Shown: positions 1 through 64,000 of the stretch, piece after piece | Layout of the letters: every line of letters begins with the position of its first letter | Position numbering within the stretch: the stretch's first letter is position 1 | Source of the DNA: Planctomycetota bacterium | GTDB lineage: Bacteria; Planctomycetota; SZUA-567; H5-PLA8 | DNA: 64,000 nucleotides | Direction of reading: 5' to 3' | Assembly: GCA_023150555.1 (NCBI GenBank) | Contig: JAKLKQ010000006.1 | Location: 51,726-115,725, forward strand | Translations under genes and position numbers: made by a program | The notes under the pieces: model-generated | The model's input: the letters and a program-made list of their open reading frames with translations, nothing else | Told to the model about the DNA's origin: nothing | Databases searched by the model: none

Positions 1-1886
1 TCGCGCGCCAGCAGTTCCTCGTGCGTGCCGGACTCGACGATCTGCCCTGCATCCAGGACCAGGATGCGGTCGGCGTTGACGATGGTGCTGAGGCGGTGGG
101 CAATGATGAAGGTGGTGCGGCCCCTCATCAGTTCGTCCATGGCCCTCTGGATCTTGGCCTCGGCCTCGCTGTCCAGCGCGCTGGTGGCCTCGTCGAGGAT
201 CAGGATGCGCGGGTCGGCCAGGATGGCGCGTGCGATGCTGATGCGCTGCTTCTGGCCGCCGCTCAGTTTCACGCCGCGCTCGCCGCAGCGCGCGTCCAAG
301 CCGCCGTCGGACTCCTGAATGAATTCCCACGCGCCGGCCATCTGCGCCGCGCGGACGATCTCTTCTTCAGTGGCGTCGTTGCGCGAGTAGGCGATGTTCT
401 CGCGGATGGTGCCGCGGAAGAGGAAGCTGTCCTGCAGGACCATGCCGATGTTGCGGCGGTAGCTTTCCAGGCGGTAATCGCGGATGTCGACGCCGTCGAC
501 GAGCACGCGGCCGCTGTCGACGTCGTACAGCCGCGCGAGCAGGTTGGTGACGGTGGTCTTGCCGCTGCCGCTGGCACCGACCAGCGCGATGCACTCGCCG
601 GGGGCGACGCGGAAGGAGACCTTGCTGAGCGTCGTGGCGCGGGCCTTGGGCGCTTCCGGCGCGTCGGCGGCGTCGGGGCGTTCGCTCTTGTAGCTGAAGC
701 TCACGTCCTCGAAGACGACGGCGCCGGACAGGCGGCCGGCTTCCTTGGCGCCGGGGCGGTCGGCGATCTCGGGGTTGACCGAGAGGATCTCGTCCACGCG
801 TTCGACGCTGGCCATCGCGGCCTGCACGACCTCGGTGAAGTTGATCAGTTCGGCGATAGGCTGGTGCAGCAGGCCCAGCAGGCCGTAGAAGGCGAAGAGT
901 TCACCGACGGTCATCGCGCCGGTGATGACGCGGTAGCCGCCGAACCAGATCAGCGCGATCACGCCCAGGGTGGCGGTGAGCTGCCAGAAGATCTGCACGC
1001 CGTAATGCGTGCGGCGGATCAGCAGGCTCTTGCGCACCATTTCGTGGACCATCTGCATGAAGGTCAGGTCCTCGCGGCGCTCGCGCGCGTAGGTCTTCAC
1101 CACGCGCACGCCGTTGAAGGTCTCGCCTGTCTTGGCCCACATGCGGGCGTTGTCCTCGCTGAGTTCCTTGTGCGCGGGGCGCAGGCGGCGGACGAACTGC
1201 CAGAAGCCGTAGCCGAAGACCGGCAGCACGAAGCTGCTGACCAGGGTCAGCTGCCAATCGATGTACAGCAGCGTGCCGGCGGCGAAGATTAGGCGCACGG
1301 CGCTGCTGGCGGAGTTGATGAAGCCGCCGAAGAGCAGTTCGCGGATCTGAGCTGTGTCGTTCATGATGCGCGAGCAGATGCGGCCGACCTGGTAGTTCTC
1401 CAGCCAGCACAGCGACATCGTCTGCATGTGGAAGTGCACGCGTATGCGCAGGTCGCGGATGATGCGCAGTGCCAGGTGCGTGATCGCCTCGTTGGTGACC
1501 CACAGGAACAGCGCGCGGACGATCATGAACGCGATCAGGCCGATGGAGACCCACGTCAGCAGTGAGAAGTCCTTCTGCGGCAGGATGATGTCCATCGTCC
1601 AGCCGATGGCCAGCGGCAGCACCACCATCATGCCCTGGTTGATCATGGTGAAGACCACCGCGACCGCGACCAGGATCTTGTGCGGGCGCACGAACTCCCA
1701 GAAGCGCTCCAGGCTTTTCCGGGTGACGGAGCCTTCGCGCTTGTCCTCGGGATTCTCGTCCGGGTCGATCTCGCCGCGCTCGTAGCGGAACAGGTGCTTC
1801 CATTGCCGCCGCTCGCGCAGCGTTTCGGGTTTCTTGTAGGCGTCGCTACTGGGAGGCTCCTGGGTCTTGGTCGTGTCGGTACTCAT
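1..1886 (-). CDS. ABC transporter permease/ATP-binding fusion protein (type I exporter, MsbA-like); C-terminus runs off the window start
   Basis: Minus-strand translation gives a multi-TM exporter domain followed by an NBD with Walker A GASGSGKTT, ABC signature LSGGQKQR and Walker B ILILDEATSALD. The start ATG is at 1884-1886. It is absent from the ORF track because it leaves the window. The + ORF 21..1292 is its antisense shadow. Confidence 0.85.
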   Translation of the reverse strand, partial: MSTDTTKTQEPPSSDAYKKPETLRERRQWKHLFRYERGEIDPDENPEDKREGSVTRKSLERFWEFVRPHKILVAVAVVFTMINQGMMVVLPLAIGWTMDIILPQKDFSLLTWVSIGLIAFMIVRALFLWVTNEAITHLALRIIRDLRIRVHFHMQTMSLCWLENYQVGRICSRIMNDTAQIRELLFGGFINSASSAVRLIFAAGTLLYIDWQLTLVSSFVLPVFGYGFWQFVRRLRPAHKELSEDNARMWAKTGETFNGVRVVKTYARERREDLTFMQMVHEMVRKSLLIRRTHYGVQIFWQLTATLGVIALIWFGGYRVITGAMTVGELFAFYGLLGLLHQPIAELINFTEVVQAAMASVERVDEILSVNPEIADRPGAKEAGRLSGAVVFEDVSFSYKSERPDAADAPEAPKARATTLSKVSFRVAPGECIALVGASGSGKTTVTNLLARLYDVDSGRVLVDGVDIRDYRLESYRRNIGMVLQDSFLFRGTIRENIAYSRNDATEEEIVRAAQMAGAWEFIQESDGGLDARCGERGVKLSGGQKQRISIARAILADPRILILDEATSALDSEAEAKIQRAMDELMRGRTTFIIAHRLSTIVNADRILVLDAGQIVESGTHEELLAR

Positions 1887-2077
1887 GGCGTGGTGAACAC
1901 CCCTCGTTGCGGTGCGGTCGGACAAACCGATTCGCGGACCGGCCGGCACCGGCCTGATTCCGCGCTTCGCTGTCCCGAGTCTCCGCCGGGCCCATTCGTG
2001 TGTTCCGGCGGCGGTAAGGCACTCTTCCCGCGTCCCTGCCCTTCCCCCTGCTACGGCGCTGCGCGTCGCAGAGGCCC

Positions 2078-3025
2078 TCAGGCCAACTGCTCCCCCGTCT
2101 CAAAGCCGTACGACTCGTCCTGCTGTGGCCACTTCTTCTCGGTGCTGTCTTTGGAAGGCTTTTCCGGCGTCATCTCGGCGCCCATCTCCATCAGCGAGGC
2201 CAGCGGATCGACGCGCGCCAGATGGTCCGGGTACAGGGCCGGCGCGGTCGGCGGCATGCTCTCGGCGGCGGCGCCGGCGGTCAGCGCGGCGCCATCGAGG
2301 AAGATCGAGAGGATCTGCTCGGCGATCTGCTCGCTACTGCGCATCCCGCCGAAGTTGCGGAGCGCTCCGCGGATGGTGGCCATCAGCATCACGCCGCCAA
2401 AGGCCGGCTCCAGGTCGCTGCGCACGCTGCCCTCGGCGATGCCCTCGGCCAGCAGGCGGATGAAGTACCCGCGCAGCTCGGCGCGCTTCTTCTCGAGATC
2501 CTCGCGCTCCTTGCAGCAGCGGAAGACCTTGTCGTGGTACAGGATCGCCAGCAGAGGCTCGTTACGGCGGAAGTACTCCAGCGTCATCGTCACCGCGCGG
2601 CGCAAGCGTATCATCGCCGAATCGCGCGTCTCGACGCCCGCGCGGATCACTTCGCCGGCGCGGTCCACGGCCAGGTGGACCAGCTCCATGAAGAGCGCTT
2701 CCTTCGTCGGGAAGTAGCGGTAGACGGTGCCCTTGCCCACGCCGGCCTGCTCGGCGATGTGATCGACCAGGACCTCGTGGTAGTCGCGCGTGGTGAAGAG
2801 CCGCACCGCGGCTTCGAGGATGCGCAGGCGCTTCTCGGGCGAGGGCTTGCGGCCGCAGCGGCGCGGCGCGGTGGTGGCGCCGGCACGCATCGGCGTCAGG
2901 CGCGAACCTTCCATCTCGCTCAGCGGAACATCATGGGCGGATTCGGCCAGTCTGACCTTGGTGGAGCCCTCCGGCGAGGGCATCTTGCCGCTCGAATATC
3001 GCTCGTCGCTCATCATAAAACGCAA
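2078..3025 (-). CDS. TetR/AcrR family transcriptional regulator (probable TTG start at 3025, or ATG at 3016)
   Basis: N-terminal HTH RILEAAVRLFTTRDYHEVLVDHIAEQAGVGKGTVYRYFPTKEALF is a classic TetR signature. It lies directly upstream of, and co-directional with, the ABC exporter. Confidence 0.85.
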   Translation of the reverse strand: MRFMMSDERYSSGKMPSPEGSTKVRLAESAHDVPLSEMEGSRLTPMRAGATTAPRRCGRKPSPEKRLRILEAAVRLFTTRDYHEVLVDHIAEQAGVGKGTVYRYFPTKEALFMELVHLAVDRAGEVIRAGVETRDSAMIRLRRAVTMTLEYFRRNEPLLAILYHDKVFRCCKEREDLEKKRAELRGYFIRLLAEGIAEGSVRSDLEPAFGGVMLMATIRGALRNFGGMRSSEQIAEQILSIFLDGAALTAGAAAESMPPTAPALYPDHLARVDPLASLMEMGAEMTPEKPSKDSTEKKWPQQDESYGFETGEQLA

Positions 3026-3052
3026 CCCAGCCCCCTAGAGGATCAATTCGGA

Positions 3053-3064
3053 CTGACCAGTCAG
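3053..3064. promoter_or_regulatory. Candidate TetR operator palindrome CTGAC-ca-GTCAG
   Basis: A perfect 5-2-5 inverted repeat sits about 35-40 bp upstream of the TetR start, at the edge of an AT-rich 460-bp divergent intergenic region. Confidence 0.4.
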
Positions 3065-3585
3065 TTTCAAGTATTACACTCCGATTATCGTCTTGGGTCA
3101 AGAGCGTTTTTATCGATTTCCTTTCCCGCTCAGTATGAGAATGCCGCGAACCATAGTTCATTTTACAGTCATAAATCGTTTGTTTACTTGAGTTAAAATA
3201 CATAGCTAATGAACATAGAACTAGGTCGAGAAATTATTTTCACGCACGCTGGCCACCAGCTGATAGTGGTTTCTCGGGCCGAAGAGGGGGTGAAAAAAAT
3301 TTCGAGGTGCGCTGGTTCCGTTAATTTCATGCCCTCAAAGGACTTTGGACCTATTAAAATAAGAATTGATATGGCTCGGACGTAAAAAAACATTGTGCAG
3401 ATGTTGACTCCTCGCGAAACTCGGTTTTTATAGGCTGATCGGGCGCTCGAGGGCCGGGTGGAAGCTCATGTCGGAATGCATCCTACAAGGTGCATGCCTA
3501 ATAAATACTTACTTTGGGGTCTCCCATTCTGCCTCGGCGCAGGCTCCCGCTGTGGGATTTGCGCCACGCCCAAATTACGCGGAGG

Positions 3586-4395
3586 ATGGTGGTCATGTTA
3601 CTTTCGTATGCGCAACGGCGCCACATGTACGAGCACGGCTATGTCAGCGTGCCCGGCGTCGTGCCCAAGGTGATGGTCGATGCCGCCTTGCGGGCCATAA
3701 ATCACTCGCTCGGCGAAGGCCTGCCTCAGGAAGAGATCCTCAAGCTGCGCGCCCAGTCGTACTGCCGCGAACTCCAGACCGATCCTGTCGTCACCGACCT
3801 GCTCAACAAGACCCCCGCCTGGACCCTGGGCGAGGAGATGATCGGCCAGCTTAAACCGCGCAAGAGCGCCCAGATCGCGTTGCGCTTCCCCGGGAAGGTG
3901 GGTCCACCGGGCAAGCTCGGCGGGCACCTCGACGGCCTGCCGACCAAGGACAACGGCGTCCCCGTCGACGGGAAATACCACAACTTCACGGCGCTCTGCG
4001 TGATCCTGCTCAGCCGCCTCGACGGTCCCTTCGCGGGAAACTTCACCGTCTGGCCGAGCAGCCACCGCAAGAACGAGCAGTACTTCCGCGAGCGCGGCCC
4101 CGAGTCGTTTCTCAACGACGGCATGCCGAAACTCGACTACGGCGAGCCCGTGCAGATCACCGGCGAGCCCGGCGACGTCGTCTTCGCGCATTACTCGACG
4201 GTCCACACCGCCGCGCCGAACTTCAGCCCGCACGTGCGCTACGCTGCGATCTACCGGCTCGAGCACAACCGCCGCGCCAACGGCGAAAACAGCTACGGGG
4301 ACGTGCTGACGAACATCTGGAAGGAATGGCCCGGCATGCGCGAGTTCGCCCCGGAGGCGGGCTTGCTGGAAGAGGCCAGGGTATCTAGCCCTTGA
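3586..4395 (+). CDS. Phytanoyl-CoA dioxygenase (PhyH) family Fe(II)/2-oxoglutarate oxygenase
   Basis: HLDG...HYSTVHTAAPN-type His/Asp/His facial-triad spacing and PhyH-like length. The ORF track starts at 3514, but the ggagga RBS followed by ATG at 3586 is the better start. Confidence 0.7.
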   Translation: MVVMLLSYAQRRHMYEHGYVSVPGVVPKVMVDAALRAINHSLGEGLPQEEILKLRAQSYCRELQTDPVVTDLLNKTPAWTLGEEMIGQLKPRKSAQIALRFPGKVGPPGKLGGHLDGLPTKDNGVPVDGKYHNFTALCVILLSRLDGPFAGNFTVWPSSHRKNEQYFRERGPESFLNDGMPKLDYGEPVQITGEPGDVVFAHYSTVHTAAPNFSPHVRYAAIYRLEHNRRANGENSYGDVLTNIWKEWPGMREFAPEAGLLEEARVSSP

Positions 4396-4432
4396 TCGAT
4401 AGGCGACTGGTCCTCTCCTGTCGATCTACCCC

Positions 4433-4467
4433 GGGGGCGCGTCGAAAGGCGCGCCCCCAACCTTTTG
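4433..4467 (+). terminator. Rho-independent terminator after the PhyH gene
   Basis: 9-bp GC stem GGGGGCGCG/CGCGCCCCC with a 7-8 nt loop, followed by aaCCTTTTg. Confidence 0.5.
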
Positions 4468-4590
4468 AAAGCATCGCAACCTGTTGTAAATAAATATGTT
4501 ATGTATGAATTTTAGCCTCGTTTTCCCACACCCTTTGGGCCCTTTCGCGCCACTGTCTTATGCAGGTGCGCTTTGCTATAAGGGCATGCC

Positions 4591-5133
4591 GTGACGACGA
4601 TGAGCCGCGACGAACTCGAAGCCCTGGTCCTGGCCCACCAGGCCGAGCTCTACCGCTACGTCCGCTACCTGGGCGCCGCCGACGCCACCGCCGCCGAGGA
4701 CCTCGTCCAGGAATCCTTCCTCGCCGCCTTCAAGAGCGAGAACGCGCCGGCCGCTTCGGAGCCCGCACGGCGCGCCGCCTGGCTGCGCGGCATCGCGCGC
4801 AACCTCTTCCTGCAGTACTGCCGCAGCCGCCGCACCAGCCCCGTGCAGGTCGATACGCAGGCGCTGGAAGCCGGCGAGCGCTTCTGGGCCGAGGACTTCC
4901 TGCGCGGCAGCGACGGCTTCGAGTACATCGAGGCCCTGCGCGGCTGCATGGAGCGCCTGGAAGAGAAGCCCCGCCGCGCGCTGGACCTCTTCTACAAGCA
5001 GAAGCTCTCGCGCACCGACGTCGCCGCGGCCTTCCAGATGACCGAGAACGGCATCAAGTCCTTCCTCCAGCGCGTCCGCGCGGCGCTGGGCGACTGCATT
5101 GAACGGCGCGTCAAGACGGAGCACGGCGGATGA
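4591..5133 (+). CDS. ECF (sigma-70 family) RNA polymerase sigma factor
   Basis: Sigma70 region 2 (ELYRYVRYL...DLVQESFL) and region 4 (ALDLFYKQKLSRTDVAAAFQMTENGIKSFLQRVR). GTG start. The stop overlaps the next gene by 4 nt. Confidence 0.85.
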   Translation: MTTMSRDELEALVLAHQAELYRYVRYLGAADATAAEDLVQESFLAAFKSENAPAASEPARRAAWLRGIARNLFLQYCRSRRTSPVQVDTQALEAGERFWAEDFLRGSDGFEYIEALRGCMERLEEKPRRALDLFYKQKLSRTDVAAAFQMTENGIKSFLQRVRAALGDCIERRVKTEHGG

Positions 5134-6512
5134 ACCGCGACGAAGCCCGCGACCGCCTCGTCGACACGCTCCTGCACGAGGCCTGCGGCGGCGAAGAGCC
5201 CCCGGATCTAAGCGCCCGCGTGCTGAGCCGCGCTTTCCCCAATCAATCCATCTTCGCGCGCGGCAAATCGAAGCGCGTCGACTGGCGCCTGTGGGGCCCG
5301 GCCTTCGGCGCCGCCGCGCTGATGGGCATCGTAGTCGGCCTGTGGCTGGTGCTGGCCAATCGCCCGGCTGCGCCCATCGTGGAGAACAATCCTCCGGAGA
5401 AGAAGGCGCCCGCGCGGCAGCCGCAGGACCGCAAACCCGCGCCGCAACCTGAAGTCGCACCGCAGCCCGAAGTCCCCGAGGTGGAGGATCCCTTCCGCCC
5501 CGGCACCATCGTGCAGACCCACGGCGAGCCCAGAAAGATCGAACTGGCCGGCTACTGCGCGCTGGAACTCATGCCCCACAGCACGCTGAAGATCGAACAG
5601 GCCAAGGGCACCGGCGACGCCCACACCACCCAGGTCGCGCTGCATGCCGGCGCCCTGGAATCGTCGGTCGAACCCGGCCAGGGCGGCTTCGCCGTCACGA
5701 CCGAACTCGGCGCCGTCGCGGTGCTGGGCACGCGCTTCATGGTCAAGCTCGCGCATACCGACGGGCCGCGCGGCGAGGGCAATCGCAAGGGCGAGGGCCG
5801 GCGCCTCGAAATCAAGGTCGCCGAAGGCAAGGTCAAACTCGACGCGCCGATGGGCGACCTCATCCTGAACACCGAACAGAAGGAAGGCGGCATCTTCACC
5901 GGCCTGCTGGTGGGGAAGGACCGCGAGAACAAGAATATCGAAGTCAAGGCCGACTACGACGACGGCGTGCTGAAGCTGGGCCCGCGCTGGATCGGCGGCA
6001 TGCCCGACGCCGGCGGCGGCCCGGACAAGGAAGCGCAGGAGCGCATCGCCAGGGTCTATCCCAGCCACCGCGTGCGCGTGCTGTGGGTGCGCGCCGAAGG
6101 CCCGCGCGTGGCCGGCGTCGAACTGCTGCCGCCCGAAGCCAAGGAAGGCACGGACGAAGGCCGCGTCACCTTTATCGGCGACGCGATGATCGAACTGCGC
6201 ACGACCGCCGGCACCTGGGAGCGCTACATGGCGCGGCAGGTGAAGGGCGACGGCGGGCGCTGGCGCCCCGATGGCGAGATCCTGCACCAGATCGAGCGCC
6301 TGAAGAAGGGCGACCGCGTACGCGTCAGTTGGAAGTACAACGAGCGCAAGCAGATCGGGCGCATCGAGATGCTCGACGGGCCGCGCGAGGGCGCGAAGGA
6401 ACGCGAGGGGCGGGACGCTCCGGTCGAACGGGAAGGCCGGGAAGGAAAGGACCGCAAGGAAGGCGACCGGCCGGCGCAGCCCGACCGCCCCAAAAAAGAT
6501 CGTGACTTCTAA
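5130..6512 (+). CDS. FecR-domain transmembrane anti-sigma factor with a C-terminal tandem-repeat domain
   Basis: Short cytoplasmic N-terminus, one TM helix (GPAFGAAALMGIVVGLWLVLA), a FecR-like segment (AVLGTRFMVKL), then two ~65-aa repeats carrying PRW-x-GG and RVRV-x-W motifs. The gene overlaps the sigma gene by ATGA. Confidence 0.75.
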   Translation: MNRDEARDRLVDTLLHEACGGEEPPDLSARVLSRAFPNQSIFARGKSKRVDWRLWGPAFGAAALMGIVVGLWLVLANRPAAPIVENNPPEKKAPARQPQDRKPAPQPEVAPQPEVPEVEDPFRPGTIVQTHGEPRKIELAGYCALELMPHSTLKIEQAKGTGDAHTTQVALHAGALESSVEPGQGGFAVTTELGAVAVLGTRFMVKLAHTDGPRGEGNRKGEGRRLEIKVAEGKVKLDAPMGDLILNTEQKEGGIFTGLLVGKDRENKNIEVKADYDDGVLKLGPRWIGGMPDAGGGPDKEAQERIARVYPSHRVRVLWVRAEGPRVAGVELLPPEAKEGTDEGRVTFIGDAMIELRTTAGTWERYMARQVKGDGGRWRPDGEILHQIERLKKGDRVRVSWKYNERKQIGRIEMLDGPREGAKEREGRDAPVEREGREGKDRKEGDRPAQPDRPKKDRDF

Positions 6513-6557
6513 GGCGAGCGCATTTTCCGCAACCGCAATGAAAGGGGAACGACGACA

Positions 6558-7115
6558 ATGAAGACGAATGCTTGGACGCTGGGCGTGCTGCTGCTGGGCG
6601 TGGTGGCGTGGGGCGCGCGCGCCGAAGGCGATGGAGCCGAAGGCGGAACCGTCAGCGGCGTGCTGGTCAAGAAGGACGGCGCGACGATCTTCGTGAAGAC
6701 CGACGGGACCGAAGAGGCCGTGAAGTACCGCCCGCGCTGGACCGGCGGGAACCCCGACCAGGGCGGCGGCTTCGACAAGGCGATCGAAGAGCAGATCAAG
6801 AAGATCCCCGTCACCAACCGCGTGCGCGTGACGTGGGTGCTCGAGGAAGGCCGCCGCGTCACCGCCATCGAGTGCGTGAAGCCCGAAGGCGAGAAGGGCG
6901 TCGACGAAGGCACCGTGACGGAAGCCGGCGAGAACTTCATCGAAATCCGCACCGCGGCGGGGACTTTCGAACGCTACCTGCCGCGCTGGCAGGAGGGCGG
7001 GCTCGACAAGGAGATGCTCGCGAAGATCAAGACGTTCAAGGCCGGCCAGAAGGTCCGCGTGGAATGGGTCTACGACGAACGCAAGCGCGTCGTCGGCATC
7101 AGCGGGCAGGAATAA
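6558..7115 (+). CDS. Secreted protein made of two copies of the PRW-GG / RVRV-W repeat (paralogous to the anti-sigma C-terminus)
   Basis: Signal peptide MKTNAWTLGVLLLGVVAWGARA. Two internal repeats (KYRPRWTGGNPDQGGG...RVRVTWV and FERYLPRWQEGG...KVRVEWV) align to the C-terminal half of the upstream anti-sigma factor. Confidence 0.7.
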   Translation: MKTNAWTLGVLLLGVVAWGARAEGDGAEGGTVSGVLVKKDGATIFVKTDGTEEAVKYRPRWTGGNPDQGGGFDKAIEEQIKKIPVTNRVRVTWVLEEGRRVTAIECVKPEGEKGVDEGTVTEAGENFIEIRTAAGTFERYLPRWQEGGLDKEMLAKIKTFKAGQKVRVEWVYDERKRVVGISGQE

Positions 7116-7146
7116 CGCGCCACTATTTTGGGATGCGGAGACAACC

Positions 7147-8196
7147 ATGAACAGCGATCGCAGACGCTTTCTGCTCCTGACTCTCGGCGCCGGAGGCGGC
7201 GCACTGCTGGGCCTCTCCCGGGGCCTGCGCGGTGACGCCGGGCACGCGGCCATCGCGACACCTGCGCCCGTTCCGGCGCCGGCGGACCTCGTCGCCGCCG
7301 AACGCAGCGGCCACGCGCTGGGCGCGAAGGTGGCGATCCGCGCGCTGCACGCCGACGGCGTTACGGCGCAGGCGGCTGCCGACGCGGCCTGGCGCGAACT
7401 CGAGACCGTCGAGGCGCTGATGAGCATCTACCGGCCCTCGAGCGAAGTCTCGCGCCTCAACCGCGACGGCGTCCTGACGGACCCGCATCCTTATACGGTG
7501 GCGGTCCTCACGACGGCGCAGGAACTCGCCGCTCAGAGCGACGGGGCCTTCGACGTCACCGTCCAGCCGCTGTGGGCGCTGTACAGCGCGCACCGCAAGC
7601 TTGGCGGCCTGCCGTCCGAAGATGAAGTCGCCGCCGCTCGAAAGTTCGTCGACTGGCACAAGCTCGAGGTGAACGCCAAGCGCATCCGCCTGGGCGCGCC
7701 CGGCATGGCCGTGACGCTGAACGGCATCGCGCAGGGCTACGCCGCCGACCGCGTGCGCGCCGCGCTTGCGGCGCACGGCATCGAACACGCGCTGATCGAC
7801 ACCGGCGAGATCGGGACCTTGGGCGACAAGGGCGCAGGCACGGATGCGCCGTGGAAGGTCGGCATCCAGCACCCGCGCGAGGAGAACCAGTACATCGCGC
7901 TGGCCGCGCTGCAGGGGCGCTGCCTGGCGACCAGCGGCGACTACGAGACGTTCTTCACTCCCGACCGCGTGAACAACCACATCTTCGATCCGCGCACGGG
8001 GCATTCGCCGCGCGACCTCAGCAGCGTCACCGTCGTGGCCGCCGACGCCACCCGCGCCGACGCGCTCTCGACCGCCGTCTTCGTCGCGGGTCCCGAGCGC
8101 GGGCAAGCGCTGCTGGAAGCGGCGCCCGGCGCCGAGGCCCTGCTGGTGCGCAAGGACGGCAGCATCCTGGCGACCAAGGGCTTCCCGAAGGCCTGA
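7147..8196 (+). CDS. apbE: FAD:protein FMN transferase ApbE (flavin transferase), Tat-exported
   Basis: Twin-arginine signal SDRRRFLLLTLGAGG. ApbE family motifs SRLN, GIAQGYA and TSGDYE. About 350 aa. Confidence 0.85.
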   Translation: MNSDRRRFLLLTLGAGGGALLGLSRGLRGDAGHAAIATPAPVPAPADLVAAERSGHALGAKVAIRALHADGVTAQAAADAAWRELETVEALMSIYRPSSEVSRLNRDGVLTDPHPYTVAVLTTAQELAAQSDGAFDVTVQPLWALYSAHRKLGGLPSEDEVAAARKFVDWHKLEVNAKRIRLGAPGMAVTLNGIAQGYAADRVRAALAAHGIEHALIDTGEIGTLGDKGAGTDAPWKVGIQHPREENQYIALAALQGRCLATSGDYETFFTPDRVNNHIFDPRTGHSPRDLSSVTVVAADATRADALSTAVFVAGPERGQALLEAAPGAEALLVRKDGSILATKGFPKA

Positions 8197-8224
8197 CCGC
8201 GCGGAAACGAAGAGGAGATTCCGA

Positions 8225-9595
8225 ATGCGCTCGAGCGTTTCGTCCCGCACGTTGCTTGCCGCCGCGCTGCTCGCCTGCTGCGCGGGCTCGGCCTGGTCGG
8301 CGGAGCTGGTCCTGACCAACGGCATCCGCGTGAAGGGTACCATCGCGAAAGAAGACGCCAACGGCTTCGACGTCGACGTCGGCGGCGCGCAGATGCACTT
8401 CGACCGCGCGAAAGTCTACACCGTCAGCGACCAGGGCAAGGTGCGCGTGATCACGCCCAAGGAGGTGGCCGTGCCCCCGCCTCCACCTCCGCCGCCGCCA
8501 ACAGCGACGAAGGCCGAACCGCCTGCGACGCCCGCAAAGAGCGAACCGCCGCCGCCCGCGCAAACACAAACCGCGCCACCCAGCGCGACAAAGACCGTCA
8601 CACGCACGCGCGCCGAAGTCGAGGCGCTGATCAAGAAGGAGGGCACCAGCAAGCCGCCCTGGTGGGACCAGTCGAGACTCAACTACCCGCAATCGCTGGA
8701 CATGACATGGCCCTTGAAGCCCAACGGCGGCTGGAACAACCAGGTCAACGTCGGGCAGTACATCTGGGACATCGTCAATCCGAACCCCGACCGCTGGCTG
8801 GAAGGCCTGCGCCTGGTCCACCACCTCATGCAGACCCACGCCAACGACGCCGAACTGCTCAAGCGCGACCTGCGCACCCTCGGCAGCATGTACCACAACC
8901 TGATGGAAGACTACCCGCGCGCGGCCTGGTTCTGGCGCAACGCCGGCGCAAATCACGAAGGCGTCGCCGATTGCTACTGGAAGATGGGCTGCAAGGAGAT
9001 GGCCGTCGAACTGCTCAAGCAGCTCGGCAACGACGACACGCGCCACGGCACGATCATCAAGCTCTGGGCCGACATGGGCGAACTGGACACGGCTCTGCGC
9101 CTGGCCGAAGCGAAAGCCAAGGACGGCCGCCCCGAGGTTGCCTACCTGGCCGCCGGCGAGGCCTGCCGCAAAGCCGGCCAGTTCAAGCGCGCGCTCGATT
9201 TCTTCCAGCGCGTCCTGGCCGTGCAGCAGAACGACACGCAGACCCGACAGAACGACTTCAAGCAGACCTACGAACGCGCGAAGGCCAGCATCGAAGCCAT
9301 CCAGGTCTACGAGATGCTCGACCTCGCGAAAGTCCGCGACGGCACCTACTCCAGCGACAGCTACGGTTACTCGGGGCAGGTCTTCGTCGACGTGACCGTC
9401 CAGCGCGGGAAGATCACCGACGTGAAGGTGCCGCGCCATACCGAGCGTCAATTCTACGGCGCCCTCGACAACACGACGAAGCAGATTCTGGACAAGCAGA
9501 GCGTGAAGGACATCGACACCTTCTCCTCCGCGACGATCACCAGCGAAGCCATCGTCAACGCGGCCGCCAAGGCCCTGGCCAGCGGCATGAAATAG
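8225..9595 (+). CDS. Secreted FMN-binding-domain protein (probable ApbE flavinylation substrate) with a Pro-rich linker and helical middle domain
   Basis: Signal peptide, a 10-proline run, and a C-terminal FMN_bind-like domain (YSGQVFVDVTVQRGKITDVKV...SVKDIDTFSSATITSEAI) with the D-x-x-S-S-A-T flavinylation-like motif. Confidence 0.75.
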   Translation: MRSSVSSRTLLAAALLACCAGSAWSAELVLTNGIRVKGTIAKEDANGFDVDVGGAQMHFDRAKVYTVSDQGKVRVITPKEVAVPPPPPPPPPTATKAEPPATPAKSEPPPPAQTQTAPPSATKTVTRTRAEVEALIKKEGTSKPPWWDQSRLNYPQSLDMTWPLKPNGGWNNQVNVGQYIWDIVNPNPDRWLEGLRLVHHLMQTHANDAELLKRDLRTLGSMYHNLMEDYPRAAWFWRNAGANHEGVADCYWKMGCKEMAVELLKQLGNDDTRHGTIIKLWADMGELDTALRLAEAKAKDGRPEVAYLAAGEACRKAGQFKRALDFFQRVLAVQQNDTQTRQNDFKQTYERAKASIEAIQVYEMLDLAKVRDGTYSSDSYGYSGQVFVDVTVQRGKITDVKVPRHTERQFYGALDNTTKQILDKQSVKDIDTFSSATITSEAIVNAAAKALASGMK

Positions 9596-9624
9596 GCTGC
9601 GCAGGCGCGCTACGGACGGGATAG

Positions 9625-11517
9625 ATGTTCCGACTCGATTTTTTCCTTCCGTTCCTCGCGCGCCCGCGGAAGGGCGAGGCGCCCCGCGCGCCGGGGCGCC
9701 TGGCCCGCGTCGCGCGCGTCGTGCTGCCCGCCGCGCTCTTCTCCGATCCGGCCGCCGCGAAGCCCGGGCTGGTCCGCCGCGCGCTCAAGAAGATCGGACC
9801 CATCACCGCGTATTCCCCGTTGCGCCGCGCGGTGCAGGCGCTCTGCTTCGTGCTCTTTCTCGTGCTTTTCTTCCACGTCTGCTGGCCGTACAGCGCGCAG
9901 CCCGGCGGGAAGCTGGAGCTGGATAGCGGCGCGTGGCCCGCGCACTACGCGATCGACCTCGACGCGAAGGAGTGGACCGAGGCGGAGCTCTTCCTGGTGC
10001 TCGACCCGCTGGTGGCGCTCTCGACGGCCGTCGCCGCGAAGGCGTGGGTCTGGTCGCTCGCCTGGGCGGGCGGCATCCTCCTTATATGCGTGCTCTTTCC
10101 GCGCGGCTTCTGCGGGTACCTCTGCCCGCTCGGCACGCTGATCGATTTCTTCGACTGGGCGATCGGCAACCGGGTGCAGCGCTTCAAGATCGAAGGCGAC
10201 GGCTGGTGGGTGCACTTTAAGTACTACCTGCTCGCGGGAATCTTCCTCGCGGGGTTCTTCGGCGTGCTGCTGTCGGGCATCTTCGCGGCGATCCCGGTGA
10301 TCACGCGCGGCTTCCTCTTTATCTTCGGCCTGCTGCAGATGGGCCTTCTGCGGGGCTGGCACCAGGTCCCGCCGCTGAACGCCGGGCATTACGTCTCGAT
10401 CGCGCTCTTCCTGGGCGTGCTCGGCCTGGGTCTGCTGCGCAAACGCTTCTGGTGCCGCTACGTCTGCCCGTCGGGCGCGGTCTTCAGCGTCTTCAACCGC
10501 TTCCGCGCCAGCGAGCGCAAGGTCGAGTCGAGCTGCATCCACTGCGACAAATGCATCGAGGTCTGTCCTTTCGACGCGATCAAGGCCGACTTCACCACGC
10601 GCACGCCCGACTGCACGCTCTGCCAGACCTGCGGCGGCGTCTGCCCCACGCACTCGATCAAGTTCGTCGAACGCTGGAACGTGCAGGACCTCAAGCCCCA
10701 GAACGATCCGCCCACGATGGAAGTGCCGCTCAGCCGCCGCAACTTCCTCTACGGCGCGCTGGGGTCGCTCGCCGCTGTCAGCGGCATGCGCAACGTTTTC
10801 GGCGCGGATCTCGGGAGCTCCAACGCTTTCCTACCCGTGCGCCCGCCCGGCAGCGTGCCCGAGCCCGAATTCCTGCAGCTCTGCATCCGCTGCGGCGAAT
10901 GCTTCAAGGCCTGCCCAAACAACGTGCTTCAGCCGCTGGGCTTCGAGCAGGGCTTGGAAGGTCTCTGGACGCCGCAGGTCGTCGCCGACTGGTCGGGCTG
11001 CGAGACCAGCTGCAACAACTGCGGCCAGGTCTGCCCTACGGGCGCGATCCACGCACTGTCGCTGGAAGAGAAGAAGGTCGCGCGCATGGGCCTGGCCATC
11101 GTCAACCGCGAGACGTGCCTGCCGTGGGCCGGCAAGGAAGCCTGCCAGCTCTGCTTCGACGAATGCAATGCCGCGGGTTACCGCGCGATTGAGTTCCAGA
11201 ACGTCGGCACGCAGGTCGACGAGGAAGGCCTGCCCATCGACGGCAGCGGCTTCCTGGCGCCGGTGGTGAAACCCGAACTCTGCGTCGGCTGCGGCCTGTG
11301 CCAATCGCGCTGCCACCACGCCGTCGTGCAGCTGAAGAAACTCGAAGAGAGCGCCATCGTCGTCGAAGCCGGCGCCGGCAAGGAAGACCGTTTCATGCAG
11401 GGCAATTACCTGGAACTGCGCGCGCAGGAAGCCGCCGAGCGCCGCCGAAAGCAGGAAGAGTTCGAGAAGGCGCACGGCGCGGCCGGCGACGGCTACCTGC
11501 CGGAGTTCCTGAAATAA
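9625..11517 (+). CDS. NapH/MauN/NosR-type membrane polyferredoxin (multiple 4Fe-4S clusters)
   Basis: Membrane CGYLCPLG and CRYVCPSG motifs typical of NapH/MauN/NosR, followed by several CxxCxxCxxxCP ferredoxin motifs (CIHCDKCIEVCP, CTLCQTCGGVCP, CIRCGECFKACP, CNNCGQVCP, CVGCGLCQSRC). Confidence 0.8.
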   Translation: MFRLDFFLPFLARPRKGEAPRAPGRLARVARVVLPAALFSDPAAAKPGLVRRALKKIGPITAYSPLRRAVQALCFVLFLVLFFHVCWPYSAQPGGKLELDSGAWPAHYAIDLDAKEWTEAELFLVLDPLVALSTAVAAKAWVWSLAWAGGILLICVLFPRGFCGYLCPLGTLIDFFDWAIGNRVQRFKIEGDGWWVHFKYYLLAGIFLAGFFGVLLSGIFAAIPVITRGFLFIFGLLQMGLLRGWHQVPPLNAGHYVSIALFLGVLGLGLLRKRFWCRYVCPSGAVFSVFNRFRASERKVESSCIHCDKCIEVCPFDAIKADFTTRTPDCTLCQTCGGVCPTHSIKFVERWNVQDLKPQNDPPTMEVPLSRRNFLYGALGSLAAVSGMRNVFGADLGSSNAFLPVRPPGSVPEPEFLQLCIRCGECFKACPNNVLQPLGFEQGLEGLWTPQVVADWSGCETSCNNCGQVCPTGAIHALSLEEKKVARMGLAIVNRETCLPWAGKEACQLCFDECNAAGYRAIEFQNVGTQVDEEGLPIDGSGFLAPVVKPELCVGCGLCQSRCHHAVVQLKKLEESAIVVEAGAGKEDRFMQGNYLELRAQEAAERRRKQEEFEKAHGAAGDGYLPEFLK

Positions 11518-11795
11518 CCTACCCGCCCTTTCCCTCCCGCTTGACCCGGCCCTCTTCGTGGCGTATCTTTAGTAACTGCCTACGCTTGGGAGATTTGAAC
11601 GCTTTGTCTTATCCGACGCGAACGCACGCCTACGCTCCCTTCCCCACGGGAGCGCTCCTGCGCGCCCCGGGCGTTCTGCCCGGTCCCTGGCGCTCGATGC
11701 CGGGCTGTTGTCGCTTCGCCTGTTGTTGACGGCGAGGCGGGCCGGCGGTCGGCCCGCTCGAAAAGCGACCCGGTTCGACAAGGAAATCTTCGATC

Positions 11796-13382
11796 ATGGC
11801 ACTCCTGGAACAGATTCTCTCGTACAGCGGCATGCTCGTGGGCGGCGCGGTGCTGCTGGTGCTTGCGGCGCTGCTGCTGGTCTCCCTGCTCAGCGCGTTT
11901 CTGCGGCCCGCGTCGGTGAGCGAGGTCCTCAGCGACCTGCGCGCGATCCGCGAACGCGACCCGGCGGCCGAAGGCTGGATCGCGGCGATGTTCTATCCCG
12001 GCTGGTGGGCGCTCTCGGGGCACCGCCTGGTGGCCAACCCGCTCTACCGCATCGGGCTGCGCACGCCCGCGCGGCTGGTGAACTTTCTGCTGCGCCTGCT
12101 GACCGGCACGGACATCCATCCCGGCGCGAAGTTCGGGCGCGGGATCTTCATCGACCACGCGCACGGCGTGGTCATCGGCGAGACGGCCATCGTCGGCGAC
12201 AACGTCACCATCCTGCACCAGGTCACGCTGGGCGGCACCGGCAAACAGACTGGCAAGCGCCACCCGACCGTCGAGGAAGGCGTGCTGATCTCGGCGGGCG
12301 CGAAGGTGCTGGGCAACATCGTCGTCGGCAGGAACGCGAAGATCGGCGCGGGCTCGGTGGTCGTGCGCGAGGTCCCGCCCGAAAGCACCGTCGTCGGCGT
12401 GCCAGGCCGCGTGGTCGTCAGCGCCGGCAAGCGCATCCCCAGCGTGACGCTGGACCAGACCGACCTGCCGGACCCCATCGTCGAGCGCCTGATGGCCCTG
12501 CAGGAGGAGCTGAAGAGCTGGGAGAAGAAACTCGAGGAAGACGAAGTTGAGCTGCATCGCATCGGCGGGCGCGCCAGGCGCGACGTGCTGGCCGAGATCG
12601 TCGAGCACAAGAAGACCGAGGTCGCCGCCGCGAAGGGTCTTTGTCCGCTGGATGCACTCCGCGGCACGCCGGGCAAGCGCGGCGCTGCGCGGAGTTTTCA
12701 TGCCGCACTGAAGGCCGAGGGCCTCTCGCTGATCGCCGAGATCAAGAAGGCCAGCCCCAGCGGCGGCCTGCTGCGCGCCGACTTCGATCCGAAGGCGATC
12801 GCGAAGATCTACGAGCATGCGCACGCCGCGGCGCTGAGCGTGTTGACCGACGAGAAATATTTCCAGGGGAAGCTGGATTACCTGGCCGAGGTTCGCGCGG
12901 CCGCGGCGCTGCCGCTGCTGCGGAAGGATTTCATCATCGACGAGTACCAGGTCGTCGAGGCCGCGCGCGCGGGCGCCGACGCCGTGCTGCTGATCGCCGC
13001 GTGCCTGAACGATTCGCAGCTGAAGGGCTATCGCGAGCTGGCCGAACGCGAGGGCCTGGACGCCCTGGTGGAAGTCCACGACGAGGCGGAACTCGAGCGC
13101 GCGCTCGCCAGCGGCGCGAAGATCCTGGGCATCAACAACCGCAACCTGAAGACGCTCAAGACCGACCTCGAGACGACCTTCCGGCTGCTCGACAAGCTCG
13201 ACCCGAAGACCCGCGCCGGCCTGGCCGTCGTCAGCGAGTCGGGCATCAAGACCCACGCCGACATCGAGCGCCTGCTGCACGCGGGCGTCGACGCGGTGCT
13301 GATCGGCGAAACCTTCATGCGCGCGCCCGATATCGGCGCAAAGGTCCGTGAGCTGCTCGGCGTGGGCCAGTATTCGATCTGA
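11796..13382 (+). CDS. Serine O-acetyltransferase (CysE) fused to indole-3-glycerol-phosphate synthase (TrpC); start uncertain (possible GTG near 11915)
   Basis: N-terminal half has the CysE hexapeptide core DIHPGAKFGRGIFIDHAHGVVIGETAIVGDNVTILHQVTLGG. C-terminal half has IGPS motifs LIAEIKKASPS, SVLTD..YFQG, LRKDFI, LGINNRNL and SESGI. One uninterrupted 528-codon ORF. Confidence 0.75.
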   Translation: MALLEQILSYSGMLVGGAVLLVLAALLLVSLLSAFLRPASVSEVLSDLRAIRERDPAAEGWIAAMFYPGWWALSGHRLVANPLYRIGLRTPARLVNFLLRLLTGTDIHPGAKFGRGIFIDHAHGVVIGETAIVGDNVTILHQVTLGGTGKQTGKRHPTVEEGVLISAGAKVLGNIVVGRNAKIGAGSVVVREVPPESTVVGVPGRVVVSAGKRIPSVTLDQTDLPDPIVERLMALQEELKSWEKKLEEDEVELHRIGGRARRDVLAEIVEHKKTEVAAAKGLCPLDALRGTPGKRGAARSFHAALKAEGLSLIAEIKKASPSGGLLRADFDPKAIAKIYEHAHAAALSVLTDEKYFQGKLDYLAEVRAAAALPLLRKDFIIDEYQVVEAARAGADAVLLIAACLNDSQLKGYRELAEREGLDALVEVHDEAELERALASGAKILGINNRNLKTLKTDLETTFRLLDKLDPKTRAGLAVVSESGIKTHADIERLLHAGVDAVLIGETFMRAPDIGAKVRELLGVGQYSI

Positions 13383-13420
13383 GAGAATGGCGTGCCGGTG
13401 CTTTCGGCCGGCGCCCTGGC

Positions 13421-16414
13421 GTGATACTTTACCTTCTTACAACCTATTCGAAACCGGAGGGTGCCGCCGTGGCCGAAGAGCGCGAGATCAACCTGTCCGA
13501 GAAGTTCCCCGACATGACGCCGCTACGCGGCGCGCCGTCGCTGGGCACCATCAACGGCATCGGCGTGACGCTGACCGGCCGGCGCGACTTCGACGCCGAG
13601 ACCGGCACCTACGTGAAGACCCGCAGCCTCTGCTTCCTGTTCATCCCGCTGGTCCCCATGGACGCTTATCGCGTCGCCGACGCACGCGGCGGCGGCTGGT
13701 ATTTCATCGGCAAGGTGCCCCTCTCGGGCTTCTGCAAGATCTGGAACCTCTGCATCCTGGGCCTGATCCTGGCGTGCATCGGCGCCGGCTACATCAACAG
13801 CTACTACGCCAGCCCCGAGTACGTGAACGGCCAGCGCCTGACCGAAGCCCGAAACCTGAGCGGCAACGGAAAGACGGAGGAGGCGCTGGGCAGGTACGAG
13901 GCCGTCGCCGCCAGCGGCACCAGCCACGCCAGCACCGCGAAGGCCGAAGCTCTGGAACTCTTCCAGGAACGCGTTGGCCAGTGCGACGCCGCCGAGGCCA
14001 AACGCCTGTTCGCTTTCCTCGCCGCGCGCCGCAACGCGCCGGCGCATCTGGTACCCGACCCGACGGCCGCCGAAGCCGCCGCTGCCGCCGTGGCGCGATA
14101 TAAGGAGCAGGACCCGCTGGCCGCGTTCGAGATCCACCGCCTGGCGCGCGTCTTCACGCCCAACCCGCCGGATCCCGACCCGGACTACGAGCCCCTGCTG
14201 GAGGCCGCGCGCGCCGCGCACCCCGAGAACAACGAGCTCGCCATCGAGGCCGCCGCGAATTTCGAGAAACTCGGCCAGCTGGACAAGGCCAAGGCCACTC
14301 TGGAACCCCTGGCCGGGAAGCTGGGCGCCACCGAAGGCGCGCGCATCCTGGGGCAGCTCTACGCGCGGGAGGAGCAGCACGAAAAGGCCTTCGCGCTGCT
14401 GGAACCCTACGCGCAGCAGCACCTGAGCGCCCTGCACGCGGCCGACGACGCCTATGAGAAAGCGCTGAAGGCCAGCAACGACCGCGCCATCGACGAACTC
14501 AACCGCAAACTGACCACCGACCCGTGGGTGCGGCAGTACCAGAAGCAGGACAAGGCGGGCCAGGAGAAGATGGTCAGCGAATACGTCCTGGAACGCATGA
14601 AGGTGGACTCCGCGCTCCATGCGGTTCAGGAGAAACTGGCCCAGGCAGCTTCGACCGTCCCGGTCGCGCTGGATCTGGGCATCGTCCGCCTGTACCGCGG
14701 GCGCGAGATAAAGGATCCCGAGGCCAAGAAGAAGGAGCTCGAGGCCGCCGAGAAGGTCTTCCTCTCCATCCGCAACGTCGCGGGCGAGTCCGACGCCTAC
14801 CGCATGTACTACGGACAAGTCCTGTACTGGCTCGGGAAGCACGAGGAAGGAAAGGCGGCCTTCGACGAATTGCTCGCCTCCAAGAACCGCAACCACGAGA
14901 CGCTGCTGGGCGTCGGCAATACCCTGCGCGAAATTGGCGCGCATTCCGAAGCCAACGTGTTGTTCGAGGAAGCCTACAACCAAGCTACGAAGGTGGAGGA
15001 GAAGCAGCAGGCCGCCGCCATGCGCCGCCTTTCCGCCAACGACATGGACGACCACATCCTCTGGCTGGGGCGCTGCGACACCAGCAAGCCGCACGTCCAG
15101 GCAAGCCTCGAGGCCGCCAAGGGCAAGAAGATGCTCAGCGACGGCGACCGCGCGGGCGCCATACCGCACCTGAAGGCGAGCATCGCGGCGTGGGAGAAGC
15201 TCCCCCGCAGCGACGGCTCCCTGAACGAGATCGCGCTTGCCCAATCCTCGCTCTTCTATGCCAGCGGCGACCCCGAAGCGTTCCGCCAGGGCGCAAAGCT
15301 GCTGCGCGAGGCCGTGGGCCTGAATCCCAGCGACAGCATTCTGGTCCTGAACGCGGCGTCCAGCCTGCTCGAGGCATCCGTCCTGGACGAGGTGTCCGGA
15401 AAGCTCAATTTCACGCACGGCGGCATCTCCATCGACCTGGATCTCCTCGACTATTTCGCCGGCGAACAGAAGGACGAGCAGGCGCTGCGCGCGCGGATGC
15501 AGGCGCGCACCGACTTTAAGGACGCCAAGAGCCTGTATCGCAAGGCGATTCTGCTGGCACCCCGGAATGCCGGCGGGTACGGCACCTTGCGCGAAATCTA
15601 TGCGTGGGAAGACGATCTCGACGCGCTCAAGGAACTAAAGACTGCGCTCAAGGGCATCGAACTGGTCGGCGAGGACCAAAAGGCGAAGACGCTGGCGTTC
15701 TACGCGGGTTCGAACGACCCCGCCATCATTGGCGATTGGGACAAGGCGCTCGCTACGGGACGCACGCAGCTCGCCTCGGTTCCTAAGGATAAGGAAGCGA
15801 TGACCTGGGTCGTCACGGCCGGCACCTACATCCAGACGTGCCTGGCCGCGCACGCGATAGGCAATCCCATCGAACTGGAGCCGCTGTTCCGGATGGCCCA
15901 ACAGGCCTACGCCATGGCGCCCAGCAACGGCACCTCCAGCATCCTTTCCACCATGCACCTTTACCGCGCCTTCGAACGCCTGGCGGCCGCCAACCCGGCC
16001 TTCAAGGAGGGGCAGGAGCGGAACAGCCGCGTGATGAGCCGGACGCAGTACTTCGCGCTGGCCCTGGAACAGATACCGGCACTGCGCGATCCGGCCCGTC
16101 AGGACCCCGACGTGAAGGCAGCCCTGGACCTGATGCGCGAGCAGGACAGGAAGTTCCCGAAGCACCCCAGCGCGTGGAAGTGGGCGGTCTGCAAATACCT
16201 CGATCCAGAGGAAGCCGAAGTCATCGCCAAGGACCTGCACGCGGATCCGATTTCGCCGATCGCGCAGGACGTCCGCGAGATGATCTATCCCATGTCCGGA
16301 AACCATGCCCTGTACGGCCTCTGGCTGCGGCGCGTGCTGGGGCAGGAAGGCGAAGGCCTGGCGCTGTACGAAGCCTGCCGCAAGCGCGGCGTGCCTTTAC
16401 CCGAAAAGCCGTAG
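13421..16414 (+). CDS. Large TPR-like repeat protein with N-terminal membrane anchors (hypothetical)
   Basis: Two hydrophobic helices near the N-terminus, followed by ~850 aa of alpha-helical repeat sequence. Protein-like composition throughout. Start codon uncertain. Confidence 0.6.
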   Translation: MILYLLTTYSKPEGAAVAEEREINLSEKFPDMTPLRGAPSLGTINGIGVTLTGRRDFDAETGTYVKTRSLCFLFIPLVPMDAYRVADARGGGWYFIGKVPLSGFCKIWNLCILGLILACIGAGYINSYYASPEYVNGQRLTEARNLSGNGKTEEALGRYEAVAASGTSHASTAKAEALELFQERVGQCDAAEAKRLFAFLAARRNAPAHLVPDPTAAEAAAAAVARYKEQDPLAAFEIHRLARVFTPNPPDPDPDYEPLLEAARAAHPENNELAIEAAANFEKLGQLDKAKATLEPLAGKLGATEGARILGQLYAREEQHEKAFALLEPYAQQHLSALHAADDAYEKALKASNDRAIDELNRKLTTDPWVRQYQKQDKAGQEKMVSEYVLERMKVDSALHAVQEKLAQAASTVPVALDLGIVRLYRGREIKDPEAKKKELEAAEKVFLSIRNVAGESDAYRMYYGQVLYWLGKHEEGKAAFDELLASKNRNHETLLGVGNTLREIGAHSEANVLFEEAYNQATKVEEKQQAAAMRRLSANDMDDHILWLGRCDTSKPHVQASLEAAKGKKMLSDGDRAGAIPHLKASIAAWEKLPRSDGSLNEIALAQSSLFYASGDPEAFRQGAKLLREAVGLNPSDSILVLNAASSLLEASVLDEVSGKLNFTHGGISIDLDLLDYFAGEQKDEQALRARMQARTDFKDAKSLYRKAILLAPRNAGGYGTLREIYAWEDDLDALKELKTALKGIELVGEDQKAKTLAFYAGSNDPAIIGDWDKALATGRTQLASVPKDKEAMTWVVTAGTYIQTCLAAHAIGNPIELEPLFRMAQQAYAMAPSNGTSSILSTMHLYRAFERLAAANPAFKEGQERNSRVMSRTQYFALALEQIPALRDPARQDPDVKAALDLMREQDRKFPKHPSAWKWAVCKYLDPEEAEVIAKDLHADPISPIAQDVREMIYPMSGNHALYGLWLRRVLGQEGEGLALYEACRKRGVPLPEKP

Positions 16415-16444
16415 CGCATGGCAATTGGCTGCCGGGCCGGTACA

Positions 16445-16481
16445 ATTTCCCGCATCGGTACACGCGCCCTTTGCGGGAAAT
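16445..16481. promoter_or_regulatory. 10-bp inverted repeat ATTTCCCGCA-N17-TGCGGGAAAT immediately upstream of larC
   Basis: Perfect inverted repeat ending 7 nt before the larC ATG (16488). Flanked by a CGGTACA direct repeat. Confidence 0.3.
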
Positions 16482-16487
16482 GATTAG

Positions 16488-17924
16488 ATGAGCAAATCCG
16501 AAAGTCAAAAATTGCTGTACTTGGATCCGTTCAGCGGGATCGCCGGCGACATGCTCGTCGGCGCGCTGCTGGACCTGGGCCTGAATCTCGAGTTCCTCGA
16601 GGCCGAGCTGAAGAAGCTGAAGCTCGATGGGTATACCCTTTTCTCCGGACCCGTCCTGCGCGGCGCGATCGCCAGCACCAAGTTCGACGTGCTCATCAAC
16701 GGCCAGACCGAAGCCCAGCACGGTCACGCGCACTGCGGCTGCGATCATGATCATGCCCATTCGCACGACCACGAGCACGAGCACGGCCATTCGCACGAGC
16801 ACGAACATCATCACGATCACAGTCACGACCACGACCATAAGCACGATCATGGGCATCATGATCACGGCCACGGCCATCACCATCATCACCAGCACGGCCA
16901 TGACCACAATCACGAGCATCGCCACGCGCACGACCACCGGCACTTCGGCGACATCAAGAAGATGATCGAAACGAGCGGGCTCAGCGCGGGCGTTAAGGCG
17001 CGGAGCCTGCGCGCGTTCGAACTGCTTGCCGAAGCCGAGGGCCGCATGCACGGCCAGGCGCCGGAGCAGGTCGCCTTCCACGAAGTCGGCGCCGTCGACA
17101 GCATCGTGGACTTCGTCGGCGCGTGCATCGGGCTCGAAGCGCTGGGCATCACCGAAGTCCTCTGCGGGCCCATCGCGCTGGGCGGCGAAGGCGGCGGCTA
17201 CGTCGACTGCGCGCACGGCAAGCTTCCCGTCCCGGCCTTCGCCACGCTGGAGCTGATGAAGGGCCTTCCAGTGCGCCCCTGCGCCGTGAACAAGGAACTC
17301 ACCACGCCCACCGGCGCCGCGCTGCTGAAGGCGCTGGTCACCGACTTCGGCCCGCTGCCGCCGATGCGCATCGAGAAGATCGGCTACGGCGCGGGCACGC
17401 GCAACGATCCGAACATCCCCGTGCCGAACGTCCTGCGCGCCGTACTGGGCACGTTGGACGCGAAGGCTTCCGGCGACGACGCGGAGTCCGACACCATCGT
17501 CGAGATCCAGGCCAATGTCGACGACGCCGCACCCGAAGTGCTGGGCTACCTCAGCGAGAAGCTGCTGGCGGCCGGTGCGCTGGATGTGTTCTTCACGCCG
17601 GTGCAGATGAAGAAGTCGCGCCCCGGCACGCTGGTGACGGTGCTCGCCGACGCCGCGCACTTCGACGCGCTCGCCGAAGCGCTCTTCCGCGAGACGCCCA
17701 CCTTCGGGCTGCGCTACGAGCACAAGCAGCGCCGCAAACTCGCGCGCGAGACCGTGACCGTCGAGACGCCCTGGGGTACGGTGCGCGTGAAGCTGGGCCG
17801 CTGGCGTGGCGCGTTCATGAGCGCGCACCCCGAGTACGAGGACTGCAAGGCGCTGGCCGAGCAGAAGGGCGTGCCGCTGCGCCAGGTCATCGACGCCGCG
17901 CGCGCGGCCGCCCCGAATGCGTAA
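16488..17924 (+). CDS. larC: LarC (nickel-pincer cofactor nickel-insertion protein, DUF111 family) with a ~75-residue His/Asp/Glu-rich insertion
   Basis: N-terminus LLYLDPFSGIAGDMLVGALLDLG and a conserved C-terminal domain. The insertion runs HGHAHCGCDHDHAHSHDHEHEHGHSHEHEHHHDHSHDHDHKHDHGHHDHGHGHHHHHQHGHDHNHEHRHAHDHRH. Confidence 0.85.
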   Translation: MSKSESQKLLYLDPFSGIAGDMLVGALLDLGLNLEFLEAELKKLKLDGYTLFSGPVLRGAIASTKFDVLINGQTEAQHGHAHCGCDHDHAHSHDHEHEHGHSHEHEHHHDHSHDHDHKHDHGHHDHGHGHHHHHQHGHDHNHEHRHAHDHRHFGDIKKMIETSGLSAGVKARSLRAFELLAEAEGRMHGQAPEQVAFHEVGAVDSIVDFVGACIGLEALGITEVLCGPIALGGEGGGYVDCAHGKLPVPAFATLELMKGLPVRPCAVNKELTTPTGAALLKALVTDFGPLPPMRIEKIGYGAGTRNDPNIPVPNVLRAVLGTLDAKASGDDAESDTIVEIQANVDDAAPEVLGYLSEKLLAAGALDVFFTPVQMKKSRPGTLVTVLADAAHFDALAEALFRETPTFGLRYEHKQRRKLARETVTVETPWGTVRVKLGRWRGAFMSAHPEYEDCKALAEQKGVPLRQVIDAARAAAPNA

Positions 17925-18155
17925 CGCCTCCTTATATGGGCCCGAGGCAGGCAGCATGCACATCGAGCATTCACGGTCCGAATAAATCGGCACTTTGCGC
18001 CCGGAATTATCCGCACCGCCGCGGATGAAAACTCGTAACTCCCTTGTTTCGCAGAGTCTTAGGAGGCGAAGACGACTCCGCACCTTGCGGCGTTCCTCTC
18101 GCATAACGGTTGTCTTTGCGCGTCCCATAGGTTAGAGAGAGGCACCGTTTTCGCT

Positions 18156-19391
18156 GTGGTCAACGCCTGGGAGTTTTCGATGCGCTGGTACTCTGCGGTG
18201 AGTGAGGAGATCGGACCGTCCGCGGCGGTGAAGGAATGCGTCGCGCAGTTGCGCCTGGGCCTGGGCGACGCGCGCCCCGACGTGCTCTTCGCCTTCGTCT
18301 CCTCCTTTTATCAGGAAGCGTATCCCCTGCTGGCGGCGGCGTTGCGCGAGCAGCTAAAGCCCGCCCACCTGCTGGGCTGCACGGCCGGCGGCGTGCTGGG
18401 CAGCGGGCGCGAGATCGAAGACGCGCCGGGTCTGGCGCTGGCTGCCGCGGTGATGCCCGGCGTCGAGATCCATCCCTTCCACTTCCGCAACGACGAGCTT
18501 CCGGACCTCGACGGCGGCCCGCGCGCATGGGAGCAGGCCGTGGGCGTGAAGGCAGCGGCGCAGCCCGAGTTCGTCGTGCTGGCCGACCCGTGGTCGATCC
18601 GCGCGGAGGAACTGCTGAGCGGCCTCGACTTCGCGTTCCCGAACTCGGCGAAGATCGGCGGGCTGGCCAGCGGTGCACGCCAGCCGGGGCACAACGTGCT
18701 GTGGCTCGACGACGTCGACCACCTGCAGGGCGCCGCGGGCCTGGCCTTCACCGGCAACGTGCGCATCCAGCCGCTGGTCGCGCAGGGATGCAAGCCGCTC
18801 GGAAAGCCGATGCGGATCACCGACGCCGAGAAGAACGTGCTCTACGCGCTGGACGGCAAGCCCGTGATGGAAGTCCTCGCGGAGCTGGTCGAATCGAGCA
18901 GCGCGGATGACCGCGAACTGATCCGCACCGCGCTGTTTCTGGGCATCGTGATGGACCCGCTGAAGTCCGGCGCGCCGGGCGCGGGCGACTTCCTGATCCG
19001 CAACCCGCTGGGCCGCGAGCCGTCCCGCGACGGCCTGGTGGTCGGCGCGCTGCTGCGCAAGGGCATGACCGTGCAGTTCCACGTGCGCGACGCCAACGCC
19101 GCGCGCGCGGACCTGGCCGCCGTGCTGCGCGGCTACACCACCGCCCTGCTGCAGGAGGGCCGGGGCGAGGCGCTGAGCCAGCCGCCGGCCGGCGCGCTGC
19201 TGTTCTCGTGCCTCGGCCGAGGCCAGCACATGTACGGCGAGAAGGACCACGACTCGAAGGCCTTCCACGCGTTGGTCGGCGACGTGCCGCTGGCCGGCTT
19301 CTTCTGCAACGGCGAGATTGGGCCCGTCGGCGGGACGACCTACGTGCACGGCTTCACCAGCTGCTTCGGCTGCTTCCGCGCGAAGAGCTGA
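18156..19391 (+). CDS. FIST (N and C) domain sensory protein
   Basis: FIST_C-like C-terminus FFCNGEIGPVGGTTYVHGFTS. About 400 aa. Alternative start MRWYS at 18180. Confidence 0.7.
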   Translation: MVNAWEFSMRWYSAVSEEIGPSAAVKECVAQLRLGLGDARPDVLFAFVSSFYQEAYPLLAAALREQLKPAHLLGCTAGGVLGSGREIEDAPGLALAAAVMPGVEIHPFHFRNDELPDLDGGPRAWEQAVGVKAAAQPEFVVLADPWSIRAEELLSGLDFAFPNSAKIGGLASGARQPGHNVLWLDDVDHLQGAAGLAFTGNVRIQPLVAQGCKPLGKPMRITDAEKNVLYALDGKPVMEVLAELVESSSADDRELIRTALFLGIVMDPLKSGAPGAGDFLIRNPLGREPSRDGLVVGALLRKGMTVQFHVRDANAARADLAAVLRGYTTALLQEGRGEALSQPPAGALLFSCLGRGQHMYGEKDHDSKAFHALVGDVPLAGFFCNGEIGPVGGTTYVHGFTSCFGCFRAKS

Positions 19392-19413
19392 GAGCGCGCC
19401 GCATCAATCCGAT

Positions 19414-20691
19414 TTACGAGGTCTTTGCCGAAGGCGCCTGCCGGATCAGCTCGATTGCGGTCTCGGCGAGTTGCTCGCCGCCGCCCGCCGCCAGCACGGT
19501 GCCGGGGAAGGTGGCCTCGTAGCCGCCGCGCTCGTAGGCCTCGCGGTGCGGAATATACCCCAGCGCGCCGTTGGCATACGCGACCACCAGCGCCTTGCGC
19601 GGATGCGCGCCTTCCTTGACCGCCAGCCCCAGTTCCACGAAGAACTCGCCGGGGATGGTCGCGATCGAGCATTCGTCGAGGTCGAAGATCTGGACCTCCG
19701 CGCGCGCACAGCCATTCCGCTCCATCTTCGCCAAAACCGACGGGATGGCCTGGTCGTACAGCGCCGGATTGATGAAGCGCTGCGTGCCGCGCGAGGTCCC
19801 GGCGATCTGCTCCGCGCTGGCCCGGAAGTACGGCAACTCGACGGTGCGCGCGCGCGCCGCGAGGACCGCCTCCTTGCGCCACGTCATCTTCTCCAGGGCC
19901 TGCTGCACGTCGGCGGCCAACATCGCGCCGATCTCGCCGATGCCCAGCTTGCGGCCGTCGTTCGCCGGATCCGACGTGGCGATGTTCCCGGCGGCGCCGT
20001 TCAGGAAGACGGCGTCGGGCACGCCGCGTTCCGCCAGGAGCTTCGCCATCGCGCCGGGCCAGCCGGCGCTGATCTTTCCGTTGATCCCGTTGTCCGCCGG
20101 GTGGCAGGCGTAGTTCACCCAGACGCCGAGCACCTTGCCGCGCGCGTTGCGGAAGCCCAGCACCGCCACCTCGGGGTCGACGGGCCCCTCGTAGCAGAGC
20201 GCTCCGGGATCGCTGAACTTCCCGTGCGTCCGGGTCGTGCCGTCGCGCTGCCGCACGCGGCGGTTGTGCGCGAAACGGAATTCGGGCACAGACGCGAGGC
20301 CCCACTCGACCGGCTCAAGGCGCTCCAGGGCCTGCCCGAACGCGGAGACCAGCGCGTCCCGTACGGTGGCGGCGTAGGCCGGATCGGGCTTCGCCTCGAA
20401 CGATTCGGAGATCGCGCCGCTGGCGTGGTTGTGCGTGGCGGCGACCACCAGGCGCCCGCCCGGCAGGCCGTAGCGTTCCTCGATGGCGCGCCGCACGGCG
20501 CAGACCATCGTCCAGGGCGCCCGCACGCCGTCGATCTGCAGCAGGCCCAAGCGCTCGCGCCCGCTTTCCAGCACGCAAGCGCGCACAAAGACCGGATCCA
20601 GGACCTCGGTCCCCGAAACGTGCTTGATCCAGCCCCCGAGGCAGATACCCAGCGGCGGCGTCACGTCAATCGCGGCAAATCCGGCTTTCAT
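19414..20691 (-). CDS. Neutral/alkaline ceramidase-like hydrolase (N-terminal domain family)
   Basis: Start MKAGFAAIDVTPPLG...ATHNHASGAI matches the neutral ceramidase N-terminal signature. The ORF track extends to 20940, but the ATG at 20689-20691 overlaps the upstream DegT stop (ATGA). Confidence 0.6.
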   Translation of the reverse strand: MKAGFAAIDVTPPLGICLGGWIKHVSGTEVLDPVFVRACVLESGRERLGLLQIDGVRAPWTMVCAVRRAIEERYGLPGGRLVVAATHNHASGAISESFEAKPDPAYAATVRDALVSAFGQALERLEPVEWGLASVPEFRFAHNRRVRQRDGTTRTHGKFSDPGALCYEGPVDPEVAVLGFRNARGKVLGVWVNYACHPADNGINGKISAGWPGAMAKLLAERGVPDAVFLNGAAGNIATSDPANDGRKLGIGEIGAMLAADVQQALEKMTWRKEAVLAARARTVELPYFRASAEQIAGTSRGTQRFINPALYDQAIPSVLAKMERNGCARAEVQIFDLDECSIATIPGEFFVELGLAVKEGAHPRKALVVAYANGALGYIPHREAYERGGYEATFPGTVLAAGGGEQLAETAIELIRQAPSAKTS

Positions 20692-21950
20692 GACAGGCTC
20701 TCCAGATTCGACATCACCTTGCGGATGCCCTGCGCGGTGCGGTCCACCGCCTCGGCGCCGTTCGGGTACCGCAACGGCACCGTCATACCCGTGTGCGTGT
20801 CGCAGTGGCGCCGAGCGGAGGGGAAGTTCCCCATCTTGTAGTCCACGGACCGCGCGTGCGGGCTCGACCAGGGATGGCCGTGGCCGAAGCCGTCCTTGGC
20901 CTGGAAGATGGTCATCTCGGGCAGCGGGAACGACTGCCACACGCTCGTCTGGACGCCCTCCGCCTGCAGCGCCTTAACGATCCGGTCGCGCGCTTCCTTC
21001 GGCTTCGCGCCCAGCACGTCGGGCTCGAAGCGCAGCGTGTAATTATACCAGTTCGGCAGCGCGCCTTCGAAGCTCCGCGGCAGGATCAGCCCCGGCGTGC
21101 CTTCCAGCGCCGCGGCCAGGCGCGCCGCGTTCTCGCGCTGCCGCGCCAGGTTGCGGTCCAGGCGCTTGAGCTGGCTGCGGCCGAAGGCGGCGACCAGGTC
21201 GCTCATGCGGTACATCCAGCCCAGCGCGTAGACGTGGTAATCGCGGTCCTGGTGCGGCGTTCGCGATTCGCCGAAGGACCAGAGCTGCTTCGCCGTCGTC
21301 AGCATCGCCTCGTCGTTGGTGACGAACATGCCGCCTTCGCCGGCGCACAGGCACTTGTTCTGGTTGAAGCTGAAGGCCGCGCAGTCGCCCCAGGTGCCGA
21401 CCTTGCGCCCGCGGTACTCGGCGCCGTGCGCCTGGCAAGCGTCCTCGATGACCTTCAGGCCGCGGCGCCGCGCAATCTCGAGCACGCGATCCATCGCGAC
21501 GGGAAGCCCGTGCAGGTGCACCACCAGGATCGCCCTGGTCTTTTCGGTAATCGCGGCCTCGATCTTGTCCACGTCGATGTTCATCGTGTCGAAATCAATG
21601 TCGGCGAAGACCGGGACGCAGCTGTGGTGCAGGACGCAGGTGGCCGACGACGACCACGAGTACGCCGGCACGATCACTTCGTCGCCGGTGCGGCAGCCGC
21701 AGGCCGCGATACACATGTGAAGGGCGGCGGTGCCGGAGTTGGCGGCCACCGCGTGGCGGTTCCCGTTCCAGGCCGCGAATTCCCGCGCGAAGGCCTCGAC
21801 GTTGGGGCCACAGGCGTGCTTGCCGCCGTCCAGCGATGCCAGGACCATGCGGCGGTCCTCGTCGTCGATCTGGGGCCAATCCCGGATCAGGCCGTCCGTC
21901 ACGGCCTTGGGCCCACCGTCGATCGCCAGCCGTTCCTGTACGCCTTGCAT
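20688..21950 (-). CDS. DegT/DnrJ/EryC1/StrS-family PLP-dependent (sugar) aminotransferase
   Basis: Fold-type I aminotransferase motifs (GDEVIVPAYSW, AFSFNQNKCLCAGEGGM). About 420 aa. Confidence 0.85.
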   Translation of the reverse strand: MQGVQERLAIDGGPKAVTDGLIRDWPQIDDEDRRMVLASLDGGKHACGPNVEAFAREFAAWNGNRHAVAANSGTAALHMCIAACGCRTGDEVIVPAYSWSSSATCVLHHSCVPVFADIDFDTMNIDVDKIEAAITEKTRAILVVHLHGLPVAMDRVLEIARRRGLKVIEDACQAHGAEYRGRKVGTWGDCAAFSFNQNKCLCAGEGGMFVTNDEAMLTTAKQLWSFGESRTPHQDRDYHVYALGWMYRMSDLVAAFGRSQLKRLDRNLARQRENAARLAAALEGTPGLILPRSFEGALPNWYNYTLRFEPDVLGAKPKEARDRIVKALQAEGVQTSVWQSFPLPEMTIFQAKDGFGHGHPWSSPHARSVDYKMGNFPSARRHCDTHTGMTVPLRYPNGAEAVDRTAQGIRKVMSNLESLS

Positions 21951-22040
21951 GGTGCGCGTCCTCGCTTTTTGGGCATCTTTCGACCGCAGGGAAAACGTAC
22001 GTTACCGCAGGACGCGGGGACAAGATGACATTCTTGCCAA

Positions 22041-22949
22041 GTGGGGTACGATCTTGCGCGGTGCACCATGGCAACCAAGAAGACGCGAAGCAACCGGCGC
22101 GCCCCGCCGCCCTCGCCCTGGCTCCGGGAATGGCAGGACGCCCTGGCCGCGTGGCCCGCGATCCAGCGCCTGGACATCATTTCCGTCGGGGACGTGTGGG
22201 GCCACGCCTTCCACACGACGCCGCGCCACGAACTGCTACACGTGCTGGAAGGCCGCGCCGAGATCCAGTTCCGCGGGCGCCTCTTTCACGTCGCCACGGG
22301 CGACACCTTCGTGATTCCCCAAGGCACGCCGCACCGCGACATCCGCCAGGCCGGCGCCGACTACCGCGTGCTGTACGTCTTCTTCGAGTGGCCCAAGGGT
22401 GCGCGGCTGCTGCGCAGGCTGAAAGGCGAGACCCTGACGCGGCTGCCGCAGGCCGCCAAGGCGCACGTTCACGCGATGATGAACGAACTCGCCGACGAGT
22501 ACCAAGGCAAGGACCAGACTGCCGTCGAGCGCATGCACCTGCTGCTGCTCGAGATCCTGCTCGCGCTGGGACGCTACGCGCAGCCGGCGCCGCCGGCCGC
22601 CAGCAACGCGCGGCGCGCCGCCGCCGAACGGCAGCGCCGCCGTCTCGCGGAAGCCGCCTGCGAATACCTGAAGGCTCACTACGCGGAAGAGATCAGTCTG
22701 GAGGCGCTGGCCGAAAGCCACGGCGTCAGCCCGTTCAACCTCTCGCGCGGGTTCAGCCAGGAGTTCGGAACCTCGCTCTTCGCCATGCTGGCGCGCATCC
22801 GCATGGACCGCGCCCGCGAGCTGCTCGCGTCCGGGCACAGCGTGAAAGAGACCGCTGCCGCCGTCGGGTATGCCAACGGCAACTACTTCGCGAAGGTCTT
22901 CCGGCGCGTGACGGGGCGCTCGCCCAGCGAGTACTTGGCCGCGCGGTGA
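22041..22949 (+). CDS. AraC-family transcriptional regulator with N-terminal cupin domain
   Basis: C-terminal double HTH (GVSPFNLSRGFSQEFGTSLFAMLARIRMDRARELL...VGYANGNYFAKVFRRVTGRSPSEY). Divergent from the DegT operon. Alternative start at 22068. Confidence 0.8.
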   Translation: MGYDLARCTMATKKTRSNRRAPPPSPWLREWQDALAAWPAIQRLDIISVGDVWGHAFHTTPRHELLHVLEGRAEIQFRGRLFHVATGDTFVIPQGTPHRDIRQAGADYRVLYVFFEWPKGARLLRRLKGETLTRLPQAAKAHVHAMMNELADEYQGKDQTAVERMHLLLLEILLALGRYAQPAPPAASNARRAAAERQRRRLAEAACEYLKAHYAEEISLEALAESHGVSPFNLSRGFSQEFGTSLFAMLARIRMDRARELLASGHSVKETAAAVGYANGNYFAKVFRRVTGRSPSEYLAAR

Positions 22950-23029
22950 AGTTGCGCGCTCCTTCTTGTAAGTCCTTATTTGAGGATCCTAGATAGGGGA
23001 CGAAATTAGTGCTAATATTAAGGCAAGCT

Positions 23030-23130
23030 ACTTTGTGCTGTGTAACATTTTGCACGTAGAGAACATGTTTATTGAAAACGAGTTATGAAGTAAATTGGAA
23101 AAATGTTTCACGTGAAACATTATGTCAATA
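23030..23130 (+). repeat. AT-rich conserved non-coding element, copy 1 (candidate sRNA or regulatory repeat)
   Basis: Bipartite: TGTGTAACATTTTGCACGTAGAG, then ~45 nt, then AAAAATGTTTCACGTGAAACAT (a perfect 18-bp palindrome). About 70% identical over ~110 nt to the minus strand of 48395-48530. Confidence 0.5.
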
Positions 23131-23159
23131 TTAGGTATATCGCGTAGGTCGCACAGGAC

Positions 23160-23765
23160 TTACTTCAACGCCTTCTCAAGGTCCTTCAGCACCTCGTACG
23201 GCCCGCGGTAACTCTTGCCCGCGAAGCTGCTGCTGAGTACCTGCCCGGTCCCATCGAGCATCTCGAGATCGGGAATGCCGTTGCCCGCGTAGCGTTCCTG
23301 CAACCCGCTGGCCTTGATCTGGTCGTGCTTCACCGCCAGCCACGGCATCTTGTACTCGTCGATGTACTCCTGCATCTTTGCGGTGTCGGCATCGGAGCTG
23401 ACGAAGACGACCTCGAAATCCTTCCCGCCGCCATGCGCATTGTAGAACTCCACCAGCTTGGGCGTGAATTGGTGGCACGGCGGGCACCAGCCCGCGCTGA
23501 AGTACAGCAGCACGAAGCGCTTGTCCTTCAACGCATCGGTCGAAATCGCCGCACCGTGGGCGTCGGCCAGCTTGCCGTCGAGCATGGAGCGCAAGCCGGC
23601 GTGGTCGCCCGTAGCCTGAGTTTGCGCGCCGGCCTGGGTCTGCGCTGCGGGATCGACCGCCTTGCTCTCGCTCGCGGGAGTGCCGACGATGGCGCGTACC
23701 CCGAGGAAGATCAGGCCCGCCGCCAGCGCGAGAAAGAAGAGCGCCCAGGAAGTCTTCATGTGCAA
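23160..23765 (-). CDS. TlpA-like thioredoxin-fold thiol-disulfide oxidoreductase (membrane-anchored or secreted)
   Basis: N-terminal hydrophobic anchor, a WCPPC active-site motif, and a thioredoxin-like fold of ~200 aa. Confidence 0.8.
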   Translation of the reverse strand: MHMKTSWALFFLALAAGLIFLGVRAIVGTPASESKAVDPAAQTQAGAQTQATGDHAGLRSMLDGKLADAHGAAISTDALKDKRFVLLYFSAGWCPPCHQFTPKLVEFYNAHGGGKDFEVVFVSSDADTAKMQEYIDEYKMPWLAVKHDQIKASGLQERYAGNGIPDLEMLDGTGQVLSSSFAGKSYRGPYEVLKDLEKALK

Positions 23766-23965
23766 AACTCCTTTCAGAACCCCAACGCCATAAACACCTT
23801 ACCGCATCTCCCCTGCCTTCTACATACCTTTGCCCCGCCAGGATATTCCGCTTCGCGGCGAATCCCTTTCGGGCCCGGGAATCTTCGCCTTTTCGGTCCC
23901 CAGGTTTCTGCTAGATTCGATTTCGACCGGAGAATGCCCTGCCTCTTCGTGACCATCCGGCAAGT

Positions 23966-23986
23966 CCGCCTCCTTTATAAGGAGGC
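23966..23986. promoter_or_regulatory. 21-bp palindrome CGCCTCCTTTATAAGGAGGCG (TATAAG -10-like core) 24 bp upstream of the aconitase start
   Basis: Perfect 9-bp arms around TATA. A near-identical copy (20/21) sits in reverse orientation at 60783-60804, and a degenerate relative (CGCCTCCTTATATGGG) at 17927. Confidence 0.35.
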
Positions 23987-24009
23987 GCACCCTCCACGGA
24001 GGAACCGCC

Positions 24010-26610
24010 ATGCTGGAACTCGACCGCGCCAAGACCTTCTACGCGACCCTGCCCGAACGCGTGCGCAACGTGCGCTCGAAGCTGGGCCGGCCGCTGACGA
24101 TGACCGAGAAGGTGCTGTACAGCCACCTCGAGGACATCGGCGGGCAGGCCATCGAGCGCGGCAAGAGCTTCCTGATGCTGAACCCCGACCGCGTCGCGAT
24201 GCAGGACGCCACCGCGCAGATGGCGATCCTGCAGTTCATCAGCTCCGGCCGCAAGGCCGTCGCCGTGCCGACCACCGTGCACTGCGACCACCTGATCCGC
24301 GCGCAGAAGGGCGTCGACCAGGACATGGCCGTCGCGCTGAAGGAGAACAAGGAAGTCTTCGAATTCCTCTCCAGCGCCGCGCGGAATTACGGCATGGGCT
24401 TCTGGAAACCCGGCGCGGGCATCATCCACCAGGTGGTGCTCGAGAACTACGCCTTCCCCGGCGGCCTGATGATCGGCACCGACAGCCACACGCCCAACGC
24501 CGGCGGCATGGGCATGCTCGCGGTCGGCGTTGGCGGCGCCGACGCGGTGGACGTGATGGTCGGAATGCCCTGGGAACTGCTCTGCCCGAAGCTGGTCGGC
24601 GTGCGCCTGACCGGCAAGCTCAGCGGCTGGACCAGCAGCAAGGACGTGATCCTGAAGATGCTCGAGCTGCTCACCTGCGCCGGCGGCACGAACAAGATCA
24701 TCGAGTACTTCGGGCCGGGCGTCGAGAGCATCAGCCTGACCGGGCGCGGCACCGTCACCAACATGGGCGCCGAACTGGGCGCGACGACGAGCGTCTTCCC
24801 CTGCGACGAACGCACCGCCGCGTACCTGCGCGCTACGCGCCGCAAGGACGTCGCCGAATGGGCGCTGGCGAATCGCGGGTCGATCAACGCCGACCCCGAG
24901 GTCCACAAGGATCCGAAACAGTTCTTCGACGAGTTCATCGAGATCGACCTCGACAAGCTCAAGCCGCGCATCACCGGACCGCACACGCCCGACAAGGTGC
25001 GCCCGGTCTCGCAGATGCAGGCCGACATCGAGAAGGAAGGTTACCCGCGGGAGCTGAAGGTCGGCCTGATCGGCAGCTGCACCAACAGCAGCTACGAGGA
25101 CATTGGCCGCGCCGCGCACGTCGCGCGCCAGGCGCTGGCGAAGGGCCTGAAGTCCAAGGTTCCGCTGCTGATCACGCCCGGCAGCGACCAGGTCTACGAC
25201 ACGCTCGAGCGCGACGGATTGCTGAAGCCCTTGCGCGAGATCGGCGGCACGATCCTCGCCAACGCCTGCGGCCCGTGCATCGGGCAGTGGAAGCGCGAGG
25301 ACGTCCAGATGGACGCGCCCAAGTCCGGCGACCAGGGCGAAGGCACCGCCATCGTCACCAGCTTCAACCGGAATTTCCGCGGCCGCAACGACGGCCTTAA
25401 GCAGACGCTCGCCTTCATCACCAGCCCCGAACTGGTCGTCGCGATGAGCCTCAGCGGCAAGCTCGGCTTCGACCCCGAACGCGACGCCGTCAACGGCGGC
25501 GGCGTGAAACTCGAGGCGCCCTACGGCGACGACCTGCCCGCGAAGGGCTTCCAGTTCAACGACAGCGGTTTCCAGGCCCCGGCCGCCAAGGGCGGCGGCG
25601 CCGTCGCGGTGAAGCGCGGCAGCGACCGGCTGCAGCTGCTCGAGCCCTTCGCGCCCTGGGAAGGCAGCGACCTCTCCGGCCTGCGCGTGCTGGTGAAGGC
25701 GCAGGGCAAGTGCACCACCGACCACATCTCCGCCGCGGGCAAGTGGCTGACCTACCGCGGGCACCTGGACAACATCTCCAACAACCTCTTCCTCGGCGCG
25801 GTGAACGCCTTCACCGGCGAGACCGGCGCGGGGACCAACCAGCGCAGCGGCGAGAAGGGCAAGTCCTTCCCCGAGATCGCGCGCGACTACAAGGCGCACG
25901 GCATCGGCTGGGTGGCCTTCGGCGACCACAACTACGGCGAAGGCAGCAGCCGCGAGCACGCCGCGCTGGAACCGCGCCACCTGGGCGGGCGCGCTGTTGT
26001 CGTGCGCAGCTTCGCGCGCATCCACGAGACGAACCTCAAGAAGCAGGGCATGCTCGCGCTGACCTTCGCCGACCCCGCCAACTACGACAAGGTCCGCGAA
26101 GGCGACACCGTCGCGATCTCTGGGCTAAAGACCTTCGCGCCCGGCAAGCCGTTGACCCTGACCTTGACGCACACCGACGGCACAAGCGATTCGTTCCGCG
26201 TCCTGCACAGCTACAACGCCGAACAGATCGCGTGGTTCAAAGCCGGCAGCGCGCTGAACATCATCCGCAAGAATTTCTCCGCAGCCGCCGGCGCCGCGCC
26301 CGCTGGTAAAGCCGCCGCCAAGCCGAAGGCCGCCAAGAAGAAAGCGAAGGCAGCCGCAAAGAAGACGGTCGCGACGAAGAAGAAGCCCGGGAATCACAAG
26401 GGCGGCTACGGTCGCGGCACCGACACCAAGAAGCGCCGCAAGCCCATCGGCAACGGCACCCAGCGCGGGAAGAAGGGCCGCAGCCTGAACGCGAAGGCCG
26501 CCGCCCGCGCGCGCCGCTACAAGTCCAAGCCAAAGGGCAAGACCGCGAAGGTGCTGCCGCGCGGCAAGAAGACGCCGTCGAACGTCAAGCGCGCGCGCTA
26601 CAAGCGCTGA
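24010..26610 (+). CDS. acn: Aconitate hydratase (mitochondrial-type aconitase family) with a ~105-aa Lys/Ala/Pro/Arg-rich C-terminal tail
   Basis: Aconitase motifs across ~760 aa, including the domain-4 [34 protein letters not shown], and the cluster-ligand region IGSCTNSS...[10 protein letters not shown]. The tail runs [26 protein letters not shown]...RARYKR. Confidence 0.9.
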
Positions 26611-26638
26611 GACCCACCAGAGCCCCGTCGAAAGCGCG

Positions 26639-26675
26639 AACCGGCGGCACCCGTGCCGCCGGTTCGATTTTTTCA
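26639..26675 (+). terminator. Rho-independent terminator after the aconitase gene
   Basis: Stem AACCGGCGGCA/TGCCGCCGGTT with loop CCCG, followed by cgaTTTTTTc. Confidence 0.65.
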
Positions 26676-26750
26676 CCGCCATGTTGTATTATCGATTCGA
26701 ACGCATCCCATCGCGCTCTATCGCGTTTCACTTCAGACGTTGGAGGTTTC

Positions 26751-28331
26751 ATGGCCGAGGAAATGCCCGTCCGCCGCAACAAGATCAACCTGAAGGACTT
26801 CGAGAAGAAGGTCCGCCTGCGCAGGCTGCGCCTGAAGGACCACGACGACATCGTGAAGCTGCAGCTCATCTGCTTCCCCACGATGCCGCCGTGGACGAAG
26901 GATCAGTTCGAAAGCATGCTCAAGCACTTCCCGCAGGGGCAGCTCTGCGTGGAGTTTAACGGCAAGATCGTCGCCTCGTCCAGCAGCCTGATCCTGGACT
27001 TCGACGAGTACCAGGACTGGCACGACTGGCGCCTGATCGCCGACAGCGGCTACATCCGCAACCACGACCCCGACGGCGACACGCTGTACGGCATCGAGAT
27101 CATGGTCGATCCCAAGTTCCGCGGCATGCGCCTGGCGCGGCGCCTGTACGAGGCCCGCAAACGCCTCTGCCGCGAGAACAACCTGCAGCGCATCGTCATC
27201 GGCGGGCGCATCCCCGGCTACAACAAGCACCGCAGCAAGATGACCGCGGAACAATACGTCGAGAAGGTCCGCAACCACGACCTGTACGACATGGTCCTGA
27301 CCACGCAGCTCGCCAACGGCTTCGCGCTGCGCAAGCTGATTCCCGAGTACCTGCCCAGCGACGAGGATTCGGCCGGCTACGCCACGCAGATGGAATGGAC
27401 CAACGCGGACTACCAGCCCGACGAGAAGGCCTGGCACGCGACGCCGCGCAGCGTGCGCATCTGCACCGTCCAGTACCAGATGCGGCCGGTGAGGAACTTC
27501 GCCGAGTTCGCGCAGCAGGTCGAGTTCTTCGTGGACGCCGCCAGCGACGACCGCGCGGACTTCGTGCTCTTCCCGGAACTCTTCACGCTGCAGCTGCTCA
27601 GCTTTACGCCGACCAAGCGCCCCGGCGAGGCCGCGCGCAAGCTCGCCGAGTTCACGCCGCAGTACATCGAACTCTTCAACCGCCTGGCCGTGAAGTACAA
27701 CGTCAACATCGTCGGCGGCAGCCACTTCACATTGGAGGACGACCACCTGCGCAACGTCGCGTACCTGTTCCGCCGCGACGGCACGCTGGGCAAGCAGGAC
27801 AAGCTTCACGTCACGCCCAGCGAGCGCAAATGGTGGGGCGTCGAAGGCGGCGATTCCATCCGCGTCTTTGGCACCGACAGCGGCAAGATCGCGATTCCGG
27901 TCTGCTACGACATCGAGTTCCCCGAGCTGATCCGCGTCGCCGTGCAGAAGGGCGCGCAGATCCTCTTCTGCCCCTTCAACACCGACAGCGAGCACGGCTA
28001 CCTGCGCATCCGCTGCTGCGCGCAGGCGCGCTGCGTCGAGAACCACGTCTACGCGGCCATCGCCGGCTGCACCGGAAACCTGCCGATGGTCGAGAACGCC
28101 GACATCCACTACGCGCAGTCCGGCATCTTCACGCCCTGCGACTACCCGTTTACGCGCGGGGGCATCGGCGCCGAATGCAACGCAAACATCGAGACCATCG
28201 TCACCCACGACGTGAACCTCGACACGCTCCGCCGCCACCGCTTCACCGGTTCCACGCGCAACTGGAACGACCGCCGCACGGACCTGTATCACGTCAGCTA
28301 CCAGGATCCCGACGGCAAACTGAAAATCTGA
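26751..28331 (+). CDS. Bifunctional GNAT N-acetyltransferase / carbon-nitrogen hydrolase (nitrilase superfamily) protein
   Basis: N-terminal GNAT fold, then a CN-hydrolase domain with a Glu-Lys-Cys triad context (FPELF ... CYDIEFPE). Confidence 0.8.
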
Positions 28332-28531
28332 ACGACAGGAAAGTGATAAAAGTTGATAGATTATAGATGAGAGATAATTGACGAACAGCTTCCCGATCGG
28401 TTCTTAATGCATCTCGATGTTCGAATCTCTCCTCTCTAATCTATTACCTCAAATCTCGAGTCCATTGTTTCGCCGGCATCGCTTGAAATCTGCCCACGTC
28501 CCGGCATCCTAGCTTTCAAAGGAGGCCCCCC

Positions 28532-29125
28532 ATGGCCAACGAACTTGCCGACTTCGAGAAGTGCTACCGGGAAGGCTTCAAACCCTGGGACAGCGGCGTG
28601 GCCTGCCCCGAGCTTCTGCGCGCGCTCGATGCCGGCGTGCTGAAGGGCAAGTCGCTGCTCGAGATCGGCTGCGGGACCGGCACCAACGCGATCGAACTGG
28701 CGCGGCGCGGCTTCCAGGTCACCGCGACCGATTTCGTCAAGCAGGCCATCGACGCCGCGTGCGCGAAGGCCAAGACCGCGAAGGTGAAGATCGATTTCCG
28801 CGTCGGCGACGTGCTGAAGGACGACTTCGGCGGGCCATACGACGCGATCTTCGACCGCGGCGTCTACCACCACATCCGCAAGGTCAACCTGCCGCGCTTC
28901 ATCGAGACCATCACCAAGGTCACGCGCAAGGGCTCGCGCTGGCTGAGCCTGGCCGGCAACGCCAAGGAACAGCACGACCCCGGCCCGCCGACGGTGAGCG
29001 AAAAGGACCTGCGCAAGGAACTCTCGTCGCACTTCGAGATCCTGGAGCTGCGCGAGTTCCGCTTCGGCACCGACAGCGAGGAGTTCCGCCCGCTGGCGTG
29101 GTCGATCCTGATGGAAAGGAAGTAG
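28532..29125 (+). CDS. SAM-dependent methyltransferase (thiopurine S-methyltransferase/TehB-like)
   Basis: Motif I LEIGCGTGTNAIELA and a small ~197-aa class I MTase. Confidence 0.8.
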   Translation: MANELADFEKCYREGFKPWDSGVACPELLRALDAGVLKGKSLLEIGCGTGTNAIELARRGFQVTATDFVKQAIDAACAKAKTAKVKIDFRVGDVLKDDFGGPYDAIFDRGVYHHIRKVNLPRFIETITKVTRKGSRWLSLAGNAKEQHDPGPPTVSEKDLRKELSSHFEILELREFRFGTDSEEFRPLAWSILMERK

Positions 29126-29127
29126 CC

Positions 29128-29667
29128 GTGGCGATCGCGCTCGTCTTCATGCTCCCCGACGACCCCGAACAGGAGGTCGCCGTGCAGGAACGCCTGCGCG
29201 ACATCGTCGAACTGCTCAACCTGGACAAGGACGAGCAGGCCATCGATCCGGCCTTCTTCGCCGGCAACTTGGAAGACTATCCGGCGTGGCTGCGCGAGGC
29301 CTTTGGCAAGCCTGAGTTGCAGCGCCGCGCCGAAAAGCTGTGCGGGATGGAGGCGAACGAACTGAACGACTGGGAGCTCGAGGACTGGTACGAGGACCTC
29401 GTCAGCGGGCAGACCTGGAACTTCAAGCTCACCACCCGGGAGGACGCGCGCGGCTGGATGTTCGCGTACCAGACCGAGGGCGAACACTACGGCGGCGACC
29501 TGCCGCTGGTCTGGATCCTGCTGGCCGCCGGCGCCCAGGACCTGGAACGCATCGAGGCGCCCGAAGGCCCCTTCTCGAAGTCGATCACCGGCCCGCTCGT
29601 CGACGCGAAGGAGCTGGACGAGTTCCTGCGCCGCAAGGGCGAGGAGCCCAACGAAGACCTGCGCTGA
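29128..29667 (+). CDS. Hypothetical acidic protein (~179 aa, GTG start) immediately downstream of the methyltransferase
   Basis: Open frame with protein-like composition starting at a GTG 3 nt after the MTase stop. It is part of the spurious-looking 28561..29667 track ORF that reads through the MTase in another frame. Confidence 0.5.
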   Translation: MAIALVFMLPDDPEQEVAVQERLRDIVELLNLDKDEQAIDPAFFAGNLEDYPAWLREAFGKPELQRRAEKLCGMEANELNDWELEDWYEDLVSGQTWNFKLTTREDARGWMFAYQTEGEHYGGDLPLVWILLAAGAQDLERIEAPEGPFSKSITGPLVDAKELDEFLRRKGEEPNEDLR

Positions 29668-29827
29668 GCGGCGGAGAGGCCTATTGCTGTTTCGGCAGGA
29701 ATTTGTATCTCTTTTAAAATGTGTGAGTTACATTGTTTTTGCACGTTGTGCCTTGAAGGTGCCGTCGGCGCTTGCTACACTTATAAGGTTGCACGGGGCG
29801 CAACGCAGGCTTGCGGGGGAATATCGA

Positions 29828-31072
29828 ATGGATCTCGACCAACTCTTGATCGATCTCGGTCAGCGCGGCGGCTCGGACTTGCACCTCAAGACCGGGCGCC
29901 CGCCGCTGTTCCGCATCAGCGGCGACCTGATGCCGCAGACGACCTACCCGGTGATCAGCCCGGAAGAGATGCGCGAGACGCTCTACCGCCTGATGGGCCC
30001 GGAACGCAGCCGCATCTTCGAGCAGGAAATGGAGTGCGACTTTTCGTACGAGATTCCCGGCTACGCGCGCTTCCGCGTCAACGCCTTCATCCAGCGCGGC
30101 CAGATCGGCTCGGTGATGCGCTTGATCCCGCTGGAAGTGCCGACCATCGACGGCATGGGCCTGCCCAGCGTGCTGAAGGAGATCGCCGACCAACCCAACG
30201 GCTTGGTGATCGTCACCGGACCGACCGGCAGCGGTAAGTCCACCACGCTGGCCGCCATGATCCAGCACATCAACCAGAACAACCCGCTGCATATCATCAC
30301 GATCGAGGACCCGATTGAATTCGTGTACAGCGACGAACTGTCCACCATCAACCAGCGCGAACTGGGCCTGGACACCCACGAACTGCACCGCGCGCTGCGC
30401 GCCGCGCTGCGCCAGGACCCCGACGTGATCCTGATGGGCGAAATGCGCGATCCGGAAACGATCCACTTCGCCATCACGGCGGCCGAGACCGGCCACTTGG
30501 TCTTCTCGACGCTGCACACCAACGACGCCAAGCAGTCGCTGGACCGCATCCTCGGCACCTTTGAAGGCCCCGAAGCCAACCAGGTGCGCATGCAACTGGG
30601 CCTGGTGCTGCGCGGCGTATTCTGCCAGCGCCTGGTCAAGCGCGCCGACGGACAGGGGCGCTGCGCGGCGATCGAGATCATGATCAACAGCCCGCACATC
30701 AAGGAAGTCATCGAGACCGGCGCCACCCGCGACCTGGAAAAGGCGATCCAGGAAGGCGCGCACTACAAAATGCAGACCTTCAACCTGTCGCTGTACAACC
30801 TCTTTAAGGCCGGCGCGATCGGCGAGGAAGAGGCCCTGGCCAGCAGCAGCGCGCCGGAAGACCTGATGCTGATGATGCGCGGCATCCAGCGCGGCACTAC
30901 TGCCGACGAGATGGCCGCCACCGGCTTCGCCGCGCCCGCCAAGGGCGCCACCACCACCAAGGGCGCTCCGGGCATGGCCACCAAGATCGGCGTGAACATC
31001 ACGCAGTCGGCGCCCACCAAGGGCGGCATGCCCGACAAGAAGAAGCCGCCGGGGCGCGGCTTCAACTTCTGA
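29828..31072 (+). CDS. pilT: Type IV pilus retraction ATPase PilT with a ~65-aa C-terminal extension
   Basis: Walker A GPTGSGKST, and Asp-box and His-box regions typical of PilT (VILMGEMRD, FSTLHTN). The ATG at 29828 (MDLDQLLIDLG) matches canonical PilT N-termini. The track ORF begins earlier, at 29684. Confidence 0.85.
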   Translation: MDLDQLLIDLGQRGGSDLHLKTGRPPLFRISGDLMPQTTYPVISPEEMRETLYRLMGPERSRIFEQEMECDFSYEIPGYARFRVNAFIQRGQIGSVMRLIPLEVPTIDGMGLPSVLKEIADQPNGLVIVTGPTGSGKSTTLAAMIQHINQNNPLHIITIEDPIEFVYSDELSTINQRELGLDTHELHRALRAALRQDPDVILMGEMRDPETIHFAITAAETGHLVFSTLHTNDAKQSLDRILGTFEGPEANQVRMQLGLVLRGVFCQRLVKRADGQGRCAAIEIMINSPHIKEVIETGATRDLEKAIQEGAHYKMQTFNLSLYNLFKAGAIGEEEALASSSAPEDLMLMMRGIQRGTTADEMAATGFAAPAKGATTTKGAPGMATKIGVNITQSAPTKGGMPDKKKPPGRGFNF

Positions 31073-31102
31073 TCCGGTTTCGCGGAAGAATCACGAACGA
31101 AC

Positions 31103-31129
31103 AGAGGCGGGCCCGAACGGCCCGCCTCT
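31103..31129. terminator. Bidirectional terminator hairpin between convergent pilT and the secreted paralog gene
   Basis: 11-bp stem AGAGGCGGGCC/GGCCCGCCTCT with loop CGAAC, flanked by T-rich sequence. Confidence 0.5.
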
Positions 31130-31130
31130 T

Positions 31131-32063
31131 TCATTTGCCGGATTGCGCGGATCCGGCGGGCTCAATGGCAATTTTCACGTCGTTCGAGCGCAATTCGCCG
31201 GACCAAGCCTCCAGGCCTTCGAGATCCTTCGCCTCTACCTTCTGGCGGAAGATGCCGTCGATCGAGCAATCATCGCCGTTATCGATGGCCAGGCCGCGCT
31301 TGTCCGCCACGACCGAATGGATGACGCTCAACCGCACGGTCCCTTCCATCGGAGCGGCCAGGAACGCACCACGATCGTCCCCCAGACTCAAGCCAGGTTC
31401 GCTGCCGCGCTTTTCGCCGTTACTGCCGACATACGCCTGGTCGAAGTGGACTTTGCAGCGGTAGCTCTTCGTCTCGCCGGCAGGCAATCGCGCGTAGAGT
31501 CTGTGGTTGCCAAATTTGCAGGACATTAACATGTCCACAGACGCCAGGTAGACCAATTCGCGTTCCGCGCCAACGCCTTTCGTTGTTACGCGACATACCG
31601 CGTAGCCGCATTCAAACTTGTTCCCCCAATTGCTTTCGCCGACGTACAGCAGCAGGTCTCTTTCGCCTCGATTGGCCAGCGAGACGGTCAGCACGACGCT
31701 TTCGCCCGGTTTGACCGCCTTGCGGTCGGCCTCGAGCGCGCAGACGATGCCGTTGGTTTCGGGCGAGCTGAGTTCGTACAGTTCGACCACCTTCAGCGCC
31801 CGCGCGGCGAATTCGGGGCTGCGCTCCTTTTCCTTCAACGCCTGTTTCAGAGGCGCGACGGCGGGCTCGCCGGTCTCGATCAACCCTTTCACGGCCTCCT
31901 CGCGCTTCACGAAGTCGTCGCTGTCCAGGTCGGCGATGTATGCCGCGATCTTACGTGTGGTGGCCTCGCTGTTTTCGTTCGGCTTGAGCGGGGCGTCGGA
32001 GGCGCAGGCCGCGCAGGCTAGCGCCAGCAGGGGGACAAACAAGGGCCTTCGCGCCGATTTCAT
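31131..32063 (-). CDS. Secreted/lipoprotein hypothetical protein, paralog A
   Basis: Signal/lipobox-like N-terminus MKSARRPLFVPLLALACAACAS. Shares a helical N-domain (KIAAYIADLDSDDFVKREEAVKGLIETGEPA) with the upstream paralog. The track ORF extends to 32393, but the start at 32063 is ATGA-coupled to the upstream gene. Confidence 0.6.
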   Translation of the reverse strand: MKSARRPLFVPLLALACAACASDAPLKPNENSEATTRKIAAYIADLDSDDFVKREEAVKGLIETGEPAVAPLKQALKEKERSPEFAARALKVVELYELSSPETNGIVCALEADRKAVKPGESVVLTVSLANRGERDLLLYVGESNWGNKFECGYAVCRVTTKGVGAERELVYLASVDMLMSCKFGNHRLYARLPAGETKSYRCKVHFDQAYVGSNGEKRGSEPGLSLGDDRGAFLAAPMEGTVRLSVIHSVVADKRGLAIDNGDDCSIDGIFRQKVEAKDLEGLEAWSGELRSNDVKIAIEPAGSAQSGK

Positions 32064-32890
32064 GGTTTGCCCTCTGCTTTTTCGGATTCCAACACGCTGC
32101 CGAGCACGCGAATACGCAAGACGTTGCTGCTGACGTCCGCTTCCAGGCCCGGCGCAAGCTTCTTGGACTGCGCGAAATAGTCGATCTGCAGGTCGTAGGT
32201 ACCGGGTCCCAGGGCACCTCGAAGAAGCTCGCTCAGGTCGTAGACGGTCTTCACGGTCGCCCCCGGCTTCAACGGTTGCGTCGCAGTGTCGGGTCCACTT
32301 CCGCAGGCCTCCAAGCCATTTCCTTTCTGCTTCTCGCCGGATACCTGGGTGATCCTGAGTATGCCGGTGCAGGAAGTGTACGCCATGTACCAACCGGCGC
32401 CTTCGACGGTCAGGCGCTTCTGCGGCGCGACGGCGAGGTCCTTCTCGCCGACGTTCGCGAGTTCGAACTCGAGTTCGATGCGCTCTCCGGCACGGTAGTC
32501 TTCTTTTTCCGTGCGCAGGGTCGCCTGCAATCCGCCGACGGCCTTGCCGCCCTTGATCGATGCCTGCCGCATTCGTTGGCGGATTCCGGCGGCCGCCGCC
32601 TGGGCGCGGGACTTCGCTTCCAGGCTGGGCGTTCGCGCCAGGAAGTCCTCGATGGGCTTCAGTGCCGGTTCGCCGCTCTCGACGAGCTGCTTCTGAGCCA
32701 GCTCGCGCGCGGCAGCTTCCTCGTGGTCGAGATTCTTCAGGTTCGCGGCGATGGCGGCGGCCTGGGTCTTCTGCGTTTCTTCGACCGTAAGGCTGCCTTC
32801 CCTGGCGCCGGCCGCGGCGGCCACGGCGACAAAAAGGAGCGGCAGCAGCAGGGCCGCGGTCGGGGCGTGCAGCGGAACCGTCTTCGTCAT
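32060..32890 (-). CDS. Secreted hypothetical protein, paralog B
   Basis: Signal peptide MTKTVPLHAPTAALLLPLLFVAVAAAAGA. The segment AIAANLKNLDHEEAAARELAQKQLVESGEPA is homologous to paralog A. Confidence 0.6.
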   Translation of the reverse strand: MTKTVPLHAPTAALLLPLLFVAVAAAAGAREGSLTVEETQKTQAAAIAANLKNLDHEEAAARELAQKQLVESGEPALKPIEDFLARTPSLEAKSRAQAAAAGIRQRMRQASIKGGKAVGGLQATLRTEKEDYRAGERIELEFELANVGEKDLAVAPQKRLTVEGAGWYMAYTSCTGILRITQVSGEKQKGNGLEACGSGPDTATQPLKPGATVKTVYDLSELLRGALGPGTYDLQIDYFAQSKKLAPGLEADVSSNVLRIRVLGSVLESEKAEGKP

Positions 32891-32964
32891 GGCGCCTCCA
32901 GCTAAAGTAAGGGAGGCGCGGGTGTACCCGCGCCTCCGGAAACGTCCAGGATCCGGCGACGGCG

Positions 32965-34239
32965 TCACTTGGCTTCGTTGTACTCGATGCCCTTCTTGCC
33001 AGCCTGAGCCTTGAGCATCTTCATCACCTCGCCGTCGAAGCTCTTGTCGCCGCTGCCCTTCTTGGCCAACTCATCCTTGATGAATTCGGCGCGCTTCTTG
33101 CCCAGATCCTCGATCTTGGCCTGGATCTCCTTGCGCTCGGCGGCCTTCTTTTCCAGGAACGCCTTGCGCTCCTCTTCGCTCATCTTCTGCATCTCGTCCG
33201 GCAGTTCCTCGGCCTTGGTGTTGGCCAGCGCCTTTTCTCCGCCGGCTTCGAAAGCAGCCACCAGGTCGGCTTTGCCGACTTCGCCGCCCAGGCCCATGCC
33301 GGCCATCTCGGCCGGGGGCGCACCGCTGGGACCGGCGGCAGCGGGAGCGGCGGCGCTGGTCTTGGCGCGGAATTCGCTCTTGTCGGCGGCGACGGCCAGC
33401 TTGGCGCCGTCCCCACCCTCAGCCGCATCCTTGGCTTCGGCCTCGGCCTTGCGGGCTGCGCCGCGGGCCATTTCACGCCGCTTGGCGTCGCCGTAGTAGA
33501 CACCGGTGCCGACCAGCTTGCCGGACAACTCGGCCATCTCCTTGTCGTAGGGCGTCGCCACGACCTGCACCCCGCCGCTCTGTGCGATCGACGTGTAGCT
33601 GCCTTCGGCCTTGGCGGCGATTTCCTTCCAGGTCGTTTCGGTCTCGGCGTTGCCGCCGCAGCGGACCGTGTTGATGACGATGTCCTTCAGCACGGCGGCC
33701 TTGCAGAGTTCCGGGTACTTGGTGTCGTCGGTGTAGTCCATGTGCGGCGGCGCGTCGCCGACCAGGAAGATCACGCGGTAGACCTTCTCGCCCTTCGGCG
33801 ACCAGCCGATGCGATTGACCGCATCGCCCAGGCCCTGGTTGACGGACTCGGGCGTGTCGCCGCCGCCCTTGGCGCTGAGCGCGAAGAGCTTCTGGTGGAT
33901 CTCGTCCAGGTTCGCGGTGAGGTCCGTCACCTGCGTGACGTACTCTTCCTTCTTGTCGCGGTAGGCGACCAGGCCCACCTTCACCTCGGGCACCGGCTTG
34001 CCGCTGACGATGCCGTTGACGATGCTCCAGATCTTCTGCTGCGCGCCGGCGATCAGGCCGGACATGCTGCCGGTGGTGTCGATCACAAAGACGACCTCGA
34101 CGCGCGCGCGGGCGGCCGGTGCGTCGGGTTTCTTGCCGCCGTCGGCCAGCAGGTCTGCGGCGGATGCGGTGAAGGTGCAGAAGGCAGCGAGCGCCAAAAG
34201 CGCGGCCAGCTTGGGAAGGGTCTTCGTCTTCGCGTACAT
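32965..34239 (-). CDS. Secreted von Willebrand factor type A (vWA) domain protein with a Lys/Glu/Ala-rich helical C-terminus
   Basis: Signal peptide, plus a MIDAS motif VVFVIDTTGSMSG with downstream T and D residues. Confidence 0.75.
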   Translation of the reverse strand: MYAKTKTLPKLAALLALAAFCTFTASAADLLADGGKKPDAPAARARVEVVFVIDTTGSMSGLIAGAQQKIWSIVNGIVSGKPVPEVKVGLVAYRDKKEEYVTQVTDLTANLDEIHQKLFALSAKGGGDTPESVNQGLGDAVNRIGWSPKGEKVYRVIFLVGDAPPHMDYTDDTKYPELCKAAVLKDIVINTVRCGGNAETETTWKEIAAKAEGSYTSIAQSGGVQVVATPYDKEMAELSGKLVGTGVYYGDAKRREMARGAARKAEAEAKDAAEGGDGAKLAVAADKSEFRAKTSAAAPAAAGPSGAPPAEMAGMGLGGEVGKADLVAAFEAGGEKALANTKAEELPDEMQKMSEEERKAFLEKKAAERKEIQAKIEDLGKKRAEFIKDELAKKGSGDKSFDGEVMKMLKAQAGKKGIEYNEAK

Positions 34240-34265
34240 CGTGGGATCTCCTCGTTCGGTTCCGG

Positions 34266-36839
34266 TTACTTGGCCTTCGGTGCGCCGGCGTCGCCGGTCT
34301 TGGCCGGTTCGATCTGGTACGCCTGGCCATCGACGACGACCAGGATGGTGCCGCCCAGCGCCATGACTGCGCCGAGCTTCGGATTCTTGGTCAGGAGCTG
34401 GAAGTACTCCTTGCTGAAGGTCTCGATCTTCTTCGGCTCGGCCTTCTCGTCGTGCTTGAACGTCGAGTCGATCCAGACGCCGTGGCGCAGGTAGAAGGTG
34501 TGCCCGGCGGCGTGCTTGATGGTCAGTTCCTGCGCGACGGCGACTGCGTCGGCCATTTCTTCGGCCTTTTCGCCGTTCTCGGCACCGGGCTCGCCGGCCG
34601 GTCCGAAGTTTCCGTTGCCGCCGGCCAGGAAGGCCTGGTTGCGCAGGCGGCGCGCGGCCTCGGCGTTCTTGTCCCTCTTCCCGTCGGCAGCCAATTCGAG
34701 CCCCGCATCGGCGTTGGGGTCGATGCTCTTGGCTTCCTTGAAGCGCTCCTCGAACTCGCTCAGGCCCACCGCCACGCCGCCGGACTGTCTGGTCTGCGCA
34801 GCCTGGGCGGCCATCTTCGCCACGTCCTTGGCTTCGCCTTCGGCGTCGGACATGGCCTTGGTGGCTTCTTCCGGTTTGGCAGCCGGGGCGGCGGCGGCAA
34901 GGCGATCGGCCATGTCCTTGCGCAAGGCCTCCCTGCGTTCCGCGCCCTTCAGGTTCGCGCGGTCGTCGCCGCGAAAGTGTCCGCCGCCCAGCATGATGCC
35001 GGGCTGCATGCCGGGTTCGAGCACCAACTGGCTGGTATAAGGCGTCACGATGCCGTGCTGCTGGCTCAGGGCGACGATCTCGTCGATGGTCTCCTTGTTG
35101 GCGCCGTGCAGGCGCACGTCTTCAAGCAGGTGGCCGATCTTGCGCATGGCCCAGACGCGCGGCAGGAAGGCGTTGTCGGTCTCCTTGTCGGGCCAGGCGA
35201 CGCTGACGCTGATGGTGCGCTGTTCGCCGCCGATGTAGCCGGTAAGCGTGACGGGGCCCGAGCCGGCGCCCTTGTAGCGGCCGAAGGCAAGGATCTCGCT
35301 GCCCTTGAACAACGCCGGGATACGGCGCGGATACATGCTGTGCGCGCGGGCGTCCGGGCCGAAGTCGAAGGCCAGGTCGGTCATGACCGGGTTCTTGATC
35401 TTGCCGTAGAAGTCGCTGAGCTTCAGCTCCAGGTCTTCCTTCATCGCGACGTAGCTGCTGGCGCCGTCGTAGTCGGCAGCGATCTTGTCGAGCAGGTGCG
35501 TGTTGACGTCGGTGCCGACGCCGAAGTTGAAGATGCGCGCGCCGTGCGCGTTGGCGCCGGCGACGTCCTTCAGGATCTCCGGGATGTCGGTGATGCCGAC
35601 GCTGGGCAGGCCGTCGGTGAGGAAGATGACGAGCTTGGCCTTGCCCTTGCCTTCGGAGAAGTCGTTGGCGAGCGCCTCGCGCAGGGCGCCGTCGATGTTC
35701 GTGCCGCCGGTGGCTTCCAGCAATTCGACGGCCTTGATCGCCTTGCCGACGTTCTCTTTGGTCGCATCGAGCAGTTTCTGCGGGCTGAGCGTGCGGACGT
35801 CGGTGGAGAACGTGACGAGGTTGAAGCGGTCCTTCTCATTGAGCTGCCCCAGGCAGAAGGTAAGGGCCTTCTGCGCCTGGACCATTTTGTTCTCCTGCAA
35901 CATGCTGCCGCTGGTGTCGAGGACGAAGACGATCTCCTTGGGCAGGATGCGCGCCTTGGCCAGCTCGTCGTCGGGGCGGCCCACGAGCATGAAATAGCCG
36001 TCCTCGTCGGAGTTCGGGCGGTGCGCGATCACGCGCAGCGCGACGTCTTCGGTGCTGGGCGCGTAGTACAGGTTGAAGTCGCGATCGCTGGACAGGTTCG
36101 CCTGCGACAGTTTCACCACCGCGGTGTGCTCGTCGGGGCGCGTCACCGTGACGGTGTGGCTGGGGCTGTAGACCGGACCGATGCTGTCCTTGCTGCGGAT
36201 CACGCACTCGAAGCTGAACGACTCGAGGCCCGCCGGGTACAGCTGGCTGCCGGCCAGGATGTGGCGGAAGTCGTAGAGGCCGTTGACCGGCGCGAGCACG
36301 GTGTCGTAAGTGAACTTCAGGCGCCGCTCCTCGTTCGGCGGCACGGGGAAGATGCGCGCTTCGTACAGGTTCTCGCCGACGAAGCGCAGCAGCGCCGGGT
36401 CCCGGCGCTGCTGGACGATCGAGGTATAGATGCGTTCGGCTTCCTCGGCGGTGTGCAGGTTGCCGGTGACCATCGTGTCGTTCATCGAGAGCGCCGACTT
36501 GTTGATCGTCGCGCCCTTGGGCAGTGGGATCATCACGCGCACTTCCAGATTGCCGCCGGTCAGGTTCAAAAAGCTCTGCTCGATGGTGGTGCTCGCGACG
36601 TTCTCCTGGATGCGCACGTCCACGCGGCTGCTCGTCACGCGGAAGGGCAGGTCGCCGGGCTGCGGCGGGCGAATGGGGCGCCAGCCGGGCGGCATCGGCG
36701 CAATCGCCGCGACCTTTGCGACCGCTTCGTCCCTTTCGACGGGCACCAGCAGCCCCGACGCGTGCGCCGGGCCGGTGACCGCCAGCGCCAGGAGCGTGAT
36801 CGCCGAAAGAACCAGGAACTCGAATCGTCCGAACTTCAT
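34266..36839 (-). CDS. Secreted VIT (vault protein inter-alpha-trypsin) + vWA domain protein
   Basis: Signal peptide MKFGRFEFLVLSAITLLALAVTGPAHA, an N-terminal VIT-like domain, and a vWA MIDAS motif IVFVLDTSGSM. About 857 aa. Confidence 0.75.
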   Translation of the reverse strand: MKFGRFEFLVLSAITLLALAVTGPAHASGLLVPVERDEAVAKVAAIAPMPPGWRPIRPPQPGDLPFRVTSSRVDVRIQENVASTTIEQSFLNLTGGNLEVRVMIPLPKGATINKSALSMNDTMVTGNLHTAEEAERIYTSIVQQRRDPALLRFVGENLYEARIFPVPPNEERRLKFTYDTVLAPVNGLYDFRHILAGSQLYPAGLESFSFECVIRSKDSIGPVYSPSHTVTVTRPDEHTAVVKLSQANLSSDRDFNLYYAPSTEDVALRVIAHRPNSDEDGYFMLVGRPDDELAKARILPKEIVFVLDTSGSMLQENKMVQAQKALTFCLGQLNEKDRFNLVTFSTDVRTLSPQKLLDATKENVGKAIKAVELLEATGGTNIDGALREALANDFSEGKGKAKLVIFLTDGLPSVGITDIPEILKDVAGANAHGARIFNFGVGTDVNTHLLDKIAADYDGASSYVAMKEDLELKLSDFYGKIKNPVMTDLAFDFGPDARAHSMYPRRIPALFKGSEILAFGRYKGAGSGPVTLTGYIGGEQRTISVSVAWPDKETDNAFLPRVWAMRKIGHLLEDVRLHGANKETIDEIVALSQQHGIVTPYTSQLVLEPGMQPGIMLGGGHFRGDDRANLKGAERREALRKDMADRLAAAAPAAKPEEATKAMSDAEGEAKDVAKMAAQAAQTRQSGGVAVGLSEFEERFKEAKSIDPNADAGLELAADGKRDKNAEAARRLRNQAFLAGGNGNFGPAGEPGAENGEKAEEMADAVAVAQELTIKHAAGHTFYLRHGVWIDSTFKHDEKAEPKKIETFSKEYFQLLTKNPKLGAVMALGGTILVVVDGQAYQIEPAKTGDAGAPKAK

Positions 36840-37771
36840 GATGGATACCTCCAGGTCTCGTGCCGTCTTCTTCGCCCGATTCGACGCGATCCGTGCGTGG
36901 CGGTTTCGGTGAATCCCGGAATTCACGGAGACTACGTACACAAAGGAGGCGCGTGCTATTTAGTAGTGTATTAGGATATGGAATCCACCGGGACTAGGTC
37001 GCACTTCTCATGTAACTTGTTTATAGTAAATTACTTATAGTACCAGGCTCTGCCGGTTCGCCGAAAAGTCCACGCCTTTCGCCGACAATCCCAGCCATCC
37101 CCCGTTCGAGCTTGACCGGCCGATGCTACAAACGGAATGCCGGCTGAGCCGACGTCAGAAAGAAGGGAGAAAAGCCCGTGACAAACGCGCATGCGCGCCT
37201 TGGCCTTGCCTTGGCGATTCTCACGTTGTCCGCCGCGGCGAACTCGAACTCGGCGAAGACATAAAGGAAGGACGCTGGGTCGTCGCCGAACGCCACGAGA
37301 AGGCGCCGGTGGACGGCGTGCTGCAGACCCGCTTGAGGTGCATGCTTGTCGTGCGGACCGAGTCCGGCCACCTGAAGCCCATCCCGAACGCGGAGATCGA
37401 TCACGTCCGCTTGATCTATCCGAACGACGTGATGGTCGAGACCGCGCGCGTCCGAAGCTCTTCGGCGAGCGCCGTAGGTCCTCACAAATCTCCGAATTGT
37501 CATCCTTGCGCCGGAACGCATTCCGGCCTCTAAAGGCACCGGTTTTGCCTTGAAACAGCACTGCGCATGGCGCAATTTTTCTCGCTTCCGGGGCGCACAA
37601 TGTGCTTTCCCCGCAAATGCAGCTTTCGAGCGAATTTCACGTCCGTTTAGAGGGACCGGAAGGAACTTTGGTGTAAGAACAGAGTGTATAAAACGTTGCT
37701 AATAGAGAGGTTGCCTTCGCGTCGAAAGTCCGGCTTGTCAGCCCGAAAGCCGCAGCATTAGGAGCCGCACC

Positions 37772-39907
37772 GTGGCGATTCTCTTCCAGTGTTCCTCCTG
37801 CAATTCCAAGATGCGCGTCCCCGATGCGCACGCGGGCAAGAAAGCCAAGTGCCCCAGCTGCAAGCAGGTCGTCAACATTCCGGCCCAAAGCACCTTGAAG
37901 GATGCCACCAAGTCCACGCTCGACCTGCAGGCCACCGAAGACGACCTGGCGCTTCAGGATCCGAACGCACCGGCCGGCGCGCCCGAAGCCGCCAAGCCCA
38001 AGTTCATCACCTTCGACTGCCCCTCGTGCGGCAAGAAGACTGGATTTCCCAGCGAGAAGGCCGGTCAGCCGGCCACCTGCCCCAGCTGCAAGGCCACGCT
38101 GATGGTCCCCGATGCGGCTGGCGGCGAGGCCTTCATCATCGGCGAACTGCCTCCCGGCGCGCCCGCACCCGCGAAGCAGGGCAGCGCGCGCAGCGGCATG
38201 GCGCCGAAGGTTCAGGTGCGCCGCGACCTGCTGGCCAAGAAGAGCAACGCCGCCGCGCCCGCGGTGAAGAGGACCCAGGCGCTGGTGGTCCTCGGCGGCG
38301 TGCTGGCGGCCGGCCTAGTCACCGGACTGCTGCTGATGTGGGCGCTGAACGGGGGCAACGCCGAGAACACCGCGGCCAACACGCCCGCGTCCGGCAACAA
38401 CGCGCCCGCCGTCAACGGTTCGGCCACGAACGATGCCACGCCTGCCGCCTTGGGCCAGAGCGACCATGCGTCCGAACCGAGCGGCAAGACCGGCGCCGCC
38501 GTCACCCCGCGCCCCGATGAGATCGGCGGAAACCCTGCGGCAACGCCTAAGGAAACCAAAAACGGTCCTTCCGACGAGCCCCTGCTGATCTCCCGCCAGC
38601 CCAGAACCGAGGAGAGCACCGCACCCATCACGCCGCAGCCCGCCGAAGAGACGCCTGCCACCCAGGCCGCCACCGAGACGCCCGCCACTCCAGCCACCAA
38701 AACCGACGAGGACGACCTGGACCTCGATAAGCTGCAGAAGGAGAACGCGGACAAGGAGAAGCCGCCGGAAGTCGCCCAGGAGAACCCCGAAGGGGAAAAG
38801 ACCTCCCTCGGCTTCCTCAAGAAGGACGATCCCGCCAAAGCCGAAGATCCGGCCGCACAGCCTGCGCAACCCGCCCAGCCCGCCAATCCGGAACCGGAGA
38901 AGCCCAAGGAGCCGGACCCGGAGCTCTACGCCAACAAGTTCGCGCCGCTGCCCACGCTGCGCCCGCTGGTGCACCTCGGCGACGCGCCGCCCGCGCAGGA
39001 CTGGGTCCTGGTGCCCTGGCAGTACAGCCCGACCTACAAGGGCGACAAGGATAACGAAAAGCTGATCACCGACGCCAAGCTGCGCTTTATGGAAGCCCGC
39101 AAGCGCTACCTCGCGTGGGTCGAGATGACCAAACTCAAGCTGCTGATGGTCAACACGCACCACGTTACGCTGTACTGCGAGCTGCCCGAGACGCTGGCGC
39201 GCAGCGTAGGCGACGCCTGCGAGAAGCTGACCGCGCACCTGCAGAAGGTCACCAAGAGCGTCGCGTTGACGCCCGCGCTGCCGGCCCAGCAGGAGATCAT
39301 GATCTTCTGGGAAGACTTCAGCTACCAGAACTTCATCAACGTGCTGGCCCAGAAGAACCCCGGCGTCGATTACACGCTGGCCCGCGCCGCCAGCGGCAGC
39401 AGCGACAGCCGCCACTTCGGCTTCTTCAACTCGAAGAAGGCCGCCGGCGCCCCGCCCGAACACATGACCCTTCACCAGTTCGGCAAGTTCATGATCATGG
39501 AAGCCACCGACGGCAAGGCGCCGCCCTGGCTGGCCGAAGGCTTCGCGTCATACAGCGAGAACGCGGTGTTGAACAAGAACCTGGTCTACTCGTTCCGCTA
39601 CGAAATGAACGACGTGAAGTTCTCGCCCAACTGGAACGAGGACCTGCGCAAGCTGGCCGAACAGCGCAAGCTGAAGGAGTGGAAGTTCATCTTCCAGCTC
39701 GACCTCATCGGCATGGGCAGCCTGGACTACTTCACCTGCTACTCGATGGTCAGCTTCTTCATGAAGAGCGACCCGCAGCGCTTCGTGACGTTCGTGCAGT
39801 ACCTGCGCGACGGGATGGAGCAGAATGCCGCGCTCACCAAGGCCTTCGGCCGCCCCGTCGAGGACCTGCAGAAGATGTGGGGACAGTGGGCCCTGCGCCA
39901 GCGCTAG
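37772..39907 (+). CDS. Membrane protein with two N-terminal zinc-ribbon modules, a Pro/Thr/Ala-rich linker and a conserved C-terminal globular domain (hypothetical; possibly DUF1570-like)
   Basis: Two CxxC...CxxC zinc ribbons (CSSC..CPSC and CPSC..CPSC), a TM helix ALVVLGGVLAAGLVTGLLLMWAL, and a ~330-aa conserved C-terminus. GTG start with an aggag RBS. Confidence 0.65.
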   Translation: MAILFQCSSCNSKMRVPDAHAGKKAKCPSCKQVVNIPAQSTLKDATKSTLDLQATEDDLALQDPNAPAGAPEAAKPKFITFDCPSCGKKTGFPSEKAGQPATCPSCKATLMVPDAAGGEAFIIGELPPGAPAPAKQGSARSGMAPKVQVRRDLLAKKSNAAAPAVKRTQALVVLGGVLAAGLVTGLLLMWALNGGNAENTAANTPASGNNAPAVNGSATNDATPAALGQSDHASEPSGKTGAAVTPRPDEIGGNPAATPKETKNGPSDEPLLISRQPRTEESTAPITPQPAEETPATQAATETPATPATKTDEDDLDLDKLQKENADKEKPPEVAQENPEGEKTSLGFLKKDDPAKAEDPAAQPAQPAQPANPEPEKPKEPDPELYANKFAPLPTLRPLVHLGDAPPAQDWVLVPWQYSPTYKGDKDNEKLITDAKLRFMEARKRYLAWVEMTKLKLLMVNTHHVTLYCELPETLARSVGDACEKLTAHLQKVTKSVALTPALPAQQEIMIFWEDFSYQNFINVLAQKNPGVDYTLARAASGSSDSRHFGFFNSKKAAGAPPEHMTLHQFGKFMIMEATDGKAPPWLAEGFASYSENAVLNKNLVYSFRYEMNDVKFSPNWNEDLRKLAEQRKLKEWKFIFQLDLIGMGSLDYFTCYSMVSFFMKSDPQRFVTFVQYLRDGMEQNAALTKAFGRPVEDLQKMWGQWALRQR

Positions 39908-39925
39908 CAGCCGCGCGAGATCAAC

Positions 39926-40780
39926 TCACTTCGCCAGCGCCTTCTCCAGCGCGCGAGCCTTGCCGCGCAGCACCACCGCCCATTCCGCCGCGCGCCGTTC
40001 GTCGACTTCCTCCGCGCCGCACGCGATGCCCAGCGCCGCCGCCAGCCGTCCGCCCTTCGCGTGCGGGTCGTACACCGGAACGCTGACGCGCGCGTTCTGC
40101 GCCTGCGCGCCTTCCTGCCGGCACCACGCGTAGCCCAGCTTGCGCCAGCGCGCGCACTGTTCTTCAAGAAGATTGAGCTTCGCAGGCGGAGCGCGCCGTT
40201 CGGGAAAGTCCGGCGGCGCGGACTTTCCCTTCGCGTAGTTGATGAACGTCTTCAGCCGCCGCGCACCGTCGAAGCTCAGGTATACCAGGCCCGGCGCGGT
40301 GTTCGTGTTGAGCGCGAAGACCAGGCCCGGCCGCGCCATTATCCGCACCGGCGTGCCTTCCACCTGCCACACGTCCAGCATCGTCAGTTCCCACGGACCC
40401 ACGGTCACCGCCAGCTCGGCCATGCGGTGCGTCAGCTGCGCGACTTCGCGCAACAGCGGCTGCGCGGCTTCCACCAGCGGCGAAGCCCGGCGCGCGAGAA
40501 AGCCCATCGCCACCAGCCCCGGCCCCGCGCGGTAGCGCCCGCTCGCCGGATCCTGCACCGCCAGCCGCCGCTCCAGAAGCGGCTTGAGGATGCGGTACAG
40601 CGACGCGCGCGGCACGCCCAGCGCCGCGTGCAGTTCGTGCGCCGCCAGGCCCTCCGTTCCGGCCCGGTTGAGCCTATCGAGCAGGGCCAGGCCGCGTTCC
40701 AGGGCGGGCGCACTTAACTCCTTTGAAAGCAACAGGTTCTGAGGTGGCCTTTGAGCGCGGTTCGGGCGTGAGTGTCTCAT
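39926..40780 (-). CDS. IclR-family transcriptional regulator
   Basis: N-terminal wHTH (LERGLALLDRL...LHAALGVPRASLYRILKPL) and an IclR effector domain. Divergent from the PhyH/sulfatase genes. Confidence 0.8.
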   Translation of the reverse strand: MRHSRPNRAQRPPQNLLLSKELSAPALERGLALLDRLNRAGTEGLAAHELHAALGVPRASLYRILKPLLERRLAVQDPASGRYRAGPGLVAMGFLARRASPLVEAAQPLLREVAQLTHRMAELAVTVGPWELTMLDVWQVEGTPVRIMARPGLVFALNTNTAPGLVYLSFDGARRLKTFINYAKGKSAPPDFPERRAPPAKLNLLEEQCARWRKLGYAWCRQEGAQAQNARVSVPVYDPHAKGGRLAAALGIACGAEEVDERRAAEWAVVLRGKARALEKALAK

Positions 40781-40894
40781 ATGCGAGACAGTCTACCGGC
40801 GCCCCGTTTCTCCGTCCAGCGCGCGCGGGTATCTCCATTCATGCCGGGCGCGCACGCGCGCGCCGCCGATTCGATAGATGATGAGGAGCCGACC

Positions 40895-41710
40895 ATGCCA
40901 ACCGCAGCCCCCGAGATCGCCCCCTTCGCACTGACGCAGGAAGAGATCGACCGCTTCGAACGCGACGGGTTCCTGGGCCCGTACGCGATCTGCACGCCCG
41001 AAGAGATGGCGCGGATCCGCCGCGACATCGAGACCCGCGTGCTGGCGAGCGAAAGCCCCTTCAAGTCGCACAACGGCCAGTCGCGCCACCTCGACTGCAA
41101 GGTCGTCTACGACCTGTGCGCGCATCCGGCGGTCACCGAGCGCATGGCGGGGATCGTCGGGCCCGACCTGGTGCTGTGGCGCAGCAACTTCTTCGTGAAG
41201 GAAGCCGGCGGCAGGGAGATCCCCTGGCACCAGGACCGCGCCTACTGGCCGCTGGACCCGGCGATCAACATCACCGCGTGGATCGCGATCGATCCGTGCA
41301 CGCGCGAGAACAGCTGCGTCGAGATCCTGCCCGGCTCGCACAAGAAGAACCTGCCCACGGTGCCCACGGGCGACGAGATGGCGTTCAGGCACATGTCCGA
41401 CACCCACGGCATCGACCTGGACAAGAAAGTCGAGATGGTGCTGAAGCCCGGCGAGTTCTTCCTCTTCAACGAGACCACGCTGCACCACAGCGAGCCCAAC
41501 CGCAGCGACAAGCGCCGCATCGGCCTGGCCGTGCGCGTGACCGTGCCGGCGGTGAAGGTCAAGCACGAGGACCTCTTTCCCGGCCACCGCTGCGTCCTCC
41601 TCCGCGGCTGCGACACGCACCACCGCAACGAGATACAGGCGCCGCCGGCGGGCAATCCGCCCGTGCAGGCGATCGATTACCGCCAAGCCAAGAAGCACGC
41701 GGCCGTCTGA
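40895..41710 (+). CDS. Phytanoyl-CoA dioxygenase (PhyH) family oxygenase
   Basis: HQDRAYWPLDP and a downstream His. The PhyH-like start MPTAAPEIAPFALTQEEIDRFERDGFLGP is preferred over the upstream track start at 40772. Confidence 0.75.
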   Translation: MPTAAPEIAPFALTQEEIDRFERDGFLGPYAICTPEEMARIRRDIETRVLASESPFKSHNGQSRHLDCKVVYDLCAHPAVTERMAGIVGPDLVLWRSNFFVKEAGGREIPWHQDRAYWPLDPAINITAWIAIDPCTRENSCVEILPGSHKKNLPTVPTGDEMAFRHMSDTHGIDLDKKVEMVLKPGEFFLFNETTLHHSEPNRSDKRRIGLAVRVTVPAVKVKHEDLFPGHRCVLLRGCDTHHRNEIQAPPAGNPPVQAIDYRQAKKHAAV

Positions 41711-41744
41711 ACCCCGGCCTCCAATACATGGAGGGTAGTACACA

Positions 41745-43205
41745 ATGCGTATAATTATGCTCGACATCGATTCCCTGCGCCCCGACCATCTGGGTTGCTA
41801 CGGCTACCCCCGCAACACGTCGCCCACCATCGACGCGCTGGCCGCCGAGTCCGCGCGCTTCACTAACTGCCACGTCTCCGACGCGCCGTGCCTGCCGTCG
41901 CGCACGGCCTTCACCATGGGGCGCTCGGGCATCCACACCGGCGTTGTGAACCACGGCGGGACGATGTCCGAGCCCTTCCGCGAAGGCCCGTCGCGCGGCT
42001 TCCGCGGATCGAAGGATCGTTGGCACTTCTACGAATGCCTTGCCAACAACGGCTGGCACACAGCGAGCATCTCGCCGTTCCCCGCGCGCCATTCCGCCTG
42101 GCATTACCTCGCCGGCATCCGCGAGCACCACGATACCGGGCAGAACGGCCACGAGACCGCCGAACAGGTCAACGCCGCCGTCCTTCCCTGGCTGCAGCGC
42201 AACGCGCGCAACGACAAGTGGTGCCTGCACGTCAACTACTGGGACCCGCACCGCACGTACCGCACGCCAGCGTCGTACGGAAATCCATTCGAGAAAGATC
42301 CGCCGCCCGCGTGGATGACCGAAACGATCCGCGCGAAGCACTGGAACGGCTGCGGCTTGCAGTGTGCGCAGGATCCCAACGACGGCACCGGCAAGAGCGA
42401 CTGGCCGCGCATGCCGAAGACGATCTCGTCGATGGACGAGTACCGCCACTGGATCGACGGCTACGACACCGGCATCCGCTACATGGACGACCACCTGGAC
42501 CGCGTCTTCGATGCGCTGCGCGCCGAAGGCGTGTACGACGAAACCGCCATCGTACTGACCGCCGACCACGGCGAGAACCAGGGCGAACTCAACTACTACG
42601 GAGCACACCGTACGGGCGATTCGATCACGCACCGCGTGCCGCTGCTGGTCAAGTGGCCCGGCGTCGCGAAGGCCGGCTGCGTGCAGGAAGGCCTGCATTA
42701 CCAGTACGACGTCGCCGCGACGATCCTCGACGTGTTGGGCATCGAACGCCCAGCGAGATGGCACGCGAAAAGCTTCGCGCCGGAACTGAACGGCGAAGGA
42801 CGCTGCCCCCGCGAGTACCTCGTGCTGAGCCAGCTCGCCTGCATGGCGCAGCGCAGCGTGCGCTTCGAGGACTGGATCTGGATGCGCACCTGGCACGACG
42901 GCTTCTCGCGCTTCCCCCGCGAGATGCTTTACAACCTCAAGGACGATCCGCACGAACTGAACGATCTCGCCGCCGCACGCCCCGAGATCGCCAGGCGCGG
43001 CGCGGCGCTGTACGCGCAGTGGCACGCCGAGATGATGAACACGCATCCGGGGCCCGAAAGAATTGATCCGCTCGATGTCGTCCTGTGCGAGCAGCCGCTG
43101 CACGCCAACGACGGCGTCCGCGAACGCTACAGCCAGCGCCTGCGCGCGACCGGGCGCGAGCACCACGCCGAGTACATCGAGAAGACCCGCGGCATCGTGC
43201 GTTGA
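41745..43205 (+). CDS. Cys-type sulfatase (arylsulfatase family)
   Basis: N-terminal sulfatase signature with the formylglycine motif CLPSRTA, and the metal-binding MLDIDSLRPDHLGCYG. Confidence 0.85.
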   Translation: MRIIMLDIDSLRPDHLGCYGYPRNTSPTIDALAAESARFTNCHVSDAPCLPSRTAFTMGRSGIHTGVVNHGGTMSEPFREGPSRGFRGSKDRWHFYECLANNGWHTASISPFPARHSAWHYLAGIREHHDTGQNGHETAEQVNAAVLPWLQRNARNDKWCLHVNYWDPHRTYRTPASYGNPFEKDPPPAWMTETIRAKHWNGCGLQCAQDPNDGTGKSDWPRMPKTISSMDEYRHWIDGYDTGIRYMDDHLDRVFDALRAEGVYDETAIVLTADHGENQGELNYYGAHRTGDSITHRVPLLVKWPGVAKAGCVQEGLHYQYDVAATILDVLGIERPARWHAKSFAPELNGEGRCPREYLVLSQLACMAQRSVRFEDWIWMRTWHDGFSRFPREMLYNLKDDPHELNDLAAARPEIARRGAALYAQWHAEMMNTHPGPERIDPLDVVLCEQPLHANDGVRERYSQRLRATGREHHAEYIEKTRGIVR

Positions 43206-43283
43206 AACCGGACAGCTCATAAAGGAAGGGAGCCCACGGATTTCTCCGTGACGGTGGGGCTGCGTGGTGGGTCGGCGAAGGTT

Positions 43284-46200
43284 CTACTTGCCGCTTAACG
43301 CCTTGGCTTTCTTCGCAAGGTCGATGAACTCGGCGCGCTGGCCTTCCGCGTCGGCGCCCTTGCTCTCGCCGGCCAGCTCCAGCACGAAGTCCCAGTTCAA
43401 ATTCTTCGCGTAGACGCTGCCGCGCAGCAGCATGCCGAAGGCGGCGACCGAGGACGCGAAGCGGAAGTCCGGGCTGCTCTGTTCGAGCTTCTTTCCGCCG
43501 TCGCGCACCGGGACGCTCAGTTCCGTGCTCTTGTCTTCCTCGGGCTGCTTGTAGCGCAGCCACACGGTCAGCAGCTCGCCGCTGGTCTTCGCGTCTTCCT
43601 TGACCTTGGCTTCCTCGAGGTACCGCGACGCGCGTTCGGCGGGCGCCTTGGGCGCGGCCAGCTCGGCAAGTTTGACGGTGCGCTTGACCGTCGTCTTGAT
43701 CACGTTCGCGTCGGCGACGGCGCTGACTTCGAACTCGTACTCGCCGTCGGCCGTGGGCAGGAAGTACGCGTTCGGGCGGTCGGCGTCGCGCAGGTCGGCC
43801 TTGGGGCCGCCCGTCTGCTTCCAGATGAAGGTCAGCTTCGCGACTTCTTCGGGCTTGGCGTTCAGCAGCAGCACGTCCAGAGGCACGCGCACGGGCTGCA
43901 CGGCTTCCTCGGTGCCGGCTGGAATCACCTCATACAGCGCGGTGACGGCGTGGCCCGCGCCGATCTCGCCGGCGTCCTTCGTGTCGTCGGCGAAGTCTTC
44001 CTTGCGCATCAGGCGGTTCTCGTAGCCGATCAGGCGGTAACTGTGCGCCGTCGCGGGATTGAATTCGACCTGCACCTTCACGTCCTTGGCGATGGTCACC
44101 AGCGTGCCGGCCAGCTCCTGCCCGAAGACCTTCTTCGCTTCCTGGAACGAGTCGATGTACGCGTAATGGCCGTTGCCCTTGTCGGCGATGGCTTCGAGCT
44201 TGTCGTCCTTATAGTTGCCCATGCCGAAGCCGAGCACGCTCAGGAAGACACCGCTCTTGGCCTGTTTCTCGATCAGCTTCACCAGTTCGTCGTTGCTGGT
44301 GGTGCCGACGTTGAAGTCGCCGTCGGTGCAGAGGATCACGCGGTTGGTGCCGCCGGCAATGTGGTTCTTCGCCGCGATCGCGTAGGCCTTCTGGATTCCG
44401 TCGCCGCCATTGGTGCTGCCGCCGGCGTTCAGCGCGTTGATGCGTTCGAGGATGCGGCGCTTCTGGTCGCAGGGCGTGCTCTCCAGCTCGACCTTGATCG
44501 TGTCGCTGTAGGTCACGATGGCAACGCGGTCGCGGGCGTTGAGGTTGTCGACGAGCAGGTTCAGGCCCTGGCGCACGAGGTCCAGCTTGTTCGCGTCGCC
44601 CATCGAGCCGCTGACGTCGACGAGGAAGACCAGGTTGCTGCTGGGTCGGCTGTTCGGATCGATCTCGCGGCCCTTCAAGGCGATGCGTACCAGGCGGTGC
44701 GCGGCGTTCCACGGGCAGGTGGCGACCTCGATGTGCGTGGCGAAGGGCTCCTTCGCGTCGCTGGGCGGCGGCTCGTACGCATAGCGGAAGTAGTTGATCA
44801 ACTCCTCGTAGCGCACCGCGCCGAGCGGCGGAAGCTGGTTGTCGTTTAGCCAGCGGCGCACGTTCGAGTACGACGCGGTGTCCACGTCGATGGAGAAGGT
44901 GCTGATCGTGCGGGCCTTCTCGAAGGGATTCTCGTTCACCACCGCGTAGGATTCGGTCTGGCGGCCTTCGTCGGGGTGCGGTGCAACGTAGCCCATGCGC
45001 CCGTGGTCGAACTCGCCGTCGACGCCCAGCAGCGCGAGGCCGCCGTCCTTGAACGCGCCGCCGATGCGGTAGTCGTCAAGGGAGCTCATCATATCGCTGA
45101 AGCGCCCGCCGATGCGCGTGAGGCGCCACCTGTCGTTGTTTTGTCCGCGCGCGGGATCCGCCGCGTTGAAGTGCCAGATGACCATCCCGCCGGGCGCTTC
45201 CGGTGCGGGCGTTGCAGGCGAGCGAGCGCCGGACCATTCGCCGCGGGTCCACAGTCCGCGCGTCGAGCCGCGGTCGGCCCAGAGGTTGTCGGTCAAGCGG
45301 TAGCCGGTGGCGACGTAGAAATCGCTAACAGCGGAAATTTCTTCGAGCACGCCAGCCGGATGATACGCGCGGAACTGGTCGGCCCAGTGCTGCTGCGTCG
45401 AACGGTATCCGGTGTCGAAGTTGAATCCTTGAAAATTGAAGTCGTGATGCGGGGTGACGCCGTGGTACTGCGCGTAGGCGTCTTCAATCGAAACCTTTGA
45501 CACCGAAAGGAAGTAATCTGGCGACGGCAGACCGTGAAGCGAATGAGGAACGATCTCTTGGTGCCGCGAACTACCGCGCGTATTACGCCAAGCATCTTCC
45601 TTGCTCATCAGTCCATAGGCGACGGCCCAATTGGCGTTGTTGATATCACGCGCATTGTACCAGCGGTCGCGGATGCCTTCCTCGCCGATGATCACGCTGT
45701 CGGCGATTCGTTTCTGCGTCTCCATATCAAACCTAAGCTGCCCGCGGCGGATGGCGAAGCCGTCGTTGTCTTCCTGCGGGGCATACACATCGTTGAGATT
45801 GATGCCGCTGTCCCGCGAAATGCCTACGGCAACGTTGTCGTTCTGGATGGTGTAGAACCACGTCTGCACCAGCCCGCCCATGGTGAGCTTGCCTTCTTTC
45901 GTCGTCACGCCGGCGTTGGGGCCATACTTGTCCTCGACGACAGTGTCAGCGGAGCCGATGGACGCAACGGCAGGAGCGTTCGTCTTCTGTTCTTTGGCCA
46001 ATTGCTCGCGCAGCTGCCTTAAATCTTCGCGAAGCTGCCTGATCTCTGCGGTCTCCGAGTTTTCGCCACCTTGTATTGTTGGGGCCTTTTTTACCGTCTC
46101 TTTCTTCTGTGCAATCTGGCCTTCAAGCTTCGCGATTTCGGTCTTGATTATCCCCTCGGGACTCGTGATTTCCCAGACCGGAAAGCCCTTTTCGAGGATG

Positions 46201-47618
46201 CCGGGCTTCGGCGCGTCGGTCGTCTTCTTCGTCTCCGCGATCTCGGCCTCGGGCTTCGCGTCGGCGGTGGCCGTCGAGTCTGCAAGCGGCGGGCCCGGTC
46301 GGCGCGAAGCATCGCCGTAGCGAATGCCAAGATCCAGTTGTCTGAAGCTACCGTCGGACCTGGACGCCACTTCGCGCGAAAGACCTTGGATCAATTGGGG
46401 ATGCTCTGCCCAACGGTACCAACCACTGGCAATTGCGGCCTCCGTGCGCTCCGGGGGAGGCGGCGGTCCTGGCGAATACGTCAGCTCAGGCGAGGCCGGA
46501 TGATACGGCGCAACCGGATCCGCTTCTTCCTCCAGCCGCTCCTTACCCAATTCTTCGTTCATCAGGTGCCAGGTGCCTTCGATGGTGTTCGGCGAACTGT
46601 TAATCTGAAGATCAACCGCATCCTCGGTCCTGTATTTCTCCGGCGCCCAAGCGAGCGACGTCTGAAGCCGCTCCTCGCCGATCTTCAGATTCTCGTCCGT
46701 AACTCGGTCGACTTCTTCGAGAAGCTCGGAGATCTTTTGGTTGTGGCGCTGGATTACCGCGGCGCGCGGCGCGACGGCAGTCTCCATGTTCACTTCCGCG
46801 CCCATCCAGCCCGCACCGCTACTGGTCCCGCCTGAACTGGACGTGGCGCTGCCGCTGCCCGGCTGGGCGTCTGCGGCATCCGTTACAGAGGCAATAAAGG
46901 CCCCCAGCTTCTCATGCTGCACACTCAGGTTCTCCTGGACGTCGGCCGACAAATTCGCATCGTTGTGTACGCCGTCGATAGTGATGCCGTTGCCCGCCTT
47001 GAACTTCCCGATCTGAAATTCGAGCGCGGTGTCCAGGTCCAAAGTATTCGACGCGGCCTGGTCTTGCGCCGGCGTCGGCATGTCCACCGCAACGGACGAG
47101 GACGGACTCATCTGTCCGTACGAAGCCACCAGCAGGCCCACCAGCACGGAGATGACCAGCGTCGCGGCGACGGCGCCGAGCGCGAAGTAGCGCCGGAAGG
47201 GTGACGGCGCGGGCCGCGTGGCTTCCCGCGCGCGGCGCCCGCTGCCGGCGGCGGCGTGCGGTTTTTCCGATACGGTGCTTACGGTTTGTGTAGGAGCTTC
47301 GTCCTCGAATGCGGCGGCCATGAGGGCTTCGGCGCTCAGAGCACTGGCTAGCCGGCCGCCTTTCACCGAGGAGGACTCCGTGGCGCCCAGCCCAACGCAG
47401 AGCGTTTCGCCCGTCGCGCGCAGGTCTTCGACGTACTGGCGCAGTTCGGGGTCGCGCGCGATCGCTCCGGCGATGGCCGCGATGCTTTCCTCGTCGAGCG
47501 CCTCGAGTTCGCCCAGCGCGTAGGCGGTGACGCGCGGGTCGTCCCGCCAGCCGCCGTTCGCGGCTTCGGCGCCGTTCTTCCAGGCGATCGTTTCGTTGTT
47601 CTGGTCGTGCTCGCTCAT
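43284..47618 (-). CDS. Giant anti-sigma-factor::YfbK-type vWA fusion protein (1444 aa)
   Basis: N-terminal anti-sigma-like cytoplasmic domain (RVTAYALGELEALDEESIAAIAGAIARDPELRQYVEDL), one TM helix, a large periplasmic region, and a C-terminal vWA (LVFLVDVSGSMGD) + DUF3520-like module as in YfbK. It starts 27 bp after the ECF sigma gene. Confidence 0.75.
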   Translation of the reverse strand: MSEHDQNNETIAWKNGAEAANGGWRDDPRVTAYALGELEALDEESIAAIAGAIARDPELRQYVEDLRATGETLCVGLGATESSSVKGGRLASALSAEALMAAAFEDEAPTQTVSTVSEKPHAAAGSGRRAREATRPAPSPFRRYFALGAVAATLVISVLVGLLVASYGQMSPSSSVAVDMPTPAQDQAASNTLDLDTALEFQIGKFKAGNGITIDGVHNDANLSADVQENLSVQHEKLGAFIASVTDAADAQPGSGSATSSSGGTSSGAGWMGAEVNMETAVAPRAAVIQRHNQKISELLEEVDRVTDENLKIGEERLQTSLAWAPEKYRTEDAVDLQINSSPNTIEGTWHLMNEELGKERLEEEADPVAPYHPASPELTYSPGPPPPPERTEAAIASGWYRWAEHPQLIQGLSREVASRSDGSFRQLDLGIRYGDASRRPGPPLADSTATADAKPEAEIAETKKTTDAPKPGILEKGFPVWEITSPEGIIKTEIAKLEGQIAQKKETVKKAPTIQGGENSETAEIRQLREDLRQLREQLAKEQKTNAPAVASIGSADTVVEDKYGPNAGVTTKEGKLTMGGLVQTWFYTIQNDNVAVGISRDSGINLNDVYAPQEDNDGFAIRRGQLRFDMETQKRIADSVIIGEEGIRDRWYNARDINNANWAVAYGLMSKEDAWRNTRGSSRHQEIVPHSLHGLPSPDYFLSVSKVSIEDAYAQYHGVTPHHDFNFQGFNFDTGYRSTQQHWADQFRAYHPAGVLEEISAVSDFYVATGYRLTDNLWADRGSTRGLWTRGEWSGARSPATPAPEAPGGMVIWHFNAADPARGQNNDRWRLTRIGGRFSDMMSSLDDYRIGGAFKDGGLALLGVDGEFDHGRMGYVAPHPDEGRQTESYAVVNENPFEKARTISTFSIDVDTASYSNVRRWLNDNQLPPLGAVRYEELINYFRYAYEPPPSDAKEPFATHIEVATCPWNAAHRLVRIALKGREIDPNSRPSSNLVFLVDVSGSMGDANKLDLVRQGLNLLVDNLNARDRVAIVTYSDTIKVELESTPCDQKRRILERINALNAGGSTNGGDGIQKAYAIAAKNHIAGGTNRVILCTDGDFNVGTTSNDELVKLIEKQAKSGVFLSVLGFGMGNYKDDKLEAIADKGNGHYAYIDSFQEAKKVFGQELAGTLVTIAKDVKVQVEFNPATAHSYRLIGYENRLMRKEDFADDTKDAGEIGAGHAVTALYEVIPAGTEEAVQPVRVPLDVLLLNAKPEEVAKLTFIWKQTGGPKADLRDADRPNAYFLPTADGEYEFEVSAVADANVIKTTVKRTVKLAELAAPKAPAERASRYLEEAKVKEDAKTSGELLTVWLRYKQPEEDKSTELSVPVRDGGKKLEQSSPDFRFASSVAAFGMLLRGSVYAKNLNWDFVLELAGESKGADAEGQRAEFIDLAKKAKALSGK

Positions 47619-47645
47619 CGTCTTGCTCCGGCTTTCGGCGCCTGC

Positions 47646-48266
47646 TTACGCGCGCGCCGCGTTGCTCTCTCCGTCCTCCGCTACGCGCCGCGCTGCCATG
47701 CGTCCCGAATTATCCGTCGAATTCGCATCGAAATTCGCCGCTTCCTTCGCGCCGTCCGCCTTCATTTCCGTGCGCATCGCCTGCATGGCCTTGTGAAGGA
47801 GGAAGCCGACGTTGGTGACGCTGCGCCCGGTGACGCGCGCGATCTCGCGGTAGCTCAGGCCGTGCTGGAACTTCAGCCGCACCACTTCCTGCTGCAGCGC
47901 AGGCAATTTGACGAGCGCCTCGCGCATGCGCGCGCCGTCTTCGCGGTGCTCGGCGAGGGCGTTCGGTTCGGGCGTGAGGGCTTCCTTCTGCGCGAGCGCC
48001 ACTGAGGCGCTGCGCAGCCGGCGGTCCTTGCGGTGGGCGTCGATGGCGCGGCTGCGGCAGACGGTGTAGAGGCGTTCGCGGAGGTTGCCGTTCAGCGAAC
48101 CGGGGTCCTGGCGGCAGAGCCAGAGGAAGGTCTCCTGCACGGCGTCGCGCGCGCGGTCGGGATCGCCGGTCAGGCGCTGGGCGTAGTGCTCCAGCGGCCC
48201 CCCGAAGCGTTCGAGGGCCTCGCCGACCCAGCGGGTCGCATCGGCCTGGCTATCCACCGCGCTCAT
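47646..48266 (-). CDS. ECF RNA polymerase sigma factor
   Basis: Sigma70 region 2 (ERFGGPLEHYAQRLTGDPDRARDAVQETFLWL) and region 4 (LQQEVVRLKFQHGLSYREIARVTGRSVTNVGFLLHKAM). The track ORF extends to 48320. Confidence 0.8.
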   Translation of the reverse strand: MSAVDSQADATRWVGEALERFGGPLEHYAQRLTGDPDRARDAVQETFLWLCRQDPGSLNGNLRERLYTVCRSRAIDAHRKDRRLRSASVALAQKEALTPEPNALAEHREDGARMREALVKLPALQQEVVRLKFQHGLSYREIARVTGRSVTNVGFLLHKAMQAMRTEMKADGAKEAANFDANSTDNSGRMAARRVAEDGESNAARA

Positions 48267-48394
48267 TTCGATTCGCTCGGGCTCCGCTCCCCTGCGCCCG
48301 CCACCGCTTTCGCCCCCCACTACGGATGAGAGCGACTTTTCTTAGCGCCTCCGGACCGAATTCCGAGAATTCCGGCGTCGCGAAAGGCTTGCCA

Positions 48395-48530
48395 TGGCCT
48401 GTTCCGGAACCCTAATGAGAGTCTAATAGTTCACGTGAAACTTTTTTGCGATTATCTGCATAACGCCTTTACAGAAAAGGACTGCTCTGTGTGCAAAGCG
48501 TTACACTGCACGAAGTAGGCTAGGGAATTG
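48395..48530 (-). repeat. AT-rich conserved non-coding element, copy 2 (homolog of 23030-23130)
   Basis: The minus strand reads CTTCGTGCAGTGTAACGCTTTGCACACAGAG ... AAAAAAGTTTCACGTGAACTATT, collinear with copy 1. It lies between the dciA-like gene and the ECF sigma gene, next to a GTTCCGGAAC palindrome. Confidence 0.5.
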
Positions 48531-48551
48531 TTATCCTTACTCCGGTAACGG

Positions 48552-48878
48552 TTACGCGTCGCCGCTCGCCAGCTTTACGCGGACCTCGCGCACGGCCAAC
48601 CCGGCGGCGCGGAAGGCGTCGAGCAGTTCTTGGCGGCGGTAGCCTTCGAGTTCCTGAAAGAGCGCCGCGCTGTCGGCTTCGACGGTCACGACGCCGGTCT
48701 TGACACTCAGCACGTCGGCGTGCGGCGCGAGTTTCTCGCCGAGGATCTCGGCGAGGACCTTGCGCGCGAGGCGGCGGCCCTGGAGCTGGCGCTTGCCCAG
48801 GCCTTCCTTGCGCACGACGCCCTTAAGGATGTCGCCGAGGCCCTGCGCGGGAGCGGGTTTCTTGCGTTCGCTGGCCAT
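48552..48878 (-). CDS. dciA: DUF721 / DciA-like small protein
   Basis: About 108 aa with GLGDILKG...LAPHADVLSVKTGVVTVEADSAALFQELEGYRRQELLDAF, matching the DUF721 pattern. Same operon as dnaN. The upstream Arg-rich part of the 48552..49307 track ORF is rejected. Confidence 0.55.
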   Translation of the reverse strand: MASERKKPAPAQGLGDILKGVVRKEGLGKRQLQGRRLARKVLAEILGEKLAPHADVLSVKTGVVTVEADSAALFQELEGYRRQELLDAFRAAGLAVREVRVKLASGDA

Positions 48879-48888
48879 GCGCGTGCGC

Positions 48889-50025
48889 CTACCGGACCGA
48901 GAACTCCTGCGTGCTGGACGGCACCACCTGCCATACCTGGATGCTCTCGTCCTGCCCGCCGCTGGCGACGCGCGTGCCGTCGGAGCTGAACGCCAGCGCG
49001 GTGACCCAGCCGATGTGGGGCTCGAGCGTGAAGCGGCAGCCGCCGCTGGCGGTGTCCCACGCCTGGATCTGGCGCAGGCTGCCGGCGAGTACGAACTTGC
49101 CGTCGGGCGTAAAGGCCAGCGCCGTGACGCGCACCTTCGCGCCCTTGAGTTCGAACGCGACGCCCTTCTTCGCGACGCTCCAGAGCTGAAAAATGGGCTG
49201 CTGCCCGCCCACGGCGAGGAAGCGGCCGTCGCCCGAGTACGCCAGCGCCGCGATGCCCGGGCCGCCGTCCTTGAAGTTCGGCGCAGCCTGGCAGAGCACC
49301 TGCCCATCGGCGAGCGTCACGACCGCGAAGGCTTCGGTCGCGTCGCCGATGCCCATGCCGGGGTTGATGGCGTGCAGGGCGGCGGACTTCCCGTCGTGCG
49401 ACGGCAGGATCGCGCTCACGGCGGGCAAAGGCAGCGCGCAGGCGTGCAGGGGTTTGCCCGTGGCGGCGGCGAGCACGCGCAGCTGCTTGGGCACGGCCAG
49501 CACCAGGGCCTGGCCGCCGGGCGAGTAGGCGCCCAGCGTGGCGCCGCTGCAGTCGAAGCCCGGCACCGCAGTCTTGGAGGCTACGTCGAGCAGTTCGGCC
49601 TTGCGCCCCAGCAGGTCGACCAGCAGCAGGCGCTTGCCGTCGGGCGAGAGCGCGCCGCTTTTGCCGGAGAACTCGCCGGCCAATTTGGGTTCGGCGCCGG
49701 GGCTTTTGGGCAGCTCCCAGACCTTCACGTGCCCGCCGCCGGCGCTGAGCAACCGCGGCGAGGCCGCGGCGAACTGCAGGCGCTCGACGCCCTTGCCGTG
49801 CTTGAATACGTAGCCGCCTCCCTTGGGTGCGGCGGGCGCGGCTGCCTTGGGCGCGCCGGACGCCTTGGACGGCTGCGCGGTTTCGAGGGCGGCGTTATCG
49901 GTCTTCAGGCTGGCTTTGGAATCGCTCTTGGCGGGCGCCTTGGGCATTCCGCCGCCGCCGGCCGCGAAGTAGAAGATGCCGCCGATGGCCAGCGCCACCG
50001 CCGCGAGCAAAATGGCCGTGCGCAT
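48889..50025 (-). CDS. WD40-repeat protein with N-terminal membrane anchor
   Basis: TM helix TAILLAAVALAIGGIFYF, an Ala/Pro/Lys-rich linker, then repeated beta-propeller blades (GHVKVWEL, QIQAWDT, SIQVWQV). Confidence 0.7.
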   Translation of the reverse strand: MRTAILLAAVALAIGGIFYFAAGGGGMPKAPAKSDSKASLKTDNAALETAQPSKASGAPKAAAPAAPKGGGYVFKHGKGVERLQFAAASPRLLSAGGGHVKVWELPKSPGAEPKLAGEFSGKSGALSPDGKRLLLVDLLGRKAELLDVASKTAVPGFDCSGATLGAYSPGGQALVLAVPKQLRVLAAATGKPLHACALPLPAVSAILPSHDGKSAALHAINPGMGIGDATEAFAVVTLADGQVLCQAAPNFKDGGPGIAALAYSGDGRFLAVGGQQPIFQLWSVAKKGVAFELKGAKVRVTALAFTPDGKFVLAGSLRQIQAWDTASGGCRFTLEPHIGWVTALAFSSDGTRVASGGQDESIQVWQVVPSSTQEFSVR

Positions 50026-50038
50026 GGCCGCCGCCGCG

Positions 50039-51148
50039 CTAGTCCTTCCCGCTGACGGGCATCAGGACGTAGAGGTAGTCGGTGCCTTCGCGGATCACGC
50101 CGGGGCGCGCGCCGTCCTTCATCTCGATGCGCACGGTCTCGGCGTCGAGGGCCTTCAGACAGTCCTGCACGAACTGCGGGTTGAATCCGATGGTCAGGGC
50201 CTCGCCTTCGTATTCGACCTCGACGGTGACGGCGGCGACGCCCTTGTCGGGGCTGCGCGCCTCGATCAGGCACGTGCCGGGGCTGAAGGTCATGTTGACG
50301 GTGCGGGTGTCGTCGCTGGTTAGGAAGACGGCCTTGCGCAGGGCGTGCTGCATGGCCTCGCGCTTGAAGGTGGCTTCGTGGTCGCTGTCCTTCGGGATGA
50401 CCTGCTGGTACTTGGGGAAGATGCCTTCGACAAGCAGGCTGCTGAGCGTCACGTCGCCGCCTCGCACCAGGAAGTTGCGCCCGCGCACGGCCAGTTCGAC
50501 GTTCTCGCCTTCGGCGATCGGATCGCAGAGCTTGCGTACTTCCTGCATCATCTTGACGGGCACGATCACGCCGTCTTCCAGCGTTCCGCTGCCCTTCAGC
50601 TTGCGCTTGCAGTAGGCCAGGCGGCGGCCGTCGGTAGCGACGACTTCCAGCGTCTTGTCCTTGAACTGCATGTACACGCCGTTGATCGCGAAGCGGCCCT
50701 GTTCGCGCGCGGCGGCAAAGAGCGTGCGGTCAATGATGCGGGCGATCTCGCTGGCGGGCACCGGCAGCGTGGCGCCGTCGCCCAGGTCCGGAACGTCCGG
50801 GAAGTCGCTCGACTCCTGCCCGACGATCTCGAAGCGGTCGCGCCCGACGGTAAGGATGCCCTTGGCGCCCTCGGTCTCCAGCGTGACCACGTCCTCGGTG
50901 CATTCCTTTAGCAGGCCGGCCAGCGTGGTGCAGGGCAGGCACAGCGAGGCGGGATTCTTGACGGACTCGGCCTTGAGCTTGTAGCGCAGGCCCACTTCCA
51001 GGTCCGTGGCCTGGATCTCGAGGTTGCCGTCTTTGTCGGCGACCAGCAGCGCATTCTTGAGATTCTGGCGCACGCCGCGCAGCGGGACGACGGCGGCGGC
51101 CGCCGAAAGAGCAGCGGTGAAGGGTTCGCGCTTGACGACGAGTTTCAT
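50039..51148 (-). CDS. dnaN: DNA polymerase III beta subunit (sliding clamp)
   Basis: About 370 aa. The start MKLVVKREPF and a three-domain beta-clamp pattern (LEIQATDLEVGLRY, FAINGVYMQFKDKTLEVVATDGRRLA, IGFNPQFVQDCLKAL). Confidence 0.85.
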   Translation of the reverse strand: MKLVVKREPFTAALSAAAAVVPLRGVRQNLKNALLVADKDGNLEIQATDLEVGLRYKLKAESVKNPASLCLPCTTLAGLLKECTEDVVTLETEGAKGILTVGRDRFEIVGQESSDFPDVPDLGDGATLPVPASEIARIIDRTLFAAAREQGRFAINGVYMQFKDKTLEVVATDGRRLAYCKRKLKGSGTLEDGVIVPVKMMQEVRKLCDPIAEGENVELAVRGRNFLVRGGDVTLSSLLVEGIFPKYQQVIPKDSDHEATFKREAMQHALRKAVFLTSDDTRTVNMTFSPGTCLIEARSPDKGVAAVTVEVEYEGEALTIGFNPQFVQDCLKALDAETVRIEMKDGARPGVIREGTDYLYVLMPVSGKD

Positions 51149-51909
51149 GGCTTGCTTCTCCTTAACGCCGTCGCTGTTCATACGCAAGCTTGGGCGGTTT
51201 CTTGATCTTGTCCGTGCTGTTCTTGCCGTTCCTTTATAGTAATTAATCTATTCCCTCTTACCTCTTATAGGGCCGCTCCGGATGTGGATAAGTCCGTCGG
51301 CTTCGAGGCAAGCGGTTCATGCCAAAGGAATTGTACCTTTCAACCTCACCCGGTGCACATGTGAAAAGAGCCGGGGCCTTCTTCGCGCCGACTGTTCATC
51401 CCGGAGAACAATCCACACGGCCCTTTTCGCGCGCGCGCGGGAAGATATTGGAGCCGGCGTGAAGCCGGACACCAGCGCTTGCGTTCGCGGGGCTTTCCAC
51501 GGCTGCGAAAGCCCCAACGCCCAAGCGCGCCTGGGCGTGGACGAATCTGGAAAAGAGCAGAGGCTTTCCCGAACTCTTCCACGGCCTGCATCGCGTCCGC
51601 AGCATTCGTTCCGCCGCCGATCCTTCCGCGATTCACGGGTTTTCAACAGCGCCAAATGGCGCGCATGTCGAAGATCCCGGCGTGCTGCGCTCAACGGCAC
51701 GGGCAGTCTATGCCAAACAAGGCTCGGGTCAAAGTCTTTAGGGTAAGAAACGTCAGCTATAAGGGCTAAGGAGCAAACGGTTTTAGGGCTTCCGATGCAC
51801 CATGTTCCGTGCTACTCTAAAGGCTGCACTTCGGCGGGATTACCGAAAAATAGGGGCCTAAAAGCGTTCGCCGCGACGTCTATGGAGAGGCTTTAAGGAC
51901 GAAGCCGCA
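51149..51909. other. Candidate chromosomal replication origin region (oriC) upstream of dnaN
   Basis: A 760-bp non-coding gap with a perfect DnaA box TGTGGATAA (51283-51291), a weaker box cAATCCACA (51409-51417), and an AT-rich stretch CCTTTATAGTAATTAATCTATT (51231-51252). Confidence 0.35.
51283..51291. promoter_or_regulatory. Perfect DnaA box (TTATCCACA, on the complementary strand)
   Basis: An exact 9-mer consensus 30 bp from an AT-rich tract, upstream of dnaN. Confidence 0.45.
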
Positions 51910-53112
51910 TTGCCATACCGCTTTCAGGAGGACGTTTCCTTGGTAGCACGTCGTTTCTGGTTCATTGCCGTTGCGGCGCTGCTGCTGGCCGGAGGCCTGG
52001 GCCGCGCGGCGCGCGCGTCGGAAGTATTCGACGACGAGAAGCTGATCAAGCTGCTCGAGGCGGGCCTGAGTTGGACCGTGATCCAGCGCAAGATCGACGT
52101 ATCGGAAAGCTTCCTGACCGACAGCACCGAGCAGATGATGAGGATCCAGCAGACGGCCAAGAAGGCCGGCGTGCTGACCGAAGGCGACATCAACAACCTG
52201 CAGCTGAAGATCCTCGAGGTCGCCAGCAAGCAGAAGGATCTGGTCAAGAACGGCGTCACCAAGTTCATGAACGCCGCGGTGAACAGCAAGCCCGGCGAAC
52301 AGGAATACGACGCGGCCATGCGCGACGTCCTGCGCGTGGGGCCCGCGTGTGTTCCCGAACTGCGCACGTACCTGCAGAGCGAGAACGAACTGAAGCGCAT
52401 CGCCGCGCTGCACGCCTACGAGAAGATCGCCGACAAGAGCGCCCCCGTCGTGCAGGACGCCTGGATGATGCTCACCGACCGCATCCCCGCCGTGCGTGCC
52501 CAGGCCGCCAAGGCCTTCGCCGCGCTGGCCGACGAGAAGTCCGTCGCCGGCTGCATCGAGGCCCTGCAGGCGCCCAAGACGAACCTGCTCGACGGCTACG
52601 CCCTCTCGCTGGGCTACGTGCGCAGCAAGTCCGCGCTGCCGGTGCTGGTCAAGACGCTCTCGGCCCGCGAGAACGGCAAGGAAGCGCGCTTCGCCGCGGC
52701 CTTCGCGCTGGGCGAGTTGGGCGTGAAGGACGACGGCGCCAAGGCCGCGCTGCTCGAAGCCGTGCTGGACGAATCCGATGATGCGCTGCGCGCCGCCGCC
52801 GCGCAGGCCCTGGGCAAGCTGGGCGTGATGGAAGCGCTGGCGCACATCAAGCGCGCCTACGACCGATTCGGGAAGGGCCGCGAGGCCCTGGTGTACGAAC
52901 TCAGCAACTTCCGCTCGCGCGAGACGATGGAGTTCCTGATCTACACCTGCCTCGACAGCGACAAGAACGACGTGCGCATCAGCACCGTGCACGCGCTGAA
53001 CAAGCTCACCGGCGAAGACTACAAGAACCCCGAGGACTGGAAGATCTGGTGGGAAGCCAACAAGGAGACCCCCGAGTGGGTCGCCACCGGGAAGACGACG
53101 AAGGCGCCGTAG
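51910..53112 (+). CDS. HEAT/PBS-lyase-like repeat protein, secreted or membrane-anchored (hypothetical)
   Basis: N-terminal hydrophobic segment, then repeated AxxAAxALGxLG HEAT-like units. Non-ATG (TTG) start. A possible alternative TTG at 51940 is preceded by an aggagga RBS. Confidence 0.65.
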   Translation: MPYRFQEDVSLVARRFWFIAVAALLLAGGLGRAARASEVFDDEKLIKLLEAGLSWTVIQRKIDVSESFLTDSTEQMMRIQQTAKKAGVLTEGDINNLQLKILEVASKQKDLVKNGVTKFMNAAVNSKPGEQEYDAAMRDVLRVGPACVPELRTYLQSENELKRIAALHAYEKIADKSAPVVQDAWMMLTDRIPAVRAQAAKAFAALADEKSVAGCIEALQAPKTNLLDGYALSLGYVRSKSALPVLVKTLSARENGKEARFAAAFALGELGVKDDGAKAALLEAVLDESDDALRAAAAQALGKLGVMEALAHIKRAYDRFGKGREALVYELSNFRSRETMEFLIYTCLDSDKNDVRISTVHALNKLTGEDYKNPEDWKIWWEANKETPEWVATGKTTKAP

Positions 53113-53181
53113 GACGGCAGCGTTTAGCTATCGGCTTTCAGCTAAAACAACGGCTCAGTTGTCAATTGTCATCTACAGGTG

Positions 53182-53505
53182 TCATTTTTCATTGAGCGCA
53201 GGCGAGTTTCCTTTCCTTAACAGCCATTCCATGATCCGCGCAATGCCGATCATGATCAGCAAGCCGATTATGACGTTCCCAAAAACAAAGAAGGGATCGA
53301 AGCATATACCCGCACCCAGTTCCAGTCCTCGTTTGTAAACGGGCAGCGGGAAGCCCCAATTATGAACGCATTCGCCGTCCACCGTTATCATTTCTCCCGA
53401 AACCATGTTCGCCCAGATCAAGAGCCCGGCGACAAACATCAGCACGATGCACGTCAGCAGCCGAAGCTGGAACCAGGGGCGTTTGGTTTGTGGTTCGTCG
53501 CTCAT
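53182..53505 (-). CDS. Small membrane protein (hypothetical) in a low-GC island
   Basis: Two predicted TM helices (LLTCIVLMFVAGLLIW, VFGNVIIGLLIMIGIA). Local GC is markedly lower than the flanks. The track ORF extends to 53562. Confidence 0.5.
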   Translation of the reverse strand: MSDEPQTKRPWFQLRLLTCIVLMFVAGLLIWANMVSGEMITVDGECVHNWGFPLPVYKRGLELGAGICFDPFFVFGNVIIGLLIMIGIARIMEWLLRKGNSPALNEK

Positions 53506-53533
53506 GCTCTTCTCAATGACAAATGAAAGGTGA

Positions 53534-54490
53534 TCAGCTCCACGCCGCGCGCAATCCATCAAACAGCGCCGCGAAGGCGCGCGACTCCTCCGTGCCCGAG
53601 CGGTAGACGACGCCGAACGAGAGCGCCCCGCCTTTCAGCCGCTCGCTGACGTCGAAGGCCACGGTGTTCGGTTCGCGCGGCAGCGCGGCTTCGGTCTCCT
53701 CGGTATCGTTGCGCTTTGCTTTCCCGTCCTTCGCATTCTTCGTCCAATGCAGGTACGGCACGAAGGCCGGCGCCACGCCCTGCCGCACCAGCGCGCGCAT
53801 CGTCTGCGCGAAGGTCACTTCCGCCGCGATCTTCAGGCGCCCACCGGCTTCCTGCAGCAGGCGTTCGGTCAGCACGCGCCCCGGCGAGTCGCCCTCGTAG
53901 GCGATCAGCCCGTGCGGCGCCAGTTCCTGCGGCGTGGGCTTGCGCCCCAGCGCCGCCAGCGGGTGGTTGCGCGGCACCAGCAGCGCAGCGCCGATGCGCC
54001 CCAGCGGCTTCCAGTTCAGGCCCGGCGGGCCTTTCAGCAGCAGCACCAGCCCCGCGTCGGCGTGCCCGCTGCGCACGCGTTCGACGATCTCCGCCGTGGC
54101 GAGTTCCTCGACGCGGACCACCAGGCCCGGGCACTTCTTCTGCGCGTGCCGCAGCGCCGGCGGCAGCGCTTCCATCGCCAGGAACTGGTCCGACGCGAGC
54201 ACCAGCGGCGCGGCGCCGCCGGTCGCGACGCGTTCCAGCACCTTCGGCAGGCCCTCGAAGAACGGCGCGACGAACGCGAACAGCGCGCGGCCTTCGGGCG
54301 TCAGCTCGGTGCGCCGCGGCCCCGCCTGCCGCACCAGCGCCACGCCCAGGGCCTCCTGCAGGCCCTTCACCTGCTGGTAGACCGCCGGCTGCCCGATGGG
54401 GTACGGGAAGGCCTGCGCCGCCTTCGTGTAGCCGCCCTCGCGCGCGACGTGAAAGAAGCCTTCGAGCTGGTGGATGCGGACGTCGGGCAT
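53534..54490 (-). CDS. LysR-family transcriptional regulator
   Basis: N-terminal HTH (IHQLEGFFHVAREGGYTKAAQAF...QVKGLQEALGVALV) and a LysR substrate-binding domain. Confidence 0.8.
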   Translation of the reverse strand: MPDVRIHQLEGFFHVAREGGYTKAAQAFPYPIGQPAVYQQVKGLQEALGVALVRQAGPRRTELTPEGRALFAFVAPFFEGLPKVLERVATGGAAPLVLASDQFLAMEALPPALRHAQKKCPGLVVRVEELATAEIVERVRSGHADAGLVLLLKGPPGLNWKPLGRIGAALLVPRNHPLAALGRKPTPQELAPHGLIAYEGDSPGRVLTERLLQEAGGRLKIAAEVTFAQTMRALVRQGVAPAFVPYLHWTKNAKDGKAKRNDTEETEAALPREPNTVAFDVSERLKGGALSFGVVYRSGTEESRAFAALFDGLRAAWS

Positions 54491-54514
54491 GGCCGGTTCT
54501 CCTATCAACTGCAT

Positions 54515-54532
54515 TGATACTACTTTTAATCA
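54515..54532. promoter_or_regulatory. LysR-type box TGAT-N10-ATCA in the divergent promoter region
   Basis: An inverted-repeat T-N11-A motif 25 bp upstream of the LysR start, inside an AT-rich 127-bp divergent region. Confidence 0.4.
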
Positions 54533-54617
54533 CTATTGTTTTAAAGAATATTTTGCTTTGCGTAAGAATCGCCCCGAACGGGAGCGCAGGCCGCGCCCCG
54601 CCCCGGAGGACCGAGCC

Positions 54618-57600
54618 ATGCTGATCGTGATAGCGCTCTTGATGCTGGTGGTGGTCGGCGCGATCACCGTGATCTGGCTGGGCCTGAAGGGTTTGTCCTG
54701 GCTGCTGGGCGTCGGCGACCAGCCCAAGCCGCGCGGCAGCTACCACTACACCGCCTATCGAAGCGAACCGGCGGGCTCGCCGATCGGTCTGAACGCGCAC
54801 GGGGAAGCCGCGCGGGACCGGGAGGACCCGCGCCCCATCCCCGCCGTTCGGCCCGATCCCGCGCCGCCCGCCGCAGGCATCAAAGCTGTTCCGCTCGACG
54901 AGTACGCGCACTACGGCGTGCTGCGCATTCCGGGCGGCGAAGCGCACCTGGAAGGCGCGCTGCCGCGCAGTCCGGAAAAGATCCGCGCCGCCGCCGAGAA
55001 GCTGCACCGCGACGAGACCGCCCCCGAGACGCCGGGCATTCCCGAGACCCCCGATGGAGCCTCCGCCCAGGAGGCTCCCCCTGTTCCTCCTTCCCTGGCT
55101 GCGTCGATGGCCACGGCAGCGGACAACCGAAAGGAGCCGCACGCGTCCGCATCGGCCGTCCGCCAGGGAAAGGAGGACCCCACCCTTTCGGAGATCCTGC
55201 AGCGCGCGTCGCAGCAGGTGGAAGCCGGCCGCGCGCGGGGAAGCGTCGTTCCGTTGATGCGCAGGCCCTCGCCGCCCGAATCCAAGCGGCCCTGGACCGA
55301 GCGCCTCTTCACGCCGGAGAACATCCGCATCCTGCAGAGCTTGGGCATCGGCATCATCTTCATCTCCGCGGTGGCCTTCGTGCGCGGGCAGATGTGGGAC
55401 GCCGCCGGCCCCTGGGAGCAGCTGGGCATCCTGCTGGGCGGCACGCTCTTCTGCGGCCTCGCGGGCTTCGCGCTGCACCGCTGGACGTCGCTGCGCATCA
55501 CCGGCCTGGGCTTCCTGCTGCTGGGGCATCTCTCGCTGCTGCTCGATACGTACGCTTCCGTGCTGAACACCGCCAGCGGACCGGCGCTGTATCCGTTCGC
55601 GCCGGCCTCGCTGTGGACGGCGATGTTCGCGGCCTTCGCGGGCAGTTCGCTGTGGCACGCGCGCAAGCTTAAGGAACCGCTCTTCGAGGCCTTCGCCGTC
55701 TTCGGCGCGCTCTGTTCGTGGGGCAGCGCCGCGTACTGGTTCGGATTTCCGTGGGCAATGATGCCGGCGGCCATGGTTCCCGCGCTGCTTTTGTGCGCCA
55801 TCGGCGCGCGGGCCCTCGCCAAGGACGGCGAGCCCGTGCGGCGCTGGTCGGTGGCGTGGTGGCTGGGCGCGATCTGGGACCTGGGCGGGCTGCTGATGGC
55901 GCTCGCGCTGCCCGCGGTGGCGGTCTTCGACGCGAACCTGAAACTCGAATCGCACCTCGTCCTGCACGTGGCCGTGCTGCTGGGCTTGGCGCTCGCGCTG
56001 CTGGCGCAGGCCTGGCGCGCCGCGGGCCCGCAGGGCGAAAAGAAGAGTTCGACCAGCCTGTTGGGCCGCGTGGACGCCGCCGCAGTGCTGCTCCTGGCGC
56101 CGCTGCCGCTGGTCTTCTTCGCGCGTGGGGCGGAATGGTACCAGTACCTCACGGCCTTTGCGCTGCCGGCGGCGCTGCTGGGCGGCGTGGCCTTCGCGCT
56201 GCGCCGCGCGCTGGCCGGCACCGGCTGGGCGCGCGAGTGCCTGGTCGAACGCCTGGGCCACTGGGGCATCGGCGTGGCGCTCTTCGCCGTGCCCTTCGCG
56301 CTGCTGGTCGCGGTGGACGGCGCGATGACGCCCGCGCAGGCGGCGCTGCCCGTCGCCGCGGCGCTCTTTGCGTCGCTGGTCGCGGCGGTCTTCGGCAGGC
56401 AGGCCTGGGCCGCGGGCACGGCGACGCTGCTGGCGGCGGCCGTCAGCGGGCTGCTGCTGGCCGAACACCGCGCGGCGGCGGAAGCCTGGCCGGCGGTCTG
56501 GCTGGGCGGCGCGCTGCTGCTTCAGGCGGCGTGGGCGCTGCTGGGTTCGCGCGCGCCGGAATTCGCGGGCGAAGCGCCGACGGTGGGCACGCGGAGCGCC
56601 GACCTGTGGGCGCTGCTGGCCGCCGCGCTGCTGGTAACGCTGAACCCGGCGGTGCCGCTGGGCTTGGCGGCGAAGGCGGCCTCTACGGAACTCCTCTACG
56701 GCTGGCTGGCGCTGCTGGGCTACGCGGCATGCGCGGCGTTGCTGCGGCGCGGCAACGCGCGCTGGAGCGTCGTCTTCTACGCGGGCGTGCCGGCGCTGCT
56801 GGGGCTGACGGGCTGCGCCTACGCATTGTGGAAGTGGCCGGCGGAGAGTTTCCCGCTGGCCTGCTCGGGTCTTGCGCTTGGGGCGTGGTGGCTGGCCGGT
56901 TGGGCGCGGCAATCGGGCATGGGGCTCGATGCCGGCCGGCGCCACGCCCTGAGCATGCCTACCTTTGCGGTCGCGCTGCTGGGCGCGGGCCAAGCGCTGC
57001 ACGGCCTGTACGCCTGGCCCGACGGCCCCAAGCACCTATACGCCGTCGCGACGTGGGCCGGCTACGCGCTGCTGGGCTGGCGCGCGAGCACCGGGACGCG
57101 GCGCGCGCACTGGAACACCGGCACCTTCTTCGGCCTGGTCTGCGGGAGCTTGATCGCGCTGGCCGCGCTGCACGGAATGCGCGCGGCCTCGCTGCCCGCC
57201 GCGCAGATCGGCCCGGTGCTGATGCTGGTCGCGCTGGTCTTGCAGGCGCTGTGCGAGTTGAGCCTGCGCATCGCGCGATCGGAGACGGACGGCGAAGCGG
57301 CGGCGGAAACCGGCGCGCCCTTGTCCGGGGCGCCGCTTTCCGGCCGGGCGATGGGCCTGCGCGTCTCTTCGGCGCTGGCGGGCTTCGGCGCGCTTTCGCT
57401 CGGCTGGATCGCCGCCGCGGGCACGCATCCGTGGTGCTGGGCCTCGACGCTGCTGATGGGCGCGGTGCTTATGGCAACGGAGGCGGTGCTGGGCCGGCGC
57501 GGCAAGGCGAAGATCCACGCGCCGCGCTTCATGCTGCTGGAACTCGCGGGCTTCGCGCTGCTGGCGTGGTCGGCGCGCGAGGCGCTGCTGGCGCTGAACT

Positions 57601-59177
57601 TCCAAATGATTCCTCAATTGTGGCCGCTGGGCGGCGCGCTGCTGCTGCTGGCGGGCATGGCCTGCGAGTCGCTCGCCGGCGCGGTGCTGGGCATCGAGAA
57701 GGCCCGCGAGACGCCCAGCCCCTTCCTGGAGTCGCGCATGATCGCGGCGCTGGGCCTGGGCACGCTCGGTCTGGCGCAGGCGCTGCTGGGGCGGCAGCCC
57801 TTCGGGCTGTTCATCGAACCGACGTGGCGAACGATCTTCGCCTGCGCGGCGCTAGCCGTGTACGGTTCGATGGCGCGCTGGAGCGCCGAAGACGCCTGGA
57901 CGCGCCTGGCGCAGTGGGGCAGCGGGCTCACGGCGTACGTGCTGCTGCCGCTGGGCTACCTGGCCTTCCTGGAAGCGCATTCGACCGGCAGCAGCTACGG
58001 CGGCGCGTGGTTCATGCTGCTGGCGCCGCTGATGCTGGCCACCGCGTACGTGCTGAAGCGCAACGGCCAGGGCGCGCAGGTGGCGCTGGCCGCCGCCGGG
58101 GCGATGTTTGTCAACGCGGGCGCGCTGGTGCTGGCCTTCGCGAAGAACGCCGGAAACCTGCCCGAGGTTCCGATGCTCGTCTTCGCGGGGATCGGCGCAC
58201 AGCTGGTTGCCGCGCGCGCTTACTTTAAGTCGTCGGCCTTCACCTACGCGGCGTGCGCGGCCTGGACGGGCTTCGCGCTCTTCGCCGAACGCCTCGCCTT
58301 CGGACTCGGCGCGTGGAACCCCGCGCCGCCGGTCTGGGAGCCGCTGGCGATGCTGGCCCTGGGCGCCGGGCTGCTGCTGGCCTTCAGCTCGAAGCAGGCG
58401 GCGAAGCGCATCCAGGAGCACCAGCACGTGGCGCTGTACGGCTTCTGGCTCGCGACGGGCATGGCGGTGTGGTCGTTCCTCGTGTGGGGCATGTACGCGC
58501 CGCACGGCGCGCGCGCCTCGGCTTCGGGACTGCTGCGCTACGAGGTCCTGATCGCGTGCCTGGCGTTGTACGGCTGGGTCTGCACGCACGCGCGGCGGGC
58601 GCTGAGCTTCGAACCCGGCGCGTGGCTGGGCCCGGCGCTGACGATGCTCGCCTACATGCTCTATGTCTGGAAGATGCGCCCCGACGCCTGGGAATGGTTC
58701 ATGCTGCCGCCGGCGGTCTTCTGCTTCGGCTGGGCGTACCACCTGGCGAAAGAAAGTGGCCTGGGCGCGCGCGGCGAGGACCGCGAGCCCGTCAACGCGG
58801 TGCTGGGCGCGGCCAGCCTGCTGGCGCTGGCGCCGAGTTTCCTGCAAGCGATGCCGTACGAGCCCGGCCTGAGCAGTTCGACGTACCACTACTTCGCGCT
58901 GGTGGTGCTGGGCTTCGCGCTGGTGGGTGGTGCGATGGTCGCGCGGCGCAAGGTGCCGCTGCTGGCCGGCAGCGGCGCGATACTGCTCGGCACGCTGGTG
59001 AAGGCGGTGCAGTGGATCGCGGACAAGAGTGTGGCCCTGCCGGTGGCGGGCATCGTGATCGGGTTCTTCGTCCTGATGGTGGGCTGCTTCTTCGAGTCGC
59101 GCATGAACGCGGCGCTGAAGCTGGCCGTCGACCGCGCCAAGGCCGAAGCCAAGCTCTTCTGGATTTCGTGGCAGTGA
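54618..59177 (+). CDS. Giant polytopic membrane protein (~1520 aa, >35 predicted TM helices; unknown function)
   Basis: ggagga RBS plus ATG at 54618. Almost entirely hydrophobic Ala/Leu/Gly/Trp-rich helices with short loops. Divergent from the LysR gene. Confidence 0.7.
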   Translation: MLIVIALLMLVVVGAITVIWLGLKGLSWLLGVGDQPKPRGSYHYTAYRSEPAGSPIGLNAHGEAARDREDPRPIPAVRPDPAPPAAGIKAVPLDEYAHYGVLRIPGGEAHLEGALPRSPEKIRAAAEKLHRDETAPETPGIPETPDGASAQEAPPVPPSLAASMATAADNRKEPHASASAVRQGKEDPTLSEILQRASQQVEAGRARGSVVPLMRRPSPPESKRPWTERLFTPENIRILQSLGIGIIFISAVAFVRGQMWDAAGPWEQLGILLGGTLFCGLAGFALHRWTSLRITGLGFLLLGHLSLLLDTYASVLNTASGPALYPFAPASLWTAMFAAFAGSSLWHARKLKEPLFEAFAVFGALCSWGSAAYWFGFPWAMMPAAMVPALLLCAIGARALAKDGEPVRRWSVAWWLGAIWDLGGLLMALALPAVAVFDANLKLESHLVLHVAVLLGLALALLAQAWRAAGPQGEKKSSTSLLGRVDAAAVLLLAPLPLVFFARGAEWYQYLTAFALPAALLGGVAFALRRALAGTGWARECLVERLGHWGIGVALFAVPFALLVAVDGAMTPAQAALPVAAALFASLVAAVFGRQAWAAGTATLLAAAVSGLLLAEHRAAAEAWPAVWLGGALLLQAAWALLGSRAPEFAGEAPTVGTRSADLWALLAAALLVTLNPAVPLGLAAKAASTELLYGWLALLGYAACAALLRRGNARWSVVFYAGVPALLGLTGCAYALWKWPAESFPLACSGLALGAWWLAGWARQSGMGLDAGRRHALSMPTFAVALLGAGQALHGLYAWPDGPKHLYAVATWAGYALLGWRASTGTRRAHWNTGTFFGLVCGSLIALAALHGMRAASLPAAQIGPVLMLVALVLQALCELSLRIARSETDGEAAAETGAPLSGAPLSGRAMGLRVSSALAGFGALSLGWIAAAGTHPWCWASTLLMGAVLMATEAVLGRRGKAKIHAPRFMLLELAGFALLAWSAREALLALNFQMIPQLWPLGGALLLLAGMACESLAGAVLGIEKARETPSPFLESRMIAALGLGTLGLAQALLGRQPFGLFIEPTWRTIFACAALAVYGSMARWSAEDAWTRLAQWGSGLTAYVLLPLGYLAFLEAHSTGSSYGGAWFMLLAPLMLATAYVLKRNGQGAQVALAAAGAMFVNAGALVLAFAKNAGNLPEVPMLVFAGIGAQLVAARAYFKSSAFTYAACAAWTGFALFAERLAFGLGAWNPAPPVWEPLAMLALGAGLLLAFSSKQAAKRIQEHQHVALYGFWLATGMAVWSFLVWGMYAPHGARASASGLLRYEVLIACLALYGWVCTHARRALSFEPGAWLGPALTMLAYMLYVWKMRPDAWEWFMLPPAVFCFGWAYHLAKESGLGARGEDREPVNAVLGAASLLALAPSFLQAMPYEPGLSSSTYHYFALVVLGFALVGGAMVARRKVPLLAGSGAILLGTLVKAVQWIADKSVALPVAGIVIGFFVLMVGCFFESRMNAALKLAVDRAKAEAKLFWISWQ

Positions 59178-59309
59178 GGCATCCCCCAGTGCACCTTGCG
59201 CATTTCCGGGCTAACGCGTGACTAGTTCGCGGTTTCCCGTCCGTTGATTGCGCCGTGCGCGCGTCTAGAATGATGGTCTTGCGTCCCTTCCACGCCCGAG
59301 GTCCCTACC

Positions 59310-60626
59310 GTGAATCGCTTGACGTCCGTGCTGCTCGCATCGTTCTGCTGCGCCTGTTTCTGCGCGGCGGCTGAAGAGGGCGCCAAGCCCGCTCCGAAGC
59401 CCGCGCCCAAGGCCGGCAGCGAAGCCGCCGACCTGCCCGAGATCTACACGCTCGCCGAGTTGCTCGAGAAGGCCGACCTGATCGTGCTGGGCGAAGTCTC
59501 CGATGCGGACGGCATCGGTTCGCGCATCAAGGTCCTGGACCTGCTCAAGCAGCCCGAAGATCCCGCGGTGAAGAAGATGACCGAACCCGCGCGCGAGAAA
59601 CTCGCCGAGGAACGCCTCGCGCTGCTGGCCGCCGGCAAGGAGCCCAAGGCCGAGGACGAGCAGAAGGAAGAGAAGCTCAAGGCCGCCACCGTGCTCCCGG
59701 CGCTGGCCGTCGAGGCCGCCGGGCGCATGCGCGTGCCGGCCGCCGGCACGCAGGGCCTGTTCTTCCTGTGGGAGCGCATCGACGGCAGCAAGGAAGTCCC
59801 GCTGCGCTACCGTCTCGCGCACCCGCAGTGCCTGTACGACCCCAGCTACGCGGCGACCGCGAAGGTGGCGCTCGCGCGCGGGCGCTTCCTGGACCGCACC
59901 GTGTACCTGCGCGACTGGGACGAGAAGATGGCGCGCCGCGGCGCCGAGGCCAGCGCCGACGACGCGATCCGCGCGCACGCCGCCGGCGCCGACGAGAACG
60001 GCATGCGCCTGAAGGCGCTCAGCCCCCGGCGCAGCGTGCACCGCAACGACAACAGCTTCAGCGTGGTCGTGGAGTTCGAGAACCTGCTCGGCCGCGACGT
60101 CTACTTCTTCGACGGCATGCAGAGCAACTTCGGGGTGCGCCTGCGCAAGAAGGACGCCGCGCCCGAGACCGCTGTGGTGCTGCGCGTGAAGATGAAGAAC
60201 GTCACCGAAGGCGTCGACGGCGGCACGCTGGAACTGCTCGACTACGGCGACTTCGCGCTGCTGGCCAAGGGCAAGACCTGCACCCGCACGCTCTACTTCG
60301 ACGCCCCCGACCACCTCGGCGTGAAAGAACTCGACGGCGAGTACCTCGTCGCGGGCTTCTACGCCAGCACCGTCGAAGGCAAGGGCGTGAAGAACCTCAA
60401 CACGCTGGCCTGGACCGGCACGCTGCTGACGCAGGAAGTCCCGCTGGCCTTCAGCAAGGACGGCACCCAGCCCGTGCAGCGCCGCTACACGCCGCCCAAG
60501 CGCGCCGCGAAGTCCGAAGGCGAAGGCGAAAAAGACAACGCCGCCGCGAAGACCGAGCCCGCGCCCGCCGCGCCCGCCGCGCAAGTCGTGCCGGTCGAAC
60601 CCGCGGAAGCCAAGGCCGAAAAGTAG
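59310..60626 (+). CDS. Secreted hypothetical protein with an Ala/Pro/Lys-rich C-terminal tail
   Basis: GTG start, signal peptide MNRLTSVLLASFCCACFCAAA, and protein-like composition. Confidence 0.6.
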   Translation: MNRLTSVLLASFCCACFCAAAEEGAKPAPKPAPKAGSEAADLPEIYTLAELLEKADLIVLGEVSDADGIGSRIKVLDLLKQPEDPAVKKMTEPAREKLAEERLALLAAGKEPKAEDEQKEEKLKAATVLPALAVEAAGRMRVPAAGTQGLFFLWERIDGSKEVPLRYRLAHPQCLYDPSYAATAKVALARGRFLDRTVYLRDWDEKMARRGAEASADDAIRAHAAGADENGMRLKALSPRRSVHRNDNSFSVVVEFENLLGRDVYFFDGMQSNFGVRLRKKDAAPETAVVLRVKMKNVTEGVDGGTLELLDYGDFALLAKGKTCTRTLYFDAPDHLGVKELDGEYLVAGFYASTVEGKGVKNLNTLAWTGTLLTQEVPLAFSKDGTQPVQRRYTPPKRAAKSEGEGEKDNAAAKTEPAPAAPAAQVVPVEPAEAKAEK

Positions 60627-60737
60627 CCTGCCCGCCGTAACTTTAGCCATTCAGGTAACCCCGGAAACCGGTGAACCCGCGCGCCTCCGCTGCGTTCCCT
60701 TGCCCGTCGGCAAGGACCGCATGCGGAGGCACCGGCT

Positions 60738-63700
60738 ATGAACGCGAACGAAGGCAGTCCCGGCGCGAGCACCCCTTCCGAGCGCCCCCTTATAAAGGAG
60801 GCGGCCCCGTCTGCGCCCGGCGCTCTCGCGGCGCGCGGCTGGCTGCGCGGCCTGGTCGAGTACCTGGCGCAGACGCGCTGGTGGGCGGTGGCCGCGGCCT
60901 TCCACGTGCTGCTGCTGGCGCTCTCCGGCGTTGTGGCGATGGTCGCGCTGCCGTACTTTGGCCAGGGCGAAACGTACAGCACGCTCTCCCTCGTCCATCC
61001 CCCGGCGCCCGAGTACGACGAGAAGCCCGCGCGCGACGTCTTCCTGAAGCCCATGCCGGTCGACGCGAACAGCGCACCCATCGAGAACCCCATGGTCACG
61101 CACGAGACCATCGAGTTCGGCGACCACAGCGAGACCGAGGTCTCGAACAGCTTCGACACGCAGATGCTGCGCGGAGCGGCAGGCATGAGCGACATGCCGA
61201 TGGGCGGCAGCGGCACCGTTGCGGCCATCGGCTTCGGCGGCGGCGGGGGCGGCGCGTACGGCTGCTCAAGCTACGCCGGTGCCGGCGGACGCCGGCGCCT
61301 GGCCATGCGCGGCGGCGGCGCATTGGCGACGACCGAGCGCGAACGCCGCGCGTATGCCGTCGATCCGCGCGTCGCGGCCGCGGTGCGCTGGCTGGCGCAG
61401 AACCAGGACGCCGACGGCGGCTGGGACTGCAAGGCCTTCGGCGGCAAGGAGCACGACGTCGCGGTCACCGGCATGGCGCTGCTCGCGTTCCTCAGCGCCG
61501 GCAGTACCGAGATGGAAGGCCCCTACCGCGACCAGGTCCGCCGCGCGGTTACGTACCTCAAGCAGCACCAGCTCCCCGATGGGCGGCTCGCCGGAGCCGG
61601 CGGCGAAGGCGATGGCTACGCGCACGCAATCGCGGGGATGAGCCTGGCCGAGGCCGCGGGCCAGGGCCGCGTCAGCGATACGATCCGCGCCGCGCAGCAG
61701 GCCGCCTTCTGGAGTGCCGCGCTGCCGGACGTGCCGGACGCCGCGTGGCGTTACCGCGGGCCGGGAGGTGAGGGCGACCTCTCCGTCACCGGCTGGTACG
61801 TCCTGCAGCTCGACGCCGCGCGCGCCAACGGCCTGCGGGTCTCAGACCATGCGCTCGACCAGGCCCGCGCGTTCCTCGACCGCGTGTCGGTGAAGGAGAA
61901 GGGCGCGGCTGCCACGAAATATCTTTACAGACCCGGCGGCAAGGAGAGCGTGCGCCTGGACGCCATCGGCGCGGCCTGTGACCTGCTGCTGGGCGACGGG
62001 CGCAGCCCCGCGCACGGCCTGCGCGCGCTGCCCGACGCGCGCACGCCCGATCTGTACTACTGGTACTACGGCACGCTGGCCGCGTTCCAGGCCGGCGGGC
62101 ATCCGTGGAAGCAGTGGCACGGCGCGCTGTACCGCACGCTGGCCAGCACGCAGCGGCGGGGCGGCGCGGAGACCGGAAGCTGGGACCCCGCGGGCGACTA
62201 CGCCGACCACTGGGGCCGCGTGGGCCAGACCGCGCTGAGCGCCCTGTGCCTGAACGTCTACAACCGCAACCTGCCCGCCGCGCCCGACAGCACCGCCGGC
62301 CTGGCGCCGGCCCCCGCGCCCGAACCCAAGCCGCAGGCGCTCGAGAACCCGCAGGATGCCGTCGATCCGGTCGCGAACACCGAAAGCTACGATCCGATCG
62401 ACGAAGCGACCTTCACGAAGGTCATCGGCGCCGACGCGCTCTCGACCTTCGACATCGACGTCGACACCGCGTCGTACTCGAACGTGCGCCGCTTCATCCA
62501 GGGCGGGGACCTGCCGCCCGCCGGCGCGGTCCGCATCGAGGAGCTGGTCAACTACTTCGACTACGATTACCGGGCGCCGGACAACGGCGACGCCTTCGCC
62601 GTGCGCACGGAGATCAACGAGTGCCCGTGGAGCCCCGCGCACCGCCTGGCCCTGGTGGCGCTGAAGGGCCGCGAACTCGAACGAGCGAAGCCCGAGGCGC
62701 GGCCGTCGAGCAACCTCGTTTTCCTCGTCGACGTCAGCGGCTCGATGAGCGCCGACAACAAGCTGCCGCTGGTGCAGCAGGGCCTGCGCCTATTGGTCGA
62801 CAACCTCAACGCGAAGGACCGCGTCGCCATCGTCACCTACGCCGGCCACGCGGGCGTGGCGCTGGAGAGCACGCCCTGCGGCGACAAGCGCGGCATTCTG
62901 AACGCGATCAACAGCCTGGGCGCCGGCGGCGGCACCAACGGCGCGCAGGGCATCCTGACCGCGTACGAACTGGCGAAGAAGGGCTTCATCCCCGGCGGCG
63001 CCAACCGCGTGATCCTGTGCACCGACGGAGACTTCAACGTCGGCGTCACCAGCCGCGACGAGCTGCTGGACCTGATCAAGGAGCAGGCGAGGAGCAACGT
63101 CTTTTTGACCGTGCTGGGCTTCGGCATGGGCAACTACAAGGACAGCACGCTCGAACTGCTCGCCGACAAGGGCAACGGCACCTACGGCTACATCGACACC
63201 TTTACGGAGGCGAAGAAGGTTTTCCAGAACGATCTCGACGCGACGCTGGTCACCATCGCCAAGGACGTGAAGATCCAGGTCGAGTTCAACCCCGCCAAGG
63301 TCGCCGCCTACCGCCTGATCGGCTACGAGAACCGCGTGATGGCCGCCAAGGACTTCCGCGACGACACCAAGGACGGCGGCGAGATCGGCGCCGGCCACCG
63401 CGTCACCGCGCTGTACGAGCTGATTCCCTTTGGCGACCCGGGCGCCTCCGCCGTGCGCGGCGCCGGCCCGCTGAAGTACCAGGAAACCGCCAAGTCCAGC
63501 GCCGCCGCGCAGAACGGAGAACTCTTCACCGTCTACCTGCGCCACAAGCAGCCCGAAGGCGATTCGGCCACCGAGCGCGACGTCGCGGTGCGCGACGCGG
63601 GACTCGGGTGGAAGGACGCTAGCGCCAACCTGCGCTGGGCCAGCGCGGTGGCCATGTTCGGCTTCCAGTTGCGCGGCAGCGCGCACAAGGGCCGCACCGG

Positions 63701-63812
63701 CTGGGACCTGATCGAGAAGACCGCCGCGGACGCCAAGGGCAAGGACGAGCTGGGCTACCGCGCCGAATTCCTGGACCTGGTTGCGAAGGCCCGCGCGCTG
63801 CCGAAGCGCTGA
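60738..63812 (+). CDS. Membrane-anchored prenyltransferase/terpene-cyclase-like alpha-toroid repeat + YfbK-type vWA/DUF3520 protein (true start probably ~60870-60940)
   Basis: TM helix VAAAFHVLLLALSGVVAMVALPYF, repeat motifs QNQDADGGWD / KQHQLPDGRLAG, and a C-terminal ~480 aa about 65% identical to the C-terminus of the 43284-47618 protein (LVFLVDVSGSMSAD MIDAS). Confidence 0.75.
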   Translation: MNANEGSPGASTPSERPLIKEAAPSAPGALAARGWLRGLVEYLAQTRWWAVAAAFHVLLLALSGVVAMVALPYFGQGETYSTLSLVHPPAPEYDEKPARDVFLKPMPVDANSAPIENPMVTHETIEFGDHSETEVSNSFDTQMLRGAAGMSDMPMGGSGTVAAIGFGGGGGGAYGCSSYAGAGGRRRLAMRGGGALATTERERRAYAVDPRVAAAVRWLAQNQDADGGWDCKAFGGKEHDVAVTGMALLAFLSAGSTEMEGPYRDQVRRAVTYLKQHQLPDGRLAGAGGEGDGYAHAIAGMSLAEAAGQGRVSDTIRAAQQAAFWSAALPDVPDAAWRYRGPGGEGDLSVTGWYVLQLDAARANGLRVSDHALDQARAFLDRVSVKEKGAAATKYLYRPGGKESVRLDAIGAACDLLLGDGRSPAHGLRALPDARTPDLYYWYYGTLAAFQAGGHPWKQWHGALYRTLASTQRRGGAETGSWDPAGDYADHWGRVGQTALSALCLNVYNRNLPAAPDSTAGLAPAPAPEPKPQALENPQDAVDPVANTESYDPIDEATFTKVIGADALSTFDIDVDTASYSNVRRFIQGGDLPPAGAVRIEELVNYFDYDYRAPDNGDAFAVRTEINECPWSPAHRLALVALKGRELERAKPEARPSSNLVFLVDVSGSMSADNKLPLVQQGLRLLVDNLNAKDRVAIVTYAGHAGVALESTPCGDKRGILNAINSLGAGGGTNGAQGILTAYELAKKGFIPGGANRVILCTDGDFNVGVTSRDELLDLIKEQARSNVFLTVLGFGMGNYKDSTLELLADKGNGTYGYIDTFTEAKKVFQNDLDATLVTIAKDVKIQVEFNPAKVAAYRLIGYENRVMAAKDFRDDTKDGGEIGAGHRVTALYELIPFGDPGASAVRGAGPLKYQETAKSSAAAQNGELFTVYLRHKQPEGDSATERDVAVRDAGLGWKDASANLRWASAVAMFGFQLRGSAHKGRTGWDLIEKTAADAKGKDELGYRAEFLDLVAKARALPKR
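60783..60804. promoter_or_regulatory. Second copy (reverse orientation, 20/21) of the CGCCTCCTTTATAAGGAGGCG palindrome
   Basis: CGCCCCCTTATAAAGGAGGCGG lies inside the annotated 5' end of the vWA ORF. This argues that the real start codon is downstream and that the motif is a promoter/operator. Confidence 0.3.
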
Positions 63813-63917
63813 AACTCCGGCACTTGCCACGCTTCCTCACCCGACTAGCGTGAACGGTGTACGCATCCCACGTACGCCGCTTTCGCCGTTGAACCGCTTT
63901 CGCAGGAGAGAAGCGCC

Positions 63918-64000
63918 ATGGCCGATGCCAAAATCCGCGTCACCGTCTGGAATGAGTTCCGCCACGAGAAGAAGGCCGGCAAGCCCGCCGAGATCTACCC
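63918..64000 (+). CDS. ThuA-like (trehalose utilization / class-I glutamine amidotransferase-like) protein, 5' fragment running off the window
   Basis: MADAKIRVTVWNEFRHEKKAGKPAEIYP matches the conserved ThuA N-terminus (VxVWNExxHE...YP). Confidence 0.45.
   Translation, partial: MADAKIRVTVWNEFRHEKKAGKPAEIY

Follow-up and report, generated by a model that had tools for sequence, protein, structure and literature searches.

Chromosomal parS has been regarded as a 16-bp marker that hardly varies from the Firmicutes to the Proteobacteria, and new specificities in the ParB family were mostly studied via mutagenesis (ParB versus Noc) or by comparison of replicons. The parS of plasmid P1 comprises ParB boxes and an IHF site at fixed spacing. 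Among intergenic repeats, the enterobacterial ERIC and neisserial Correia elements are about 130 bp long, conserved and equipped with inverted repeats, and are found in unrelated contexts; these families consist of tens to hundreds of near-identical copies with terminal inverted repeats and show presence/absence polymorphism. Planctomycetes possess an unusual mode of division, many of them without FtsZ, and thus their segregation machinery is interesting in its own right. ParB-family centromeres were described as palindromes of 16 bp, T-rich at the 5' end, whose 6-bp core contains two C, two G, one A and one T around a central CG (PMC5450999). As a rule, parS sites lie close to the origin (PMC7333895).

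Here we describe two related AT-rich stretches in 64,000 nucleotides of planctomycete DNA (the whole of which is referred to as the window). The reading that we somewhat favour, judging from the sequences and their relatives, is that of a putative ParB loading site of the parS family, which lies within a lineage-specific, non-coding, AT-rich module of about 130 bp with locked spacing.

Two copies of an AT-rich module

Both stretches are, by their sequences, copies of one non-coding module of about 130 bases (Table 1). They are collinear, gap-free paralogs with 65–72% identity; in the ungapped register 77 of 112 bases are identical, with 72% identity across the first 97 nt. Searching the window with nhmmer, copy 1 as query retrieved copy 2 at E=1.7e-11 and the reverse query gave E=1.5e-08; beyond the two copies nothing in the 64 kb fell below E=0.03, save the self-match of the palindrome, and no third copy of the module was present in 186 kb (window and related loci). 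The original prediction had described two collinear AT-rich islands of about 70% identity in a high-GC genome, and both were found as described, the similarity being upheld by the nhmmer values and the composition by GC contents of 31% (copy 1) and 41% (copy 2) versus 66% for the window. Its homologous element of about 110 nt also stands, except that the block became slightly larger once relatives were added.

Table 1. Positions of the module copies and of features within or next to them (numbering of the window).
Feature	Sequence	Position	Strand	Remarks
Module copy 1		23007..23135	+	about 130 nt; homology to copy 2; ends set by invariant columns
Module copy 2		48411..48539	-	about 130 nt; flanked by the dciA stop and the conserved ECF sigma leader
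Conserved core, copy 1	CTACTTnGTGCnnnGTAACnnnnTGCACnnAGnGnA	23028..23063	+	36 nt; invariant columns in 9–10 sequences
Conserved core, copy 2	CTACTTCGTGCAGTGTAACGCTTTGCACACAGAGCA	48483..48518	-	36 nt
parS, canonical chromosomal	TGTTTCACGTGAAACA	23104..23119		16/16; putative ParB loading site
Decayed parS, copy 2	AGTTTCACGTGAACTA	48427..48442		sequence as on the - strand; 13/16 to consensus
30-codon ORF	MFHVKHFSNLLHNSFSINMFSTCKMLHSTK	23028..23120	-	ATG in palindrome arm; stop is the CTA of CTACTT; doubtful
ORF counterpart, copy 2		48426-48518	+	without ATG
GC hairpin with T-rich tail		22940..22958	+	terminator-like; overlaps stop codon of the AraC-family gene; context only

The setting of the copies was likewise as predicted. 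Copy 1 is situated where an AraC-family gene (22041-22949, + strand) and a thioredoxin-like gene (23160-23765, - strand) converge with their 3' ends; copy 2 lies 25 kb away on the chromosome, between dciA (48552-48875, - strand) and the ECF sigma gene which it precedes (ATG at 48265, - strand). Owing to the terminator-like hairpin at the stop codon of the AraC-family gene, copy 1 is probably outside the transcript of that gene.

The most conserved part of the module is a core of 36 nt, which is separate from the palindrome and holds an inverted repeat, CTAC..GTGCA-N11-TGCAC..GTAG; the window contains no copy of it beyond copies 1 and 2. Short motifs (TTAT, TTAGG) occur at fixed distances from the palindrome. 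An interpretation of the core as an everted half-parS, for which GTGTAACATTTTGCAC agrees with a circularly permuted parS at 13/16 positions in copy 1 and shows five mismatches in copy 2, was post hoc and carries little weight.

Uncultured planctomycete relatives carry both copies at the corresponding loci. The orthologs of locus 1 (L008, L019, L021, L022, L023) could be aligned without gaps, and those of locus 2 (L003/L004, L005/L006, L007) keep the synteny dnaN-WD40-dciA-module-sigma-vWA. Both loci are occupied in all sampled relatives, except for one lineage whose copy at locus 1 is apparently partly deleted or rearranged, and a clean empty site was found at neither locus among them. Over about 130 columns the ten sequences (paralogs and orthologs) contain not a single indel, versus 13 gap columns in the adjacent leader of 151 columns. 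Invariant columns are clustered within the module (runs test P=0.0012), and its low GC content has been retained although genome GC3 is about 0.9. Since the identity of the module among orthologs (0.71–0.83) is not above that of four-fold degenerate sites of neighbouring genes (0.74–0.91), selection is argued solely from spacing, clustering and base composition.

Outside this group, two degenerate patterns for the module had no match in 185,579 species-representative genomes, one pattern gave two chance matches in JGI metagenomes (39%-GC, eukaryote-like contigs), and neither a viral contig set nor 72,556 plasmids (blastn) contained the module. Distant neighbourhoods, containing a sigma homolog of 49% or an AraC homolog of 57% identity, had neither module nor parS.

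The palindrome and its variants in relatives

Since the palindrome of copy 1 matches parS exactly, it would appear to be a known kind of site; what parS identity does not account for is the surrounding conserved sequence, and that the 36-nt core exceeds the palindrome in conservation would not follow from a function as parS. The match forms the core of a palindrome, AATGTTTCACGTGAAACATT (23102-23121), which is perfect, as had been predicted, with a length of 20 bp instead of 18; it was the sole AT-rich perfect palindrome with arms of at least 8 that a palindrome scan detected in the window. A pattern search with the parS consensus tGTTNCACGTGAAACa (taken from PMC7022226, Table 1, and PMC5450999), allowing up to three mismatches, yielded two matches in the window versus 0.04 expected. 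The second one is the decayed site of copy 2, with three mismatches and an intact half-site GTTTCAC. All parS-like palindromes in 186 kb (window and related loci) fall within the module. No parA or parB genes were present among the approximately 40 ORFs of the window.

In the relatives, the palindrome interior is of three symmetric types, CACGTG, AGCGCT and GTCGAC; the outer arms TGTT/AACA are kept, as is the central CG in 8 of 9 sequences. At locus 1 the canonical parS is restricted to the window, with L008, L021, L022 and L023 carrying TGTTCGTCGACGAACA and L019 carrying TGTTTAGAGCCAAACA; at locus 2, TGTTTCACGTAAAACA (one mismatch to parS) was found in L005, and TGTTTAGCGCTAAACA in L003 and L007. 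Conservation of the canonical site among relatives was thus not observed; the wider features of ParB-family palindromes (dyad symmetry, central CG, T-rich outer arms) were present. Because the closest relative (with a thioredoxin-like protein of 94% identity) and three others possess GTCGAC at locus 1, the canonical site in the window is considered derived. The AGCGCT and GTCGAC cores agree with what PMC5450999 describes for ParB-family centromeres, an agreement which is weak evidence, since its composition rule is satisfied by half of all palindromic hexamers centred on CG. The variants differ from the canonical site at, among others, position 6 of the half-site, which is read by ParB (PMC7383237); this speaks against the favoured reading. 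Searches of the literature for the two variant palindromes returned unrelated primer matches only.

Three interior pairs covary symmetrically, to a degree that was reached by 0 of 500 shuffles. Among them the pair adjoining the central CG covaries as well (AU:3, GC:3, UA:3), yet it could not pair in a hairpin; symmetric switching which includes such an unpairable position points to a site for a dimeric protein on duplex DNA, not to an RNA stem. The original prediction had offered a repeated protein-binding module as one alternative, and this alternative gained support from the identity of the CACGTG palindrome with canonical parS and from the dyad-symmetric variation in relatives. A more far-reaching proposal, which can be made only tentatively, would be a lineage-specific composite centromere or regulatory cassette, in which a swappable palindrome of the ParB family keeps a constant spacing to a conserved partner site, and at least three specificity types would seem to have passed from copy to copy by gene conversion and to vary among very close species.

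Regarding position on the chromosome, dnaN, dciA and a conserved perfect DnaA box are 25–28 kb from copy 1 and 0–3 kb from copy 2. The 64-kb window contained one DnaA box and an ambiguous GC skew; a DnaA-box cluster, a dnaA gene or a clear turn of the GC skew were not found in it. The region near dnaN and dciA is probably an origin-proximal part of the chromosome. The module itself was ruled out as oriC, due to the missing DnaA-box cluster and the distance of 25 kb between the copies.

Readings as gene, transcript, promoter or repeat

A protein-coding gene of 30 codons on the reverse strand (consensus MF..KHF.N.LHN.F...DCP.CK.LHCTK) would make copy 2 a decaying paralog and the palindrome an operator or a translational hairpin over the start codon. 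Of 9 distinct sequences, 7 have an open frame that starts and stops at identical places (column-shuffle P=0.025), and GC3 is higher by 0.235 than GC1 and GC2 (P=0.004), which would be in line with coding sequence of a high-GC genome; synonymous third-position variants occur in the core (K24 AAA/AAG; T29 ACA/ACG/ACC; H27 CAC/CAT), pN/pS between orthologs is 0.33–0.77, and the lack of indels is compatible with coding. Nevertheless, the distrust with which the ORF had been regarded originally, when it was drawn on the strand opposite to its actual one, was justified, and we consider such a gene quite doubtful. Variable columns are distributed evenly over the codon positions (18/17/17 with ten sequences, in agreement with the earlier count), the synonymous fraction, at 0.18, equals that of shuffles (0.17; P=0.39), and rare AT-ending codons (TTA, CAT, CCT, AAA) are invariant despite a genome GC3 of about 0.9, which indicates constraint at the nucleotide level. 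Two orthologs contain an in-frame TAA at codon 10 and are nonetheless as well conserved as the other sequences; three of the four copies at locus 2 are disrupted, the counterpart in copy 2 lacking the ATG, as had been noticed; putative Cys/His ligands are not retained in copies at locus 1, and the gap-free block overruns the ORF at both sides. The ORF gave no Pfam match and, apart from one spurious match to a repeat protein, no homolog among 1.84 billion protein representatives, and the peptides had no exact-sequence record in a 15-billion collection. On the same strand, a short transcript (about 100 nt, either an sRNA or a very small mRNA; - strand in copy 1, + strand in copy 2) could be envisaged, with the palindrome as 5' hairpin and CCUAC-GUGCA-(11 nt)-UGCAC-NAA-GUAGG as 3' hairpin. 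Both hairpins were recovered by RNAalifold, and the outer helix of the second one is 92.5% paired, including G.U pairs, versus 73% on the forward strand, an asymmetry which is expected of RNA and not of DNA; furthermore, copy 1 is located 39 nt after the co-oriented thioredoxin-like gene, and a -10-like TAATAT stands about 7 nt ahead of the ATG in the palindrome in all orthologs of locus 1. However, the asymmetry amounts to 2–3 transition events and is within the range of shuffled controls (137/500), and the inner helix of the second hairpin never varies and is therefore uninformative. The 3' hairpin has no U-tract, a conserved -35 is missing, the copies at locus 2 are without the -10-like hexamer, no Rfam family corresponds to the transcript, and whole-element folding energies are mostly no better than those of shuffles. 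Moreover, the covariation of the pair beside the central CG is inexplicable by a hairpin, and thus a transcript of this kind appears unlikely.

The forward strand had originally been proposed to encode an independent small RNA, and a selfish repeat of the REP/MITE type without host function may be considered together with it, since two diverged copies in unrelated intergenic contexts would suit both; in addition, the contigs from short reads of one relative break repeatedly within the element or at its border, as repeats do, and a mosaic pattern is suggestive of an exchange with another copy. The small RNA found no backing: Rfam gave no match at the gathering threshold for the whole window and none at E ≤ 10 for both copies, searches for tRNA and tmRNA found none, folding z-scores ranged from -2.7 to +0.2 and were unremarkable in 4 of 6 sequences, and the forward consensus fold (-15.0 kcal/mol) contained a covariation term of -0.39; beyond the palindrome, covariation was not seen. 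Changes in the second helix, where there are any, affect one side only, and on neither strand does this helix do better than shuffles. Scans revealed neither a sigma-70-type promoter nor an intrinsic terminator which would bound the element; what the terminator scan detected was the hairpin at the AraC-family gene and a weak hairpin inside copy 2 only. Against a selfish repeat stand the absence of terminal inverted repeats or target duplications common to both copies, the occupation of both loci in the relatives bar one altered lineage, and the merely 57–70% identity of the paralogs; a repeat of the MITE/REP type was not evident within 186 kb (window and related loci). Both forms of this reading are therefore regarded as highly improbable. 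An ordinary promoter or operator cassette, in which the palindrome would bind a dimeric factor other than ParB and GTGCA-N11-TGCAC would be a second operator, is very unlikely too, although two weak sigma-70-like arrangements can be aligned in all nine sequences: TTGnnn/TCGnnn-N17-CATTAT/CATTAG, whose spacer is exactly the palindrome, and a TTGTnn-N16-GATAAT-like one. Copy 2 is upstream of the ECF sigma gene, which needs a promoter; copy 1, however, points towards the 3' end of a convergently oriented gene, and consequently a forward promoter there would yield antisense RNA only. The consensus scan was negative, PWM scores were low (mean 3.0 bits), and the '-10' of locus 2 ends in G. An ordinary factor would keep one operator, whereas the interior varies between the loci and between close relatives, and the 16/16 identity to parS would have to be a coincidence. 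Other candidates were inspected by eye and rejected: a sigma-54 promoter, which lacked the GG and had a short spacing; an ECF-type promoter, for which the AAC...CGT distance was either wrong or not kept; a XerCD dif site; an IHF consensus, present in a single ortholog; and terminal inverted repeats, whose pairing partner is not the same in copy 1 as in copy 2.

Proposed function and comparison with known systems

For the favoured reading as a putative ParB loading site within a larger module, a mechanism can be modelled on established knowledge of ParB/parS in other systems. A ParB dimer, whose binding at the palindrome we infer from the sequence, would recognise the site on double-stranded DNA, bind CTP, close to a clamp and slide onto the flanking DNA. 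Repeated loading should result in a partition complex, which would be moved by ParA, load SMC, and thus organise and segregate the part of the chromosome near dnaN and dciA, which is probably origin-proximal. Any role of the remaining module (the 36-nt core and the spaced motifs) would most likely also be exerted at the DNA level, by sites for a partner protein and/or a weak promoter that is occluded by ParB. The model for this is plasmid RK2, where a ParB-family loading site works alongside a neighbouring operator for a partner repressor.

If this is true, one orthologous locus would have a canonical site in one species and symmetric non-canonical palindromes in close planctomycetes, within the same rigid frame of 130 bp, and would provide a natural and directly testable system for centromere turnover; a chromosomal parS could then belong to a larger composite module. 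Should the tentative proposal of swappable palindromes be correct, it would imply several ParB-like proteins of distinct specificity on one chromosome, or an unusually fast co-evolution of ParB and parS within an uncultured clade of planctomycetes, and a natural series of intermediates in the switching of centromere specificity would be available. Were ParB to bind copy 1 alone, with drift and palindrome-templated mutation accounting for everything else, what remains would be an ordinary parS annotation.

Chromosomal parS/ParB (Spo0J) resembles the present case in the palindromic 16/16 match of copy 1, at most about 28 kb from dnaN/dciA, and in the small number of copies (two in 64 kb, one of them degenerate), as is typical of clusters like those in Hyphomonas (2 sites) and B. 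subtilis (10). It differs in that the site here is part of an indel-free module of about 130 bp, with a flanking core more conserved than the site, and in that parS is usually regarded as invariant, whereas close relatives carry AGCGCT or GTCGAC cores at orthologous loci. The Bsr-type centromeres of secondary replicons in Burkholderiales, with one ParB per parS variant, would accommodate all three core types (PMC5450999), with the reservation about the composition rule given above. However, their variants mark different replicons of one cell, each with several identical copies; here, two loci on the chromosome, separated by 25 kb, carry different variants, and these swap from one species to another. 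The ERIC and Correia elements share with the module a conserved intergenic unit of about 130 bp with inverted repeats in unrelated contexts; they differ from it, since two diverged copies were seen here, which are stably retained at orthologous loci. Composite plasmid centromeres of the P1/F type are similar in having multiple motifs at strict spacing instead of a lone palindrome; they show no sequence similarity, the module is without a conserved IHF-like consensus, and its location is chromosomal. The KorB-OB/KorA-OA system of RK2, with a ParB-family CTP clamp and a partner repressor, likewise has a loading palindrome and a second operator nearby, and TTTAGC, the half-site of its OB (TTTAGC(C/G)GCTAAA), is the half-site of the AGCGCT-type TGTTTAGCGCTAAACA in relatives. 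OB is 13 bp long with a central base, in contrast to 12 bp between the same ends in the AGCGCT type, and neither homologs of KorA/KorB nor a plasmid context were seen here; thus, the resemblance to RK2 suggests a possible way of working and not membership in the same family.

AT-rich module in two copies

Two collinear, similar and AT-rich intergenic stretches had been proposed, and both similarity and composition were borne out. The copies aligned pairwise in a single ungapped register with 77/112 identities (72% within the first 97 nt), and nhmmer retrieved copy 2 with copy 1 as query at E=1.7e-11 and copy 1 with copy 2 at E=1.5e-08; this count of copies, a check named beforehand, gave no third copy in the 64-kb window. 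GC contents of the blocks were 31% and 41%, versus 66% for the window. The CACGTG palindrome of copy 1 was perfectly symmetric as predicted, over 20 bp instead of 18 bp, and a palindrome scan of the window found no other that was both perfect and AT-rich with arms of 8 or more. Six other AT-rich intergenic islands of the window (40–46% GC; 3035-3442, 28299-28473, 36920-37727, 51190-51294, 53123-53309 and 54482-54588) contained neither module motifs nor a parS-like palindrome.

The neighbourhoods, assigned by Pfam scans of about 40 ORFs of the window, likewise agreed with the original prediction: copy 1 is located between convergent gene ends, and copy 2 precedes an ECF sigma gene. A terminator-like hairpin overlaps the stop codon of the AraC-family gene, which makes it unlikely that copy 1 serves as the gene's 3' UTR. 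The motif following this hairpin was nearly invariant among all locus-1 orthologs and missing at locus 2. The redoxin protein was 100% identical to MCK6470979.1 ("Planctomycetota bacterium" MAG). The sigma leader, between copy 2 and the sigma start codon, is GC-richer, was conserved among orthologs to a mean of 0.84 (module, 0.78) and holds the near-palindrome CCGGAATTC-TCG-GAATTCGG; it may contain a promoter for the sigma gene itself, or a 5' UTR with structure. The sigma-vWA/YfbK_C pairing was also kept in a distant 7-Mb genome.

Signs of a nearby origin are confined to dnaN, dciA and a single perfect DnaA box, located in the 615 nt of intergenic DNA that precede dnaN; this box was perfect also upstream of dnaN in two relatives (L003, L005). 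From these an origin-proximal position of the module is presumed. No dense DnaA-box cluster was present, GC skew was ambiguous in the window, and neither parA nor parB occurred among the scanned ORFs.

Table. Positions of the module, its parts and neighbouring features in the window
Feature	Position	Strand	Remarks
ECF sigma with FecR-like protein	4582-6512		second ECF sigma
AraC-family regulator	22041-22949	+	Pfam; 3' end faces copy 1
Motif TTCTTGTAAGTCCTTATT	22963-22980		locus-1-specific; after AraC hairpin
Module copy 1	23007-23135	+
36-nt core, copy 1	23028-23063		module alignment
Permuted parS-like sequence GTGTAACATTTTGCAC	23040-23055		in core of copy 1
Palindrome, copy 1	23102-23121		perfect
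parS match TGTTTCACGTGAAACA	23104-23119		exact
30-codon ORF	23120 to 23028	reverse	ATG in palindrome arm, stop in CTACTT
Thioredoxin-like/redoxin gene	23160-23765	-	Pfam; 3' end faces copy 1
vWA/YfbK_C or VIT-vWA protein	32965-36959		no adjacent sigma identified
ECF sigma and large vWA/YfbK_C protein	43284-48265		vWA/YfbK_C (Pfam), 1444 aa, next after sigma
ECF sigma gene	ATG at 48265	-	other side of copy 2 from dciA
Sigma leader	48266-48410	-
Module copy 2	48411-48539	-
36-nt core, copy 2	48483-48518		module alignment
dciA	48552-48875	-	adjoins copy 2
dnaN	50039-51187	-	just upstream of dciA, with WD40 gene
DnaA box TTATCCACA	51283-51291	-	perfect
vWA/YfbK_C or VIT-vWA protein	60675-63812		no adjacent sigma identified

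The palindrome as a parS-like site and its turnover

Within the copy-1 palindrome lies a sequence identical at every position to parS, the chromosomal centromere site, for which the consensus TGTTNCACGTGAAACA is given in B. subtilis and an identical 16-mer in Hyphomonas (PMC7022226, Table 1). A pattern search with up to 3 mismatches found 2 such sites in the window (0.04 expected), the second being the copy-2 site AGTTTCACGTGAACTA. By its sequence the copy-1 palindrome qualifies as parS; its conservation among relatives falls short of that expected for such a site.

Relatives were collected via protein searches with sigma, AraC and redoxin queries followed by contig look-ups, which yielded syntenic loci of uncultured organisms, all on short metagenomic contigs (locus 2: L003/L004, L005/L006, L007; locus 1: L008/L009, L019/L020, L021, L022, L023). 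Type A (TGTTTCACGTGAAACA) was perfect at locus 1 of this genome, with 1 mismatch at locus 2 of L005 and 3 at locus 2 here; type B (TGTTTAGCGCTAAACA) was perfect at locus 2 of L003 and L007, with a 2-mismatch version at locus 1 of L019; type C (TGTTCGTCGACGAACA) was perfect at locus 1 of L008, L021, L022 and L023. The outer arms TGTT/AACA and the central CG were constant, while three interior pairs switched symmetrically, a covariation reached by 0/500 shuffles. Even the pair flanking the central CG covaried (A-T, G-C, T-A), although it could not pair in a hairpin, since the loop would be 2 nt; this points to a duplex site contacted by a dimer as the source of the symmetry, or to palindrome-templated mutation (quasipalindrome correction), and not to an RNA stem. 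Thus, of the predicted protein-binding module or small RNA, the dyad-symmetric duplex site, with its exact parS match, was retained and the RNA-stem symmetry was not.

In ParB-family centromeres the 5' end is T-rich and the 6-bp core around CG comprises 2C/2G/1A/1T (PMC5450999), a loose description which all three cores fit. Type B has the half-site TTTAGC in common with the KorB operator TTTAGC(C/G)GCTAAA. In the half-site, canonical ParB recognises positions 1 and 6 (PMC7383237); since types B and C differ at position 6, they should be bound poorly by standard ParB.

Type C was carried by L023, the closest locus-1 relative (redoxin 94% identical), and by three further lineages; on this comparison this genome's canonical locus-1 parS represents the derived state. 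Block-wise, copy 1 was a mosaic: its middle block matched its own orthologs (16–19/32) and copy 2 equally poorly; its palindrome block was closer to locus-2 sequences (23–24/28) than to its orthologs (19–20/28); and its 3' end was clearly locus-1-like (11–14/16, versus 6–7/16 for locus 2). Such a pattern suggests that recombination with another copy replaced the central block; since neither sampled locus held a perfect donor, additional copies may exist at other places in the genome. L003/L004 and L008/L009 came from the same two samples, as did L005/L006 and L019/L020; if such pairs represent one organism, as we infer, the two loci of a single genome differ in palindrome type.

Conservation of the module and readings of its core

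The module occupied both loci in these relatives, except for the lineage of L010-L014, where contigs end within a locus-1 copy that is rearranged or has lost part of its sequence. These five contigs, from five samples and one relative, all stop 68–96 nt past the AraC stop in the rearranged element (...TTTGCACGTAGC), and the L023 contig ends precisely where the CTACTT core lies; such breaks could stem from k-mers that recur (further copies), from strain variation or from poor coverage of AT-rich DNA. An alignment of 9–10 sequences had zero gaps across about 130 columns, versus 13 gap columns of 151 in the adjacent sigma leader (four sequences) and several indels in the locus-1 flanks. Module identity was 0.57–0.70 between paralogs and 0.71–0.83 between orthologs; since four-fold degenerate sites of neighbouring genes reached 0.74–0.91, the overall rate is no proof of selection. 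Missing indels, clustered invariant columns (runs test P=0.0012) and low GC retained despite a genome GC3 of about 0.9 argue for constraint.

More distant homologous neighbourhoods lacked the module, and degenerate core patterns gave 0 matches in 185,579 representative genomes, in viral contigs and in plasmids. A single metagenome pattern scan yielded two matches in AT-rich eukaryote-like contigs, which were judged to be chance. The whole module has no counterpart among described families of RNAs or repeats, or among described plasmid centromeres; it would be classified as a parS-family site within a rigid lineage-specific module, the core of the site turning over symmetrically.

The best conserved part was not the palindrome, but the 36-nt core CTACTTnGTGCnnnGTAACnnnnTGCACnnAGnGnA with an inverted repeat GTGCA-N11-TGCAC, extended by CTAC/GTAG. 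Within it, copy 1 agreed at 13/16 positions with a circularly permuted parS (half-sites everted; 0.09 expected in the window), copy 2 having 5 mismatches; this likeness may be chance.

Four readings of the core were considered, none of which is established. The predicted small RNA was not supported on the forward strand, where most folding energies did not improve on those of shuffles (z = -0.17, 0.14, -2.71, -1.84, 0.17, -0.70), the consensus fold was weak, and around an invariant core helix the outer part was just 73% paired. On the reverse strand G.U pairs raise the outer helix to 92.5%, a hint of strand-specific structure, but this asymmetry amounts to 2–3 transitions and was indistinguishable from shuffles (137/500). 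For a promoter, a consensus scan of the module found none, while a PWM scan of the alignment detected two weak conserved arrangements, in one of which the palindrome fills the 17-nt spacer.

A 30-codon ORF had been distrusted because substitutions (9/8/7) were spread evenly over codon positions. The even spread held among relatives (variable sites 18/17/17), and the synonymous fraction equalled the null; moreover, rare AT-ending codons were invariant, 3/4 locus-2 copies were broken, and homologs were found neither in Pfam and 1.84 billion representative proteins nor as an exact entry among 15 billion. Against this distrust, the reverse-strand frame was open in 7/9 distinct sequences (P=0.025) with a GC3 excess (P=0.004), statistics which, like those of the RNA helices, derive from few independent substitutions.

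Possible function and known systems

ParB dimers would load at the copy-1 palindrome, with weak or half-site loading at copy 2, become CTP-bound clamps and slide onto flanking DNA, forming a partition complex near dnaN/dciA; loading, clamp and sliding are proposed because they are established ParB biology, as outlined in PMC7053999 and PMC7333895. The core, at its fixed distance, would most plausibly bind another protein and/or form a weak promoter controlled by the ParB complex; both ParB binding and this partner are presumed. The parS palindrome as such is well-known biology; the conserved frame with a switching palindrome would surprise segregation specialists and is directly testable. Analogs for the core could be RK2-type KorB, which loads at OB and is locked by KorA at an operator next to it (PMC11790492), and the ParB-dependent regulation beside parS outlined for S. 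pneumoniae (PMC4488948).

Follow-up and report, generated by a model that had tools for sequence, protein, structure and literature searches.

A planctomycete mitochondrial-type aconitase with a two-part basic C-terminal tail, a candidate polyanion tether

Prokaryotic low-complexity regions rich in lysine are over-represented among proteins that bind DNA or RNA (PMC6821194), and several bacterial proteins, including Pseudomonas AlgP and PhaF, mycobacterial HupB/MDP1 and Ku, Streptomyces HupS and TopA, and chlamydial Hc1, carry basic tails that resemble the C-terminal domain of histone H1. In the cases studied, these tails bind DNA or polyphosphate in a non-specific manner (PMC9239181, PMC3553676, PMC10810275, PMC6821194). 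In M. smegmatis, the PAKKA tails of Ku modulate its binding to DNA (PMC3553676); MDP1 compacts DNA through a polycationic disordered region (PMC10810275); and the KPAA tail of Pseudomonas AlgP targets polyphosphate granules (PMC9239181). A number of moonlighting aconitases are also found physically with nucleic acid or ribonucleoprotein (PMC11431987, PMC3045602). Yeast Aco1p binds mtDNA and is a member of the nucleoid (reviewed in PMC11431987), IRP1, AcnA, AcnB and CitB are found on mRNA, and the RNA degradosome of Caulobacter includes an aconitase (PMC3045602). The ties between aconitase and nucleic acid have long been debated from weak, condition-dependent contacts of the globular enzyme with mtDNA nucleoids, IRE-like mRNAs or the RNA degradosome. 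Finally, Aco2 of S. pombe, in which aconitase is fused to the mitoribosomal protein bL21, is required for translation in mitochondria (PMC11431987).

The gene described here lies in a window of 64,000 nucleotides, the whole stretch of DNA that was analysed, from a Planctomycetota bacterium (contig JAKLKQ010000006.1). Like the H1-like bacterial tails, that of its product is a basic, Ala/Lys/Pro-rich and probably disordered C-terminal extension on a folded domain, relatives differing in its length and number of repeats. In contrast to those systems, the folded domain is a central-metabolism enzyme rather than a DNA-handling or granule protein, and the tail, in which true repeats are few, closes with a conserved, non-repetitive module. 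Like the window protein, yeast Aco1p is a member of the mitochondrial-type family; however, moonlighting aconitases make contact through the globular protein, or through its apo form, with no polycationic tail, whereas for the window protein we infer the association with nucleic acid. Aco2 shares with it a mitochondrial-type core followed by a small basic protein that is a separate gene product elsewhere (PMC11431987), but the fused part of Aco2 is a recognisable bL21, while the module found here has ~45 aa, matches no family in the searches described below and has no compact fold predicted.

Catalytic core and basic tail

The features of the locus are listed in the table. The encoded protein is identical to the 866-aa NCBI entry MCK6470980.1, labelled 'MAG: aconitate hydratase [Planctomycetes bacterium]'.

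Table. Features of the aconitase locus, in positions of the window
Feature	Positions	Strand	Basis
Complete aconitase gene with tail	24010..26610	+	ATG start, 866 codons and TGA (ORF list)
Catalytic core, residues 1-756, mitochondrial-type aconitase, all four domains	24010..26277	+	Pfam, solved-structure alignment
Ala/Lys/Pro-rich segment, residues 757-800	26278..26409	+	Composition, pLDDT, dN/dS
In-frame 27-nt (9-codon) insertion relative to L012	26386..26412	+	Codon alignment
Gly/Lys/Arg/Thr-rich linker, residues 801-817	26410..26460	+	Composition; length and sequence vary among homologs
Conserved basic module, residues 818-866 ([44 protein letters not shown])	26461..26607	+	Homologous to stand-alone proteins
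Intrinsic terminator	26637..26673	+	13-bp stem, 10 G-C pairs, then T-run (terminator scan)

Residues 33-483 and 560-688 match the Pfam domains Aconitase and Aconitase_C, respectively, and the Pfam scan of the whole protein revealed no further domain, the Linker_histone winged-helix domain being absent. The NCBIfam equivalog aconitase_mito (TIGR01340) scored 1053.4 bits against a cut-off of 825.35, with profile positions 1-745 of 745 covered by residues 11-752, which places the protein in this family. Pig/bovine mitochondrial aconitase (1c96/7acn) is collinear with residues 11-753 (958 bits), which match positions 17-748 of 1c96 in a solved enzyme of 753 residues; since the alignment stops there, everything past about residue 756 falls outside the known fold. 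The Fe-S ligands C357, C420 and C423 and their surrounding motifs are invariant across 81 homologs, and two active-site motifs of ten residues each are identical in the window protein and 1c96. By these comparisons, the gene product is shown to be a mitochondrial-type aconitase that is, from its sequence, catalytically intact. The AcnA/IRP-type family (TIGR01341) reached 283.9 bits in three fragments, against a cut-off of 945, and IRP1 structures align only to residues ~97-342; with a score below the cut-off, the IRP-type precedent for RNA binding belongs to another aconitase family.

A preliminary description of this DNA, made from its letters, had proposed an aconitase with a long basic C-terminal tail, and this was borne out: the core runs to about residue 756 and is followed by 110 further residues (757-866), which stay in frame with it up to the TGA at 26608-26610. 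The tail has a net charge of +39 and a pI of 12.0 (K 25%, A 21%, G 12%, R 11%, P 6%), with hydrophobic residues accounting for only 8%, against a charge of +5 and 6% K in the core. Its front segment, residues 757-800, is made up of A (36%), K (30%), G (11%) and P (7%), with a net charge of +13. The C-terminal domain of histone H1.4 contains 41% K, 33% A and 13% P. Judged from sequence, the likeness to this domain is one of composition alone, and it extends over the front part (~45 residues) of the tail only. The H1-like character put forward in the preliminary description is thus retained for the composition of the first ~45 residues; the last ~45-50 residues form a conserved module, and resemblance to H1 or Hc1 in the sense of homology did not hold, the tail having no Pfam match at E <= 10. 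Repeats are also scarce, with a single weak tandem array detected by Tandem Repeats Finder (21-nt unit, 1.9 copies, 26324-26363), and the tail does not belong to the AlgP/PhaF type with its long array of KPAA-like tetrapeptides. PAKKA- or AKKAVAKKAKP-like repeats are present in some relatives (P0005, P0038/L001).

The C-terminal half of the tail is, as its alignment indicates, a conserved sequence module of ~45-50 residues and no low-complexity filler. Its consensus reads SLNAKAAxRVKAYKSKPxGKxAKVLP, with L, K-P-x-G, A-K, P and V invariant in the alignment. On the window protein the module profile (A2) scores 65 bits; its range over 11 tailed aconitases and stand-alone proteins is 63-79 bits. 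At E <= 10, neither the tail nor the module nor the stand-alone proteins matched a Pfam or NCBIfam family, which leaves tail and module outside the Hc1 family, and none of the three matched a ribosomal-protein family, bL21 included. Searches of the PDB, by sequence with the module profile and by fold with the module model (Foldseek), were likewise negative; the module matches no known nucleic-acid-binding family in Pfam, NCBIfam or these PDB searches. Where an AT-hook has its Arg-Gly-Arg-Pro core, the module has K-P-(R/K)-G-(K/V)-(S/T)-A-K, the AT-hook core and any GRP tripeptide being absent from its alignment.

In the full-length AlphaFold model, the core has a pLDDT mostly above 90, while the tail ranges from 32 to 55 (32-45 for residues 757-800) and makes no confident contact with the core. 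Modelled alone, the module appears as a helix-linker-helix (pTM 0.37), its helices spanning residues 826-839 (pLDDT ~85) and 857-864. With the exception of one or two short helices, the tail is thereby predicted to be disordered. The reading of the tail as a peptide docked on the enzyme, autoinhibitory or structural, was considered and found unsupported, given the low tail pLDDT and the missing core contact.

The terminator, a G+C-rich hairpin, starts 27 nt 3' of the aconitase stop codon, and its RNA fold has a predicted energy of -35.6 kcal/mol (z = -4.0). Neighbouring genes encode an AraC regulator, a thioredoxin-like protein, a GNAT + CN-hydrolase protein and a TPMT methyltransferase. This neighbourhood offered no functional clue and is not conserved past the closest relative.

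Selection on the tail and its occurrence among aconitases

An independent contig (L012) carries a 95%-identical gene with the same fusion of aconitase and tail. The two differ by the insertion listed in the table, for which 16 residues of the window protein align with KKKG---------GTD in L012, its placement within the Gly-rich stretch being approximate. In comparison with the independent assembly, dN/dS is 0.22 for the tail and 0.12 for the core; by part, it amounts to 0.23 for residues 757-800 (against the P0001 gene) and 0.19 for the module. In-frame GC3 of the tail (0.90) is close to that of the core (0.94). The AT skew rises to 0.69 at 26300-26599, and, in a genome of ~67% GC, 25-30% of the tail residues are Lys, an enrichment that runs counter to mutational bias. 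The fused form was found repeatedly in independent NCBI, JGI, ENA and Logan assemblies, and the window ORF contains no internal start codon or Shine-Dalgarno sequence upstream of the module. From these codon-level comparisons, the tail is shown to be real and kept by purifying selection, with both parts evidently translated. An origin of the tail from a frameshifted downstream gene, which the preliminary description had named as a possible artefact, was not borne out, and a frameshift or annotation artefact was rejected on the GC3, the dN/dS, the in-frame indel and the second assembly with the same fusion.

Nearly all of the Planctomycetota aconitase clade is marked by basic tails, which are absent in most other phyla. 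Tails of at least 35 aa were present in 37 of 121 close homologs, with a mean length of 84 aa and a mean net charge of +31.5, and these 37 group in the planctomycete clade. A clade of Ignavibacteria/Bacteroidota was also tailed in all the aconitases sampled (121/121; median 60 aa, median net charge +27). These tails end in a different terminal motif, and the planctomycete module is absent from all 121; by this sequence evidence, they are an independent second gain. The comparison of orthologs suggested in the preliminary description thus points to a lineage-specific tail, found in the planctomycete clade, absent from most other phyla and gained a second time in Ignavibacteria/Bacteroidota. Tail length and sequence differ greatly among homologs, and indels are frequent. 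One planctomycete sub-clade has lost the tail, and many tailed aconitases are without the module, so neither part of the tail is indispensable. Over 170 kb, comprising the window and related loci, poly-Lys tails occur on aconitases only, in a sample of about 150 genes.

The module was found in fused, adjacent and unlinked forms. Fusion to aconitase occurs in at least 11 distinct planctomycete sequences, and stand-alone homologs are proteins of 54-64 aa in other planctomycetes (P0121, P0124). One lineage encodes the module in a 54-aa gene of its own (P0121), located 59 nt downstream of a tailed aconitase and in a different frame, with a Shine-Dalgarno sequence (AAGGAG) 7 nt upstream of its ATG and no terminator between the two genes. 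Three P0121 haplotypes were found, whose differences are solely synonymous third positions (9 against the reference copy). In another lineage, stand-alone module genes (P0124/P0127) are unlinked to aconitase. A separate small basic protein in orthologs, the other outcome envisaged in the preliminary description, was thus encountered in one lineage, but the aconitase upstream of P0121 keeps its own Lys/Ala/Pro tail. Because the tail is kept beside P0121 and the fused form recurs in many independent assemblies, the split and fused states show, at the level of gene sequence, a fusion or fission rather than an annotation artefact. The NJ tree did not decide between these two directions. No split module was detected, in any frame, downstream of the module-less tailed aconitases P0006 and P0005, and a candidate degenerate module in the tail of P0035, a sister of the split lineage, was rejected (hhalign probability 0.2%).

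Searches for the module on other host proteins differed in reach. An exhaustive profile search of 1.84 billion representatives returned only two small proteins; as tailed aconitases sit behind tail-less cluster representatives, this search is blind to modules that other long proteins may carry in the same way. A word-indexed search missed aconitases that the same profile scores locally at 63-79 bits, so its silence on other host proteins is weak evidence. DNA-level scans with back-translated motifs recovered aconitase-fused copies only (one in GTDB genomes, two in JGI metagenomes), with incomplete sensitivity, since JGI sequences already turned up by the protein search escaped them.

Possible ligands of the tail

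The function that we consider most likely for the tail, by analogy with the systems described above, would be to bind nucleic acid or another polyanion. The explanation we prefer, to which we give about an even chance, is that the two-part, disordered and selected tail acts as an electrostatic tether placing aconitase on a polyanion, most probably nucleic acid. The tail would concentrate the enzyme on this polyanion, either nucleoid DNA or RNA/ribonucleoprotein, with the low-complexity part supplying non-specific affinity and reach. The module, with its short helix followed by an extended KSKPxGKxAKVLP, might fold upon binding and make a more specific contact. Catalysis would be unaltered, and the cell would gain from localisation of the enzyme, or from a second role, protective of nucleic acid or regulatory, as in other aconitases. 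Tethering to nucleic acid or the nucleoid is a reasonable reading of the composition and of its precedents (PMC6821194, PMC3553676, PMC9239181), the ligand itself being one that we infer from charge and analogy. As a possible but doubtful elaboration, the module may represent a new family of small basic proteins partnering aconitase, in fused, adjacent or unlinked form, and direct the enzyme to a particular nucleoprotein target, for example the ribosome, RNA or the nucleoid.

AlgP is targeted to polyphosphate granules by a tail of the same composition, which means that something other than nucleic acid may be the polyanion. A tail that binds polyphosphate granules or chains, placing aconitase at or near granules, seems rather improbable. 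Residues 757-800 and the tails of relatives share the Ala/Lys/Pro type with the C-terminal domain found in AlgP/PhaF, which is required for the spacing of polyphosphate granules, and the localisation of AlgP needs polyphosphate kinases (PMC9239181); yet no polyphosphate genes are linked to the aconitase gene in the window and the module has no counterpart in AlgP. AlgP also binds DNA and was proposed to bridge granule and nucleoid, so this alternative is not cleanly separable from nucleic-acid tethering. Rather unlikely too is a fusion with a partner protein, in which the module would be an essential small basic protein, for instance a factor associated with ribosome or RNA, or one that regulates or binds aconitase, that is co-expressed or became fused by loss of a stop codon, with the Lys/Ala/Pro segment as linker. 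The strong purifying selection on the stand-alone gene, with its exclusively synonymous differences, is consistent with such a partner, as are its predicted co-transcription with aconitase in one lineage, its unlinked position in another and the eukaryotic precedent of Aco2, in which aconitase is joined to mitoribosomal bL21 (PMC11431987). However, most tailed aconitases, including all 121 of Ignavibacteria/Bacteroidota, have no module, and this predominance argues that the tail is selected in its own right; in addition, the module is unlike ribosomal or other known families, and AlphaFold shows no confident contact between module and core.

Polybasic membrane-targeting tails generally combine high positive charge with few hydrophobic residues. 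The net charge of +39 and the few hydrophobic positions of the module (L, V, L, Y) would fit a tail that binds anionic phospholipids of the cytoplasmic or an intracytoplasmic membrane, bringing aconitase near membrane-bound TCA or respiratory enzymes, but this tail has neither an amphipathic-hydrophobic helix nor a lipidation motif, and its hydrophobic content is low. As known bacterial Ala/Lys/Pro tails go with nucleic acid or polyphosphate (PMC6821194, PMC9239181), we consider membrane tethering very unlikely. Strongly disfavoured by the sequence evidence, and the least probable of all, is a neutral expansion of low complexity without function, or an artefact of assembly or annotation. The large variation between homologs, with its frequent indels, would be expected of it, and in one lineage the module is truly a downstream gene in another frame; against this stand a dN/dS of ~0.2 in both parts of the tail, a GC3 matching that of the core, a Lys enrichment opposed to the GC bias, the recurrence of the fused form across four sources of assemblies, the retention of the tail throughout the second clade, and a window ORF without an internal start or Shine-Dalgarno sequence ahead of the module.

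Meaning for aconitase biology

In two bacterial groupings, Planctomycetota and Ignavibacteria/Bacteroidota, an evident appendage, predicted to bind polyanions, is built into aconitase, and that of planctomycetes contains a conserved, separable mini-protein. The tail offers an experimental handle, as it can be removed, exchanged or employed as bait for the target of aconitase, and the split, fused and unlinked forms of the module provide a natural test of how much the covalent linkage matters. The module also constitutes an unannotated family of small proteins, and the label 'aconitate hydratase' is predicted to conceal an extra functional region in the tailed lineages. If the module does recruit the enzyme to a nucleoprotein target, independent tails with their own conserved terminal motifs would represent a recurrent, selected placing of mitochondrial-type aconitase on nucleic acid, which would parallel, in bacteria, yeast Aco1p in the mtDNA nucleoid and the Aco2-bL21 fusion of S. 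pombe.

Aconitase core and C-terminal extension

The Pfam scan of the query, the tailed aconitase of the window, returned no domains besides Aconitase (residues 33-483) and Aconitase_C (560-688), and the whole profile of the NCBIfam equivalog TIGR01340 'aconitase_mito' matched residues 11-752 with 1053 bits, against a cut-off of 825. An alignment without large gaps (958 bits) pairs residues 11-753 with positions 17-748 of solved mitochondrial aconitases from cattle and pig, each 753 residues long (among them 1c96 and 7acn); both cluster-binding motifs are the same as in these enzymes, and the Fe-S cysteines C357, C420 and C423, together with many active-site positions, are invariant in an alignment of 81 sequences. 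Based on this collinearity and the invariant cysteines, the enzyme part looks fully functional, ends around residue 756 and, judged by sequence, is a genuine mitochondrial-type aconitase, with all family features.

Beyond this point, 110 residues continue in the same frame up to a TGA stop (26608-26610), followed by a hairpin whose fold energy is 4 sd lower than that of shuffled sequence. The basic tail noticed in the preliminary description is thus real: its net charge is +39 and its pI 12, with K 25% (vs 6% in the core), A 21%, G 12%, R 11% and P 6%. In composition it resembles H1 in its front part (residues 757-800; A 36%, K 30%, P 7%). In-frame third-position GC (GC3) differs little between tail (0.90) and core (0.94), and the AT skew maximum (0.69) falls exactly over the tail. 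Since lysine codons are A-rich and the genome has ~67% GC, a lysine content of 25-30% is contrary to mutational bias. The exact protein is already deposited (MCK6470980.1, Planctomycetota MAG), and an independent Logan contig, L012, carries a 95%-identical gene with the same neighbours and fused architecture, its tail set apart by a 27-nt indel that keeps the frame. Comparing the two genes by the Nei-Gojobori method gave dN/dS values of 0.116 (core) and 0.216 (tail; front part 0.23, terminal module 0.19). GC3, the independent copy, dN/dS and lysine enrichment against the GC bias led to the rejection of the tail as neutral junk or as an artefact, including the annotation artefact contemplated earlier, and this explanation retains hardly any probability.

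Elsewhere in the window, GC falls to 47-50% (background ~67%) in two short intergenic stretches, 22850-23300, between an AraC-family regulator and a thioredoxin-like gene just upstream of the aconitase, and 28250-28550. The upstream 4Fe-4S, LarC-type and FIST-domain genes have no evident link to the tail. The domain combination of the 528-aa ORF is an architecture unusual for TrpC.

Features of the window and of related loci
Feature	Coordinates	Strand	Remarks
630-aa protein, multiple 4Fe-4S domains	9625-11514	+	upstream of aconitase, same orientation
528-aa ORF	11796-13379	+	N-terminal Hexapep transferase region (residues ~156-189), complete indole-3-glycerol-phosphate synthase domain (265-520)
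997-aa ORF	13421-16411	+	coding-like GC3; no Pfam match at E <= 1e-5
LarC-type nickel-insertion protein	16488-17921	+	upstream of aconitase, same orientation
FIST-domain sensor protein	18156-19388	+	upstream of aconitase, same orientation
507-aa ORF	19414-20937	-	coding-like GC3; no Pfam match at E <= 1e-5
Aconitase	24010-26610	+	single ORF, ATG start, 866 aa
G+C-rich hairpin, 13 bp, with T-run	26637-26673	+	3' of aconitase stop; terminator scan
P0121, small basic protein, 54 aa	L001 2868-3032 (also L002-L006)		unannotated; homologous to tail end
P0124/P0127, small basic proteins, 64/84 aa	L008 5001-5195 (also L015-L017)		unannotated; homologous to tail end

A conserved terminal module, fused and free

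Aligned tails of close homologs comprise two regions, a variable, Ala/Lys/Pro-rich front part and, beyond a Gly/Lys/Arg/Thr linker, a conserved terminal block (the module; residues 818-866 of the query) with the consensus K-(G/P)-x-S-L-x-A-K-A-x-x-R-V-K-A-Y-K-S-K-P-(R/K)-G-K-(S/T)-A-K-V-L-P-x-G…P-x-x-V, in which L, K-P-x-G, A-K, P and V are invariant. A module profile scored 63-79 bits in the query, the homologs P0001-P0004, P0013-P0015 and P0029, and the related loci L007, L009 and L010; the remaining tailed aconitases gave no score. Searches of Pfam, NCBIfam and PDB, the last by sequence and by fold, gave no match to the module, and the tail contains no linker-histone or Hc1 domain; the H1/Hc1 resemblance first noted does not extend to homology.

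The full-length AlphaFold model (81-sequence alignment) has a core with pLDDT >90 and a tail with pLDDT 32-55, in which the sole structure is a short helix (826-836), and no docking of the tail onto the enzyme. Modelled alone, the module forms a helix at 826-839 (pLDDT ~85), an extended 13-residue stretch and a second short helix (857-864); its pTM of 0.37 argues against a compact domain. This predicted pattern is characteristic of disordered regions in which a short element becomes folded upon binding.

Profile searches revealed small module-only proteins, namely P0121 (54 aa), P0122, P0123 and P0124 (64 aa, NCBI HLX64483.1), among which P0122 and P0123 look like pieces of aconitase tails cut off at contig edges. 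A word-indexed profile search gave three small proteins only and missed tailed aconitases scoring 63-79 bits locally with the same kind of profile; evidently, this index can overlook a module located at the end of a long protein. P0121 is present on six contigs from five different sequencing accessions and, on the five that resolve the end of the upstream gene, follows a tailed aconitase at a distance of 59 nt. The latter (874-878 aa on the two contigs with a complete gene) keeps its own long Ala/Lys/Pro tail, ending in …GKRK before the stop. P0121 is encoded in another frame, with AAGGAG 7 nt 5' of its ATG, no terminator in the intervening gap and a hairpin 3' of the gene, and its co-transcription with aconitase is predicted. 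Its three haplotypes differ solely at synonymous third positions (9 vs the reference copy), which marks it as a real gene under constraint. In several samples, P0124 and P0127 (84 aa, from the same cluster), both with an acidic C-terminus (…EEYTPSEEALENAES), have a different neighbourhood, which is conserved and lacks aconitase; they lie between a metallo-beta-lactamase-fold gene and, in convergent orientation, a saccharopine-dehydrogenase/ArgZ-like gene.

Given that the module is found as a separate gene, the query tail represents a gene-fusion state joining aconitase and a small basic protein, or the others fission states. The separate small basic protein that the preliminary description named as evidence against its reading thus exists in part, P0121 adjoining a tailed aconitase, but this does not turn the tail into an artefact. 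Many independent assemblies contain the fusion. Within the window, the module is preceded by neither a start codon nor a ribosome-binding site, and no module gene lies downstream of P0006 or P0005, two tailed relatives without it.

Distribution among aconitases

Tails of at least 35 aa (mean 84 aa, mean net charge +31.5) occur in 37 of the 120 best homologs (>=61% identity). P0030 (825 aa) owes its extra length to the N-terminus and has no C-terminal tail; as this protein and P0130 show, protein length by itself gives a slight over-count of tailed aconitases. A neighbour-joining tree built from the cores groups almost every tailed sequence in a single clade with the label Planctomycetota, making the tail lineage-specific among close homologs, as had been asked. 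Module-bearing members are spread across both halves of this clade, and secondary loss of the tail is suggested by a tail-less sub-clade nested within it. No other ORF with a comparable poly-Lys stretch was found among the only ~150 genes of the 64-kb window and 106 kb of related loci.

A second, distant tailed clade is labelled Ignavibacteria/Ignavibacteriota/Bacteroidota. The 120 best relatives of its member P0101 in a dedicated search (75-100% identity) are all 790-981 aa long, and a Lys/Arg-rich tail of 38-101 aa (median 60 aa, median net charge +27; K 28%, R 18%, A 14%) was recorded in 121 of 121 sampled aconitases (P0101, P0078, P0098, P0114, P0081 and P0128-P0243). In P0130 (981 aa) the extra length is N-terminal, the first ~170 residues being non-aconitase, which looks like an over-extended start call. 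The planctomycete module is absent from these 121 tails, 69 of which terminate in (K/R)-N-(L/S)-R-(K/R)-(K/R), against a shuffled-tail expectation of 0.6. This one enzyme therefore gained a polycationic tail ending in a conserved element on at least two occasions, the second apparently an independent invention.

Candidate role of the tail

The analysis establishes that the enzyme is intact, that its disordered polycationic appendage is under selection and includes a separable conserved module, and that such tails evolved recurrently; the mechanism remains inferential. The tail would tether aconitase to a polyanion, for which nucleic acid is the leading candidate, with an even chance of being correct, because of three lines of evidence. 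Prokaryotic Lys-rich low-complexity regions are tied statistically and experimentally to DNA/RNA binding in Ku, TopA, HU/MDP1 and histone-like proteins (PMC6821194, PMC3553676, PMC10810275). Aconitases stand out for their recorded associations with nucleic acids, among them yeast Aco1p, an mtDNA-binding nucleoid protein, S. pombe Aco2, fused to mitoribosomal bL21 (both PMC11431987), and the Caulobacter degradosome, which includes aconitase (PMC3045602). The module itself, a helix and an extended basic stretch, may be suited to fold-on-binding contact. Foremost among the rival explanations, yet unlikely, is that the module is the true functional unit, a partner protein merely co-expressed with or fused to aconitase. 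Next to it in probability comes targeting to polyphosphate granules, known for AlgP (PMC9239181), and binding to an anionic membrane is improbable.

The tail may act like H1-type or AlgP-type polycationic disordered regions, yet it lies outside those families, with neither a linker-histone nor an Hc1 domain, no KPAA array, no AT-hook core and, unlike S. pombe Aco2, no bL21. Basic disordered tails on bacterial proteins are already known; in the searchable literature, neither a polycationic tail on a bacterial aconitase nor this module turned up. What is new is that the host of such a tail is an enzyme of the TCA cycle with a record of moonlighting, and that the tail contains an unannotated small-protein family whose members are fused to aconitase, adjacent to it or unlinked. 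This Rosetta-stone relation and the recurrence in two phyla offer a concrete handle on a long-standing question, the reason for the association of aconitase with nucleic acids.

Follow-up and report, generated by a model that had tools for sequence, protein, structure and literature searches.

What do four neighbouring planctomycete genes, each of which seems to encode a secreted protein, form together: a conserved machine or a smaller unit with additions? The genes, A-D in order of reading, occupy positions 31131-36839 of a 64,000-nucleotide stretch of contig JAKLKQ010000006.1 from a Planctomycetota bacterium; the whole stretch is referred to below as the window. A sequence-only reading had described them as a four-gene secreted operon, with a domain layout rare in bacteria, for adhesion or matrix assembly. 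The cluster is real, but the four genes do not make up a conserved machine, nor are the parts rare. The recurring unit is the A-B pair, which is found across many bacterial phyla.

The four genes lie co-directionally on the minus strand. The ORF list and the sequence bear out the spacing reported previously, with gaps of 26 bp (A-B) and 74 bp (B-C) and an ATGA overlap of C and D at 32063-32060. The sequence GGAGG stands directly 5' of the ATG of gene A, and also 5' of the ATG of gene C at 32890; a longer GTG ORF from 32968 is not needed as the start of gene C. Products of the lengths given in Table 1 were reproduced by independent gene calls on identical metagenome contigs. Each product has a single N-terminal hydrophobic, signal-like stretch followed by an AxA-type site (AHA/S, ASA/A, AGA/R and ACA/S in A, B, C and D, respectively), with nothing TM-like further on. 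Export was predicted by reading these two features, from which all four proteins look exported, in agreement with the signal peptides assigned earlier. Assignment of D as a lipoprotein was weakened, as the lipobox-like cysteines are not kept in an 85%-identical homologue. The four products are probably non-enzymatic binding proteins.

Table 1. Features of the cluster and its surroundings (positions in the window).
Feature	Position	Strand	Basis or description
Hairpin right after the D stop, before the convergent pilT-like gene	31103..31129	.	11 pairs, 9 G-C
Gene D, 310-aa paralogue of C	31131..32063	-	Gene start overlaps C stop (ATGA)
Gene C, predicted exported, 276 aa; HEAT-like helical aa ~36-113, Ig-like beta-sandwich aa ~119-264	32060..32890	-	AF2 model
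GC-rich hairpin in the B-C gap, 11-bp stem, 10 G-C pairs	32912..32937	-	Terminator-like scan
Gene B, predicted exported vWA_4 protein, 424 aa	32965..34239	-	Pfam PF25106, 61.5 bits; family alignment
Gene A, predicted exported ITIH-like protein, 857 aa	34266..36839	-	ORF list, Pfam, phmmer
C-terminal domain of A, aa ~771-845, conserved	34305..34529	-	Orthologue alignment, tblastn
vWA domain of A, aa 303-471, DTSGSM MIDAS motif	35427..35933	-	Pfam PF00092, E = 6.3e-22, 79 bits
VIT domain of A, aa 69-178	36306..36635	-	Pfam PF08487, E = 4.1e-20, 72.4 bits
932-bp stretch with no gene calls, from A to the divergent gene	36840..37771	.	Gene calls
Divergent neighbour, 711 aa	37772..39907	+	Two zinc ribbons, one TM helix, linker, Peptidase_MA_2-like domain

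In the product of gene A, a signal peptide precedes a VIT domain and a vWA domain whose MIDAS is intact; after these come a post-vWA region that is ITIH-like, a linker rich in Ala, Glu and Lys and, at the C-terminus, a conserved domain of some 80 amino acids. The Pfam HMM check proposed with the earlier reading was run and confirmed VIT and VWA in A and VWA_4 in B; the VIT match of A (cut-off 26.5 bits) covers profile positions 2-111 of 111. The MIDAS is complete, with D308, S310, S312, T380 and D409 invariant in an alignment of 16 orthologues. ITIH4 (9c4f) was matched by phmmer to residues 69-626 of A with E = 4.4e-45, and ITIH1 and PARP4 are further homologues; the ITIH heavy-chain layout ascribed to A was thus upheld. 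The orthologue alignment gave F782, Y783, W789, P802, Y812, F813, L815, A827 and L828 as invariant in the C-terminal domain, and tblastn matches to A from many phyla run to residue ~843. No Pfam match was obtained for the C-terminal domains of A or B at E = 10. The supposed rarity of VIT-vWA proteins in bacteria was contradicted: at least 4,926 protein clusters from many phyla matched at E <= 1e-10 (8,000 candidates scored), and two peptide patterns alone gave 216 matches in species-representative genomes, again from many phyla. A literature search for bacterial VIT-vWA operons yielded nothing relevant, the sole match being a cytoplasmic VIT-vWA protein in Limnobacter, and no established function for bacterial VIT-vWA proteins was reported in the literature found.

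In the product of gene B, a signal peptide is followed by a vWA domain bearing a DTTGSM variant of the MIDAS motif, a linker of low complexity and, towards the C-terminus, a conserved helical region. The metal site is near-canonical (DxTxS) and is conserved in the alignment of the B family, which is uncurated. Homologues from other phyla likewise begin with signal-like segments. No sequence relatives of B were found in the PDB.

Genes C and D are tandem paralogues (BLASTP E = 9e-11, 27% identity; one family profile matches both), with D differing from C by insertions in its beta domain and an extended C-terminus. Structure prediction, the other check proposed, was performed with AF2 and gave the helical and beta-sandwich domains expected from the sequence-only reading (pLDDT 91 for C using a 45-sequence alignment; pLDDT 51 with six sequences, which was unusable). 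Fold matches were to HEAT proteins for the helical part and to Ig-like domains for the beta part. The best Foldseek match was a chain of the metalloendopeptidase AsaP1; CARDB, MG domains, arrestin and GH3 C-terminal domains scored alike, so the beta part is a generic Ig-like sandwich. No Pfam match was found in C or D. A word-seeded search returned only two and four proteins, respectively, as if C and D were orphans; this was rejected when an exhaustive profile search gave 868 representatives of an uncurated family of ~250-aa exported proteins. Conserved positions of the family are mostly Gly, Leu, Ala, Asn and Ser, together with R62 and E91 in the helical domain, and no catalytic-type conserved residues were seen in its alignment.

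The hairpin in the B-C gap has identical arms in the two loci L089 and L090, with varying loop and flanks, and gave fold z-scores of -3.0 to -4.5. Its motif occurs once in the window. It could act in attenuation or termination, stabilize the RNA or serve as a palindromic operator; a search of Rfam gave no match for it and nothing credible in 30500-38000. Given this conserved, terminator-like structure in the B-C gap, a single A-D transcript is not assured, and A-B and C-D may be separate transcription units. The U-tract after the stem is weak, making read-through plausible. The hairpin downstream of D is likely to be a bidirectional terminator. The promoter of A is presumably located in the gene-free stretch upstream, which is of lower G+C (0.45-0.56 near A). 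A scan of the region upstream of A for the sigma-70 consensus gave no match, and this region showed no sequence similarity to those of the orthologues.

The pairing of A and B was counted from both sides. Taking A as the centre, B adjoins it on the same strand at 27 of 79 loci from species-representative genomes, 25 in the order B->A (in Ignavibacteria, Bacteroidota, Cloacimonadota, Clostridia, Spirochaetes and Aminicenantes) and two in the order A->B. Taking B as the centre, A lies directly upstream at 26 of 80 metagenomic loci. Side-by-side VIT-vWA and vWA_4 genes occur in at least eight phyla. A is missing from 33 of the 59 informative B loci, and a PspA partner takes its place in 15-17 of these 33. 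Among the 15 closest species-level orthologues of A (50-61% identity, GTDB), none has B within the up to 10 kb checked (three of these contigs end at or near the 3' end of A); A is therefore evidently able to exist without an adjacent B. In a neighbour-joining tree the A of the window falls in a clade otherwise devoid of B, so the pairing either arose twice or was selectively kept.

Beyond very close relatives the four-gene set is not conserved, an outcome that the sequence-only reading had itself named as refuting. Only the nearest relative (L089) retains A-B-C-D, and a slightly more distant relative (L090/L091) has A-B-C without D. Besides the lack of B, only two of those 15 GTDB orthologues (L015 and L022) have a C/D-like gene nearby, as does one non-GTDB contig (L009); in L009 the C/D-type N-terminal domain is joined to a PD40 propeller. 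Among the 80 B loci, the sole C/D match was a C/D-like ORF in L107, and it lies on the opposite strand. No vWA neighbours were present in the four other contexts of C/D family members that were read (L092, L094, L095/L096 and L097), so the link of C/D to A-B rests on few related loci.

The product of the divergent gene has a Pro/Thr/Glu-rich linker and a degenerate HExxH in its Peptidase_MA_2-like domain. Homologues adjoin A orthologues in L011, L012 and L015, and it is possibly a lineage-level partner of A outside the four-gene set. On the other side of the cluster a PilT-like ATPase gene (29684-31072) is convergent. A role as a pilus adhesin was rejected: no pilin genes are nearby, the ATPase gene is not co-directional with the cluster, and no PilT match was found at the three more distant A loci checked (L007-L009).

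We give about an even chance to a two-gene A-B core with lineage-specific additions, the core working in the cell envelope as a binding pair that depends on MIDAS metal ions. A is a bacterial homologue of the ITIH heavy chains and B a second vWA protein with predicted export; both would leave through Sec, and neither carries a membrane anchor. As the two families are encoded by adjoining genes in many phyla, whichever gene comes first, the proteins most probably function as a heteromeric pair, for metal-dependent binding or scaffolding in the periplasm or at the cell surface. C and D would be non-enzymatic adaptor-type proteins gained downstream in this planctomycete lineage. Their helical domain may be a docking part, because it is found downstream of A orthologues and fused to differing C-terminal domains. 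The B-C hairpin probably sets different levels for A-B and C-D. Adhesion or matrix assembly, the role predicted earlier, is a reasonable guess.

It is also conceivable, although we consider it rather unlikely, that only A-B is a unit and that C-D is an unrelated unit lying downstream by chance. Planctomycete genomes abound in exported vWA and HEAT-like proteins, two further vWA giants being present in the window itself. The conserved terminator-like hairpin separating B from C, the lack of D in L090/L091, the C/D relatives without a vWA neighbour and the absence of a same-strand C/D gene from all 80 B loci point the same way. Against a chance neighbourhood, A-B-C is retained in L089 and L090/L091 with the identity of C down to 64%, a gene with the C/D-type N-terminal domain follows A in L015, L022 and L009, all without B, and the weak U-tract would permit read-through. 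An envelope-maintenance or stress module, in which the B family and hence A would act on the outer side of the cytoplasmic membrane during envelope stress and not as an adhesin, is suggested by the PspA-linked loci of B. Among the 80 closest metagenomic loci there are 15-17 where B directly follows genes for PspA/IM30 (Pfam 55 bits, cut-off 33.9) and for a 4-TM protein, a histidine kinase and an OmpR-type regulator being encoded divergently. We judge this module improbable: the PspA-linked B proteins are only ~40% identical to B of the window, B has no membrane anchor, and the cluster neighbours checked include no genes for PspA, a 4-TM protein or a two-component system.

The homology of A to ITIH4, ITIH1 and PARP4 raises the question of whether A, with B, presents C and D as protease-inhibitor-like light subunits with a beta-sandwich resembling IPI (BsuPI). 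A weak, sub-threshold match to the BsuPI Pfam family in six of 45 C/D family members (best E = 1.8e-4) and the AsaP1 chain as top Foldseek match would fit, but C and D themselves do not match BsuPI, their beta fold is the generic one, no protease gene is linked (the HExxH of the MA-like neighbour being degenerate) and the status of IPI as a true proteinase inhibitor has been questioned (PMC3901451). Such an analogue is most unlikely. Also very unlikely is the fuller form, a prokaryotic counterpart of inter-alpha-inhibitor in which B is an obligate partner of A and the two dock C and D via the HEAT-like domain, so that in the planctomycete envelope the Ig-like, IPI-like domain would be displayed to inhibit proteases or trap a ligand; if true, the heavy-chain/cargo logic of the ITI family would be older than animals. 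Least credible is a Bat-like complex. Its composition (two vWA proteins, a helical-repeat protein and a BatD/DUF11-like beta-sandwich protein) is paralleled here, and a profile of the C/D beta domain also matches DUF11/BatD-type repeats of the giant proteins P0127 and P0128. The defining MoxR ATPase and DUF58 genes were not found within ~10 kb around, which largely refutes it; moreover, A and B lack anchors of the BatA/BatB type, BatA (NCBIfam) scored 19.9 against a cut-off of 380, and the BatD Pfam family matched one of 45 family members (E = 0.036) and neither C nor D.

Bacterial VIT-vWA proteins are very numerous. The outcome is a testable unit in which an exported protein of this kind is paired with a specific partner of the vWA_4 type, together with two uncurated families (B and C/D). 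As it stands, this refines annotation and brings no surprise. Should A-B prove to be a real complex, it would open a way into the large group of 'VWA domain-containing hypothetical proteins' and would bear on the prokaryotic ancestry of ITIH-type proteins.

Among known systems, the best NCBIfam match of A was TIGR03788, the marine proteobacterial sortase target, with the same VIT-vWA core; assignment to it was rejected, as the score of 268 bits is far below the equivalog cut-off of 551.65 and A has no C-terminal sorting signal or TM segment. No sortase was found among the neighbours checked. Relatives of A are labelled K07114 by JGI, i.e. as YfbK-type vWA proteins ('Ca-activated chloride channel homolog' in KEGG); these resemble A as exported vWA proteins, whereas A has a VIT domain and lacks the vWF_A and YfbK_C domains of Pfam. 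Two true YfbK-type genes are present elsewhere in the window. The Bat operon (BatA-BatE, MoxR/DUF58) is likewise an envelope cluster with two vWA proteins and helical-repeat and DUF11-like beta-sandwich parts, but the present cluster is without MoxR/DUF58 and a membrane-anchored vWA protein, contains VIT, and has the helical and beta parts fused in one protein. In comparison with IPI of Bacillus subtilis (Pfam PF12690, PDB 3ISY), C and D carry an added HEAT-like domain. Inter-alpha-inhibitor includes bikunin and chondroitin sulfate, whereas the A cluster has no such partner, and a Kunitz domain was not found among the neighbours checked. The ITIH-type C-terminal cleavage/ester motif is DPHFII; nothing of this type was seen when the translation of A was read by eye, which also speaks against the inhibitor analogue. 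In layout A is like ITIH1-ITIH4 (PDB 6FPY and 9C4F) and other VIT-vWA proteins (PARP4 and VWA5A), with secretion, the VIT and vWA domains and a complete MIDAS as common features, the homology with ITIH4 reaching past the vWA domain. A differs from the ITIH proteins in being bacterial, in its extra linker and distinct C-terminal domain, and in having a second vWA gene as its partner.

The gene calls, gaps and N-terminal hydrophobic segments all match, so that the sequence-only reading of 31131-36839 as four minus-strand genes, separated by short gaps or an ATGA overlap and encoding proteins with signal-like N-terminal segments, is accurate. A and B are 26 bp apart and B and C 74 bp, the D start overlaps the C stop as ATGA, and a GGAG-type ribosome-binding site lies 5' of A, B and C. 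Independent metagenome contigs of identical sequence yielded the same four products on gene calling. Each product has a single hydrophobic stretch at the N-terminus, with an AxA-type site at its end; no later TM-like segments were seen in A-D, and the sequences are consistent with predicted Sec export. The cluster is real and built from common parts. The coordinates are listed in the table; the G+C content of the window is ~66%.

Features of the cluster and its surroundings in the window
Feature	Position	Strand	Description
PilT/T2SSE-type ATPase gene	29684-31072	+	convergent with D; probable common terminator hairpin
Gene D	31131-32063	-	310 aa; paralogue of C
Gene C	32060-32890	-	276 aa; paralogue of D
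B-C hairpin	32912-32937		in B-C gap; perfect 11-bp G+C-rich stem, weak U-tract
Gene B	32965-34239	-	424 aa; vWA_4
Gene A	34266-36839	-	857 aa; VIT + vWA
Stretch without called genes	36840-37771		932 bp, 5' of A
Uncalled ORF	37123-37533	+	central part protein-like
Divergent neighbour of A	37772-39907	+	711 aa
YfbK-type vWA protein	43284-47618	-	1444 aa; vWF_A + VWA + YfbK_C
YfbK-type vWA protein	60738-63812	+	1024 aa; vWF_A + VWA + YfbK_C

No pilin genes were found near the PilT/T2SSE-type gene, which is therefore probably unrelated to the cluster; a second hairpin, directly 3' of the D stop codon, probably terminates both genes. The 711-aa neighbour has two zinc ribbons at its N-terminus, a single TM helix, a long linker rich in Pro, Thr and Glu and, at its C-terminus, a Peptidase_MA_2-like domain with a degenerate HExxH motif (HMTLH, the second His not conserved in homologues); its homologues adjoin A orthologues in three other loci (L011, L012 and L015). 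The stretch 5' of A is unusually long, has a lower G+C content near A and shows no similarity to orthologous loci; the ORF within it has no Pfam match. The two YfbK-type proteins are further large vWA proteins of the window; exported vWA proteins are abundant in the genome.

The four-gene order is kept only very locally, which by the criterion set in the sequence-only reading refutes the four genes as a conserved system. A-B-C-D occurs in L089, the closest relative (85% identity in D), and A-B-C followed by a convergent gene, with D absent, in slightly more distant relatives (L090/L091; C 64% identical). None of L010-L024, the 15 species-level orthologues closest to A (50-61% identity), has B within up to 10 kb; only two of them (L015 and L022) have a gene with a C/D-type N-domain 3' of A, and so does L009, a non-GTDB contig with an A orthologue 62% identical to A.

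The VIT and vWA domains of A, which were to be checked against Pfam, both score above the cutoffs. [quoted passage not shown] An Ala/Glu/Lys-rich linker leads to a conserved C-terminal domain of ~80 aa without a Pfam match. The architecture is not rare in bacteria, as had been supposed: of only 8,000 candidates scored in a single search, at least 4,926 protein clusters reach E <= 1e-10 (among the 120 matches listed, VIT and VWA are both present in all except two incomplete entries), and two short peptide patterns retrieved 216 relatives in species-representative genomes of Planctomycetota, Ignavibacteria, Bacteroidota, Acidobacteriota, Actinomycetota, Verrucomicrobiota, Cloacimonadota, Clostridia, Spirochaetes and others.

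B is a VWA_4 protein (Pfam) with the MIDAS variant DxTxS and a C-terminal helical region conserved across phyla; no relative was found among solved structures. A same-strand B homologue (E from 1e-14 to 1e-88) adjoins A in 27 of 79 genome loci, ordered B->A in 25 (Ignavibacteria, Bacteroidota, Cloacimonadota, Clostridia, Spirochaetes, Aminicenantes) and A->B in two (L044, Tepidisphaerales, and L072). From the B side, A is immediately upstream in 26 of the best 80 of > 540 metagenomic relatives, and 33 of these 80 loci have both flanks present and no A immediately upstream. A quick NJ tree of A groups the B-linked loci in one large clade and places the A of the window in a separate, otherwise B-less planctomycete clade; its pairing with B would thus have formed anew or been kept by selection, and both cases argue for a functional A-B link. 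No literature describing the pair was found, and we regard it as a modestly new, annotation-level finding. Separately, of the 80 closest loci of the B family in metagenomes, 15-17 (L144, L165, L177, L140, L162 and ~10 more; e.g. L165:4248-6604) carry the vWA_4 gene directly 3' of genes for PspA/IM30 (55 bits in Pfam) and a 4-TM protein; a histidine kinase and an OmpR-type regulator are encoded divergently. This link may be undescribed, since 'vWA' is unmentioned in two large comparative PSP-system studies (PMC11237479, PMC9239133).

C and D are paralogues (E = 9e-11) without a Pfam match. Word-seeded searches gave almost no relatives; an exhaustive profile search gave 868 representatives (E <= 1e-3), many full-length at ~250 aa. 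HEAT_2 is weakly matched by 18 and BsuPI by six of 45 members, and the profile of the beta domain also matches DUF11-type repeats of giant surface proteins. Conservation falls mainly on Gly, Leu, Ala, Asn and Ser, and in the helical domain also on R62 and E91; nothing among these positions suggests a catalytic site. The lipobox-like cysteines of D are not retained in the 85%-identical homologue. This uncurated family is likewise modestly new at the annotation level. At L009:4703-5770, directly downstream of the A orthologue, a PD40/TolB-like beta-propeller replaces the beta-sandwich as the domain fused to the HEAT-like N-domain, which suggests that the latter is a portable module. Three clustered paralogues occur without a vWA gene on an unrelated metagenome contig (L097:505-3942); the family shows a tendency to local expansion by itself.

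The arms of the B-C hairpin are identical in L089 and L090, with differences in the loop and in the intergenic sequence around the hairpin; the relatives that keep the arms have flanking genes whose proteins are only 64-87% identical. The hairpin folds far better than shuffled sequences do, occurs once in the window and is without a match in Rfam. It may act as a leaky terminator/attenuator, stabilize the A-B message or serve as a palindromic operator, and a single operon is accordingly not established.

In the reading we favour, at about even odds, A and B would form an exported metal-ion-dependent pair for binding or scaffolding in the envelope, with C and D as lineage-specific non-enzymatic adaptors and the HEAT-like domain as the candidate docking part. 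The genes, the domains, the fold and the synteny counts are observed; the complex, its ligand and its role are inferred. C/D relatives in L092, L094 and L095/L096 have no vWA neighbour; that A-B and C-D are two unrelated units is a possible, distinctly less probable reading. A role in envelope stress, suggested by the PspA-linked B relatives, is unlikely.

Among known systems, a Bat-like complex is the least credible, as its defining genes are absent (MoxR and DUF58 were not found among the neighbours checked). An ITI-like inhibitor carrier is very improbable. A differs from the inter-alpha-inhibitor complex in that the ester-transfer motif is not seen in its sequence and no Kunitz partner was found among the neighbours checked. 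It also differs from the TIGR03788 sortase targets (268 versus 551 bits, without a sorting signal). C and D are similar in predicted fold to IPI/BsuPI and HEAT proteins, below the family thresholds, and A belongs with the ITIH-like VIT-vWA proteins.
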